From NCBI RefSeq assembly GCF_006345805.1, contig NC_043003.1, positions 78,182,001 through 78,246,000 on the forward strand: 64,000 bases of DNA, read 5' to 3'. Each line of letters starts with the position of its first letter. Positions within the stretch are counted from its first letter, which is position 1. A model generated the notes under the pieces. It saw only the letters and a list, made by a program, of their open reading frames with translations. It did not search any database and was not told the DNA's origin. The DNA is from Octopus sinensis. Lineage: Eukaryota. The translations under genes and the position numbers were made by a program. Below are positions 1 through 64,000 of this stretch, piece by piece.

Positions 1-9
1 GTGCTGATA

Positions 10-388
10 TGACATTGTGGTTAAGGAGTTTGCTTCCCAACCATGTGATTCTGGGTTCCATCTTACTTCATGGCATCTTACGGAACTGTCTTCTATTATG
101 GCCCTGAGCTGACTAAACCCTAAGCAGTGGATTTTGCAGACAGAAACTGAAAGAAACCCTGTGTGTGTGTCTGTCCTCGTCTTGACACTGCATGACAGTT
201 GTAAATGAATATAACTGTCATACAATCAGTGTCCCTTGTTTCTCATCTTTCGTGAAAATGTGTCCAGGCATGGGGGAAATATTACCTTGCTTGGGAACAA
301 GTGAGGGTTGATAACAGAAGGGGTATCCTTCTGTAGAAAATCTACCTCAATAAATACTGTGATCCATGGAAAAGTGGACATCAAAAAT
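10..388 (+). mobile_element. tRNA-derived SINE
   Basis: tgtggttaag...ctgggttc head and body shared with copies at 24125, 30225 and 60955. Confidence 0.75.
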
Positions 389-1200
389 AATATTTATATA
401 TGTATATACATATACACACACACACACATATATATATTTATTTATATATCTATATATTTATATATCTATATATATATATTTATTTATATATCTATATATT
501 TATATATCTCTCTATATATATATTTATTTATATATCTCTCTCTATATATATTTATTTATATATCTCTCTATATATATATTTATTTATATATCTCTCTATA
601 TATATATTTATTTATATATCTCTCTATATATATATTTATTTATATCTCTATATATATATTTATTTATATATCTCCCTATATATATCTTTATTTATATATC
701 TCTATATATATATTTATCTATTATCTCTATATATATATTTATTTATATATCTCTATATATATATTTATCTATATATCTCTATATATATATATTTATATAT
801 ATTTATCTATATATCTCTATATATCTATATATATCTATATATATATATATATTATATATATATATATCTATATATATATATTTATCTATATATTTATATA
901 TCTCTATATATATTTATTTATATATCTCTATATATATATTTATATATCTCTATATATATATTTATCTATATATCTCTATATATATATTTATATATCTCTA
1001 TATATATTTATTTATATATCTCTATATATATATTTATTTATATATCTCTATATATATATTTATTTATATATATCTCTATATATATATATTTATTATATAT
1101 CTCTATATATATATATTTATTTATATATCTCTATATATATATATTTATTATATATCTCTATATATATATATTTATTTATATATCTCTATATATATATATA

Positions 1201-1237
<37 letters not shown>

Positions 1238-1252
1238 ATATATATATATATA
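389..1252. repeat. TA-rich minisatellite (unit about 20-26 nt, TCTATATATATATTTATTTATATA)
   Basis: Visible periodicity; source of the three I/Y-rich false ORFs. Confidence 0.97.
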
Positions 1253-1270
1253 CAATTCTTTTATTTCCAG

Positions 1271-1368
1271 CACATTACATTCCTATGTCACCTCATGAAC
1301 GTCAAAGTCAGATAAGTAGCAGATCCGATAGACTTGCTAAAAAGAAGTGGGATGCAATTCAAAAGAAA
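1271..1368 (+). CDS. KIF21: KIF21 exon ([11 protein letters not shown]...[10 protein letters not shown])
   Basis: ttccag| acceptor, |gtgagt donor; phase 1 to 0. Confidence 0.9.
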
Positions 1369-4300
1369 GTGAGTATTATTTGTTTAGTCCCTTACTACTT
1401 GAACTGGCTGTATTCAGCCAAAATATTCAACCTGTTTTATGTTCTCACAAGCCAGATCTGACCTATTACACCTAGACTACAATGTCATTCTTAAAACAAA
1501 CAACTACTTCATTGAAATATCATAGTTTCAAGATAATGTATGATAAATTCAAAACTATGTGAATAAAGAAACATTACATTTGACAAATATCTTGCCAGTG
1601 CCGGTGGACTTGCTCCTGTGCAGGTGGCACATAAAAAGCACCATTTGAGCATGACTGTCGCCTGTACAACCTAACTGGCCCTCGTACCGGTGGCACGTAA
1701 AAGCACCTACAACACTCTGAGTGGTTGGCATTAGGAAGGGCATCCAGCTGTAGAAACTCTGCCAGATCAGATTGGAGTCTGGTTCGCCAGACCTCAGTCA
1801 AATCGTCCAACCCATGCTAGCATGGAAAGCAGATGTTAAACGATGATGATTAAGGATGAAATTTTCTGAAAAATAAAATCTAAGTAAATTTCATTGCTCT
1901 CAAGAGTGGGAAAGTCTGGCATTTTGGGCTTGAGTTGTTCTCTGTGGATAGATCTATGCCTCCAAAACATTGACTTTTGTTTTGTTTTTTTATTCCTCAT
2001 CGCACCCAAATTTATTAATCTTAACATTCTCTATTAGATTTTTCATATATATTCAGTATATATTGCTTTTGATTGTCTTTTGTCACCTGTAACTCCCTTT
2101 AACACATCAAATGCAATATTAACCTCCCAATTCATCTTATTCCTGACTATATACCTGAACTTGGGCTGCGAGATGCTGTTTCATTATTCCATTAGGCTTC
2201 TAGTGTATGTATCACTCGAATGAACTAAGATTTCATTTATGGAAAATTGGAGATTATAATTTTTTTTTTTTTTTTTTTAATCGATTGCCAGGAACAAACT
2301 CTAATTTAGTATTACATGGAAAAACAATTAAGTTTTGACTCTGTTTGTAATGAGTCTCTTCATGATAATGAAGTCTAGGTTTCTGACTCACGAATACCTT
2401 GCAAGAAATATCCACTATATGCCAATAACTTTTGTTTCAAAATCTTTGTAACTTTTAGGTAGAGGATATTGTCAACAAACGACAGACTCTAAGTTTGATA
2501 GAAAAAGATATGGAAACGTGGTTAAAAGTAAGTGTGTTTAATTTTATTTGTTTTTGAATGATGTGTGTGTGTATGTATGTGTGTGTTTTATATGTATGTG
2601 TGTGTGTGTGTGTGTGTGTGTGGTATATTTTGTAGGTGGAGAAGTTTCAAGTGTAAGATTAACTTGAGCTCTTAGAACTTGCTGTGTTTGTGTTGTTGGT
2701 TAAAAAGTTCCTTTCTTATATTTGAACCTCCAATGTATTAGTTGCTGATTATAAACATTTAACTTACTTCATCTCTCTAGCTGTCTCTTACATTTCATAC
2801 AATTAATCTTCTAATTAAAGTGATGCTTTGAAAAATCATTTTGTTTCTTTAGCAATACACATGTCATGACAATAGAACACTCTTACCCCACCCCCCACTC
2901 TCTCTTTCTCACACACTCACACGACTTGTTTGAATGTTTAAAATGTCTGATATGGATCATTGCTGATAAGATTTTAATCCTTCAGACTACGTACTTCAAC
3001 TTTAGAGACGAAACAGTTCTTATTTACACCTACACTCTTTTGATTGGTTTGATCTCCATTCATCATCATGTGTAGTGCAGATGTAAATATTGTTTAAAAA
3101 AATTATTTTTCAATGTCTAAAGATAAGTTTAAAACTCCACTGTGCAGTAAATTAGTTCCAGTAATAGTTGGCATTCCATTTTGAGTGGGTGCTGTGATCT
3201 GTTACATACCGAAAAAATCTGGCTTAAATTCCAACCTAATGAGTCATAAGGCTCATGATATCCCTACATCTAGGTTTATTTATCTGTGAGGACACCTTGT
3301 CTAGTGAAGGTTAACTGCATTCATCTTTATGGCATCATACAACTGTTTTACTGAGACCATATTTTAATATGTCAATGCCAAATCCTCAGTGATGTATTTT
3401 ATTTCCTTCTACAATTTGATGATAGCTATTTTGCTATCCATCTATGTCAGATACCAGCTTTATCAGTCATCATAGATGGTTTAAGAATAAGTATTTGTCT
3501 GACTTTATAAAGCAAAAAAAAAAGGCTTTGTAAAATTTATTTCCTAGTAATTTCCTATTTTCTCTTTTTCACACTTTTAAGGAACGGAGAAAATTGGGCC
3601 AGAATATAGAAAAATACACGAAAAAGAAAGAAACTCTTACAGAAACTCAACAGGTAAGAATGTTGGAAGAGTATTTCATATGAGTTTATTTTATTTAATA
3701 TTATTTCAAACTATATCTCATTTTCAGTAATTTATATCTGACATTTGTAATTGGAAAAAGGAAAAACTGTTTTCAATTTTTTTTATTATTCTAGTCCCAA
3801 GAAGCAATTGATGAATGTGTAGATGTAATTGAGAGCTTAGAAGGACAACTTCAGCTATGCCAAGAGCACATTACTGAGATACAGGAGCAAATCATGCATC
3901 TGGAAGAAAATAAAGTAATTTTCATTGTATCTTTTAATTTTTTTTTTTTTTTTTTGGGTTTTTCAATTTTGTTTATTCACTGAGAACCCAATAGCAGTTT
4001 TTATATTTTGTAGATGCACGATACTAGTGCCCAACATGTATTTAGAACAAAACTAAATGTGTTTAGTGGCTTCAGAGATTTTACAGCAATACAACTGTTT
4101 TATTTTCTAAGCTATCTCAAATTAAATCATTTGCCAGATAGATGTGTGTATGTGTTCATGCCTGTATGCGTACGTGCGCGTGCACACACATTGTAGAGTT
4201 AAGGGAATCCTTTTTGTCTTGTCTTGAACATGGCAAACCTCTCTAGTAGTAGAATAAAATGCATCCAGTACATTCTGTAAATAATTGGTGTTAAGAAGAA

Positions 4301-7300
4301 TAGAAACCATGCCAAAGATATAATGCAGGAGTGTGGTACAGTCTTCCAACCCTTCTAGGAAAGCAGTAACTTGAAATAAAGACATAGTCCACACTGGTCC
4401 ACTCAACCTATGCAAGTGTGGAAAAAATAGATGTAAAATGAAAATGACAATTGTGTGTTAGACCATCCATTCAAATTTGAGGCTTGTATGAGCTGAATAC
4501 AAACTATTTGGCTGTGAAAAAAGTGGAATCTGTTTGGTCAGTAAGAAAAACTAGAACGAAAGTTATACAAACTAAATCACTTTTAGTAAAATTTAAACCC
4601 CTGGCAAATATGGTCGGCAATCCAGAATATTTTTCTGGTGCATTTTGACTTATATACTTAATATTCTAATTTTTCACTAGTCTACTACTCATGAATTTTT
4701 CTAATTTTCTGAGAAATTTCAAATTTCTAAAATCTATTACTCAGTACTTAGTTTTTTTTCTTTTTTCAAAGAACTCAGGAACATATGGATTAGTTTAGAT
4801 ACCTGAAAATCAGAAAAACTTGGGTGTGATATTTACTAAAGTATATAAATGTTTGTTTGAAATTATATGAAAGGAAAACTGAATACATTAACAAAAACAA
4901 GTGTTTTCTTATATTTTTAGAACAATGATGAATTGGAGAAACTACAAGTTATATACAGTAAAAGCAACCATTTGGAGAGTCAATATTTGTTTAGACATCT
5001 AATGGAATCTGTATTATCAAAGGTAATATAAGCCTTCTATAATCCTTGTTTCTTAAATGTTCTTGTAATGTGACTTTCTTGTGACTTTTACTAAAGGAAG
5101 GTAAGTGTGATTGGCCAGGATATCATCAATACAGCATAAAACTTTGTGTTGGTTAGTCATGTTAGTGGCTATGGAAGTTTAGAACTAGGAATGGTGATTG
5201 GAATGGTCCTTTTGTTGCCATATTTCTGTTAAAATACACCGCCTTTGTATTGATTAATTTTGAAAATAATGAAAACTTTAGTAAAACAACTTTGCCATTA
5301 TTAAGCTGGTATCATAAAACTCAAAGTGGTTTCAGTTGAGTTGGTATCAAAAGGATTAGAATCCTTAATTTGAAATTCAATATAGGGCGATAAAAATCTG
5401 ATCACCATTTCCTAACTAGAAAGCTAACATAATTTAGAACTTGGTCAACTCCAGGTGATGAATTCCATCTATACTGACTACTAAGTTTAAACTAAGAACA
5501 AACAATTTGTTCTCATTTTGTTCTTAGTTTAAACTTAGTAATCTGTATAGAGAGAATTCATCACTTGGTGTTGATGAAATTCTAAATTGTTTGCTTTCTG
5601 GTTAAAAAATGTTAATTGAACTTGTATCTTCCTATATTGAATTTCAAATTAAAGCATTGTTATGAAAGCAGAAAACTAGTAGCAGTCAAGATCGATCAGT
5701 TTAGCAAGATTATTTTTTTAATCAATAAATTGAACTTCAATGGCTGTATCTTTTGTGAAAATGCTGCAGATATTTTGGTAAAAAATAAACTATTTTTGTT
5801 TGACCTAAAGAAATCATTTGACAAAATTTTGCCATTTGAAAATTATGCAGAAAATGTTTCACTAAGTGTTCAGACATTTAAAGAGACTGAAAAACGTTCG
5901 TCAAGATTAAGATTGCCACCCTGGCTAATACAAAGCAAGTGGGATATTAACCTCCATTGGAACTTTAATATGTATTAGCTACTATTCATAATTACTAATT
6001 CAGGAACTTCAGAATATCATGTAAATTTAATTATTCTGATTAAACAGAAGTTTGTTTTAGCAAAGATTAATATTGTGGTTATTTTGATATGTATGTATGT
6101 ATATACATATATACGTACAAGTTAGTTTTGGTCTTATGGCAGAAGTATTCATCTTTATGACGGTGTTTCCTGCTTTTAACAAATAGACAGTATATTGTTG
6201 TTTCATATGAATCTTTACTTATTTTCTATTACTGTTTCAGGGAACATTATGTGCCAATAAAGAGACTGAATTAAAAGAACTTCAAGCTAAACTTCACCAA
6301 TGCATGGTGAATAATAACTTACAGCAAGATATATTGAAGCATATGATGGCTGATAGAATAGACATTGACATGGAAGAATTTGTACAAAATGATGCTGGTA
6401 CGTTCTTGATCTTTCTTACAATGGATTGGATTGTAGCACTGCGTAGCTGTAATTGTCTTTGATATTGTCTTCTAAAGTTCAGTATTAAGAAAGAATATAG
6501 TCACTGAACTTAAATCCTTTGGACAGTCATTCTTCTTTTTTTTTGTGTGCATTGATTTACATCTTGATCCGTGACCAGGGCTGGTTGAAGGTACCAGCAA
6601 CTTAAGCATTTGCTCAGAGTAGAATGAATTAGGTAATCTTCCTAATACAAAAAGAGAAATGTGAAAAATAATAAAATGTGAAAATGTTGCAGAAGTTAGG
6701 GGTTCATTTGGACTAGGCACAGAGACTATTCTGTCACCCACCTGTCCTCCATTCAGTTTTTGAAACAAAATGTGTTGAGATCATTGCCAAAAGTGCATCC
6801 AGTGTCCAGTCTTACTTAGTTATACAAATGAAGGTATTTGAAACTTTATTCCTGAGTTTGAATTGTTCTCTTTAACTAGGATATTGTAATAAGCACTTTA
6901 GTCCTACATTTGCATTTTAACCATGTAAATTTAAGAGTAATTAAGGGTGCTGAAATGATGTAAAGACTTGGTGTCTGTTACATTATGCACAGGTTGCAAT
7001 GGGTAAATTGTCACCATCTTATATTTTTAATTTGGGCATGCACATTTTGTTTTTGATTTTGTTGACTACACAGTATAGTAGAGTCAGTTGGGCACTGTCT
7101 GTGAGAAAAACACAGTTCACTTTGCCAGAAATTTGGATATAATATGCTGTACTGCTTGGCATTCACACCAGAAGCTCCAATATGAACATCCCAGGGTCTT
7201 TGGGTATCAATCTGAGGACATGTACCGAGAGTGATAAAAATCTAACATCCAGTTAACATCCTAGTGTTTGGAGTGATCACTAGTGATGGCAATGTTATGC

Positions 7301-10300
7301 CTCCATTCATCTTCCCACATGACCTCAAACTCAATACAGAGGCCTACATCAAGTGCTTGGAGGAGTTAGTGCTACTCTGGGTCAAGAGGGAGGCTGCTGG
7401 AAAACCCTATGTCTGGCAACAGGACTCTGTACCATGCCACACAAGCAGGAGAACCCAGTCATGGCTGTTAGACAATTTCTGTGACCGCCTAATTCTCCAG
7501 ACTGCAAACCCCCTTGATTATTATGTGTGGGGTGCAGTTGAGTGAGACGCTAACAAAATTCCTTGTAATACCAAAGATGAACTGAAGGCAAGGGTTATGG
7601 CAGCATTCACCAACTGAAACCCCTTTTGGCAATGTAATGTATCCATTATGTTGCCATTCACTAAGATAGCTGCCTTAATAGGTTTCCATGGTGTTCCTTT
7701 TCTGTGTGTGGCTTCTAATGACAACTCAATACATGGGGGATATAATACACTTCAGTCATTCATGTCTATCTTGGAAATCTCACTCTCTTTCTTCATGTTG
7801 TTTTAACATCCATCTTATTTTTCACATCTGATTCACCCTTTGTGCAGGTTAAGAAAACTCCATTTCTGTTTTGTTTACATCAAGGAAGAACCACTTTATC
7901 TATTTATCAATACTGTTAAATTCCCCTTTATTTCATAGGATGTCATTATTTCTGTCACACTGGTATGACCAGGTTGTGGATTTGCAAACAGAAGTTTTTG
8001 ACACCTCATGAAATAAAGGCGAAGTCTGTGCATTATTAAATGACTAAAATAACTCCTTCACAGTGTAATTACTTGAATTTCAATACATGATCTTAGAAGT
8101 TATTTGCTTGACAAGTACAAATCTGAAACTATTTTTTTGTATTAAAAGGGAATTCACTTTTTTTTATTTTCAGAGACTGAAAGTATTAGTTCAGGTTCCA
8201 CCTCTCCTGTCGACAAGTGAGTAACACTAACACAGTATTTCATGTTTTTCTTCCTCCTTCTTATTTATATGTAAAATCAGATAAACTGCTCTACAAATGG
8301 GGAATTATCTTGTTGGAATCATTTAGAATCAGAATATGCTGTACAATTTAAAAATTCTAATTTCTTAAATTTATGTATAAAGTAAGATGTTATAAAATTC
8401 CAAGTACATTGACTAACATTTAGTGTCATTGATTACTTATTACCCAGCTGGAGAGGGACAAGGAATAAATTTAGTTCTGAACCAGTACATTCTTTGTTCA
8501 GATGTTACTAGAGTTTACTTTGTCAACCCCTAGGCTAGGATCAGTATAATGAATCCTAGTAAGACTGGGGCCAGTTAAATCAGCTATATCCTTTCTCTTA
8601 TTAAAATTACTGTCTTTTGTACAGAAATCCATATTGTAAACATGAAGCTTTTGGAAAATATTGAAACAGAATTTATCATTGAATTCTCAAATTGGAGAAA
8701 TGTTTCAGTTGTCATTTAGAAAATATTTTGGCCCTTGGTTTGCTGGCTAACTTTATGCAAATGACATTTAGTGAAAATTCAGTGACAAGCCTGTTTGTAC
8801 TTATAGTTCTTTGTATCAGTTCTTTGACTAACATTTAAATATGCTGGCTAAAAGATTCTACTAATACAAAATGAATTCTTTGTCAACTCAGAAAATTTAA
8901 TGACTGAGACAGCTAAGTTATTCTCTTGTAATCATCAAGGATCCGTGACTGAGTACTTAACTCTAGTATTGGGCTGTTTAAGCAACTGAGACTGTCATTC
9001 CTCTTCAGACAGCATGCTGATTTACCACAGGTGAAGTGAGGCTGTGTAGAATTAAGTTCCCTGATCAGAAACACATTGGATTTAAACTTATGACTTAGAG
9101 TTAAATATCATTCAGTGATTTCACCACCATAAACACACCCCTGAAATGTACCTCAGTTATGTGTATCATAGGGATTAGAAACTTATTCTATGACAAGATG
9201 AGACTATCTTGTGCTGGGTACTCCTGAGTGTTTTAATCCTTATAGTTTAGATTCTATAAAACAAATTTTGACACATACCTTATTGTAGTCTAAACTTGAT
9301 TGGGTTTCAACTATATTACATATTTTATTAGTTTCAGATTTGTATTTATTGAATATTTATTCAATTTATTGTATTTTGTAATGTTTTCATTAAGAAATGT
9401 TAATTTAATTATTGAATACATGTGAAATTGTTAATTTCTCCAAGTCCTCATTGTTTCTTGCTTTAACTTGTAGTTTGTCCACTGTTAGAATAATTTTAGT
9501 ATCACTCTCCAAAACATACTTTCCTCCTGACTTTTGTAGTTGTATCTCATTTGTTAGTAGTTGAACAACCATAATGGTGTCATCTCTACACATTTAAACA
9601 AACCAGCCTCTGGAATGGTGCAATCTAGATGGCAATCATTTGATCATGAATTGAAGAAAATATAAATTCGTATAATTCTGTGTTGTTAAAAACTGCTTAG
9701 TTTGTCTAAAATAAAGAAACTAAGCTAACTGAAATTACAGTGTCTTTCTTGTAACTATTAACATAAGCTGACACTTAGGAAAGGAGATGGCAGAAAATTA
9801 CTTCAATCTGATATCAGCACCAAGTCAACCTCAATAACTTAGCTCTGATTCTTAGACATATCTATCCTATGATGATAAACTGCCCAAATAGATAAGTTAT
9901 TGAATTAACTGCTTATGAGTCTAGTTCTAATCTGTTGCTATTATTTCATTGTTTGGACTGCTTCCGTATTGAGAGCCAACTTTTGTAAATAGGTAGCTGT
10001 TTATCTGAGAATGTTTTATCTCAGATCAGAGTTCACCAATCATCTGGTCTCTGCATAATAGCAGGTGTGTGTAACAACTAATTCCAGAGAGAAATGCTTA
10101 GCATCATTTGTTATAACTCTGAAAAGCCCACACTATACTGAAACACACTTCTTTTCAAATAATATTATCAGTTCATAAAATGACATTTTCTTTCCATTAA
10201 CCAGAACTCTACTGTTGATCAGTCAAGCTACATGCACATAGTACCTTTTGATGTAAAATTGATTTCAACAATGGTTGCCTTTACTGGCACTATTTTAGTT

Positions 10301-13300
10301 GAAAGTCTTTTATTTATGTCTTATAAATTGTATGTGGTTAGTGTGTTGGCTAATTAAAATAGTTCTTGTTACCTGAGTCTTGTATAATTTTAACATAAAA
10401 ATAACAAATATTTCTGTATTATTGATCTCCATCTAATTCGAGTAATCAGTATAAATAATAGCAATTATATACCTATTTGTTTCAATATCCTGACTTAAAA
10501 TCTGCTTGCTCATTAAAAATTAAAAATTTCTTAAGTATGATTACTTATAGTTAAATCATAAAAATGTTACATTTATATAAATTAGTAGTTTTTTCTTTTT
10601 TTTTACCTTTCAAATTATTATAATTAATATAAGAAAGTTTTCTCATAAAATCAGATTTTGTCGGCTGATTTCATAGAGATTACTCCTTCATGGTTAGTTC
10701 TTTAATAGTCAATATTTTCTAAAAGCAGGCTGACAAAAGTCACTTTGTTTGATTTATTTACTTTTTTTTTTTTTTTCAATATAAAAAAAAAGCAGGCTAT
10801 GTTTTTTTTTTTTTTTTAAATGCTTTAAATTTATCAGATTAATATATATGTATGAGTATAAACTTATTCTTCAGCGAGAATAGTATTGACAGTGACTTTG
10901 AAACTTTGGCCAGCAAAACAATTATTTGACTGTCCAAGGATGGCTTACTTGGCCAAATCTTCAAAGCCACTGTCAGAATGATTCTTGTTAAAGAAATATG
11001 TATGTTATAGTCTTTTATTAATTCAGTATTATAGCCTTAATATGTATTTTTCATATAATCTCTTATGAACTTTAATAGGCTTGTTGGCTGTTAATCTTGT
11101 TAATAATAATAATAGCAAAGTTGGTCCCAGATTAATTTTGTATGGACTTATTGTCTTGTTTCTTTCAAATATTTTCTATTTTTTAAAATAGTATTTTTTT
11201 TTTATTAAAGCTATGTTATTAACAAATTACTTTCTTTCTCTTTTATTCTTCATTGCGGTGGCCTGTCCCATATCCACCCTTCCCTATTGTTGTGATATTG
11301 GTTTGATTTCCAGTGACTTTTGTTGCTTTGCTGCTGTTGTCTTAGTGTGCTTCATTGCATTAGAATTGCTATGGTCTTGAAAAATCACTCCTTGTGTTTA
11401 GTCTCTGTTATTATTATTATTATTATTACTACTACTACTACTACTACTATTACTGCTGCTACCACTCTCGTGACATTAATGGATTTCTCACATCACCTTC
11501 CTGTGCCTGTCAACAGAATGCTGCCTTTTTTTTCTAGTTTTCTATATGTTTGTTTTTTATTTTTCTACATAAACTGTTATTGTTGTTACCATTCCCATCA
11601 CAATAATCATAATTTGACATTTTTTTTTTTACTTTTTATTGTATATTATCATTGTTGCCTTTATGATTATTTTTCTAAACTTTCTAGCATGAATGTCAAA
11701 AAATGTACCTCCCCCGTACGTGTAAGTATGGGTTCCTCTGCAGTTCAAATATTGTGTGTTGTCACAGGTTCTCAAATAACCATGTATATACATATTACGC
11801 CCTATATATACCCCACCCCCAGTGCCCAATTAATATTATTTAATGCTTACCCCCCAAATATCGACATATTTTACAACTCCACTCCATTTTTCAATCTTTA
11901 TTTTTTTATCTAAAATGTATTTTGTTAACCTTTTAACAAACATTAACTAAATTAATATTTGGGCACATTTTGGTTTCATCAACAATCTGCCAAGAAATTA
12001 AATGGAGAGGAAGAGGAAAGACAAAACTGCTGAGTATAGAACATTGTGTGTATGTGTGTGTACATATATATATGTATTAAATATTCTTTTTCGAGCCAAA
12101 ATGATGCAAGTTGTTAGAATTAATAATACAGGTTGATGGGCAGTACTGCTACCTTGTATTTTAGTATTTTTGGTTTAAGACTCTTTCCCCAAGAAATTGA
12201 CAGAGCAGAAGAGTCAACTATGAACACCTTTCCTCCATAGATTTCTTAGAAGAAGGATTCTTAAGCCTGAAATATCAAAATACTGGATAATAGTTCTAAC
12301 CTGTAATTATTAATCGTTTCATAAGTTACATTGTTTCTGCTTAAAGAAAAAAACATTATATATATATATATATATATATGACTTACACACACATACAGAA
12401 TAAAACTTAAATGGAATCGTTCAGTAATTATGCAATATGAAGGTTCCTATACCATTTCTGTGATATAAAATGGAATTATGAATGTGATTATTTTATTTCT
12501 CGGTTGTCATTTGTAAAATGACTCTCAGAGTTCCTGGAATGTGACTGCTTACCATTTCTGCTTATCTTCAGCTTATTTCAGTTAAATCCAGAAATTTGTC
12601 ATGGATTACATCTGTTAGGGTTTTCAGTTATTTTTTTACTGAAAAATGTTCTCGACACTGCAAAATATTTGGAAATCCTTGAATTTCATGCAAGAATAGT
12701 GTAACTTGAAGCTTATGTGTAATACATACAGAGCTAACATGACATTCCAGTACCCCTTACGCTTATCTTTCCAATACCTGCATATTTGCATACCTCCCAC
12801 ATCCCTACACAAACTTTCTGACATACAAGTACATTACTCTGTGCCACTGGTGCCTCCTAATGGTCATTCATCCTGCTAGAAATAGCAATCAAATCACAAC
12901 CTGCTAAATTTAGAAATATAAAAAAAGTTAACATTGGATAGTAAAGCCTTAGAGCTGTGTGAAAAACACAAGATGGGATGATCACAGCTGGAGCACTTGT
13001 GATCAGGTCAGAATTAACCTGAGAGCTAAACAATTACCCATCACATTTCTTTCTAACATGTCTAAAGCACACATCCACCACATATTCTCCACACACATGC
13101 ATCCCTTTCACATACTCAGCTCTCCTGCTTATGTACATATATGCTTGTGTACATAAATTTCTCATGGAGACAATTGAACATACTTATGGGAAGACATGCT
13201 CTTCTTTTGGTGAGAAGTGCACTATATATATGATTAGATAAAAATAGCTATGGTCGGTGTATGGGGACTCCACACGTAATCTTATGGAAGGTCGTAGAAC

Positions 13301-15048
13301 AGCTGGGACCCTACATCAATAGGAGTAAACGTTGCAAGCTGTGCATAGCTAAACAGGTGAGAATATTAAAGGGCTTCCTCAACCCAGGGTACATCTTAAA
13401 TTCCAGGACAGAAACATTCTCACCCTGCTTACACTTGAGGAGATTCTTACTGAAGTCCTGGAACTCACAAACCAACCACGTCAACTACAGATAGTTGTCC
13501 GATTGTCAACAAGTAGCTATGAGGTCTTTTCTCCCTCCACTTTGAAGAGAGGTCATAGGCCACTGGCCATTAGGGTCTGAAGAAATGTTATAAAGCTTAG
13601 TGCTTTATGAACATGAAACCCATGGTAACCCCATACACCCGGCCATAGTTATCTGTATCTAATTACTCTACTGCTCTATATTTAGTGTGCTTTTGGATTT
13701 GTGATTTACTGATGATGTACACACATGCACAAGTGCAAGTATCATGCATACATACATTCATATGTACATGTACCATACATTTATACATACATGTTAAAGC
13801 AAAACAAAAGTTTAAATATTTCACAAAGTGTTACATATAAGCTTGTTACTGTTACTTGACTCTGCTGCTGCATTATTTTTGAGCCAAGTGAAATTTCCCT
13901 GTCCCCGTACCCTATCCATGTCTGTCTCTGCTGATCCTTGCTTGTAGTTCCTTTATTTTCATCTTGAAACTATGATGGCTCCCAATGTTTTTGGACTGTA
14001 AAAGGATTCCAAACTGCATGCCTTATTTATTTAATTTTTTTTAATTCCTTCATTTTTGTTGCATCAATGTATTGTAATCACTTAGCATCATCAATGTTGT
14101 GGACCTTTTGTTTTTGAAAAGGATACACATTCATTAAAAAAAAAGAAAGTAATAAACAAAATCACTGCATGTGTATTTTTCGTATTTTTGTTGTTGCTCC
14201 TCCTACTACCTCTACTACTACTACTCCTCGCTGTTACTTCTCCGCTCCTCTGTGCCTGCCCTGTAAATCCACATGGACTAACCAGCATGTTCGACAGACA
14301 GAGAACAAACCAACTCAGTCCCAATATGGCCACTGGAGAGTCCTTAAAGAAAGCAAAGGTCAGTATTGGTCTGGTCTTGCTCATTTTGGGATGTTCTTTT
14401 TCTTTTCTTTTTAAAAAAATTTATTTTGTATCTTCTAGATCTGAAAACATTTTGCATGTATATAGTGTCTTATATCTTGTTTTGGCCTTCATGTAATTAC
14501 TTTCTGTGTGTGGAAGATGTTTTACAAATTGGACTTCTCGTTTACTAATATTATTGGTAGATAAGGCAATAATCAGTATTATTAGTCGGTATATTTAGAC
14601 CTACCTTTTCTTTTATTCTTGACAACATATATACACAGACAGACGTGTGTGTGTGTGTGTATGTATATATATATATATATAATTTAGCAGAAGCAACAGT
14701 GTTTCAGGGGCTGAGAGTTTTGTGTGTTGTCTAATCAAACTTGTGTTTGTGTCACCATACCTATGTGTGTTTGTGTGAAGTCATGAATTACCCCCACCCC
14801 CCGCCACATAACTTTCTATTTTACAAGTAAGGCATCTGTTCTACATGGCTTTGAAGGTGTGAAATAAATGGATGATTTGTTGATGAGAACTGATGACAAC
14901 AGCACTGCCCACCACAACTTTCATATGAGCAATCACAGATGTATACACACCCACCCACCCACTCATGTATGCACACACACATATATATATATATATGTAT
15001 GTAAACGTGATATATGCATATCTGAGTATGTATACAATGGATGATAGT

Positions 15049-15087
<39 letters not shown>

Positions 15088-15531
15088 AACCTTAAAGCCT
15101 TGTGAATGGATTTGGCAATCGGAAACTGGAAGAACCCCATTGTATGTATATGTATCCATTTGTGTCTCTAATATAATAGTTGGAAGTAACCATTACTGTT
15201 GTTCATTTCCAGTCTTCTGGTCATGGGGAAATATCTTGTTTGGAAATAGCTGAGAGCTAGCAACTAGAAGTGCATCTGATGGTAGAAAATCTGCCTCAAT
15301 GGATTCTGGCTGATTCAAACAGACATTAGGGCATCCAGCTATAGAAACCATGTCAAAACAGACAGTAGAGCCTGGTGCTGTTCTCTGACTTACCAGCTCC
15401 TGTCAAACCATTGGACCCATGCCAGCATTGCAAACAGACTCCGATGATTTTTATATATAAATATATATAAATATAAATATATATAATATAAATATATATA
15501 AATATAAATATATATAAATATAAATATATAA

Positions 15532-15594
<63 letters not shown>

Positions 15595-18500
15595 ATATAT
15601 GGTCATCCCATAAATAATGCAATTTTTTTTAATACTTTTATTTGTCAATGTTAAATATACACTTCTTCATTTTCTACAATCTACAGTGCTCTGGTAGACT
15701 TGCAAGGCCCCTCTTCCAAAATTTACTTATCTGTGATGAAAAATACTCCTCCAGGACTGTTCTGACCTCTTCTACAGAATTCATATTTTTTCTGTCCAAA
15801 TGATTTTGAAGACTGTGGAATAGATGATAATCAGATAGGGTAATGTTTGGCAAATATAGTTGATGGGGCATTGTTTCCCATTCAAACTGCTCCAGCCTTT
15901 GAAATGTCATCCTTGCTGTATGCGGTCAAGCATTATCCTGATGGAAGAACACCTTTCATCTTGAAACCAAAGATGGTCATTTTTCTTCTTGTGCTGACTT
16001 ACGCTGCTTGCAGTAGATCTCCTTTGTTATCATTTGGGTTTAAAAGTTCAAAGTGGACTAAACCTTTCATATCCCAACAAACAGATAACACTTTATGTAG
16101 GTGAAGACCTTCTTTAGCCTGGGGTGCCAGTGTTTCTCCTTTCTCTACCACTGTCTTCAACACTTGACATTTTTATAGAGAATCCATTTCTTGTCACTGT
16201 TCAGTCCAAAAAAGGTTCATTTGTGAGACATGACAGCAAAGAAGAGCACACATTCACTCTTTGCATGCAGCTGGACTCAGAAAGTTTGTGAGGAACCCAT
16301 TGACCCAATGTGCTGACTTTTCCAATGACACACTGGTGTTGATGAATGGCTAAATGACCAATTCCAAGCTTCTCTGCTAGTTCCTCAACAGTTATGGTGA
16401 TATTTTGTTCCACCAGGATTGCGGACATCATCATCAAGCTCTCCAGGTTTTCCAGTCTTCTAGACTATTGTTTCTGGCTCGGAATTTCTGGAACCACTGT
16501 TGACACTGGTTTATGCTTATTGTCTGATAGCCATATACTACTTTAATATTCCTTGCACTTTTCATAACGTTGTTGCCTTTATTGAACCCATATAGCAAAA
16601 TATGCCAAATATACTCGTTCATCACTTCCATTATAGCTTTGAAAAAATAACTGTTAAAATCAAACTGTACTCTTCAAAACGTTCACCAAGAATAAGCACA
16701 AGGTAAAATTACTATCTGCTTCTATAGCAAGTTGATGCATGTAGTTTATCCCAACCCCTTCGACTTTATTTCACACAATTTGAGGAAAAAATGCATTATT
16801 TATGGCATGACCCTATATATATATGTAAACACTCCCTGTTTTATCTTTTGACTGTGCATTCATGGATATGCTCAGCTTGTAGGGAGTACTTGAGATACTG
16901 AATGTTTGCTTTGAAGTCCATTTTTATCATTTGTAAGCTCTCTACATTAATTGAATCCACCTACATAGCCAAGTGATCTATGCTTGTGATGGACTTGATT
17001 CTTGTTCTATAGTCCACATGACACCACTCTATGCTACATACAGCTATCATATTATGCTCCACCTCATTGCATACACACACAGTTGTAACCAAACATGATG
17101 GTCGATGAATGATACCTTAGTCCTTTCACTGTTTTGTAGAATTTTTTTTTTATTTTTAAATTTCTGAAATCTTAGTCTGCTAAATTTCAAATATTTATTT
17201 CTCAAGATTGTATGTTTTATTGGATTACATGACTTATCTTTTCCTTCTTTCTTTCCATTTTTCTTTTTTTTTTTTTTCTTTTCTTCTGTTAAGTACTATA
17301 GGAACTTAATTCAGTTACTTTTCTTTGCAGCTTTGACACAAGAAATTCCATTTGAGATTTTATCTGGTTTTCATGTATTTTACTGATTTTCATTTTTTTT
17401 TTTTTTTTTCCTTTAATTATTTAAGTGACAGGACTTAAACATCTGTCAATATAATACACTGAGACAGTGAACCAGCAGAATCATTAGCATGCCAAGGCAA
17501 AATGTTTAGCATTTCGTCCATCTTTACTTTCCGCCATTGTCAACTTTGTTTTTCATCCTTTCAGGGTCACTAAAATAAGTACCTGTTGAGGACTAGGGTC
17601 AATGTAATTGACTAGCTCCTCCCCTGAACTTGCTGGTTTTGTGCCAAAATTTGAAACCAATATGCTACATTATCTAGAGAAATTATTTGGTATTATCATT
17701 ATATAGTATTTATTGATGTAAAGTCCCCCACCGCCAAATTTTATATCATTTTATGTATTACAGAAAATAACATTCTTCAAAGAATTCTTACTTTGATATA
17801 CTTCTGTCCAGTTTCTTAAATCTTTTCAAAGATGTCTACTGGCACTCCAGCTGTTATGACATCAAGGGTTCCAGTTGATCCAATCAACAGAACAGCCTGG
17901 TCGTGAAATTAATGTGCAAGTGGCTAAGCACTCCACAAACGTGTGCCCTTAACATAGTTTTTAGGGAGATTCAGTGACATGGAATGTGATAAGGCTGGCC
18001 TTTTGATATACAGGTACTACTCATTTTTGCTAGTTGAGTGGACTGGAGCAATGTGAAATAAAGTGTCTTGCTGAAGAACACGTGTCACCGGAAATTGAAT
18101 TCATGACCTTGCGATTGTGAATTGAATACCTTAACCACTAAGCCATACTCCTTCACTTCTCAAAGATGACTGATGCATTTATTTTCAATAATTATAAATG
18201 AACTTGCATCTGTAAATATGTGTATGACTTATTTCAACATGGCTTTCTAGTAGTTACATGCATATAGAATAAAATTGATCAAAAGATAATTCCTTTACAA
18301 ACCAAAATAATTACTGAGTTGGTACTTAACTCTGGTCTTTAAAATAGCATTATGATGAGATTAGATAGATGACTTTACTGATTCTGCAGTTAGGTGAACT
18401 GAGGTCATATACTCATTAATAATCTTTCCTAGAAACAGTTGGAACACCAGCACAGGTGTGATTTTATGGCCTATGAGCTAGAAATCAATTGCACAAGATA

Positions 18501-21500
18501 TTTCAAATGGGTTCTTCTCAAATTTTCTTGCTACAAGAATAAAACTTTCATTTTTGTGATAAGCTATTGGTGTAGTTATATCCATTTGGAAAGAGTACTT
18601 GTCAGCATTGGAATAATTCAGGTTGCTTCTCTTTGAGGAATTTAGTAAATTCACCAGTAAGAATCGTAGAAAAAGTTTGTTGGAATGTAATTTTTGAAAA
18701 AAACTTTAAGAAACTAGTTGTTGATGTCTCTCATCTAACTAACCATTTATGATGCCTTAAAAATGTTGTGAACTTAGTCTACAAATTATATAAGTCGAGA
18801 GATTGTTTTAAAGTTGAAACTTTTGTATGCTTTCTTCACTGTGGAAAACTTTTCTCAGACCTAATTTCTTTTTTAAAACTACAAAAAGCTATTTACAGCT
18901 AAAGAAATATCTAGTAAACCAACTAAAATCTTAAAAATACAGTAGCTATTCAAAATGTTCTGTCACCAGTGTCCTAGATATACCAGGATACACCCTCTGC
19001 CAAATTTAGTTCTGCTTAAAATTTAAAATGTTAACTTGAAAATTACAACTGATTATGCTAAAATAATACCCTCATTGTATAAAAATAAAATGAACATATT
19101 TAGTCTTGTATAAATTATCCAGAACAATACACACTGTGATATTCTTTTCATCCCCATCATCATCATTTAGCGTCTGCTTTCCATGCTAGCATGGGTTGGA
19201 CAGTTCAACTGGGGTCTTTTATTTATATTTATTGTTTATTTGGAAGTAGTTTGGTGCTGACTTAAACCCTTTGGCATTCAGATTACTTGAAAGTGATCAT
19301 ATTTATTCACATTTTTTAATTAATCATGCGTTATCTTGTTTCAAAATTTTGATGGTGTGATTGTTTATTTTTAGAATGACATTATAGAGTAGGTATAAGA
19401 AGCCAGATCTGGTTAGTTCGAACATAATCCAGTTAGAATATTTGGGTCTGATATGGCTGGTTTTAAATGGTAAATGGTTTTTCTTGAGTATTGTCATGCT
19501 CATTGGAAAGCCACTAGAAACACAAATTACAGTCTTCACTAGATATTTAGTTGACATCTTTAATGTGTCATATTGCTCAATACTAATGTAAATGTGTCTT
19601 TAAGAATTAGCACTGACTTGTTCTAATAAGAATAATTTTAAGATAAAAATATTTGCTATTTCTGTTGTAATCAATATCTTGTTTTTGTGTACAAGCCAAT
19701 AACTTATAAGTAGTTATATTTTCTTTTAATAGTTAAATTTGTATGATTATGATTATTTTCTTCCTAAATCTCTCATTCACTAATGTATATGTGATCAATT
19801 AAGGATTGCTCGAACGCTTACTGAAAGTAAATGTTTTCCTAATTTGGTAATCTAATTATTCTTATGGACCTTAAGTTAGGGGAAAATTGATAGAGGTAAC
19901 GTAGTGAGTAGAATTTTTAGGCAGATTGTAGGAAACGTTAAAAGTGTGATGTTGTTTGACAGCAAATAAGCTCTGATGATTGTTTTAATGTGAACTAATT
20001 TGGAAAGTGCTTGTGACTGTGTGGTAAGAAGTTTGCTTCCCAACTATTTGGTTCCAAGTTCAATCCCGCTGCATGGCACCTTGGGCAAGTGTCTTCTACT
20101 ATAACCACAGGCCAAAGCAAAGCCTTGTTGGTGGATTTGGCAGGTAGAAACTGAGAGAAGCCTGTGTGTGTATAGATGTGCGTGGGTGTCTGTGTTTGTC
20201 CCAATCACCACTACTTGACAACCAGCATTGATATATTTATGACCCTGTAACTTAGTGGTTCAGTAATAAAGACCAATAGAATAAATACTAGGGTCAATTC
20301 ATTCAACTAAAATTTCTTTAATGTGGTGTCCTGGCCTTGCTGCACTCTAATGACTGAAAGAAATAAAAGATATAAGGCAAGCAAAATAAACATCTGGATT
20401 AATATGGATCTATTTCATATTTCTTGCAGAAAGAAGCCTTTAGGTATAATAGAGAGGTATAGTACTCTCCATTGATGGTGTGACTGTTCTGAAGACAGTC
20501 AGTAAACACTGACTGCATACCAAGAAACTGAAGCCATCGCTTTCTCTGCAGATGAAATGAGCTTGGCCTTCTTTGGAGCAGGTGACGAGAGGTGTTACCG
20601 CTGCATGGATTGACTCTTAATGCCTGGCTCAAAGTGATGAAGCCAACATTTATCTTGGGTTTGGAAATGTTCAAGGAAACCAGCTAAATCTGCCTGAAAC
20701 AATGTCAAATTTTTTTGTGATGTGATCTGCCTGATGTTCTTTTGATCACAAGTCAGAAGATGGGGCAATCACTGAGCAGAAATGTTCATCATGCCAAGTT
20801 CATTGTGTAGGAATACTTTCAATTTTCTCACGGGATACACTAATAGCATTGGCTATTCTGGTGCTTTGCATTGATTTCAAATTCCCACCTTGGCTGACAT
20901 GTATGTTATACTTAGTCCATTTCCAAGTTTAACATCACCATCTAGAGGTTGTTAGTGGAGTTGCCTTTACTGCAAGCATTTAGGCTTGGTGTCCAGTTTC
21001 AGGATAGCCACTCTTCTCCCTCCTGCCTGAGTTGGAGACCCCGTAAAGAATCATGGGCCTTGCCTTCTCTCTTGACTAAAAGATAAAAAAATATATATAG
21101 TTTCGTTGATTTTTAGTTGTTTAACCCTCAGAGAAAAAATGGCTGGCATCTGTAAACTTTGTTGAAACCATCTTGTCATAGCTAAATCATCCTCCCACTT
21201 TTAATGAGGAGGAGGACACATTGGATAATATTATCAAAGACCCTCTCTATCTTAAAAAAAAAAAAAAAGAAAACATGTTGGTGTCTAGAATGTCTTTTGA
21301 TCATAAATCAACTAAGAACTGACTTGAACTTAAGCAGTAACAACAAGGTGAAGCCATTATCCTTTGTAGGTGTCCATAACTAATTTAAATGTTTCTAACT
21401 TCCATTTAGGTGCGACAGTGTTGCCAGGGGCTACAAAAGCCTATCCCAGTGAGTCCTCTTTTCTGCTATTGTCGCTACTCAGGGTCCACTAAATGAGAAT

Positions 21501-24267
21501 ATTTTTGCATTGTTAGTCATTTAGATATCCTAGTCTTAGATATGTCCAATAACTGATTAGAAATATATCTAACAGATTTTTTTTTTCATGATCATGCTTT
21601 GAAGTAATTACACTGTGTAACACAATTTTTGTCTTTGGTTAGCTATTGTTATATCCTCTTTGCTTTACCCCTAGAAAGTATGAAAAATAGCTATTATTTC
21701 CTTCAAACTTTACTTTTGTTACAATTTAAGCTTTGTAGGTTCCCACATTTTAGCAGATGTTGCCAGAGCATACTTTTAGATAGAATCAAATAGGAAATAA
21801 CACTTGCTAACCAAAGACCAAAAAATTGAAAAAATATTTTGTTACACAGTATTATTAAATTGCAATGAAGTCATTTAGAATTGGAAATGTTTATCTTTTC
21901 AAACTTCATTTATTTATGATCAAAAGTGAACTAATACATTTTTCTTAGTTATCTTTAACATATAGAATACATCCTGATAAAATATATTATAAATATATAT
22001 TTCATCATTTCTAACTGTTTCTTAATCTTGTCTGTCTTTGCTCAGTAGTATTATTTGATTTTATGTCTTTGAGTCTATCTTGATATGTTATATTAAATCA
22101 TTTATTAGTATTTTCTCTGTGTACAAACCTGTTATTTCAATATGCTGTTGCTTGCCTCACCGCCAGTTTCGCTAACAAAAAGTGGCCCACTGGCCCCATG
22201 TATTCATTGCACCTACAGCTTTATCTCTTACGAAGAGACTGCCAATATATTTCATTTAATAGCCAATATGATCAAGGTTTTAGAACGATCCACTAAAATA
22301 TCTTTGTATACTGATATTTTTATTATGTCATTATTACAGCTTTTATAAATGACTGAAGCCAATGTATGAACAAAAGTAGCAAATGTGAAGATCATGATAC
22401 TGCTTGAGTAGTATGGGCTCCACTTCCTCTTTGATCCACTTTCTATTACTTGATTATGTTAACAGATTGTGTTTAATTAGGATTTAACTTAACTTATCTT
22501 AATCCGTTAACTTAATCTAGACACTCAATTATTCAAATAAAAAGGTATGAATGGATATGACTTGATGACTTTAATCATTGAGCTGATCTGGGGTTAAATA
22601 ACAATTTGAGATAGATCCTAAGTTCTTCTTAATCAGGATTAACCTGAGTCTAAACTGCCACAACAGACATATATTTTTGCATTTTCTTCTACGAAGACAT
22701 CTATCGATGATGAAGTCACTTCAGTGATAGTTGATGTATCATCTCTCGTATCTCCTGGTGATTTTTCAATTTGAAATGTGAGCAAAGTTTTTCTGCAAGA
22801 GTCACATTTCTTGTCCAGGAATTAGGCTCGCTTTGGGATATTTTGTTACAAAATCTGTTGTTATTTTTAAACCCTTTATGCTTTTCGATGGGTCATGCCA
22901 CTTTTCTTGCTTAGCTAAAAACCTGTCTTTTACATCCATCGGTAACCAGGAATTAACTAAAATGGTCATATATATCTAATCTGCTAAAAAAAGAATACGA
23001 ATTAATTTGATAAGGCTATATAATGGGAACCATAGTTAATAGAAGACCTTATAACTACAGTTCCCACTGAGATTCCAGTATGTATTTTTGTGAGTTTTGA
23101 CTAAGTAGGGTAATATTTGGACAAAATTTTTTTTTTAAATTGATGACCACGTCTTTTGACCTGTCAAAGGTCAACTTTTTTATTTTCATTTTGAGGTAAA
23201 AGTACACAAAACAAAAGTTGTAGATCTGTTTAAATGCTTCAAAAAAGAAAAAAGAAATAAGCTTTCTAGCTCAATTAGTAGCTGGAATATGACTTCTCAA
23301 AGTTATTGAGTAGCCGAAAAAATGTCACTGTTTTAAAAATTTTAAATGGTCATAACTCAGCAAATATTTGAGTCGGGTAAAAAAAAAAAAAATTTCATAT
23401 TTAAATATAAAGACTATTTTGCATGCAAAATTTGAAAGAAATCAGTTTCAGTCACCTTCGGCTCCTGTGTTGATTTCACATGGAACAACCAACAGTGAGA
23501 AGTCATCACTTAGCAATTACACATCATAACATATTTAAAAAGTATAAAATTACATTTTTTACAATATTTTTGTGATTTTTTTTTTTTTACATTCTTTGTG
23601 ATGATATTTCATAAAATTGATTAGAATTCATGTAATTCTGTTTTAAATTTGATTAGACATATCAGAATAATAATTGTCTCTTAAATTTTGTTGCCAGTGC
23701 ATGGAGCATGCCAACATGAAATATAAACTTGCCTGGAAATTGTTTAAAATGTTCTTCAAATTCTCCCTCTTCAGTTCTCAATTTCTATCATTTTCTTTGT
23801 TCATATTCAAACATCAGGATGAAATCTTATAAAGGTTTCTTGAACATGTCTCCTTATATCTGTTCTACTGTTGAGAATTATTTTCATGATTAAGATGGTT
23901 TTTAAACCAAGCAAATTTTGTCTTTAAATAAGTTTTGATTAATTAAATGATATATCCTGCTCTTTGTAGAACAAAGGGAGATTGGTTATTATTGATTGTT
24001 AAAAAAACTGTTCAGTCTTTGCTTAAACTGAAGTGCTTAAAGATAAATTAGTGAAATTTTCTCCATCATGGATAATTAATGATATTGTAACAACTACGAT
24101 CAGTGTGTGTGTGTATATATATATGGACACAGGCATGACTGTGTGGTTAAGAAGTTCACTTCCTGACTGTGGTTTGGGGTTCATTTCCAGTAAGTGTCCT
24201 TATGGGCAAGTGTTTTTTTCTATAGCTTTGAGCTGACCAAAGCCTTGTGAGCAGATCCAATGATAAT

Positions 24268-24309
<42 letters not shown>

Positions 24310-27300
24310 ACTCACACACAGGCCTGTGGTTATATCAGAATGTCAGTCTGATAGTAATGTTCCCTGGTACCTATTCTATTCAATTGAATGTAACTGATTC
24401 TAACTCCAGCAATTCACCAAAACACTTTTGACTCCTCATACGTTGTCTATTACTCTACTATCCACTCAGCTATTTCACACTCTACAATAATTTCTGATAC
24501 CATTTTAAAAGGAATGAATGTCTCCCTAATTTCATTTCATTCCAATGATTCATGCTGTTACTACTCAGTTTTGTTGTAATCAGTTGATTCTTAATAAATA
24601 TAAACTAAGCTGAACATCATATACTGAGTACTCTTTCATTTGTAAACAGTGTGTGTGTGTTATGAAATAGTTGCCTTAATGCAGCTCAGCAAATTTGGCT
24701 AAGCAGTTTTTGGTGTTCCATTATAAATGTTCAAAGCTTTTGCGCTGTTGTCTTATTCATTGCCATCATTGTTAATTGCTATCTACTGATAGTTTTGCCT
24801 CCTTTCAATGACAATCTAGTAATTTTTTGTCTTTTTTTTTATGTACTTGACATTTTTTCTATTTCATTTGATGGTTATGATAATGAATTTGATAAACAAT
24901 CAAACCATTATATGTCATTTGAAGTAGATTTAGGTTGTAATTAAGTATGAAGACCTTATTTACCTCCAAGTTCTTTTTTAATATTGAGATAACGCATTCA
25001 GAATAGTAAATCCATTTTAAATGTTTCTCAGTAACCAGATTCTATCTTTTGTCTATGGATTTCTTGTTTAAAGACTTTTGATTTCATAATAACCTAAGTA
25101 TGAAAATATACTCACATAACAAAACAGGCTTTTGTAAGATGTCTAATTTTGGACCTGTTAATGAGTAATTTTAACCCTTTCGACTTTAAAGCCTTTTAGT
25201 AACCAGCTAAACCATTTTGATAAACTAAAAACTAATAAGCATTTGAGAAAATTTTCTATTTTGCATTTGATTGATGAATAATTCATTCTTTTATCAAACT
25301 GGTTACTCTATGATATTGAATTTCATGTGTTGAAACCCTACTGAAGTTGTTGTTTAACCTCCTCAGGACAGCTCTGGTCAAACACATGCAACTATGTGAG
25401 AATGGTAAACTGGATTTAAAAAGAAATTTTTCCTAATAACAAGGGGTGTTCATTAAAGATTTCCCTTGACCCACTTCCAGTTATTGCAAGAAATGGAACT
25501 TGTACAGGTATAATCATACATGTCTCTACATGTCACATTGTAAATTGTAGCTTTCCATTAGTATTTATTTGTCTTTTATGGCTGCTGAAGTGGACTAAGG
25601 TGTTATAATAGAGGCAGTTGAATGCAGATAAGTGATCTGGTTCTTATACTTGAAAGGTCTTACACCAAAAGAGACTTTCAATATGATGAAAGACGTTTAT
25701 GGTGATAATGCACTATCATACAGCATAGTCAAGCACTGGTATCACCAGTTCAAATGTGGTCGGACATCGGTGGAAACTGCTCCTATTCCTGGACGCCCAT
25801 GTTCCACCATTGATAACACCATCCATTAAGTGGAAGACACCATTTTCGATGATTGCCACAAAATTATTCAGCAACTAGTCCAAGAAGTGAAGATAAGTGT
25901 AGGGTCCATGGAAAAAAAATCATTCACAACCATTTGCACGTGCAGAAGTTGTTGGCACACTGCCAAAAGAGCCTGGGAGCAGTTCACTCATTCCTGCTTC
26001 TGGAAAAGTGTGAACATCCAGGGAATCCATTGTGCAAAAAAAAAAATGAGGACTTTTTCAGCAGACTTATCACACAGTATGAAACATAGGGTCATCATTA
26101 TGATCCTGAGACTAAAGTCCAGTTGATGCAATGGAAGCATAACTCACCACCTCCAAAGAAGGCTCATGTGCAGCCCTCGGCAGGCAAAGTGATGTTCAGT
26201 CTTTTGGGACCAGCACGGAGTAGTAATGATGAATTTTCTGGCAAAGGGCACCACAATTAATGGAGCATATTATGCTTCTCCACTGCAGAAACTGTGGGAT
26301 GCCATCAAAGCATCAGAGAAGCATGACATACTAACCAAAAGAGTCTGCTTCCTCCAAGACAATGCTCCAGTTCACTGTGTGAGTGTTGCCCAGTTGAAGG
26401 CACACTCCTGTTGCTATGAGCTCTTTCCTCATTCCCCTTACTCTCCTGACCTTGCACCATCTGACTTCCACCTCTTTCCAACTATGAAGTCTTTTTAGAA
26501 GGAGAAGCACTTTTCAGATGATGAAAGGTAAAGTCTTGGCTCCAGATGCAACCTATTGACTTCTACAGACAAGGTCTTCACAGCTGCATAAAGCAATGGG
26601 AGAAGAGTGTCACCATTGGTGGTGGGTATGTATAGAGAAGGACTAATAATTATGCCAAGTTTTGTTTATCCCCTTGTCCTTGGGAAGTAGGTATGGAAAA
26701 TATTTAATGAACACCCTTTGTATCATCCAGTTAAATTTGATATTAAGTAAATGAATATTTACTTAATATTCTCTAAATAATGTCTGTCAATCAAGTTTGT
26801 ATTTATCTACTTCCTCCACATTTTTTTCATATGAAATCTAAATAATTTTTTTATGAATTAAAATTTTCTTTTTTCTTTGTGTATATGTATATATATCTAA
26901 ATGTTTTTGATTTTTTTCTGTTTTATAATTATTTAATTTCTTTGTTTAGTCTTAAGAAATATTTTTTTTTGTTTTCTGATAGAATAAATAAAACACTATT
27001 CGATGTCATTGCAACATTTGTAGATTTTATATATACTTAAGAAATTAGTAAAAAAATAATTTTTGAAGTTGAATATACATTCTTGTCTTTCTTATATTAG
27101 ATATTATTGCAAATAGAATTAGTTTGATTTATAGTTTGTTTGTTAATTAACCTGGTAATTCAAATTTTAAAGTTTTTTTTAAAAAAATTGACAACATCTA
27201 TAGCTTTCAGTTGTAATTTTACTTTTTAAAAATGTCATGTTTCACTTCAATTCAATTTAAGAATTAGTAAAAATAATTTTAGAAGCTAAATATACATTCT

Positions 27301-30300
27301 TGTTTTTCTTATAGTTTAGATATTATAGGAAATAGAATCAATTTGATTGATAGTTTGATTATTAGCCTGGTAATTCAGATTAAGTTTTTAAATTGTAATT
27401 TTACCTTTAAAAAATGTTGCATATTTCACTTAAATTCAATTTAAGAATTAAGATTTAAATTTCGAAGTGGTTAATATTAACAGGCTCGAAGGCGTACTGC
27501 TACACCCAAAGAATTGCTGTATTCAGTTGAATCCTCATGTTTGGATACTACATTGACACCACTTCAAGAAACATCTCAAGAGGAGACAACTTCACCTGAC
27601 AAAAGTTCCAGCTCAAGTCCCAAATCTTTAGTAAAGAGTGTTGATACATTAGAAAAGATCGGGTAAGGATATAGTCTGTTGATGCTTCATCTGTTAGAAA
27701 ATTTTGATTATATTTTTTCCTAATGATTGCCTTTATATTAATTACTAAGTGTTAAAATATCACTTGTTAGGCTATCATGTTGATATTACTGTAGTAGTAG
27801 TAGTATTGTTTAGGTATTGTGGCATTTGAGTTTTTTTTTCTCTACACCATACATCTTATGTAAAATAGTTGACCATATAGGCACAAGTGTAGATGTATGG
27901 TAAGAAACTTGCTTCCTGACCACAGGTTCAGTGTCTTTTCCTATAGCCTCAGGTCAACCATGTGGGTGGAGTACCTGAAAGTAACCGGAAATGTTCTGTG
28001 GGACAAGCCCACTGTAGTCTGGGTTTCTGCTGCTAGAAGTCACTTTATGCAATCCTCAGGCATCAGTCTGGCAACTGGTGGCAATGGGTGAGGCTGTAAT
28101 GTCATGTGGTGCATCATTATTTTGCAGTGCTTCTCTCTTCATCAATTTTTGTGATGGTTGAAACAAAGGAACAGTGTACTTTCGTGAAATTCTGTTTTCT
28201 GCTGGGGAAAACAGTGGCTAAAACAGTTGTCATGCTTCAGATGTCTTACAAGGACACTGCCTTGAGCAAAAGACAAAGTTTATGAGTGGTTTTCACACTT
28301 TAGGAATGGTCACTTGTTCCTTGAAGACTAACCTCATTCAGAGCAACCATTGAACTCCTGAACGAATGAAAACATCGTGAAAATTCAATGAACTGATCTT
28401 GGAGGACCATCACTGAACAACTGAAGTTGTTGATATGATTGGCGCTTTCTGGGGCTCCTACCAATGAATTTTGAGTGAGGAATTGCAAATGAAAGGAGTT
28501 GCAGCAAAATTTGTGCCTTGCTTGTTCATGGAACATCAAAAGTAGTCATGACTGAATGCATGCTGTGAACTGAAAGAACAGTTATAAATTGATCCAGACC
28601 TTTTTTGAAGGTCATCACTGGGGACGAAAGCAAGTGCTACAGAATTTGCAGATATAGAAGAGGTAAAGGAAAAACAACAGAGTTGTTAAAAGGCATCACT
28701 TCACAAGAGTTCCAGCACCATTTCAAATAGTTGGAAATGCGTCAAATGGAGAATACTTTGAAAGCAATAAAAGTGTAAACATGTGAAACTAAGTGAATAA
28801 AATATTGCAAAATTCCAGTTTCTTTTGGGTACCCCTTGTAATGTGTGTGTGTGTGTCTGTGTTTGGCAACTGGTGGTTTGGCAAAGAGGCCACTAGAATA
28901 AAGAATCAAGCAAAAAAATAAGTACTGGAGTCATTTCATTCATCTAAAAATAAAAAATTCAGGGTGGTTCCCCAGCATGTCCACTGTCTAATGACTGAAA
29001 CAAGTAAAAGAGATAAAAGGGGTAATATAACTTTCTATAATTATACAATTAAATCCTTCAACATCCTGTTACTCTTGCTAGCCACCTATTTTTACTTTTC
29101 ATACAGAGCCTGCATTTTACATCCAGTACATTGTACCTTATTTGTTTTCTTTCCAACCTCCACATTACTTCTCATATTCACTCTTCATGTCTCACTACCA
29201 TGCAATATCACACTCTATACAATATCACACTCTATACAAATGTTTCCTTCACACAGTCTACCTTTTGTAGTGGAGGAGAAGTACTTTATCAACAGAAGTA
29301 ACCTGATATAGACAGTTTAAATGAATTATTTCTAAGAAGTCCTTGTATAACTCTTAATTGTTAACATCTGAAACAACAATTTGGTTAACTGTATTAATCT
29401 TCTTATTTAAAAATGATGAAATTTATAAAGATCTGACTTTTTGTATGATTTGACAAAGCTTTTCCTGTTACATATCAACCTGATATAGACAGTTTAAATA
29501 GATATTACTCTTCATGAAGGCTTTGTTTTGTCATTTTCAGTGCTAAATGGTATATATATATATATATTCTTTACTCTTTTACTGGTTTCAGTCAGTTGAC
29601 TGTGGCCATGCTGGAGCACCGCCTTTAGTCGAGCAACTCGACCCCGAGACTTATTCTTTGTAAGCCCAGTACTTATTCTATCAGTCTCTTTTGCCGAACC
29701 GCTAAGTGACGGGGACATAAACACACCAGCATCGGTTGTCAAGCAATGCTGGGGGACAAACACAAACATACACACACACACATATATATATATAATAAAA
29801 TATTAGGGAATAAATCCAAACTTACAGGGAAAAATCAGATTTAGGATTAAATCCAATTTTATAGTATAAATATATTATATTATATTAAATTAGAGATAAA
29901 ACCACTATTAGGCAAATCAAACAGTGAAAAACATAAGCCAATACATAAAATTAATTTAATTTATATTATTTTAAATATATATCAAAAGTATTAAAAGTTT
30001 AATAAAAGATATATATATATATATATATATATACGACACACATATATACGACGGGCTTCTTTCAGTTCCCGTCTACCAAATCCACTCACAAGGCTTTGGT
30101 CAGCCCGAGGCTATAGTAGAAGACACTTGCCCAAGGTGCCACGCAGTGGGACTGAACCCCGAACCATGTGGTTGGTAAGCAAGCTACTTACCACACAGCC
30201 ACTCCTATATATATCATCATCATGCACAGATGTGGCTATGGTAAGAAGTTTGCTTTCAAACCAAATAATTCTGGGTTCAGTCCCATTGTGTGGAACCTTG

Positions 30301-31188
30301 GGCGAATGTCTTCTGCTATAGTCCTCAGCTGACCCAAGCTTTGTGAGTGGATGGGTGAAAACTGAAAAAAACCCATCGTGTGTGTGATGGTTTGTGTCTC
30401 CTTGTCTTGACATTGCATGAAAGTTGTAAATGAGTATCACTGTCATACATGTATTACCATTCATTTGCAATATTCAGCATGAAAATGTCTAACCACGGGG
30501 GAAATATTTCTTTGCTTGGAATCAGGTTGGTGACAGGCAGGGCATCCATCTGTAGAAATTCTGCCTCAAATAAGACTCATTTGACCCCTGCAAGCATGGA
30601 AAAGTGACTGTTAGATGATGAGGATTTCTTAATTAAATTGTACATTTTATTAAATTTCTCTTCTTGTAAGAAATAAATTCCACTTTGAACATTATTTTCC
30701 CCACTGTCTGGACAATAGTACTGATGGAAAACTTTTCTTTCTCCAAAACTTTCTAGGTTGTCAAATGAGACGGAACTTCAACTTTCTCCGATTCCACTTC
30801 GCAGAGTTAATAGTGCTTCTGATGCAACTAGACCCAACAAATACAGGCAAGTAACATTTTTACTGTTTAGTATTTTAGTAAAAGAATTTTTCCAAAATAT
30901 CTTAAATACTGTTCAAAAAAAAAAAAGGAGAAACTTCAATTTTGTGTTATGGAACAAAACATAATTTTAGAAAATATTCAGCCCTCTAGTTTTTGATTGA
31001 GCTACTCTTTTACTTGTTTCAGTCATGTGACTGTTGCCATGCTGGACCCAACAAATACAGGCTAATCGACCCCAGGACTCATTCTTTGTAAGCCTAGTAC
31101 TTATTCTATCGGTCTCTTTTGCCGAACTGCTAAGTCACGAGGATGTAAACACACCAGCATTGCTTGTCAAGCGATGTTGGGGGGACAA

Positions 31189-31221
<33 letters not shown>

Positions 31222-34200
31222 CGACAGGCTTCTTTCATTCCCGTCTACCAAATCCACTCACAAGGCTTTGGTTGGCCCGAGGCTGTAAGTAGAAGACATT
31301 TGCCCAAGGTTCCATGCAGTGGGACTGAACCCGGAACCATGTGGTTGGTAAGCAAGCTACTTACCATGCAGCCACTCCTACGCCTATAAACCACACAGCC
31401 ACTCCTACACCTATAAGCTGCATCTGTCATCAAGAAACTCTATGAGTTTGCTACAGCAGCTGGAGTTGGCAATAACTCCAAATTGTAAGAATCAAATAAG
31501 GCTGAAAGAGCTCCAGAAGTTCCAAAGTGTTTCTCTGGCATGGGACTCCATCAGTTTAGTGATGTAACTAGGAAGACGGACAGGATGGTAGTTGACTGGT
31601 GATGGGTGATCACTCTTTTTGAACAGGGGAATGACACAGGCAATTTTCCACTGCTCTGGAATGACACAGTTATAAAGGCAGAATTGAAAGAAAAATGAAA
31701 GCTAGTGCAAAAGAAAGAGTGTCACATTTGAGAAGCAGATCAGTAATACCATCAAAACCAGGAAAGGCATAATTGTGCTTATTCTTGGGGTGGCATTGCA
31801 GTATTGCAAGCGTCTATTTCACAGATGCTATAGAATTTGATGTCTGAGGTGGTGAAGATGGTACATTTGAATTTTTCAACAGTAAAAATGCTAGCATAGC
31901 ATTCAGCAATAAGTTCTGCGCATTCTTTAGGATCATCAGTAACCCAGCCTGTGTGGGGATTGCAAAGAGAGTCAACAGGAGAGCAAGGTCTCTACTTCGA
32001 TCGTACATATTTACAGAACATTTTGCCATCAGGGTTAGTTGCTGTACATTGTTCAAATTCAAGCATTGCCTTTTTTTCCACTTGCTAGAGATGATTAGAT
32101 GATCTGTTGCACCGTCTGTTCTCTTTCTATCCACCTGGCTATACTGCATCTACTTGAGCTGTGGCCACATTTCCTTTGCATGAGCCTCACAAGATCACAC
32201 AAAATGCAAGGAATTTTAAATGTTACATTTTCTAGCCAACTTCTGGAAAATTTGTAATATTTAGTACTTAGATATATATTACATAAAAATGATACTTTGG
32301 GTTTATGTAAGGGCTGATATTTATATTGTCTTTCTGAAAAACCTTTGTAGTATAAATTGGACTGTTGCAACTGGAAGTGGAAACTGACTAGAAGCTGACT
32401 TTTCCATTAGCATTTAAAAAAGAATTAAGCCATAATCTTGAAAGAAATATTCATTAGTATCCTCATCAAATCATTTTTTCTTCAATTGTATAGTGAACCT
32501 GTAAGTCCCCTCAGATCACCTCAAGCTCCTCGGAAAAGATCTAATGATGTCTTTAAACGGTTAACTTCCAAAAGTGTGATCTCATCACCTGAGTCAAACA
32601 GGTAAGTGATTGAACTATAATAATATGCTTTAATTTTCAACTCCATTGATTTAACTAAATATTAAGACATCTAGCCGAAATGGCAAAGTGATAAATGATA
32701 TACATTTAAAATTTATGCTGTGTGAAACATTCTAAAGTCAAATGTCACGAGTATTATCCTTCGGGTAGTTTACAAAATAACTACCAGCTTTATATAGTGT
32801 ATAATTCTTTTGACCCTCCTCCATAAAATATTGCCTTAGGCAGTCAAAAGAAAAATGTTTATTTTCAATTAATTAAAATATTTATAATCACATTGTCTAT
32901 TCATAATTTGTCAGTTGTTTATTTTTCTAGTTTTAAAAAGTGTATTTTTCTTTCCAAAACTCAGGGGTACTATTACACAGTTGAGCCGGATTAATTCTGG
33001 AGGTAGATCTTCACCGATATTTTGTTCCCATATTGTGGAAGGTCATGCCAAACCAGTTCTGTCTGTATATGCTACAGAAGATTTATTATTCACAGGCAGT
33101 AAAGGTATAAAAAGATTTAGTGTTTCTTATTTTTCTCATTTTTAATCTCTAGTTTGTCTTGTTACATGATTGTAACAATTTCAGTCAAAATGTTCTTCAG
33201 TTCCTTTTATTTTATTTCCAATTGAAGACTTACTTTCCACTAATTACTTTCAATATCCCATAAAAAATATTTATCACCTTTTTTAAGATTTATGATGGAA
33301 TCATTTTATAAAGGAATATCTATATTGTTAGTAAATATCATTTCACATTCAATTACTTAAGATGTATTTTAAATAAGTTTGTTGTCCAATGCAGTCATTA
33401 GATCATGTAATCTTTTTATTAGTCAATTGTAAGTTATTTTATACTAATGCACCATAAACAGCTTGAAGATTTGTAGAATTGGTAGAGCAATGTACACTAT
33501 ACTTTTGTGAGTTTAAACCTTGTCAAGGTCAACTTTGCCTTTCGTCCTTCTGGAGTCTTTGAAATAATTAACAGTTAAATACTATGACTGACTATTTCTT
33601 CCTCTAAAAATATGTAGCCTTCTGCCTCAGAAACCAGTACTGCTTACATTGTGAAATGCATTAATAAACAAACCCCTTGAATTAAAAGTTCAAGTATTTT
33701 GAAAATATTTAAGAAAATATTATGAAGTTAACCATTTTCTGAGACTATTAAGTAGATTATATAAATCTTTTCAAATTGATAAAATAACTGAGTTTTAGAT
33801 TATTCAAGGGATATGAAAAGTTTTGTGGTACATTAAAGTTGACAAAATAAAGATGTGAAATGTGAAAACAATATGTTTTTGTAAGTTGTGTAAAAACTCT
33901 TATGGGTATTGTGAAATTATGATGTATTAAATGCAATCTATTTTTTAAGAAAATATATAGTATGTAAACATATGAACTCCCAAATATGGATGTATTTCAT
34001 CACTAGCATAAATTTGTGCGCACAAACTGTTAAATATTATAGACAAACCACTGCATAGAATTGATCAGATATTGAATATTTCGAAAGCCTAGTTTTTGTT
34101 TCAGTTTTTTTACAAACTAGAATAATTACCAATGTTTGGGAGAATGCAGTGATATAACATTTTTACTTGTCTCTCACTTTTGAAAAGACTATTAGTAAAG

Positions 34201-37200
34201 CGGTAAAGCTGTCATACTTGATGTAGTGAATCAACAAATTTTAATTAAATATGGAATGCTGTAGGAAATTACTACTAACAGGATTATTCTGTCATTACAA
34301 TTAGTTCCATCACCTAGCTAAAGCGAAGTTTGGTCAAAAAGCTTTTTATAGATTTGTTATTCATTTCATTCCTGTTGGCATGTACTTAATCTGATTTTCC
34401 TATCTTGTGACCATTTTATTTTTTTAATGCTTAAGCTATGTGTTTTCAGTAATAGCTGTATTTATTTCCACATGTCTAGATCGTACTGCCAAAGTCTGGG
34501 ATCTCAACACTGGCCATGAGCTACAAGTCTTTCCTGACCATCCTAACAATGTAGTGGCACTAAAGTACGATGAACCATCCCATAGGCTCTACACAGTCTC
34601 ACTTTCAGAAGTGAAAGTCTGGGATATTCGAGATGTCTCAAAACCTAACTGTGTTATAGCCTTTAAGTAAGTTGCGTGTGATTTGTTTTGCTTTCTTTAA
34701 TTCCTTGTGGTTTAATATGTGTAACCAAATCTGTATTCAGTTTGCTGTATTTATGCTTGGGCAATGCAATAAAACTTGTATTTCATCTGAAACTCTGTGT
34801 GTGTGTGTACACACATACACCTATACATACATACATATAATCTAAATAATTAGACAAAGAAACACTACTCTTTGCTACACCTATACAATGGTTTCACCAT
34901 CATGAAACCAGGATTTTCTACACCTGAAGAATTTTGCTATTAGTCTGGAATTTGACAGTGTTGATAATTGAGAACTTGGGTTGAGTACTTTTGTGGAAGT
35001 ATTCTACCTTTATACCCTACCAGGATCATATATATATATATATATATATTAATGAATATGAATCAAGGATTAAATTTATTTCCATTTATTTTATGACTTG
35101 GTTTGCAGAAGGGTAGCAGCTATAATGTTTTGTGGGAGTAGAGGGCTCCTATGACTGGAGGACAAGAGAGAAAAAGTATCTAATAATTATAAGCAGTTTC
35201 TATAGTTATTCAGTAAAATAAAAGCAGTTAGAAATATTGCTTCTATATGTTAGAGGATTATTTGAAATGTATGTTCATTTTGTAAACGCCAAATTTACAA
35301 TTACTTTAATTTTATCAAAGGTGTTATTAGCAATGTAAGTTTCTATTTTAAATGTTTGTATTTCTCATTTTCAGTTCCTCAGGTTTTGCATCTGCACCAA
35401 TATCATATCAAACACGCCAGAGTGAAGTCAGTCGTCATGAAAATTTAATAAATGCCATTTCACTGAGTGATGATGGCCAGACACTGTTTACAGCTGTTGG
35501 AAACCTAGTTCGCATGTGGGATCTTCGAAAGTAAGTTGGTTAATGCCTTACCTTAAATATATACCTAATTAATGCTCTTCATGCAATTGGAATGTCTGTT
35601 ATAGCTTATTGTGTTAACATGAATCATGATTATTTAAAATATTTGCTTAAAATAAATAGCAATCTTGCGCATATGTCAAGATTGCTAAGTCAAAGATGGA
35701 GTGCCATCTTTTGTTTGGCTTAGAAGCAAAGCATAAAATCAAGAGATCTTTAATAAGGACACTACAGCTATCGGGGAAAGTGGCTATACTTGATACATGG
35801 ATATGAAGGTAGGAATGCCATATGATTTACCCAGTGTAAACTGGGTCCACAAGAGTGGATTATAGGCAAACTGACGAAAGATGGATTTTATAGTTAGCCA
35901 TAAAATCACCCCTAAAATAAATTCATTCAAATACTCAGTGTTCCCTAAAAGTAGTTGGTAGCTTTTGTTACCTAAGTTACCTATTTAGCAGCGTAGGTGT
36001 GTTCTGAAAAAGGTAGTAGCCAGAGAAAGATCAGAATGAAAAAGTTCAGGGAGCTATCTCATCTGCCAGCACTGAAAGAGATTCTCTCTTTGAGTAAAGG
36101 GTAAATTTTATGATGCGTCTGTATAAAGTGTGATGTTGCATGGTAGCAAAACATGGGCATTGAGGATGTGAAAAGGGTGGGAGAAATTAAGACGAACATG
36201 TATGTGTAATGTTAGTACATGTGGTCGATAGAAATAAAAACTGGGTATGAGAGGAATCAGATGTAGAGTGCAAAAGAAAAGACTGAGCAAGTATTGGCAT
36301 GTGGTACACATAGAGGATAACAGTTGGATACAAAAGTGCCAAGAGATATTGGTGCAAGGAGCCTAGTAGATCTCACAGGACTGATCGTGCTGAAGGAAAT
36401 GACAAAGTAGAGTGATAGATGGTGAGGTACTCTTTTGGCACTCACTCATCCAATCCTTGCAAACTTGGAAAAAGAGACATAAAATGAAGCTAATAGTACT
36501 GGATTTTTGTTGTACTTAATGTGTATCTCATGTGAGATATTTTATTTTTAAGACAGATTTATTTTTAATGTAGCAGTGTTTCATGTATCCTCACAAAAGG
36601 TTGTTTTTCATTCATTTTAAAGCTTTAGCTGCATTAACAAGCTGACCGGTCATCAAGCTCAGGTGATGGTTCTTGCCTCAACAAGTAATGCTGAGAGTCA
36701 ACTTGTGGTCAGTGGTTCAAAAGACCACTACATCAAGGTAAATTATTTTGCATCTAAATTATTTAGCAATTCATTTTCTAGATACATTTATCTCATTCTT
36801 TCTCTTTTGTACTTTAAAAAATTGCTTATTGAAATATTAACAAAAGATGTTTATTTTTATAAAATATTGTAATATTTTTAATTATCTTTTTTTTTATAAT
36901 TACAGATATTTGAAGTGAACTCCATGACTTCAAATGTTGCCAGTCCAACATACAATCTTGAACCACCACATTTTGATGGTGTCCAGTCATTAGTGATACA
37001 AGATCAAATACTGTTTAGTGGGTCAAGAGACCGTTGCATTAAGAAATGGAACCTTAAAGACAAAAGGACCATCCAGGTATATTATATAATATATACATAT
37101 CTGTGTAATGTCTTCTGTTTTGATGACAATTTCTAGTGGATTTGGCAGAAATGTTGCAGTACTGCAGTATTTAATTATATAATTCAGAGATTTGAGTTTA

Positions 37201-40200
37201 AATCTTGCTAAGAGCAGCTTGATCATAGGTCCATTAAAATAAGTGCTTGCAGTATACTACAATTGATAAGCTAATAATTAGTAGTGAGTAGATTCAATCA
37301 AATATTCTCACCGTTCCACAATAATTGACTGAACCTATTTTACTGATGCTTGTTACAGTTGATATAGAGTTGGGTATTCCACACTTTGATTTTACTGAAG
37401 ACATTTTGTTTGGCAAGGCAACAAACTAGCATAATTGCTAGAACAATTTGATGAACGCATCTTGCTGTATTTCTTCCATCTCTCTGCACACTCTGTTGAA
37501 ATCTCATCAGGACTAACTTTTCATCTTTTCAGGATCATTGAGAAATTACTAATCCAGAGCTGTGGATTATGGAATTAGTGTTATTGGCTCTTTGCATTTT
37601 AACAGCAACTTCGGCAACAACGAATCCAAATAATGGTCTTTTCTTTGAACAACGTCAGTGTTGTGAAGAAGGGAGACTTCCATGTGAGGACAAGTGTTAG
37701 CTTTCCATCTTGCCTAGGACTGTGCATGCTGATGAAGATAAATGGTCAACTCGAACCAATGGAGATCCCTATATATTTTGTCTGTGAGTTTTGAGAACAT
37801 CCAGTCAACCATTTATCTTAATGCAAAGGGTGGTACAGGTTCTGCAAGATATTTTATCCAGTGCTCTGACAATTATGCTAATTTGCTGCTTTGTTGGACA
37901 AAATGTCTTCAGTGAAATCAAGGTGGCAGGATATCCATGTACCCCTACTCCATACCAACAACAAAAGGCAACAGTAAAATAAGCATATGTAGATAATAGG
38001 TTCAGATCTGAAACAAGGCACCTAACTCTGTTTCGGTTTATTTTTGATAAAGCAAAACTTAAAACCACTCCTGCTTTCTGTTTGAGTAGTTTGTGGTTGA
38101 ATATTCCAATAAATATATCATTCCACTATTTTAGGCATGGTGAAATAAATATAAATCTATATAAATATCTGTTTCAGAATCAATTTAATTTTTATTTTAA
38201 ACTCTTTCAATATATGTGGTTTGAAATAAGATATGTTGAGCAGACTGAATTATTGTATTAATAAAGTTGGTGATCCTGTGTCTTGTAAGTCATTTGTGAG
38301 AGGGACAACAATGGATGCATCTCCTGAATGAAGTATATGCCAGAAAAAAAAACCTCTTTGCCAAAGCATACCTACAGCTAAAGTTGAACTCACAATTGCA
38401 AGAGTATGTACCTCTTGTCAATTTAACATTGCTACTATTTTTTTTTCAATTGTGAATTGTATTTATTCTGTGGTAACTATTAACTGCTAGTTTGACTGAG
38501 CCATTTCAGTTATGTATCTTGGCTACAGTATAACTCACAGTGAATTCTTGAACTGCCTGCATATGGCAGTTGTCAATATCTTTTGATGAAGAATGTTAAA
38601 AAACTGGTACTCTTCAAATGAAGTCCTTCACACTGAGTTACAAGTACTCTTTTGTCATTTTTGTAATCTAAAATGCAACAAACCAGTGATTGTCAGGGAA
38701 GATTAATTTAGAAAGAAGAAACAGTGATTTGAAATATTTAATATTTTATTTTTCTTTCAGTCCCTCTATTGCGCTCATAAAGACTGGATCAATGGCTTAG
38801 CAGTTATGCCTGAGCATCAGATCTTGCTTAGTGGTTGTCGAAGTGGTTACCTAAAACTATGGCAAACTGAAGGAAATTGCTCTGCAATTGGTGAAATCAA
38901 AGCCCACAACTTTCCAATTACTGCCCTTACCACAAATAAATCAGCAATATTCACAGCTTCAAAGTAAGTATCTTCTGGCACAAAAAGACATACTTGTAAA
39001 TAATCAGCCTTTAAATTTCAGAGGTGTTTAACCCTTTAGCATTTAAACCAGTTATATTCGGCTCAAATATTTTACTTGTTTTCTTTTCAAACTGGCTAGA
39101 TTTGGCTTCTCACACTTACTCGACAATGACATACTAAAAATGTACAATCACACCATCAAAATTTCAAAGCCATGAGATAAAGTATGATTAATTCAAAATA
39201 ATGTAATTAAATAAGCATTGCATTTGGCAGAATAATTTGAATGCTAAAGGGTTACATTTTTCAGCTGAAAGAATTATTATTCTCAAACTATTTTGAGATT
39301 TGAAAAAAAAAAATGTTTTCAATGTTTTTCCTAGATTCATTCAGTTTTCCAAATTATGATATAAGCTAATGCTTACAATGAAAACAAATTTACAAGTTGG
39401 ATGGAGTTGGCACATTTAAAATGTTACTTAACGAAGCAACAAAAATGAGAATTGTCCAGGGGCAACTCTTTAAATTGCATTTAACCAGCATTTTTACAAA
39501 AATCATGTTTATGAACACCATATCTGACTCACAACAATCTCTGTCTCAAAAGTGAAACTCAAGTTCTATGTCTTTCAATAAAACTTTGATAATCCACACT
39601 TAAGTACCAAGTCCTGCTTCATGTCATTATTCCCTTTAGTTCTTTAGATTTCCTCTTTGAGTATCTATCCCAACTAACAAAAATCTTTTACTATATTTGA
39701 ACTTGAGATTGTTAAATGTCTTTTACCTACAACAAAATTAAAGGCATATCTTCAGAGAGGCCAACAATCCTTTGAAAGACCTTCACAGCTTACATTCTGT
39801 AGTTCTCTCAGACTGACAACTCCTTCTGAAAATCATTCTGCTGTTGGAGTTGGAGTCAGTTGTTACATGTAATTTATCTTTTAACTTTTGCTTTGTTCTT
39901 GATTACTTAAGGCACCTCTAAGCTTATCTCAATCTAGCATTGGACATTCCTTGTGGTGAAGGTGTTTCTATTCAAAACAGTGCAATTTTCTCCAAGCTCT
40001 TTCACATGCTTTCTCCCTCTTTTTCTTTCCATATATACATATATATAAATGTGTGTGTAGGTGTACGAGTACATATTTGCATGTACATATGTGTATACAT
40101 ATGTATGCACACACATTTCCATGACCCATGTACATATGATGATTATACATATATATATATAAACATAAACATACATGTATGTATATGTGTGTGAGGTGAT

Positions 40201-41013
40201 TTCAAAAACTATCCAACTTTATTTTTTCCTGCCAAAACTAACTCTGGCGCCAAAATCCTTTGGGTGTAAAGTGACACCACCCATCCCGCACATGCAGGAA
40301 AATCTTTGTTCTGGTAGGCCATATTATTTACCAGCTGTTATGCCTCGAGTACAGACATGTGCACTGGTCAGATTTTTGTTTTCACAAAATGCATCGAGCA
40401 GAGATATTGCATCAAATTTTGCCAAAAGCTTGGGATACTCAAAGCATCCAGAATATTCAGTAAGCTTTTGGTGATGATGCCATTTGCAAAACTCAAATCA
40501 AAGAGTAGTACAACTGCTTCAAACCTGACTGCACCTCAGTGGAGAGTGTGGCATGCTCAGGCAGACCATTCACAAGCCAAAACAAAGAGCTGATTAAGGT
40601 TTGGCAAATAGTCATGAAAGACCATCATGTAACAATTCAGGAAATTGCTCATGAAGTGAGAATAAGCACAGGATCAGTGCATGCAGAAAGTGTCAGTGAA
40701 ATTTGTCTCCAAGGTGCAAGCCATGCCCCTGACTAGATGAAAACCATCATCATTGGTGATGACACATGGGCTTATGTTCTCTGTTCAATGTGTTTGCCCA
40801 TCTTGCATGAAAATGAAAATCCAACTAGCACACACTACATGCCTGTGTTCTAGGCATAGCAGCAGGGAACTGATGTGGCCCACTGGCACAGAAACTTTTG
40901 CATGTGCACAAAAGCTACTCAAAAGCTTCTTCCCCACATACCATTAGTTTTGGCAGGAAAAATTGGTCAGATACTTTTTGAATGCACCTCATATATATGT
41001 ATATGAGTATATA

Positions 41014-41050
<37 letters not shown>

Positions 41051-41089
41051 CTATGTATGTATGTATGTGTGTGTGTGTGTGTGTGTGTG

Positions 41090-41140
<51 letters not shown>

Positions 41141-41584
41141 CTACCTGTGTGTGTGTATGTACCATTATATGTACATACATGTGTGGCTGTGTGTATATCT
41201 ATGTAATGGGTATGTATATATATATATGTGTGTGTGTGTGTTTTTTTTTTTTTCCGGTGTTTACAAATAACACAAAAAATAAACAGTTACCAGGGTAGCA
41301 AAAATTCACACAAGTAACAAGGATGTAACAACCTATTTATAAAGATAGAAACTCCAGATTAAGGTGAAATGTTTTGTATAATATAGATAAATAAACGGAG
41401 TTAAACGCAGGTGTTATTCAAATTATTTTTTACTTCCAACTTATGTTTCGAAGACCACATTGGTATTATTCCAGAAGGAATAAAATGGTGTAAGACAATA
41501 TTCCTTCAGGAATAATACCAAATGTTGTCTTCGAAACATATTGTTGAAAGTAAAAGAATTTGAATAACACCTGTGTTTAACTCC

Positions 41585-41618
<34 letters not shown>

Positions 41619-44600
41619 TGGAAACAACTCTAGAAGAAATGAAATTTTTGGAATATCAATGAGACCATTTCTGTATGTATGTGTGTGTGTCTGGCTTGTA
41701 AAATTAGAGTACTAATATGAAACCAATAGAAAACTATTTCCAATTATAAACTCAGTCGTAAGTTACAAAGAATTTCTCAACTAATATATTATAGTGTTGA
41801 CATGCTGAGTAATAACAATCATTTTGACTAAAAAAAAACAACAAAAAATGTTTTCATTGTATTTTTGTATTGAGTACATTTTCTCTTTGCCAGCTAAAAT
41901 TCATGAATATTCTCATAAGCACACATACACATTCTCTCTTAACACTTTGTACACATCTTGATTTTAATAGCTGTATAAAACTCATACATGGATTTTAGAA
42001 ATATCAAAAAGAATTTTTAAAAAACTATAAATTAGATGATACAAATGTGTGTGTTGTAATTGTTTGATCAGCAATACCTGTTTACAAATTATTGCTTAGA
42101 ATTTAAGGGGGGAAAAATTGTCTATTTTGCTATAAATACATTGCTCTCAAAACTAATTTTAACAAGCTATGTGACCTGAAATATGATACAGCTGATAGTT
42201 GTCACTCCATATTAGTACATCATCTTTTATCTTTATTAAACCTGTAAAGCTCCTCTGTCGCATTCTGACCCAGTTAACAACTAAATGAAAGTCCTATTTT
42301 TCTTCACAAATTTGAATGTATTCTGCACTACTAACTAAGAAGGTTACCAATATTTGACAGGAATTGTATTGTTATGTACCTGGATGTGTGAATGTGTTTC
42401 TGTAGCATTTTGATTTTTGTTTTATTTCCAGTATAACCCATATCTCGGCCAGTATACACTGATTCCTCTAACTCACCACTGCATTTTATTAACTTAAATT
42501 CTGGGATTGTCTCCCCCTGCCTTTCTTGATTTTAAAGTGATAACTTCTTTTTACATAACATTCTTTGACTCATTACACGAAGTGTGTGGGAATCCACTTT
42601 ACTATATTACTAGAATAGAAAGAACAATAGTGTTCTAATTTCTAATCAGCTAGGGGTACCTTGGAAGCATAGGTGTAATAAAAAAAAATAATAAATACAT
42701 TTTAAAAAATGGCCAAGTTGCTAAGTTTTCAAGAAGCTGTTAGCTTAGCTGGCAGCATAGGGATTCTCACTTAGATCAAAGGGTAGAGTGTATCATAATT
42801 GTGTACATGCTACTATATAGCATGTGAGTAGACTTAATCTATTGCTTGGTTTAACACCACTACCTGGTACCTTTGATGCCTTTAGTGGTTTCTGGATACC
42901 TTTCTGTCTCTTTCCTACCTTGTATTGAAGGCCCTGAAACAATTCACGAGCTTTGCCTTCCATCCTGTCTAGAAGATAAAATCAAAAGAATGATGTATGG
43001 ATACTAAATACAGATGAAGTAAAAACACTGGAAAGAAATAACCCAACACTGGATGTGTAAAGTTAGCATGCATATGTGATGCAGATTTAGAGAAGCCGAA
43101 AGAAAAACTGGTTATAAAAATGGGGTTTACAAAAGAGAAAACAGCTTTGGTTTGAGTATGTAATGGTTAGGGATGATGGTAGTTGGCTGAAGAAATGGCA
43201 GGAGGTCCATGTGGACAGAAGTTGTGGAAAGCTAATTTGAGGATATTGAACCTGACAAAGGAGCACACCAAATGTTGTGTTAAAGGGAGCTGCCCAACCC
43301 ATGCAAGCATGAAAAAAGCAGACATACAAATGATGTTGTATATTGTGAGTGTGTGTAGAATATATAGCAAACGTTGACTAGAGCTATACTGCTCATGCTT
43401 CATAATTAAATAACTTGCTAAAAAGCAATATTTAGAAAGTAATAAAAGAAAAAAAATTTATTTTGTAATATTTGACTGAAAAATACATGGATTTTCACCT
43501 GGGTTTGAGTTTTCAGAGTAGACATTCTCAACTAATCAGTGACGCAAACTGAAGGTAAAAAAAGAGGCAGGCACTTAATTTTCTGGTGATTGGATTGAGA
43601 GGAAGTATGATAGGGGTTCAGACTCAGGAAAATGAATAATTGAAGTAGAGGACTCGTGATTGTGTGAAACAGAATATTTAAAGTTTACTTACATATTTCC
43701 TACATTATCACTCAAAGATCTTTTGTTTTCTTTTTTAGTAAATCATTCTGTGACAATCTACATTACTAGCAGTAGCCATGGGAATTCCATGATTATTTTG
43801 AAAACCACAAGATCGAAGTTTATAAAAAAAAAGAAACAGAATCGTATTTTCCTAAAATGATTGTATTGGGTTATTGCATAAATAATGCAGTTTTTTCAGT
43901 TGCATGAACTAAAAGTCAGAGGGGAACAGGATAAACTACCTGCATCAACTTCTTATAAAAGGAGGTAGTGATTTTACCTTGTGCTTATTCTTAGTGCAAG
44001 TTTTGAAGAGTGCAGTTCGATTTTAAGTTATAATGGATGTGACAAAAGAGCATACATGGTATTATGAGTTTAATAAAGGCAACAACACAATAGAAAATGC
44101 GAGGGATATTAATGCAGTATATGAGGATCAGACAATAAGCGTAAACCAGTGTCGACAGTGGGTCTAGAAATTTTGAGCCAGAAACTACAGCCTAGAAGAT
44201 GAGCCTCATCCTGGAAAATTCTTAGAGCTCAATAAGGACGTCTTGCAAACCCTGGTGAAACAAAACCCCATTGCAGCTGTTGAACTAGCAGAGAAGCTTA
44301 GGTTTGGTCAGTCAACCATTCATCAACACCTGTGCTAGAAGCAAAAAACGACCATCTTTGGTTTCAAGACGAAAGGTGCTCTTCCATCAGGATAATGCTT
44401 GGCTACATACAGCAAGGATGACATTCCAAAGGCTGGAGCAGCTTGAATGGGAAACTATACCCCACCCACCATATTTGCCAGACATTGCCTCATCTGATTA
44501 TCATTTATCCCGCAGTCTTCAAAATCATTTGGACGGAAAAAATATGAATTCTGTGGACAAGGTCAGAACAGTACTGGAGCAGTATTTTTTGTTATGGACA

Positions 44601-47239
44601 AGTGAATTTTGGAAGAGGGGCCTTGCAAGTCTACCAGAGAGATGGAAGATCATTGTAGAAAATGAAGTAGTATATTTTAGATTAAAAAAGAAAAGTTTAT
44701 CTTAATTTTGAAAAATAAAAGAACTATAAAAAAACTGCATTATTTATGGGATGATCCAATATTTTTGTTATGAAGCTTGATGCTTGAGATGGGTGGGGGG
44801 AAGTCCAAATAAGCAGTACTAAAGGTGCAGTTTTAGGAAAAAGAATCTAAAAATATTCTTTTTGTCCCTTCTCCCATCCTCATTGAGTGTTGTTACCAGT
44901 TAGAACCTGAATTAAAGATAATTTATCTACATTATTAATCTACTATGGTACAGCTTTATTAAAAAAGCTTAAATAAACTTTAACATACTGGGCTATCTCA
45001 TTTTTGTATCAAAGAAATTGCTTGTGGCTGGACTTGAATCCACTATCCCACTGAGCCATGGGTAAAAAAAAGACTCTTGTAAGTGTGTGTGTATAAAATC
45101 ATAATTTAAAATGTTTTTGTCAGTTTCATGAATAACATAATACAAATGTATCTATAATAGATTGTCTTCAGTTTTCTTCCATAGTTTATTAGTCAATTGT
45201 TTTCTGGATAATAGAAGTATATAGTAAATTTGTGTTGCATTTCTGTTCCATAATTAAAGCATTATATATGTAGACTGTAGCAAAATGATATACATGTTTT
45301 TAAAAATTCATTACAAGAACATCATATGTAAAATAAGGTTTTAACCTTATTTTACATATGATGTTCTTGAATTTTTAATTGATATTGTAAACACAATCAG
45401 ATCTCATTAATTCCTGTGTGTGTGTGTGTGTTTTATCAAACTGTGTCAATTTTTATTTATTACTGATAAATCTTAACCAGTAATTTGTGTTTTCTCAAAA
45501 ATCAACTCGAGTACATTAATGTTTACAGATGTCTTCAGAATTTTCATCTCACTGATTTATACAAATGTATTGTGCATGTCAACTGTTGTTGAATTGACTG
45601 TCTTCTCTTCCCTGTATTGTTGCTTGTACATATTGGTAATATACCAACTACTTAATCCTCTTGGAACCTTTTGTCCCATCTGTTCCACCCAACCTTTAAT
45701 CTCTTCCTGAACCTTATTTTGCTTCCAGTGATCCTGAATCCAACAAATGCCATATCTGGAAACTACAAGACAGCACTTAAGTTTCATTATGTTTTGTATG
45801 TTTTTATTTACAGTTCAGCATGCTATTTATTACTGGATCTATTAATATTCACCTTCAGTTTTAATTCTTTTCCATCAGTGGGCAGTTTTCCTCTGATTAA
45901 ACAGGAATACTGCAAACAAAAGTTGCTTCAGGACTTGGAAAAATATTCTTATAGTTAACTAAACTAAAATGAATTAAAATATTTTCATTAAATTATCTTT
46001 CTATATTTTAACTGTGGTTAGATTTCTATTTTAAAACTATTTAGACCCCTATAAACTATCAGCTGAAATAAAATAATATAGTTTTAAAATTGTTCCAGAC
46101 ATTTTTGTTTTCTTAACTGAAAGAAATTAACTTATTAGATTAAGAGTTTTTTATATTTTTTTTATAACTGTTTTCCCATTTCTATATAAAATACAAAAAG
46201 AACTTTTTTCCAAGCCTTCTCATGGTTAAATGCTTTATCCTTAGCATGGAATCTTCCAATCTTTTGCTTTTCTGTGTGACCACAATAACTTCTAAATTTT
46301 CACACCACCAACACTGGCTTATTCAATTTTAACACCACCTACTCAACTTTAAATAACACCTAACCTACTCTAATTTATAACTGACATTTTATGCTTTTGA
46401 GATCATGGCATTTACACATTGCACTACACAATTGATTACATATAGCAATACATAGATTAGAAAACTGCTAAACACTTGATGCTATTAATTATAACTTCCA
46501 TTGGTATCCAAATAAATTACCTCTGAGGAATGATAAAGCTGTATCATTGTTGTCTATACCCAAGTCCATCATTTAAGGCTATTTAACCTGCTTGCCACTT
46601 GTTTATCTGGTATGATTTTTCTTGGGATTGTTGAATATGAGGCTGTAACATGGTAACTTTTCTGGCCATAATTTTCTTGTCTTTGTAGTGAGCTTGGCTA
46701 CCAAATTTTTTATGACGTGTGCTTTCAAGTCTTGAATGCATGGGTGTTAGACAAAATTTAAATGTATTTATTGGCTGAAGTGCATTCATATCAAATGATA
46801 TATTTTCGTATATTTAGCTTTTGACACCTAAATTTTATAATATCTTAATATAGTTCAAGGTAAGATAAAAGATGAGTTAATATGTAAAATTAAAGTTGTA
46901 TTGTAACACTAGATATTTTAAAACCATTTAAGTACATTTTGACATTCACACACACACTCACACACACAGTATATTTCAGGAAAAAAAAATTTATTTTTCT
47001 TTTTGAAAAGTGGTTATTTGTTAATTACAAATTTGTTTAGTATCTGGACACATTGAAAAAAATGTAGAATAAGTAACTATCCAATTATGAGAATATTTCT
47101 TTTGTAGAGTGATATTGTTGTTGTTGCTGCTGTCATTATTATGAGTGTTATTCTTTCTCTTTCATCTTCTAGTGACTGTACTGTGGGTATCTGGAAAAAA
47201 CGGAATTATTTGGAAGCTCATAGAAGTTCTTGTGTTTAA
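1271..47239 (+). CDS. KIF21: KIF21A/B-like kinesin-4, 3' portion (stalk, linker, WD40 repeats); 18-exon model, 5' end outside the window
   Basis: Exons chain in consistent phase with AG/GT(GC) ends. Translation shows KIF21 hallmarks as recalled: [123 protein letters not shown]. Summed coding length is 2150 nt plus 1 upstream nt, about 716 aa. Confidence 0.95.
1585..1851 (+). mobile_element. RTE-tailed interspersed repeat
   Basis: gggcatccagctgtagaaac...ccaacccatgctagcatggaaagcagatgttaaacgatgatgat; related copies near 15320-15450, 19155-19215 (-), 56125-56400 (-) and 62878-62980. Confidence 0.75.
2459..2527 (+). CDS. KIF21: KIF21 exon ([23 protein letters not shown])
   Basis: ttttag| acceptor, |gtaagt donor; 69 nt, phase 0-0. 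Confidence 0.92.
3582..3653 (+). CDS. KIF21: KIF21 exon ([24 protein letters not shown])
   Basis: ttttaag| acceptor, |gtaaga donor; 72 nt. Confidence 0.9.
3795..3914 (+). CDS. KIF21: KIF21 exon ([15 protein letters not shown]...MHLEENK), coiled coil
   Basis: ttctag| acceptor, |gtaatt donor; 120 nt. Confidence 0.92.
4921..5022 (+). CDS. KIF21: KIF21 exon (NNDELEKLQ...[14 protein letters not shown])
   Basis: tttttag| acceptor, |gtaata donor; 102 nt. Confidence 0.92.
5479..5540. repeat. Perfect 24-bp inverted repeat, 14-nt spacer
   Basis: tactaagtttaaactaagaacaaa / tttgttcttagtttaaacttagta. Confidence 0.95.
6241..6397 (+). CDS. KIF21: KIF21 exon ([18 protein letters not shown]...FVQNDA)
   Basis: tttcag| acceptor, |gtacgt donor; 157 nt, phase 0 to 1. 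Confidence 0.92.
7190..7620 (+). mobile_element. Tc1/mariner maT (DD37D-type) transposase remnant
   Basis: [17 protein letters not shown]...[13 protein letters not shown]...[12 protein letters not shown], with the WPPNSPD segment deleted. Boundaries approximate. Confidence 0.8.
8174..8216 (+). CDS. KIF21: KIF21 exon ([14 protein letters not shown])
   Basis: ttttcag| acceptor, |gtgagt donor; 43 nt, phase 1 to 2. Confidence 0.85.
11688..11721 (+). CDS. KIF21: Candidate alternative KIF21 microexon ([12 protein letters not shown])
   Basis: ttttctaaactttctag| acceptor, perfect |gtaagt donor; 34 nt, open in phase 2 to 0, the same phase class as exon 14286-14358. Confidence 0.55.
13200..13680 (+). 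mobile_element. Penelope-like element 3' fragment (GIY-YIG endonuclease C-terminus plus hammerhead-bearing tail)
   Basis: ORF 13261-13494 has the PLE pattern I.WK....PY....RC.LC......LNSR.E....C.H..R.LL; the hammerhead follows 70 nt after the stop. Boundaries approximate. Confidence 0.8.
13564..13645 (+). ncRNA. Type I hammerhead ribozyme (Penelope-associated)
   Basis: Core CTGAAGA 13577-13583 and GAAA 13615-13618; stem II ATGTT/AACAT plus ATAAAGC/GCTTTAT; stem III ACC-cat-GGT; cleavage triplet GTA 13625-13627; stem I GGGT/ACCC plus TGGCC/GGCCA. Confidence 0.82.
14286..14358 (+). CDS. KIF21: KIF21 exon ([25 protein letters not shown])
   Basis: First AG after a 134-nt AG-free tract, |gtcagt donor; 73 nt bridges phase 2 (8216) to phase 0 (27484) and yields KKAK|ARRRT. 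Confidence 0.8.
15450..15600. repeat. AT microsatellite (ATATATAA/TA)
   Basis: Direct reading. Confidence 0.95.
15601..16813 (-). mobile_element. Near full-length decayed mariner (DD34D) with TIRs, inside a TA microsatellite
   Basis: TIRs ggtcatcccataaataatgc / gcattatttatggcatgacc; fragmented transposase ([34 protein letters not shown]). Confidence 0.9.
17850..18155 (-). mobile_element. tRNA-derived SINE (second family)
   Basis: Reverse complement starts with a tggcttagtggttaagg...ttcaattt tRNA-like head. Confidence 0.6.
19995..20370 (-). mobile_element. SINE (main family, composite)
   Basis: Shared motifs ggcaccttgggcaagtgtcttctactata and ttcagtcattagag. Confidence 0.6.
20400..20760 (-). 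mobile_element. Mariner transposase fragment
   Basis: Frame pieces such as [16 protein letters not shown]. Boundaries approximate. Confidence 0.65.
21410..21448 (+). CDS. KIF21: Candidate 39-nt cassette exon ([13 protein letters not shown] in phase 0)
   Basis: ttctaacttccatttag| acceptor with CTAAC, |gtgagt donor; frame-preserving, no stop in phase 0 or phase 2. Confidence 0.55.
25440..26720 (+). mobile_element. Full-length decayed mariner (irritans-like)
   Basis: TIRs caaggggtgttcattaaa / tttaatgaacaccctttg with TA flanks; FLQDNAPVH and [17 protein letters not shown] motifs split over several frames. Confidence 0.92.
27037..27450. repeat. Diverged tandem duplication (units about 220 and 184 bp)
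   Basis: ttaaga(a)attagtaaaa...ttcaatt recurs at 27037, 27257 and partly at 27441. Confidence 0.85.
27484..27662 (+). CDS. KIF21: KIF21 exon ([13 protein letters not shown]...DTLEKI)
   Basis: ttaacag| acceptor, |gtaagg donor; 179 nt, phase 0 to 2. Confidence 0.92.
28090..28840 (+). mobile_element. Internally deleted mariner derivative
   Basis: N-terminal transposase-like sequence ([10 protein letters not shown]..., EWFSHF) and terminal gggtacccccttgta; left end uncertain. Confidence 0.65.
28990..29260 (-). mobile_element. RTE LINE fragment
   Basis: Reverse complement resembles 36100-36490 (ctaccatgcaatatcacactc). Confidence 0.55.
29568..30207 (-). mobile_element. Young SINE, interrupted by an approximately 215-bp insertion in its TA tract
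   Basis: CpG-retaining copy (gccatgctggagcaccgcctttagtcgagc); colinear with the + copy at 60955-61385. Confidence 0.85.
30225..30620 (+). mobile_element. SINE, head-to-head with the previous copy
   Basis: gtggctatggtaagaagtttgc...ctgggttcagtccc; related to copy 10-388. Confidence 0.8.
30757..30846 (+). CDS. KIF21: KIF21 exon with GC donor ([29 protein letters not shown])
   Basis: ttctag| acceptor; AG|GCAAGT donor is the one in phase with exon 32494; 90 nt, phase 2-2. Confidence 0.82.
31003..31416 (-). mobile_element. Young SINE carrying an 18-nt copy of the adjacent exon end
   Basis: Colinear with 29568-30207 except at 31045-31062; head duplicated in tandem at 31364-31416. Confidence 0.85.
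31430..32240 (-). mobile_element. Decayed CR1/L2-type LINE ORF2 fragment
   Basis: Minus-strand remnants [51 protein letters not shown] (start of the RT domain). Confidence 0.75.
32494..32601 (+). CDS. KIF21: KIF21 exon ([26 protein letters not shown]...)
   Basis: gtatag| acceptor, |gtaagt donor; 108 nt. Confidence 0.92.
32965..33104 (+). CDS. KIF21: KIF21 exon, start of WD40 region (GTITQL...[22 protein letters not shown])
   Basis: ctcag| acceptor, |gtataa donor; 140 nt. Confidence 0.95.
34480..34666 (+). CDS. KIF21: KIF21 WD40 exon ([12 protein letters not shown]...VKVWDIRD...)
   Basis: gtctag| acceptor, |gtaagt donor; WD dipeptides. Confidence 0.95.
35375..35530 (+). CDS. KIF21: KIF21 WD40 exon (SSGFAS...[10 protein letters not shown])
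   Basis: ttttcag| acceptor, |gtaagt donor; 156 nt. Confidence 0.95.
36100..36490 (+). mobile_element. RTE LINE 3' fragment
   Basis: [16 protein letters not shown] and KRL...HVVH remnants, ending in an RTE-type tail. Confidence 0.7.
36623..36737 (+). CDS. KIF21: KIF21 WD40 exon ([17 protein letters not shown]...SGSKDHYIK)
   Basis: ttttaaag| acceptor (an in-frame TAG alternative lies 6 nt downstream), |gtaaat donor. Confidence 0.93.
36906..37076 (+). CDS. KIF21: KIF21 WD40 exon (IFEV...[14 protein letters not shown]...RCIKKWNL...)
   Basis: ttacag| acceptor, |gtatat donor; 171 nt. Confidence 0.95.
38761..38963 (+). CDS. KIF21: KIF21 WD40 exon ([13 protein letters not shown]...IFTAS)
   Basis: tctttcag| acceptor, |gtaagt donor; 203 nt, phase 0 to 2. 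Confidence 0.95.
39032..39251. mobile_element. piggyBac-like MITE
   Basis: TTAA|ccctttagcatt ... aatgctaaaggg|ttac. Confidence 0.7.
40192..40991 (+). mobile_element. Non-autonomous mariner with long TIRs
   Basis: TIRs gaggtgatttcaaaaactatc...ttcctgccaaaactaa / ttagttttggcaggaaaaa...atactttttgaatgcacctc; [12 protein letters not shown] and [13 protein letters not shown] remnants. Confidence 0.85.
41015..41240. repeat. Compound (GT)n/(AT)n microsatellite
   Basis: Direct reading. Confidence 0.95.
41391..41590. repeat. 200-bp imperfect fold-back (arms about 92 bp, 16-nt loop), MITE-like
   Basis: ataaacggagttaaacgcaggtgttattcaaatt... / ...aatttgaataacacctgtgtttaactccatttat. Confidence 0.93.
43020..43340 (+). 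mobile_element. RTE LINE 3' fragment
   Basis: Ends ccaacccatgcaagcatgaaaaaagcagacatacaaatgatg, the same tail as other RTE-tailed repeats here. Confidence 0.65.
43866..44759 (+). mobile_element. Internally deleted mariner, same family as 15601-16813
   Basis: TA TSDs at 43864-65 and 44760-61; TIRs ttgggttattgcataaataatgcag / ctgcattatttatgggatgatccaa; VLFHQDNA...[15 protein letters not shown]. Confidence 0.92.
45314..45369. repeat. Perfect 27-bp inverted repeat, 2-nt spacer
   Basis: caagaacatcatatgtaaaataaggtt tt aaccttattttacatatgatgttcttg. Confidence 0.95.
47173..47239 (+). CDS. KIF21: KIF21 terminal coding exon ([21 protein letters not shown])
   Basis: cttctag| acceptor, completes the last WD repeat, TAA at 47237-47239. 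Confidence 0.88.
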
Positions 47240-50200
47240 CTCTAATCCAGTAACATGAGAGAAATTCATTTAGGTTTGCTAATAGCTTGCTATTGCAAAT
47301 TATTTTAAAACTGTTCTGACTTGTTGCTTATGTCCAATCTTAAAACATTTTGGAAACATTGTTTTCAATTAAAAAAAAATGTTCTGTTTTATTTTAATTT
47401 TATTTTTTTTATTCCATTGTTAATTTTTTGTTTTTAGAGTCTAGTTATAAAATAAAGTCATAATTTTTTTTATCTTGTATTCCCCAACGTTTTTAAGTGT
47501 GGAAGCTACCATTGTGAATATTTCATTGTGAACGTGTGTATCTGAGATACTTAAAAATACCTGAATATCTTTAAAATTCCATTCTTTCTGGACCAAAAAG
47601 TTGTTTTTTTTCATTCTGTACAAAACAAAATAAGAGGAAATAATTGAATGAATAATAATTTGGGTTTTTTTTTTTTAATTTTTAAAAGAAGGCCAATTTT
47701 AATGAAACAGATGTATTAACTTTCGATTAGTTAAAATATGTTTATGGCAGATTTCAAATTATAAATCAAATTCACTGTAGTTACTGTGGAGAAACAATTC
47801 TCTCTTTTGGTAGATGTGGTAAAAACACTATATCTGCCCAATGTTTCCCCCTTATCACATTCCCAAACAGCTGTTTCTTGCTCTTTAGCTTTCACCAATG
47901 GGAAATACCAAAGAGAGACAGCCCTGGGCAGATTCAAAGTCATAGTAGCTTTAACTCAACATGTGACTGAGTTGGACCATTTAACCACCTAATCAGGATA
48001 AATATAACATCATGTTTGTGATATATTTTAACTTCTAAAGTAAAATTCACTGCAGTTACTGTGGAGAAAAAATTCTCTCTTATGGTAAAAGATGTAAAAA
48101 CTCCATATCTACCAAGTACTAAAACTCTAGTGGATTCTCAGTCATTTCTGTTTTTTTATATATATTTTAATTGTCAAGTTAAGAATATGTTAAAGTTGAT
48201 GCAAACTTACTCAAAGTAGTAACTGATTTTAATTAAATATTTACCCTTAGTGGGGTGGGGGTAATGTAGCTGGAAGTGAATATAGTACTTAATTTCTGAA
48301 ACTTTACACTTGATTATTTTTGTCTCTTAACTTGGTATTCTTGATTATTAAATTAGGGCAAATAGTTGATTTACTTTTAAATTTTTTTCCTTCAATAAAG
48401 GGTTTTATCAGGTAATTCCAAATTAAAAACTGGGATCTGTCATAAAATAGTTAAACTGACAGCATTTGTCATAACTTTGGGTCATAAACATTATTATAAA
48501 GATTTCAGTAGCTTATTTTGTATTGAATATTTCCTAAATAATTTTTTTAAATCATTATTATATAGTCTATTTTCAAAATTTATTATGTAAGTGCCGCTAA
48601 TGTATATCTGGTCTTCAGTTTTTGAACTTTCTTCTTTTTATACATTTAGGTATTGATGACGTCTTAGTAGAAAGTTAGGTTAATGATGTCTTTTATAACT
48701 GTTCACATCATATTTGTGAAGTTTATTATTGTGTAATCTTAAAACTGTAATCAGTTTAAAGCTTAACTTGAAAGTTCTGTGGTAAATATTACATATATGA
48801 CAATGTGGTTTTAGGTTCAATCTCATTATGCAGTATTTTAGGCATAGGTCTTCTACTACAGCTACAACTTGACTAAGTTCTGCCCTTGTTGTAAACATTA
48901 TTTGGTCGCTTTCACCATTGAATATAAATGAAATTGTGATTGGTCCATTGGAGACCTTTTAACCAATGATGCTATTGTTCACAAATTGCAATATTAATTC
49001 AATATGCCAGTGCTAATTTTGTCTTCATTTCATATGAAATTTGCTGAAATTATGGAATTTTAAGTAATTCCTCTGTGAATCTGACAACAATGTAAAAGAA
49101 ATGTTACTTGTTTCAGTTATTGGATTACAGTTCTGCTGGAGCACTACCTTGAAGGGTTTTAGTTGAATAAATCAGCCCTAGCACTTTTTTATTTTTATTT
49201 TTTTCTTAAGTTTAGTACTTATTCTAGCAGTCTCTGTCGCCTAACTGCCAAGTTACAGGGACATAAACAAACCAACACTGGTTTTCAGGTAGTGGTAGAG
49301 GGGAGACACACACACACACATGCACGCTTGTTTGTGTATGATGGGTTTCCACATGGTTTCCATCTAAATCCACTCGCCATGTGGTTGAAAAGCAGACTTC
49401 TTACAACTCAACCACACTTTGTGTATTAAATTAAATGAAATATTCAGTTAAATATTCAAAACACATATTTACACATCATCTCACACTGGACAGAACATGT
49501 CAAATGGCTCCAGATATAAAATGTTTCATTGAAGGTGGTTAATTCATACCTTATTTGGTAAATATTATTCATTTCATAATTTGTTTCCCTAAACTAAAAT
49601 GGCTGGTTACTTAAAGTAAACTGTTTGTTTACATGTAATTATCGTTAGTAGTCATAACTGGGTTTTTTTGTTTTGTTTTTTTGTTTTTTAGTAGTTTGGT
49701 CTAGTGGAAAGGGTTGTGTCCATTGTCTTCACAGACCTCTGAGACCGGTGATATCAGCATGTTGTTAGTTAAGTTACAGAAAAAAAAAAAAAAACGTAGA
49801 GGCAGGGAAGGAATTCCAAAGAATTTTAGTTCTTCAGGCAGTGAAGAACTGAAAAAGTGGTCTGTACAGGATATCCTATGGGTACAAGTCAATCTAAGGG
49901 ACCTGACTGGAGATGGCACTGGATCAGCCAACTCCAAGGAGCAGAGACCACTCTTGTAACTTCAGAAAAAAGCAGGCGATGACATTCTGTTGGTTGTAAA
50001 CTGTTAATGTTAACTTCAATATCAGAGGTTTAGATTTGACAAATTTGTCTGAAATGGGACCAAATAGTTTTGTTTATTTTCATCTTTGAAGGGTTTCCCC
50101 CTACAAATATATTTCCAGTGGATTTATTTATTTCCTTTATCAAAACGATTACTGGGAAATTTGGGGGTATTTATGTATCTTTTTTTTAATTTTTTTTTTG

Positions 50201-50979
50201 CTTTTTTTTTTTGTTTTAAATCTAAATGCAATGACATTTTCTACAAAGATTTTGCAAATAAATCTTAAATTTCTTTCGAAATCTTATAATAAATAAAATG
50301 TATTGGTAATGTTGTTCAGGCTGTAATTTAAAATAAGAGATTTCTGTGTGTATGTATGTATGTATGTATGTGTATATATATATGTATATATATATATAAA
50401 CTACTGTTTCTTCTTTGATTTTTTAAAAATTCTCTGAAAAATCATGAATGTCATTTGATTTATAAATATCAGATAAGTTAATCTCCTTGTCTCTATGTAG
50501 TTTGTAATCTCACAAATATTACTAACCTTCTAATTGGGTTATTTAACAAGCTAACTAGTAAATATCATCAAAACAACAGAAGAAAGAAAAAGTATTTTCA
50601 TACATGAAGCATTGTAATATTTTCTTTAATTTTTTTTTTTTGTGTGTATTGTATTTTCTATTTTTGTTTTTTTATGATTGCTATGATTTTCATTATTTTC
50701 CAAAAAAAATTATCTGCTGATTTCAGGATGGTTTTAAATTTGTGTGCTTCCAATGGGTTATATCCTTGCCATATATCTATGATCAGAAGATCTGTTTACT
50801 GTGATCACTATCTCTATTTATCTCACTCTTCATCTTTCTGTCTTTAACGTACCTCTTCTTTCTTATCTCGTATGAATGAAAATGGTTTGAAAGGAGAGAA
50901 ATAGTAATGGTATTTCCTTGTCATTGATAATCACAGTGAACTATTTCTGATTATCAATTTGCATATTAAATGTTATCTA

Positions 50980-51422
50980 AGGTGGCAAGCTGGCAGAATC
51001 ATTAACATACCAAACAAAATGCTTAGTGGCATTTCTTTTGGTTTTTATTCTGCGTTTAAGTTACACTGGGGTTGACTTTGCCTTTCATCTTTTTTATGGG
51101 GAGGAGGTTAATAAAATAAGTACCAGTTCAGCACTTGGGCTGATGTAATCAACTATACCCCTCCTCTAAAATTGCTGGCCTTGTGTCAAAATTTGAAACC
51201 ATTATTGTAAGGGGATGGATTGGCAGAATCATTAGAGCATCAAGCAAAATGCTTTGTAATATTTGTTCTGGCTCTTTATGTTCTGAGTTCAAATCCTGCT
51301 GAGGTCAACTTTGCCTTTCATTCCTCTGGGGTCAGTAAAATGCCAGTCAATTACAGAAGTTGATCGTATTGATAAACACCCCTCCACTCAAAATTGCTGG
51401 CCTTGTGCCTAAATTAAAACCA
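50980..51422 (+). mobile_element. Two tandem SINE copies (third family)
   Basis: ggcagaatcatta...ttctgagttcaaat...gtcaactttgcctttcat...gctggccttgtg; related copies at 17460-17670, 33470-33630 and 62510-62610. Confidence 0.75.
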
Positions 51423-53078
51423 TTATTTTTATTATTTTCTACCTTTATTTTTATTATCTTCTACTATAGAAAAAAAATACTCTGGTAACCAATAATTTTT
51501 GTTTTGCTCAACAAAACGGGTTCTAAGATGAAATATGCTGACTAGTTCTAAAACTTTTCTCCTTTTTATGTCATACTTTTCACATTATTGTGTGTTGTTT
51601 TGTAACTTTCTCTCAGATCTGTTTATTTTTATCATTATTTCGATGTAAAATTAAAAATTTTATCCAATTAAGTAATTTATGTCAAAGCTTCTCTTTGGCT
51701 CCTTTCTGAGAATTATTTTGATTTTTAGATTTATTTATAGCCTTCTACACATACAATATTAGATTTTATTTAATAATTATAGAATTATTTGTAAATTGTT
51801 GCTGTTTTTTATTGGTTTATTCATTCATTTCTTTAATATTCAATTTCAGCCAAATATTTAATTATATTCCTTAACTCTTTAGAAATGGAATGCATTTGAA
51901 AAAGCACAAAAAGCTAGGTTTCACTTTTATCCCATGTATTCTTAATTATTTCTTGCAAAGATTTAGATCCTTAAATTTAACCAATAACTAAACAACTATG
52001 GAAATATATGTAGGATTGTTTGACCCTATTAAAATAATTTATTTCTTGAATCATTACGAGGGAAATGTTTTGAAATTATCTCCCGTCTTTTGTCAGTTGT
52101 AATTATTAGACAGTATTTCTTTGACTTGGATTTCATAATACTTGAAATTAAAAAAAAAAAAAGTGCCTTGTTGTTCTTCCATACAATTATAATCTAGAAT
52201 ATGAAGGCAACGTGTATATGATGTCTCCATACCTCTTTTGTATTATTATTCCGTCCAAGGCATACATGACATAATAATGTATGTATTTGTGTGTATGTAT
52301 ATATTTGTATTTATGTGTGTATATATGTATATATTTGTGTCATGTGTATGTATATATATATATATGTATATATATATAAAATTTTCGAAACAAAATTTGT
52401 AAATTGATTTTATGCAATGGCCATTTAAGTCATTTCCAAGTTTACTTACATCTTCCTCAGAGTTTTACTTTATCAATTATTTGATTCTCTTGACTTCAAT
52501 AATTAATATGGGATTAGTGTCTTCAGCTATTTTCCCTCAGAGATTCTCTTACTTATTTGATATGATGTTCGTTGAATTTTAATTATGATATTAAGTCATC
52601 TCTTGTTTAAATATTAGAAATAGTATTTTATCAGTAAATCAAATTTAATCATTTTCAATATTTTATTTTTCTTCTTGCATGATGGCTGACTTACAATCCA
52701 TTGTAAACATTTTCTATAGTTAGTTCATGTATGTAAAAAGTCTCACACATTTACTATTGTTATTATTATTCTAAAGGAACTTATATCTTAGTCCATACTA
52801 GAATTAGGATAAAATTGAGAAAAACTTAGTTTACTTTCCTCTATATCTGAGTTATATTCTCTAGAGCTCAGAATTATTAACCTCGAACCTGTAATATACA
52901 TTCCACTTGGGTCATTTTTTTTTTTTTTTTACCTAAAACCTCCTGAATTAAAAGGGATCTCATTTGTTGTACAGTTGCAGCTGAACAGACATTAAAGATA
53001 TGTAAACTGAAGTGTTATTTCTTCTTTCTTACAGAAGCTTTTCATTTTATTTTGTCTGTTAACAATATTTGTTATGTA

Positions 53079-53084
53079 AATAAA
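53079..53084 (+). terminator. Candidate distal polyadenylation signal of KIF21 (AATAAA with T-rich downstream element)
   Basis: AATAAA followed by ctgtcttgttttgattttt; more proximal AATAAA at 47452 and about 50291 are alternatives. Confidence 0.35.
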
Positions 53085-53900
53085 TACATTTTGAACTATT
53101 CTGTCTTGTTTTGATTTTTAACCATTTTACTTAGTTATTTTTTTTTTAGACTCAATCCTTTTTTTTAAACTAATCTGGATGCTATATTATTATTAAACTG
53201 ACTGTCCTTATCATTCAACAAACCCAAGTACTAAAACTTGAACCTGTACTCAAACACATCAAAGCATGCAGTTATGTCCTCTATATAATACTATAACTCA
53301 GTGATTGTTGTATATGAACAAATGTTCATTTGGTAAATAGTCTACTATCCTAATCAATTAGACATTGTGTGTCTTATTAATCACTATATTTCACATCATT
53401 ATTATTTCATATGCTCACACATCCAAGATGGTTATATCTCCCTAATATAATGAAGTGTTGCTAGTCTTAGTATATCATCCCATCTGTAAGACCAAACTTT
53501 TTGAAATAAATAGTATTTGTTTTGAAAATGATAGCATGTATTGAACAAGACTGCTGTTGTGTCAGCTCTATGGCATAATGGAAGTTGAGTTAGTGACACA
53601 GTACAACCCATAGGTATAGTGTCCTAGTTACGCTAGTATTTACTTGGTTGGGAACAATACTATTCACTCTGATATGCCATGATTAGTTGTGTAAGGTGAA
53701 GTGAGACAATCTGAGAATTTTGTACTTTACACCTAGATCCTGGTGATGGTTTCACATTGGTATTACTAAAAGAAAAAAAAAAGCATCAGAGGGGTGATAC
53801 ATACCTTGTGTGCAGATAATTTTTTTTTTTCACAAATTATTGTGTGGCTTACAATGTGTTGCTTGCCCATGCTTTTAAATCGAACTGAATTTTTTTTTTT

Positions 53901-54480
53901 AAGTATCACCATTATAGGTATTTATATTTTGGTGAAATTAAGAAATCAAATCGTAAATAAATGAAACCACCACTGTACATGTGCGCACACACAGTCGCAT
54001 ATCTATTTATGCATTCTACATTGTATTGTCCCCACTGTGTTTGACCTTGCGTAGCTAATAAAAAAAAAATGTATGTATGTACTCACATGTCTACATGCAT
54101 AGGTACACCATGATCTATACACATACAGGCGAGGGTCGATTCATATGAAAAAGAGTGATCAAAATAATGACCTTGCTTATTGGGAAATTTAAGTTTGATT
54201 TTTAAAAATTTTGTTTTCTTAAGTATCACCATTATAGGTATATATAACCCAGTGAAATTAAGAAATCAAGTTGTAAATAAACGAAACCTTTGAATCCATC
54301 ACTACACACACACACACACACATATCTATGTATGTACTCACATGTGTCTATGCACATAAGTGCACTATGGCTTATGCACATGGTGGTCGATTCATATGAA
54401 GAAAGTGAACAAAACACTATGATCACTTTCTTATTAGGATATTTGTTCGCTTGATTTTTTCTTCTCCATTAAGTATCACC
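53901..54480. repeat. Diverged tandem repeat (units 320 and 250 bp, third unit truncated)
   Basis: aagtatcacc at 53901, 54221 and 54471; shared internal ggtcgattcatatgaa. Confidence 0.88.
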
Positions 54481-55560
54481 AAATGTTCATTTCAAGCCAT
54501 TCACCCACTGAGTATTTCTGCCAAATGTGGTGAACATCTGTTTTCCAGTAATTTTGGAAGCAAACAGACCAAAGACAAGCAATTACAATACCCTGCTTTG
54601 CCGTTCAAGAATTTGGACCCGGAGATCTCCATTTCCAGCAACTTTGAGGGCCACCTCCCAGTGGTATCGGGCGCCAACGAAGAGCCCTCGACTACAACAA
54701 GACGACCAAAGTTTAGAAGTTTGATAAGGATAGTGGAGTAGTTCTGTGTATGTTTATTGAGATTAATGGGAGGTGAACAATGAATTAACTTATTGGATGG
54801 AAAGTGATCAAATAAGAGTTTTCCTTTAGTATCTCTACATGGTGGTGAGAAAATTAGTATAGAGAAAGAGTTTTAGAGAAGTTCTGTTTTGCATTTTGTA
54901 AGGGAAAAATGGAGTAGCATACAGTGTCTATTTGTAGGTGGCTGAAGAGTGATGGATTGGAGGATTCTGTAAAATTGGTAAAGACACTTTTAATAAAACA
55001 CTAGAGGATCTAATAGCAAAGCAAAAAGTGTGAGAGTGCTTTTTTTTTTTGACATACACAAAGGAATCCTTTCATTTGTTTGATATTCATTTTAAAAGCC
55101 TTACAAGTGGTGAATAAATAAATATCTACTTAAAGGTGGGTGACTTTTTTTCAAGTATTGTAAATTGGCTATATGAGATAATCCTGTGATTGAATCACTT
55201 GGCAATTTTGGTGTTGTAGGGAATTGGTTGAGTGAGAGATATGGAGAGAGACCTACGAAGGATATTGTTGATCCCACTCATTCAGCAATCTTGGATAAGT
55301 TGGAAGTGAAACCTATTTGCTTTGTTTGTTTCATAGAAATGACTAATTGGTTTACTTGAAGCTGAGGTTGTATAATTTGAAGATGAGGTGAAACAGAATA
55401 TTATTTTCTTTTCTTTATCTCTTTCTTACCAAAGAGATTCATAGGACTTTGAGTGAATGTTTGAGCCATAAATAACAGTATGCCAACTTTTGCCCACATC
55501 TATATTGTTCAAGTGTTGCAGTATAAAGAGTATTCACATAACTCTGAAAATTAAACAAAG
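54481..55560 (-). mobile_element. Highly decayed LINE-like segment (possibly CR1 3' region)
   Basis: Composition shift and weak similarity to the CR1 ORF2 C-terminus; many stops. Confidence 0.4.
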
Positions 55561-57775
55561 TTTTCAACATAATTTCAGTATGTTCTTTCTTGACAGGTTA
55601 ATTAATTTATTACCTACTAACAACAGTTAGTAAAAATCTGTACATAGCAGAATAAGTTACATCTTTGTGATTAAACTATGTGTGCATGTGTAAGATACAA
55701 AAATTAATCACTTCAAAGCATGTATGTATACAGATGTCCACACTCTGTAGGGTCTTCTAGTAAATGACTGGATCTAATTTCTTGAACAAAAATGGTTCTT
55801 TATATTGGGAAAATGGGCTCCAGAAGGTTTTTCATAAAAAATGAAATGGGCTAATAGTGAATGACCTGATTGGTTGAAAATAGCTACAAGAATTGTTACA
55901 TGAGTTTACCATTTCTTTGCTGTATTCAAATAAGAGTTATCAAATGATATATATTTTGAACTGCTCCTAAACTGATATTGTGAAAACCACAAATGAATGA
56001 AATCAAACTGACTGCTTGTATGCAAGCAACAGTCTATATCTTTAGATACATGTGCACACATGTATCTGTGTGTGAAAGGGACAAAGTTAGTGAGAAACAC
56101 AATTCAAGAGTTACCTAATATATTGTCATCATCATCATCATTTAATGTCCACCTTCCATGCTGGTGTGGAGCCAGCCAAGACAGAAGCCTGCACCAGACT
56201 TCTATGACTGGCAGGATTTTTACAGTTGGTTACCCTTCCTAACACCAATCACTCAGCAGAGTGAACTTAGTGCTTTCTACATGGCACAAGCATAGGTGAG
56301 ATCAGTTTTGGCAAGGTTTTTACAGTTGGATGTCCTTCCAAACACCAACCACTTTACAGTGTGGACTGGATGCTTTTTAAGTGACACCTGGACTGACAAA
56401 TCTTTTGAGAGGGAAGGGACTGTTGGAGGAGGTGATCTTGTGTAAGATGATGAAAGATTATAGTGAAACAGAAAGACAAAAACAGGTATATTGTTGTAGA
56501 GGAGGTACAAGGTTACTCAGCTGGAGAGATCAGGAATGAGGACAAAATAGGTGTACTGTTGCAAAGGAAGTACATGGTTACCAAAGGGAGATACATGGTT
56601 ACCCAATCTGAGGGAAATGCAAGAGGAGAGAGAAAGAGTGGGAGACAGCAGGATAGAGATGGTGGCAAAGTGCCAGGCATACTTACAAGGGACAGGGATC
56701 AGAATATAAATGGGATGGTTGAGTAAAGGCAGAGAGAGATAGATGGTGGTAAGTGCCCTTGAGGTTCGAAGGTCATAATGTAAGTGGCAGGATATTGCCA
56801 CAGAAGCATGATTAGAGAGTTGGTGAGAAATGAGTGGTAAAAACTTAGGTGTATAGAGGTGGGGGGGACTTCTGGATAGCAATGATACAGAGAAATGGGT
56901 CTGTGAGGACAGGATTGAAGAGAGGTAAGCATAGTGCATGAAGGAGAAAATGTAAGTAAGTGATGTAGATTGGTTTGTTGGGATAGGGTATGTGAAAAGT
57001 TTTCTTGTTACATGAAGACGGAACACAGATCAGGGGCTAGCAGATAGCAATGATACAGGGCCAAAAGGGCAGAATTGGGAGTGGGATATATCTATGTATT
57101 TAAAAAGAGTCTGCTGCTCAGTTTCCATTTACCAAATCCCACTCAAGATTTTGGTCAACCCAAATCTTGCTCAAGGTAATATAGGATTGAACTAGAACCA
57201 TATAATTGCAAAGAAACTTTAACCACTCAACCATAATAGTCCCAAACTTTTATGGAAGTATATTGAAAATGTCTGCTAATACTAAACAAAAATATTCATT
57301 TAAAAAAAAACAAAAGTTAAAATAACAAATGACAAAAAAATTCTTTAGGCAAAAATAAATTAAAAACTTTATTGTATGTCTAATAAATAACTCTATGTTA
57401 AAATTAATGAATTAAAAGAAATTACAATATATAAATATAAATTCTGACACATTTATACATTTAAAATATATTTGAAAAAGCAGTAATAACCTTTAAAAGC
57501 TAAAAATCATACTTTCTTTTAAAATTTTCGAAAGAAATAGTTTCATATCTTCTATTTGTAATAATTTATTGATATATTTTCACTCATTTTTAACATTTAT
57601 TGATCTAAAATTCTAAACAATTTTATTCATGCATTTATTTGATCATTTTGTGGTTTTGTAACGAAAATAGTTATTTCTTCGAAATTTTAAGTTTTATGAC
57701 CAAATTTCTAAATTATAAAATATACAAAATTTTCCACCACTTCCAGCAACTGAAATCTATTTTTTATTGTTTATT

Positions 57776-57890
57776 TTAATGGCTGCTAAAATTGACTTTC
57801 CTTTTTAGATATGTGAAATATGGTTCCAAGAATTGGTAAATCAAACGTTTTCCTCCAACACGTTTAAGGATTCTCTTCGGATAATAATGT
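57776..57890 (-). CDS. ETS-domain transcription factor, last coding exon (R-HYYPKRILKRVGGKRLIYQFLEPYFTYLKRKVNFSSH*)
   Basis: ttttgcag| acceptor in phase 2 completes the ETS motif YY..RIL.RV.G.RL.YQF; TAA at 57778-57776. Confidence 0.92.
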
Positions 57891-58294
57891 CTGCAAAAGA
57901 AATTAGAAAAAAATTGATTCAATGATGGTCAATTTGTAATACATTGTTTTTACATTCAAGACATTTTTAAAATTATAATTATGAATATGAAAATATATCA
58001 TTACAGAGCTTCACTTACTTGTTGAAGACTTTTATTTAGTGTCCATTTTTGCAGTTAATATTTTAAAATCCAGCTCATAGAATGTTGAAGCTGTTCAAGG
58101 AATAAAAAGCTCTGAAACCCAATACCTCAAGAGCCACACACAGTTTTTTGAGAGCTACATACAACTCACAAGCTGTAGTTTGACTATCATTGTTATAATG
58201 CATCACTCTCTTATAGTCAATCCAGTTATTTACTTTTCTTTTTTAAACCTTTTTATGACACATGGTGTTTTGGTATGTGTGGCAAAAAGACCAA

Positions 58295-59210
58295 AATTTT
58301 TTTCCTGCTGAGATTGAAAGTGATGGGACTTGTAAAAGACAAAGGATGAAGTGTCTTAGATGTCTTGCAAACAACTTGCACATGCAAGTGCTACCAGTCA
58401 AGAACTCCACATACCGGAAGCTAGCAAGTGTATGGGGTCATCAGGAGAGAATGCACACCGTTTTGGGGCCTCCCTTTCAATGGCATCAATGTGCACCTCC
58501 CCCCAGTCACTGATATGAGGCTCTGCTTGCTAGATCAACTGGTTATTAAATAAAGCTCACTATTTCTCTAGCCATTGCTCATCGTCTCTTTTTAACCAAA
58601 TCCAGTGGGTAGCTTTCTCCACTGCAGTTTGGATATCGGTCATGGTGGTAATAACTTTAGGCCTAATAATAACAACAGTCATCTCACACTATGTCCAACA
58701 AACCCTCTACATCCGATTTCGATTGGAAAATGCTCTGCTTTCCAGCCTGCATCTTCACATTCCTCAAGGAGGTTTACATAACGGTCAATCTTTCGAGCCT
58801 GAGTGGCGTCCATGTCATCTTCATGAGGAACCATTAACTCAACTAGATTTACAACTTTCCTTCTTTCACACCACATCAAAATGTCCAGTTTTTATGTAAC
58901 TGGGATGGGAAAGAATCCATGGCACCCAGGTGAATCTGCTGTCACTTCCCAATAGCCGTTCCACTTTTCATCTCTCACAGGAAGTTTCTTGTTCTTGAAA
59001 CGGATCCACTGACCTGAGCACATAAAGGTAACGAAATCTCTAGTTGGCACTTTCAACGTTTTTTTCTCAGTGTTGTTGAGATGAATCTTTATAGCATTGA
59101 AGATAACCTTAAGGACCAAGTTGTGTCTCCATCTATACCTGTTCAATGCTAATGAACAGTTGGAAAGAATATGTTTCAGTGTTCCAACCTTTTCGCATTT
59201 GCATATGACT
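58295..59210 (-). mobile_element. 5'-truncated RLE-type non-LTR retrotransposon, HERO-clade-like
   Basis: CKCEKVGTLKHILSNC zinc knuckle, RYRWRHNLVL, LVELMVPHE...RKIDRY...CEDAGWKAEHFPIEIGCRGF, then AVEKATHWIWLKR after frameshifts. Confidence 0.85.
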
Positions 59211-60100
59211 TAGTATGTAAAACTATATATATATATATTATGAAAGCTTACAAACAGTATAATACATTTATCACAATAAGAAAACCTAAGACAACAATAA
59301 ATATGTAAATAAATAAAATAACAAGCATAAATGTTTCTGTGAAAAGACAAAAATATGTACTGAAAGACGATCCCTGACTGGCTTTTTACACTTTGAAACC
59401 AACCATTCACAACATTTGTTTCATCAGGCCAATGGATCAGGCTCAAAGTCCTTTCAACTTGTCTACTTTGGGTTGATCAATTGACCCAGGTATCCCAAGA
59501 GGGTCAAACAGGTATGATCTGCAAGACATCTAAGGCTGGAAACATTACCACTTTGCTTTGCTTTGCTTTCATCTTGTATTCTTTTTATTGTTGTACAGCA
59601 GTAAATTGCGACCATATCGTGACACTGCTTTCAAAGGTTTCCTTCAATCAAGTACTTATTAAAGTCTGGTACTTATTTTATTGATTTCTTTTTATCAAAT
59701 CGCTAAGTTACTTTTCAAGACTACAGTTTAAAAAATGTTTGTTTTAAATTTAAAAGCTCAGTAAACCTAGTTAGACATGGACAGTCACATACACACAAGC
59801 ACACACAAATATATATATGATTTAATAATCATCTTTCCAAAGTTCCTCTTTGGGTATCTGCTACCAGATATTATACTGTATGACTTCTTTTTCTGGATAT
59901 ACGTGTGGAAATCTACAAGTATCCATAATGTATATACAAAAGAATTTTAATACAATGGAATGAAAAGGATGCAATTGTTTCAGTGCCTTATTATCAGGTG
60001 GTAATTGCTGAATGTTGCATATAGTGTTAAATAAATGTATGTATGTATGTATTCATAAGGGTGCATGGAAGTAAATCTTCTTGGTTTAATAATCTCTTAA

Positions 60101-60314
60101 CCCCTTCATTACCAACCTGGCTGAAACTGGCTCTGATTACAAATGTCTTGTTTTCATAAGTTTTGAATTAAAATCTTCCACCAAACCTTAGTCACAATTT
60201 ATGTTCCTAATACTAGCTTAATGATAACCAAGTTGTTTTAATAAATTCTTTGTTATATTTAAAGTAATTGAAAGAAACACAGAGCATCTCAAAATAAATA
60301 CAGTAGTAAAAGGG
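60101..60314. mobile_element. piggyBac-like MITE
   Basis: TTAA|cccctt ... aaaggg|TTAA. Confidence 0.7.
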
Positions 60315-60954
60315 TTAATGACTTGTAAAGCAATTGTGACAAAGCCAGTGACAGTAATGATAAACAGCCAAAATTAAGTCTGCTAGCAGACAAGTTTTGG
60401 TCTCCTGCCATGCTAAGAAAGTGACCATATGCCACTGATTTCCTTTGAAGTGGAACAGTAACAGACACAAGAGACAAGTAATTATTCAAGTTTATAATTT
60501 TACGACATAATTATTTTAGAATGTTTATTTTCCTAAAAATCAAGATAAGTCTGTGATTAAGGAGGTAGTGAATAAGGGTTTTTTTTTAATTTTTTTATTT
60601 CCATTAATTTATATTTGGTATATTTTCTCATTGTATCTCCTTGTATTTCTGTGTTATTCTCTGCTGATAGAATGCTCAAAATAACAGTGGTGTGAGTATA
60701 AAACAAAGAGAGACTAAAGATGATCTAGCAGTGCTTTGGGCCCTACTCACCTGAAGATACACGTGTATACAATTATTGTTTAAATCATATTAATACAATA
60801 ATGTATGTATGTAATGTTCAGCTATTACCAGCTCATAATGATGCACTGAAACAAATTTAGTGGTTTGTAATAAAGCTTATTCATTCCATCTTCTCGTATC
60901 AAAATTCTTATATGTCTGTATATGAATTAAAAGAGTCTATACAGTTTCTGTATA

Positions 60955-61385
60955 GGCGTAGGAGTGCTTGTGTGGTAAGTAGCTTGCTTACGAACGACAT
61001 GGTTCCAGGTTCAGTCCCACTGTGTGGCACCTTGGGCAAGTGTTTTCTACTATAGCCTTGGGCCGGCCAAAGCCTTGAGAGTGGATTTGGTAGACGGAAA
61101 CTGAAAGAAGTGCGTCGTATATATGTGTGTGTGTGTATATATATATGTATGTGTGTGTGTATATATATATATATGTGTATATGTTTGTGTGTCTGTGTTT
61201 GTTCCCCCAACATCGCTTGACAACCGATGCTGGTGTGTTTACGTTCCCGTAACTTAGCAGTTCGGCAAAAAAGACCGATAGAGTAAGTACTAGACTTACA
61301 AAGAATAAGTCCTGGGGTCGATTTCCTTGACTAAAGGTGGTGCTCCAGCATGGCCGCAGTCAAATGACTGAAACAAGTAAAAGTA
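60955..61385 (+). mobile_element. Young full-length SINE
   Basis: gtaggagtgcttgtgtggtaagtagcttgc...ctccagcatggccgcagtcaaatgactgaaacaagtaaaag. Confidence 0.85.
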
Positions 61386-61610
61386 AAGTTTCTGTCTCCA
61401 AAATTTCACTCTCAAGGTGTGGTCAACTCAAAGTCATAGCAAAAGACACTTTTTTTAAAACACTTTGCAGAGAAATTGACTATAGAACCAGGTAGTTGTG
61501 AACTCAAGCACAATTATGTCTATAGCTGGGGAGGAGTTGAAATTTTCAAACTAGTTTTGCCTTTTATACTTTTGCCATAAAGTTGGAATATCCAAGACCA
61601 ATTAATTATA

Positions 61611-62056
61611 TCTATATATATAAAGCTGAAGTTGTCTGTGTGTGTGGCAGGTTTAGTAGCCTTCAGCTAACACTATCTCCGCTGAGACCCTGCAGTGCAA
61701 GTTGAGTATGATAGAAGAAGGCTTGCTCTTCATTCTGTAGAAGAAAAAATTCAAATCAGACCATGTTAAGAACAAAAATTATTTATATCAAAAGTGTGCT
61801 TTAAGTGAACATTTTTCTGGTTGAAATACACCGAAAAAAGGTGATACAGCAATTAAAAAAAATCGTAAAAATTAGGTATTTTCATTGAAAAAAAGCACAT
61901 TTTTGATGTAAATAATTTTTGGTCTACATAATGCAAAATTTTTACTTTTCAAAAAAGATTGAAACTATGTCAAAACTTTGTTAATGCAACATCAAAGTCT
62001 GCCATTTTAAGCACAACTAAAAAACAAACCTGAGCAATGCTGGGCTATACTGCTAG
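61611..62056 (+). mobile_element. Non-autonomous Helitron-type element
   Basis: Inserted between A and T; 5' TCTATATATATAAAG; 3' subterminal cctgagcaatgctggg hairpin and CTAG end. Confidence 0.8.
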
Positions 62057-62169
62057 TTTTTACATAAAAAGATGATTTAAAAACGAAATAATTTAATCTG
62101 CATATTAATGTAACATCTTATTTTTATATATAGAAAGTAGCTGTACTGTAACAAGCTTTATCAACTCAC

Positions 62170-62362
62170 CTTAATGATCTACTTAGTTTTTCATAATTCA
62201 TGTTGTTGTTGTTTTTAGTGAGACCCCAAAGTTTTGCAAACTTTTCTGGATCAATAAATTGGAATGTACCAGATTTTTCATTCTCCCATCGAAGGATTTT
62301 GGGATTAAACAATGAATGTTTAAGGGCTGCGTAAATGAAGGCATACAGTGGCAACAATGACA
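62170..62362 (-). CDS. ETS-domain transcription factor exon (ESE/ELF-like, divergent), main part of the ETS domain
   Basis: Translates LYAFIYAALKHSLFNPKILRWENEKSGTFQFIDPEKFAKLWGLTKNNNNMNYEKLSRSL; tttttag| acceptor, AG|gtgagt donor within the Arg codon of LSRSLR. Confidence 0.92.
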
Positions 62363-63409
62363 CTAAAAATAAGAATTTAAAAAAAACAGAAAAATTACCT
62401 TTAATAGATTTACATAAAGAAAGAATAAAAGATCTAGAACAGCCTTCATTTTCATTTAGAAAATCTTTAATTCATTTAAGTTTAGATTATTCAACAAATG
62501 GTGAGTTGCAAGAATTGTTAGGGTATTGGATAAAATGCCTTATAGTATTTTATCTAGATCTCTGGACTCTGAGTTCAAATCCTACTGGAGTCAACTTTGC
62601 CTTTCATTCTTAAGAGGTCATTTCAAAGCAAAGTGGCAATTCAGGTGGTGGATTGAACATCAGATCAGGTGCCTTGCAGTATTTGTTCTAGGTCTTTGAG
62701 TACTGAATTCAAATCTTACTATGGGTTATTTGGTTGGTAGACAAATAACCTTGGATGCCTCTGATTTGAGAATATCTTGCTCCTTCCCACAAGTTTCAAA
62801 AGCCTTGAAAATGTCATAGACATTGTCTTTCCTCTGGACTGTAACATTACACACACACACACACACACACACTATATAGGAAGGGCATCCAGCTGTAGAA
62901 ACCATGGCAAAGCAGATGGTAGAACTTGGTGCAATCTTCTGTCTTGTCAGCTCCAACCCATGCCAGCATGGAAAATAGCTATTAAAGGCTTATATATAAC
63001 ACGTCCTTTTCTAAGATGGTTGAATGTAATTTGAGGGAAATGGGCTGGTCAAGTGACAATATAGAGGTTCTTTCATTTGGCTCTGGAAAGAATAGAGGCT
63101 CCCTTCATAACTACTCTCATTGGCTTGGGAAACTTAGCTGCACTCATTTGGAGAGAGAGGGAATCTCAGCAATGCAATAAACTTGAATAATGGGATGACT
63201 GAAGAAACTAAGTCTAAGACAAAATATTTTAACTATTTATCTATGTAACTCCTAAAATTTCAAGTTGAAGCTTTACAGGGATGACTATTCTTTTTGTTAC
63301 CCCAAATATAACATGAAAGTTAAAATCTTTTGTTGATGAAGGAATATTTGTTTTAAAAAATATCTCTCTTGTGAAATAAATCTGAGGGTTAAGCTGTGGG
63401 ATGACATCA

Positions 63410-63634
63410 GCAGCTGGGCGCGTTGACCGGAAGTTGGGGCAACTGGAAGGGGCAGCCGTGAGGCGTGCGCAGGGAGCAGTGATTTCGGCCTTTCGAACGA
63501 GGGTCGTCGACGTGTCAAGACGTGGGAAGACGTCGCTAAGGTTGGGTGAAGCAGCTGCTATCTTTAGTGTTCGGGTCGGGGCTGTGTCGAAGGATCCATT
63601 ACCACCGAAGGGTCTCCATCGGAATGAAGAGAAG
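63410..63634. promoter_or_regulatory. CpG-rich patch with a consensus ETS site and a + strand splice donor
   Basis: About 20 CpG in 200 bp; ACCGGAAGT at 63426-63434; AAG|GTAGGT at 63634/63635. Confidence 0.4.
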
Positions 63635-64000
63635 GTAGGTGCCTTTATATTCGAATTGCTTCTCATTAAAATGGTCAAAAAATTTGGTTTTACTACAATC
63701 TTTCACTATCAGTTTCCTGAGTCCATGAGAGAGCTTCTATGTTTCTCGAGTCAGTTAAAGCACCAAGAGTCTCTATTCTTTTCTGAGCCAAGTGTGAGAG
63801 GCTTGTGGTTACTGAACCAAATGATAGAGATTTGTTTTTCAAGCCAATGAAAGAGCCTTTCTGTTTCTCTAGGTTCCCTGTACATAAAAACCTGGTAAGG
63901 TCATGACTAGAAGATATTTAATCATAGGTCTGTTGATCAGGGAAGACCTGGAACTAAAACAAAAAAAAAAACAAAAAAAAACAACTGTCAATTTCCACAT

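What the first reader, a model, noticed from the sequence alone, without database searches (positions are those of the whole stretch)
13564..13645. Sense-strand hammerhead ribozyme inside a kinesin intron, 640 nt upstream of a regulated exon
Seen in sequence: a complete type I hammerhead topology. Stem I is TGGCC/GGCCA plus GGGT/ACCC; then CUGAAGA, an extra A, a 12-bp stem II with one bulge and a UUAGU loop, GAAA, a minimal 3-bp stem III (ACC-cau-GGU, containing the palindrome CCAUGG), and a GUA cleavage triplet with predicted scission between 13627 and 13628. It directly follows a Penelope GIY-YIG remnant on the same strand. Established: Penelope-like elements carry minimal type I hammerheads whose short palindromic stem III often needs dimerisation, and an extra A after A9 is tolerated in the CChMVd hammerhead. 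Inference: because it is co-oriented with KIF21, it is transcribed in every pre-mRNA. It could cut the intron before exon 14286 is joined, biasing choice in the alternative exon cluster or yielding truncated, WD40-less transcripts. The core is intact although the adjacent ORF has decayed.
Basis: partly seen in the sequence, partly recalled or inferred. Interest (0 to 1): 0.78.

Follow-up and report, generated by a model that had tools for sequence, protein, structure and literature searches.

The report
Transposon-derived hammerhead relic in kinesin intron
The hammerhead ribozyme motif is really there, but it is the standard tail of a broken, 5'-truncated Penelope-like retrotransposon (Hydra clade) that landed in a KIF21 intron, and nothing found here suggests it regulates the kinesin gene.

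Summary
In detail: window 13564-13645 (+) has every element of a type I hammerhead at the stated coordinates, with predicted scission at 13627/13628. A relaxed descriptor finds it once in the window, against 0.02 hits per shuffled 64 kb.

It sits 83 nt after the stop codon of a GIY-YIG endonuclease remnant on the same strand. That remnant belongs to the Hydra clade of Penelope-like elements (PLEs), which are published as always carrying hammerheads. The copy is sharply 5'-truncated at 13264.

Three homologous octopus copies, and two Hydra-clade copies from other taxa, carry a hammerhead in the same place. Compensatory changes are seen in helix II and in the palindromic helix III.

The host gene is KIF21-like and co-oriented, so the motif is transcribed within an intron.

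The regulatory reading is unsupported:
- there is no second copy in 64 kb for the dimer these ribozymes need;
- the window copy carries a substitution (U13623) that breaks the family's in-register helix III palindrome;
- G10.1-C11.1 is absent;
- the catalytic fold is predicted to be disfavoured;
- no Rfam model matches;
- published PLE mini-hammerheads show no detectable cleavage as monomers.

Verdict: an ordinary transposon relic of a known kind, of low interest.

The parts
13264..13494 (+). C-terminal ~77 codons of a Hydra-clade PLE GIY-YIG endonuclease. The frame is open from 13234, with an ATG at 13261 and the stop at 13492-94. It has the CxxC (CKLC) ... LN ... CxH (CLH) motifs. The element is 5'-truncated here.
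   Evidence: HMMER search: 236 hits at E<=1e-3, all to C-termini of CxCX5C/GIY-YIG proteins. The motifs match the Hydra clade definition. Alignments to L001, L002 and L003 all begin at 13264.
13495..13563 (+). 3' untranslated spacer between the endonuclease stop codon and the hammerhead.
   Evidence: Homologous to the spacer in L002 and L003 (63-78% identity).
13564..13645 (+). Type I hammerhead motif including the closing outer stem. The core and inner helices span 13573-13631.
   Evidence: Homologues at L002 4199-4292, L002 2806-2903(-) and L003 2119-2214. Pair counts.
13627..13628 (+). Predicted self-cleavage site (after A17 of the GUA triplet).
   Evidence: Follows from hammerhead numbering applied to the sequence. 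Not tested experimentally.
13623..13623 (+). U where the relatives have G (L002, both copies) or A (L003, paired with a compensating change on the other side). This breaks the family's in-register helix III palindrome (consensus ACCCAGGGU).
13646..13700 (+). Tail of the element's terminal repeat (pLTR), followed from about 13716 by CA/TA-rich microsatellite-like DNA.
   Evidence: Aligns to L003 at 77% through 13700 and beyond. L002 ends earlier, directly in (TA)n.
3795..3980 (+). Open frame holding a KIF21 coiled-coil exon (host gene, upstream).
   Evidence: Pfam PF23203 KIF21A-like domain, E=1.9e-6, 28.1 bits against a 28.5 cutoff.
14286..14360 (+). Putative 75-nt cassette exon: pyrimidine tract plus AG at the 5' side, AAAG|GTCAGT at the 3' side. 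Not verified by any homologue or transcript.
   Evidence: Sequence only. A protein search returned no KIF21 covering it.
34428..34667 (+). Open frame holding a KIF21 WD40 exon (host gene, downstream).
   Evidence: Together with 36900-37133, best PDB match is the KIF21A WD40 domain 7klj, E=8.3e-34.
36900..37133 (+). Open frame holding a second KIF21 WD40 exon.

Best explanation
Window 13264 to about 13700 is the 3' end of a 5'-truncated, dead copy of a Hydra-clade Penelope-like retrotransposon. It inserted in sense orientation into an intron of a KIF21-like kinesin gene. The hammerhead at 13573-13631 is the element's own ribozyme. In active elements, which are arranged as partial tandems, two copies are thought to pair through a palindromic helix III and cut the element's RNA out of longer transcripts. 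Here it is a solitary copy that is transcribed passively within the intron. It is expected to cleave very slowly or not at all, and to be removed with the intron without affecting KIF21.

Shown here: the motif, its homology, its transposon context and the host gene. Inferred: low activity and no host function.
For: - The motif is complete and non-random.
- The upstream frame is the C-terminus of a PLE endonuclease with Hydra-clade signatures: CxxC and CxH around the E/N positions. Its homologues have the CxCX5C linker, no CC between GIY and YIG, and one (P0123) has an RT YxDD region upstream.
- Craig et al. 2021 report hammerheads in all Hydra-clade elements, presence in Mollusca, and insertion into (TA)n.
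- The O. bimaculoides copy L002 has the homologous hammerhead downstream of its endonuclease, ending in (TA)n. It also has an inverted dead copy upstream, the typical PLE arrangement.
- L003 has a third homologue.
- Hydra-clade copies from other taxa (L008, L009) have hammerheads 124-141 nt after the stop codon, followed by (TA)n.
- On four octopus copies, 79% of structure cells pair, against 33-45% when partners are slid. Nine pairs change on both sides, against 1-4 when slid.
- Helix III keeps an in-register palindrome through a double change: CCCAGGG in L002 versus CCUAAGG in L003.
- The 5' truncation is sharp at 13264.
- Against activity here: there is no partner copy, U13623 breaks the palindrome, the catalytic fold is disfavoured, and published PLE mini-hammerheads are inactive as monomers.
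Against: - No cleavage assay or RNA-end data exist, so residual activity cannot be excluded.
- Secondary-structure energies ignore the tertiary core and often under-rate real hammerheads.
- The monomeric helix III (3 bp plus a triloop) is longer than in many PLE mini-hammerheads, so monomer activity is conceivable.
- Sense orientation, 660 nt upstream of a putative small exon, is the geometry a regulatory ribozyme would need.
- Conservation at the orthologous locus could not be tested.
- Only four family copies were available, so the covariation statistics are weak, and the structure was derived from one of them.
Confidence: 0.8

Rival explanations
1. The relic retains weak self-cleavage and cuts a small fraction of KIF21 intron RNA. 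This happens after splicing commitment or on the excised lariat, with no consequence for the mRNA.
For: The core is fully intact, helix II is stable (pair probabilities 0.3-1.0) and monomeric helix III has 3 bp. Low activity was detected for dimeric and trimeric PLE hammerhead constructs and for single motifs with an engineered dimer-like helix III.
Against: Monomeric PLE mini-hammerheads gave no detectable cleavage. G10.1-C11.1 is absent, and an alternative fold competes.
Confidence: 0.12
2. One reading: an active, exapted intronic ribozyme severs KIF21 pre-mRNA before exon 14286 is joined. This would bias alternative exon choice or produce WD40-less transcripts.
For: Sense orientation inside a KIF21-like intron and an intact core. 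There is precedent: the intronic CPEB3 ribozyme modulates maturation of its host mRNA (PMC10919898).
Against: - Only fast ribozymes disturb splicing (Fong 2009).
- At the cited mammalian polymerase rate of about 3.5-4.1 knt/min, the 3' splice site 660 nt away is made in roughly 10 s (my inference).
- This class is slow or inactive as a monomer, and there is no partner copy.
- The palindrome is broken by U13623.
- The hammerhead is no better conserved than its flanks: 61-69% versus 63-78%.
- The exon itself is unverified.
Confidence: 0.04
3. A chance match to the hammerhead consensus with no ribozyme ancestry.
For: No Rfam hammerhead model matches, even at E<=10. The relaxed descriptor would give on the order of a thousand chance hits across a multi-gigabase genome (extrapolated).
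Against: Zero of 400 shuffled windows gave a hit as good. Homologous motifs lie at the same position relative to the endonuclease in other copies, with compensatory changes. The location is the one expected for PLE hammerheads.
Confidence: 0.02

Closest known systems
Mini-hammerheads of metazoan Penelope-like elements (Cervera & de la Pena 2014, PMC4209133)
   Same: - Type I topology.
- Location in the terminal repeat downstream of the RT-EN ORF.
- Short helix I (4 bp) and long helix II.
- An unpaired nucleotide between A9 and helix II.
- A family-level palindromic helix III implying dimeric action.
- Mostly found as solitary motifs from truncated elements.
   Different: - Helix II is longer (12 bp versus 6-8).
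- 10.1-11.1 is A-U here (U-A or U.U in relatives) instead of the highly conserved G-C.
- Helix III has 3 bp plus a triloop rather than being minimal or absent.
- This copy has lost part of the palindrome.
Hydra clade of C-terminal EN+ Penelope-like elements (Craig et al. 2021, PMC8557442)
   Same: - The endonuclease has CxxC and CxH on either side of the E/N residues and no CCHH.
- Homologues have the CxCX5C linker.
- The hammerhead lies near the 3' end.
- Ends adjoin (TA)n or microsatellites.
- The clade is reported in Mollusca.
   Different: The window copy keeps only the last ~77 codons and has A in place of the catalytic E. RT, linker and GIY-YIG core are missing through 5' truncation. I could not see the paper's supplementary hammerhead list to compare motifs directly.
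Functional intronic self-cleaving ribozymes (CPEB3 HDV-like ribozyme; amniote intronic hammerheads HH9/HH10)
   Same: Sense-strand ribozyme motif inside an intron of a protein-coding gene.
   Different: Those are single-copy, deeply conserved at orthologous loci and cleave efficiently as monomers. The CPEB3 half-life is about 2-3 min, matched to a 9.9-kb distance to the next exon. This one is a recognisable transposon fragment, with untested conservation, a predicted poor fold, and only 660 nt to the next putative exon.
Animal non-LTR retrozymes (tandem hammerhead repeats derived from PLE terminal repeats)
   Same: Same ribozyme lineage. Many copies are intronic: 42-44% in Xenopus, though depleted relative to intergenic DNA.
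   Different: Retrozymes are tandem repeats without coding sequence. This is a single unit still attached to an endonuclease remnant, and no repeat was found.

Membership tests
Hammerhead ribozyme, type I | Conserved core: C3 U4 G5 A6 N7 G8 A9, G12 A13 A14, A15.1-U16.1, H17 not G | tested here: met
   CUGAAGA 13577-83, GAA 13615-17, A13618-U13626, A13627.
Hammerhead ribozyme, type I | Three helices around the core, with the open end in helix I | tested here: met
   Complementarity is present for helices I, II and III. Only helix II and the outer stem are predicted to form by energy: inner helix I probability 0.004, helix III 0.06.
Hammerhead ribozyme, type I | G10.1-C11.1 pair at the base of helix II | tested here: not met
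   A-U in the window, U/A in L002, U.U in L008 and L009. This looks like a clade trait rather than a lesion of this copy.
Hammerhead ribozyme, type I | Match to the Rfam hammerhead covariance models | tested here: not met
   No hit at the gathering score or at E<=10 on 301 nt. The relatives get no hit either.
Hammerhead ribozyme, type I | Self-cleavage at the H17 site | not testable with these tools
   Needs in vitro transcription or RNA-end mapping.
PLE mini-hammerhead (Cervera & de la Pena 2014) | Lies in the terminal repeat, downstream of and co-oriented with the RT-EN ORF | tested here: met
   It starts 83 nt after the endonuclease stop codon on the same strand. The layout is the same in L002, L003, L008 and L009.
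PLE mini-hammerhead (Cervera & de la Pena 2014) | Long helix II, short helix I, and an unpaired nucleotide between position 9 and helix II | tested here: met
   12-bp helix II, 4-bp inner helix I, extra A13584.
PLE mini-hammerhead (Cervera & de la Pena 2014) | Palindromic 15.2-16.2 and loop 3, allowing a dimeric helix III | tested here: inconclusive
   The family consensus ACCCAGGGU pairs 8 of 9 positions in register, and L003 keeps this through a double change. The window copy ACCCAUGGU pairs only 6 of 9. Its CCAUGG palindrome is out of register.
PLE mini-hammerhead (Cervera & de la Pena 2014) | A second copy in tandem or nearby to form the active dimer | tested here: not met
   No other copy in 64 kb by BLAST, descriptor or family covariance model.
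PLE mini-hammerhead (Cervera & de la Pena 2014) | Family of copies showing compensatory changes | tested here: met
   Nine pairs change on both sides, against 1-4 in slid controls, with 79% of cells paired. Only four sequences were available, so support is weak.
Hydra-clade Penelope-like element (Craig et al. 2021) | C-terminal GIY-YIG endonuclease without CCHH, with CxxC and CxH flanking the conserved E and N | tested here: met
   CKLC ... ILN ... CLH in frame 13234-13491. The homologues show the full pattern. The E position is A in the window.
Hydra-clade Penelope-like element (Craig et al. 2021) | CxCX5C linker and PLE-type reverse transcriptase upstream | tested here: not met
   Absent from the window because the copy is truncated at 13264. 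Both are present in homologues P0005, P0139 and P0123. The window therefore holds a fragment, not an element.
Hydra-clade Penelope-like element (Craig et al. 2021) | Insertion into (TA)n or microsatellite DNA | tested here: inconclusive
   L002, L008 and L009 end in (TA)n. The window copy is followed by CA/TA-rich low-complexity DNA from about 13716, with no clean target site.
Host-exapted intronic ribozyme (CPEB3-like, HH9/HH10-like) | Conserved at the orthologous locus across species | not testable with these tools
   Look-ups of three window ORFs found no contig. No cephalopod KIF21 protein was retrievable.

The most novel reading that the evidence does not exclude
The solitary transposon hammerhead has been co-opted. 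It retains enough monomeric activity, perhaps helped by host factors, to sever a fraction of nascent KIF21 transcripts upstream of the small exon at 14286. That would tune exon inclusion or yield tail-less kinesin in octopus neurons, making it a hammerhead analogue of the CPEB3 ribozyme in an invertebrate.
Probability: 0.03. Interest if true: 0.7.

Novelty: new member of a known kind. Interest (0 to 1): 0.15.

Why it matters
As found, it matters little. Thousands of such solitary PLE hammerheads exist per animal genome, and many lie in introns.

It is a tidy example of a Hydra-clade PLE 3' end in a cephalopod. It also gives a small hint about the biology of the active elements: across the few copies seen, the in-register helix III palindrome is maintained by compensatory change, while G10.1-C11.1 is not used in this clade.

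Only if cleavage and orthologous conservation were shown would it become an invertebrate case of ribozyme-controlled splicing.

Tried and rejected
- **Rfam.** Scans of the whole window, of 301 nt at E<=10, and of the relatives gave no hammerhead hit. I did not treat this as refutation, because homologous copies and the transposon context support hammerhead ancestry.
- **Endonuclease remnant.** Pfam and the word-indexed protein search found nothing. The full HMMER search was needed.
- **More family copies.**
  - The profile search returned only 9 proteins.
  - L001, L004, L005 and L006 lack the hammerhead region.
  - L007 has no motif within its 300 nt of downstream sequence.
  - A metagenome pattern scan found nothing.
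- **Orthologous locus.** Three window ORFs (13261-13494, 14091-14384, 14821-15159) are not on record.
- **Exon 14286.** A search with concatenated exon peptides returned only distant WD40 proteins.
- **Coiled-coil exons against the PDB.** No hit.
- **Family covariance model R1.** It finds only its four training sequences, and does not reach the shorter hammerheads of L008 and L009.
- **Rejected: an intact core implies selection.** With about 30-35% pairwise divergence, I estimate roughly a 1-in-8 chance that about 11 core bases survive unchanged. One of the three other copies also kept the core, which is compatible with neutral decay.
- **Rejected: the CCAUGG palindrome supports dimerisation.** It is out of register and results from a substitution that damages the family palindrome.

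Full report
**1. The observation**

- outer stem UGGCC 13564-68 with GGCCA 13641-45;
- inner helix I GGGU 13573-76 with ACCC 13628-31;
- CUGAAGA at 13577-83, then an extra A at 13584;
- a 12-bp helix II (13585-13614) with bulged G13609 and loop UUAGU;
- GAA at 13615-17;
- helix III ACC/GGU around CAU;
- A17 at 13627, which places the predicted scission at 13627/13628.

I wrote a relaxed type I descriptor with these requirements:
- CUGANGA, then 0-1 extra nucleotide;
- at least 4 bp in helix II;
- GAAA, then 0-12 nt in helix III;
- UH at the cleavage site;
- at least 4 bp in helix I.

It hits this site and nothing else on either strand of the 64-kb window. Dinucleotide-preserving shuffles give 0.0225 hits per window, and 0 of 400 give a hit as good.

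Rfam does not recognise the motif. There was no hit at the gathering score for the whole window, nor at E<=10 in a 301-nt search.

**2. What lies around it**

The + frame 13234-13491 ends at a stop codon 83 nt before the CUGAAGA box. Pfam and the word-indexed protein search found nothing for it. A full HMMER search of 1.8 billion representatives found 236 proteins at E<=1e-3, all matching through their C-termini.

Their sequences share one architecture:
- a CxCX5C motif;
- a GIY...YIG core with no cysteines between the two halves;
- a CxxC...E...N...CxH tail.

One hit (P0123) continues upstream into a reverse-transcriptase YxDD region. Pfam gives weak GIY-YIG matches for two of the hits.

These are the features by which Craig et al. 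2021 define the Hydra clade of Penelope-like elements. That paper describes:
- short elements under 3 kb;
- a C-terminal endonuclease without CCHH;
- the CxCX5C linker;
- CxxC and CxH on either side of E and N;
- insertion into (TA)n;
- presence in Mollusca;
- canonical hammerheads 'readily detected' and 'universally present'.

The window has CKLC ... ILN ... CLH. The 'Penelope GIY-YIG remnant' is therefore real and can be placed more precisely.

Alignments of three relatives to the window all begin at 13264. The copy was 5'-truncated there, as is usual for such retroelements. Only the last ~77 codons, the 3' spacer, the hammerhead and a tail to about 13700 remain.

**3. Related copies**

| Locus | Source | Hammerhead region | State |
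|---|---|---|---|
| L002, downstream | Octopus bimaculoides chromosome CM046605.1 | 4199-4292 (+), 235 nt after the endonuclease stop | core intact; ends directly in (TA)n |
| L002, upstream | same locus | 2806-2903 (-), inverted | dead: C3 to G, and G at position 17 |
| L003 | Logan contig | 2119-2214 (+) | first core box decayed |

The L002 arrangement, with an inverted truncated copy upstream, is typical of PLEs. The L003 copy shares the tail beyond the hammerhead with the window.

On the four-sequence alignment A3, 79% of structure cells form pairs. When the 3' partners are slid by 1-3 columns, this falls to 33-45%. Nine pairs show changes on both sides, against 1-4 in the slid controls. 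With four sequences, and a structure drawn from one of them, this support is only suggestive.

A covariance model built from these copies finds only its four training sequences (the window copy plus three) in the window and the fetched loci.

Two more distant Hydra-clade copies also carry hammerheads. L009 has one at 3632-3674 and L008 at 3650-3697. They lie 124 and 141 nt after the endonuclease stop and are followed by (TA)n.

**4. Two details that change the reading**

*The base of helix II.* G10.1-C11.1 is described as highly conserved in PLE mini-hammerheads. It is absent in every Hydra-clade copy I saw:
- A-U in the window;
- U/A in L002;
- U.U in L008 and L009.

This looks like a clade trait rather than damage to this copy.

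*Helix III.* The octopus consensus ACCCAGGGU is an in-register palindrome pairing 8 of 9 positions. L003 keeps this through a double change (ACCUAAGGU). The helix III segments of L008 and L009 also pair with themselves in register, on inspection of the sequences printed. This is what the dimer model of PLE hammerheads predicts.

The window copy reads ACCCAUGGU. The U at 13623 cuts the in-register duplex to 6 of 9 pairs, with a 3x3 internal loop. It is one position out of register, so it cannot form together with A15.1-U16.1.

**5. Host gene**

Open frames at 34428-34667 and 36900-37133 (+) match the KIF21A WD40 domain (PDB 7klj, E=8.3e-34) with KIF21-specific stretches. The frame at 3795-3980 (+) hits Pfam's KIF21A-like domain (E=1.9e-6).

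The hammerhead therefore lies in sense orientation within an intron of a KIF21-like gene.

The segment 14286-14360 has a strong pyrimidine tract, an AG acceptor, a GTCAGT donor and a length of 75 nt. It is a plausible cassette exon, but I could not verify it: the protein search returned no cephalopod KIF21.

**6. How it most likely works**

In active elements the hammerhead is thought to process element RNA out of tandem or read-through transcripts as a dimer. Here it is a solitary relic. The evidence against meaningful activity on KIF21 pre-mRNA is as follows.
- There is no second copy within 64 kb.
- The palindrome needed for the dimer is damaged.
- The catalytic secondary structure is 3.7 kcal/mol less stable than an alternative fold. 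In that alternative, GGGU pairs with a second ACCC at 13637-40 and AUGG pairs with CCAU.
- Pair probability is 0.004 for inner helix I and 0.06 for helix III, alone or with 100-200 nt of context.
- Metazoan PLE mini-hammerheads showed no detectable monomer cleavage. Multimeric constructs, and single motifs with an engineered dimer-like helix III, cleaved only weakly and mostly at non-physiological Mg2+.
- Work with engineered intronic ribozymes showed that only fast ones abort splicing (Fong et al. 2009, as summarised in PMC10919898).
- With the putative 3' splice site only 660 nt downstream, the polymerase would reach it in roughly 10 s at the mammalian rates quoted there. This last point is my inference.

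An intact core is not evidence of selection:
- the hammerhead is no more conserved than its flanks (61-69% versus 63-78%);
- the ORF is truncated rather than decayed;
- one of the three other copies also kept its core.

**7. Comparison with known systems, and novelty**

This is a member of a known kind: the hammerhead of a Penelope-like element, Hydra clade. Solitary copies from truncated elements are the rule. In Xenopus, 42-44% of related retrozyme copies are intronic.

It differs from the published mini-hammerhead consensus in three ways: a longer helix II, no G10.1-C11.1, and a 3-bp helix III.

It resembles functional intronic ribozymes (CPEB3, HH9/HH10) only in position.

I could not test orthologous conservation or cleavage.

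**8. Verdict**

The transposon origin is confirmed and refined. The regulatory interpretation is not supported.

Interest is low. About 3% probability remains for a genuine exaptation, which would be interesting if shown.

Noticed in passing
window 62169-62471 (-): An exon encoding an Ets DNA-binding domain on the minus strand (Pfam PF00178, E=2.5e-18). It belongs to a neighbouring ETS-family transcription factor gene, convergent with the KIF21-like gene.
   Followed up: partly
window 7246-7542 (+), 15677-15925 (-), 16002-16673 (-), 44027-44702 (+): Open frames that look like Tc1/mariner transposase remnants, for example '...[20 protein letters not shown]....SDYHL..SLQNHL'. Two copies are close paralogues. 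Pfam gave no hit, so the naming rests on motif recall only.
   Followed up: partly
window 58682-59209 (-): Two adjacent open frames (70 and 105 aa) separated by one stop codon. They resemble the C-terminal region of a retroelement ORF. There was no Pfam hit.
   Followed up: no
L002 2806-2903 (-) and 4199-4292 (+): In O. bimaculoides, one Hydra-clade PLE copy is flanked by an inverted dead hammerhead upstream and an intact-core hammerhead downstream that ends in (TA)n. This is the inverted or partial-tandem arrangement described for PLEs.
   Followed up: partly
L009 3632-3674; L008 3650-3697: Hydra-clade hammerheads from other taxa read CUGAUGA-U-[CG...CG]-U-GAAA, with a U.U opposition where G10.1-C11.1 is expected and with in-register palindromic helix III. 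Lack of G10.1-C11.1 may be a trait of the clade.
   Followed up: partly
window 13637-13640 and 13622-13634: A second ACCC and an AUGG/CCAU pairing give a competing fold that is 3.7 kcal/mol more stable than the hammerhead fold. The relatives have AACC at the corresponding place.
   Followed up: partly
window 11320-11913 (+) and 13716-13800: Long low-complexity and microsatellite tracts (TAC/ATT-type coding for poly-Y, poly-I and poly-T; CA/TA-rich DNA) flank the element. This is consistent with PLE insertion bias toward microsatellites, but no clean target-site duplication was seen.
   Followed up: no
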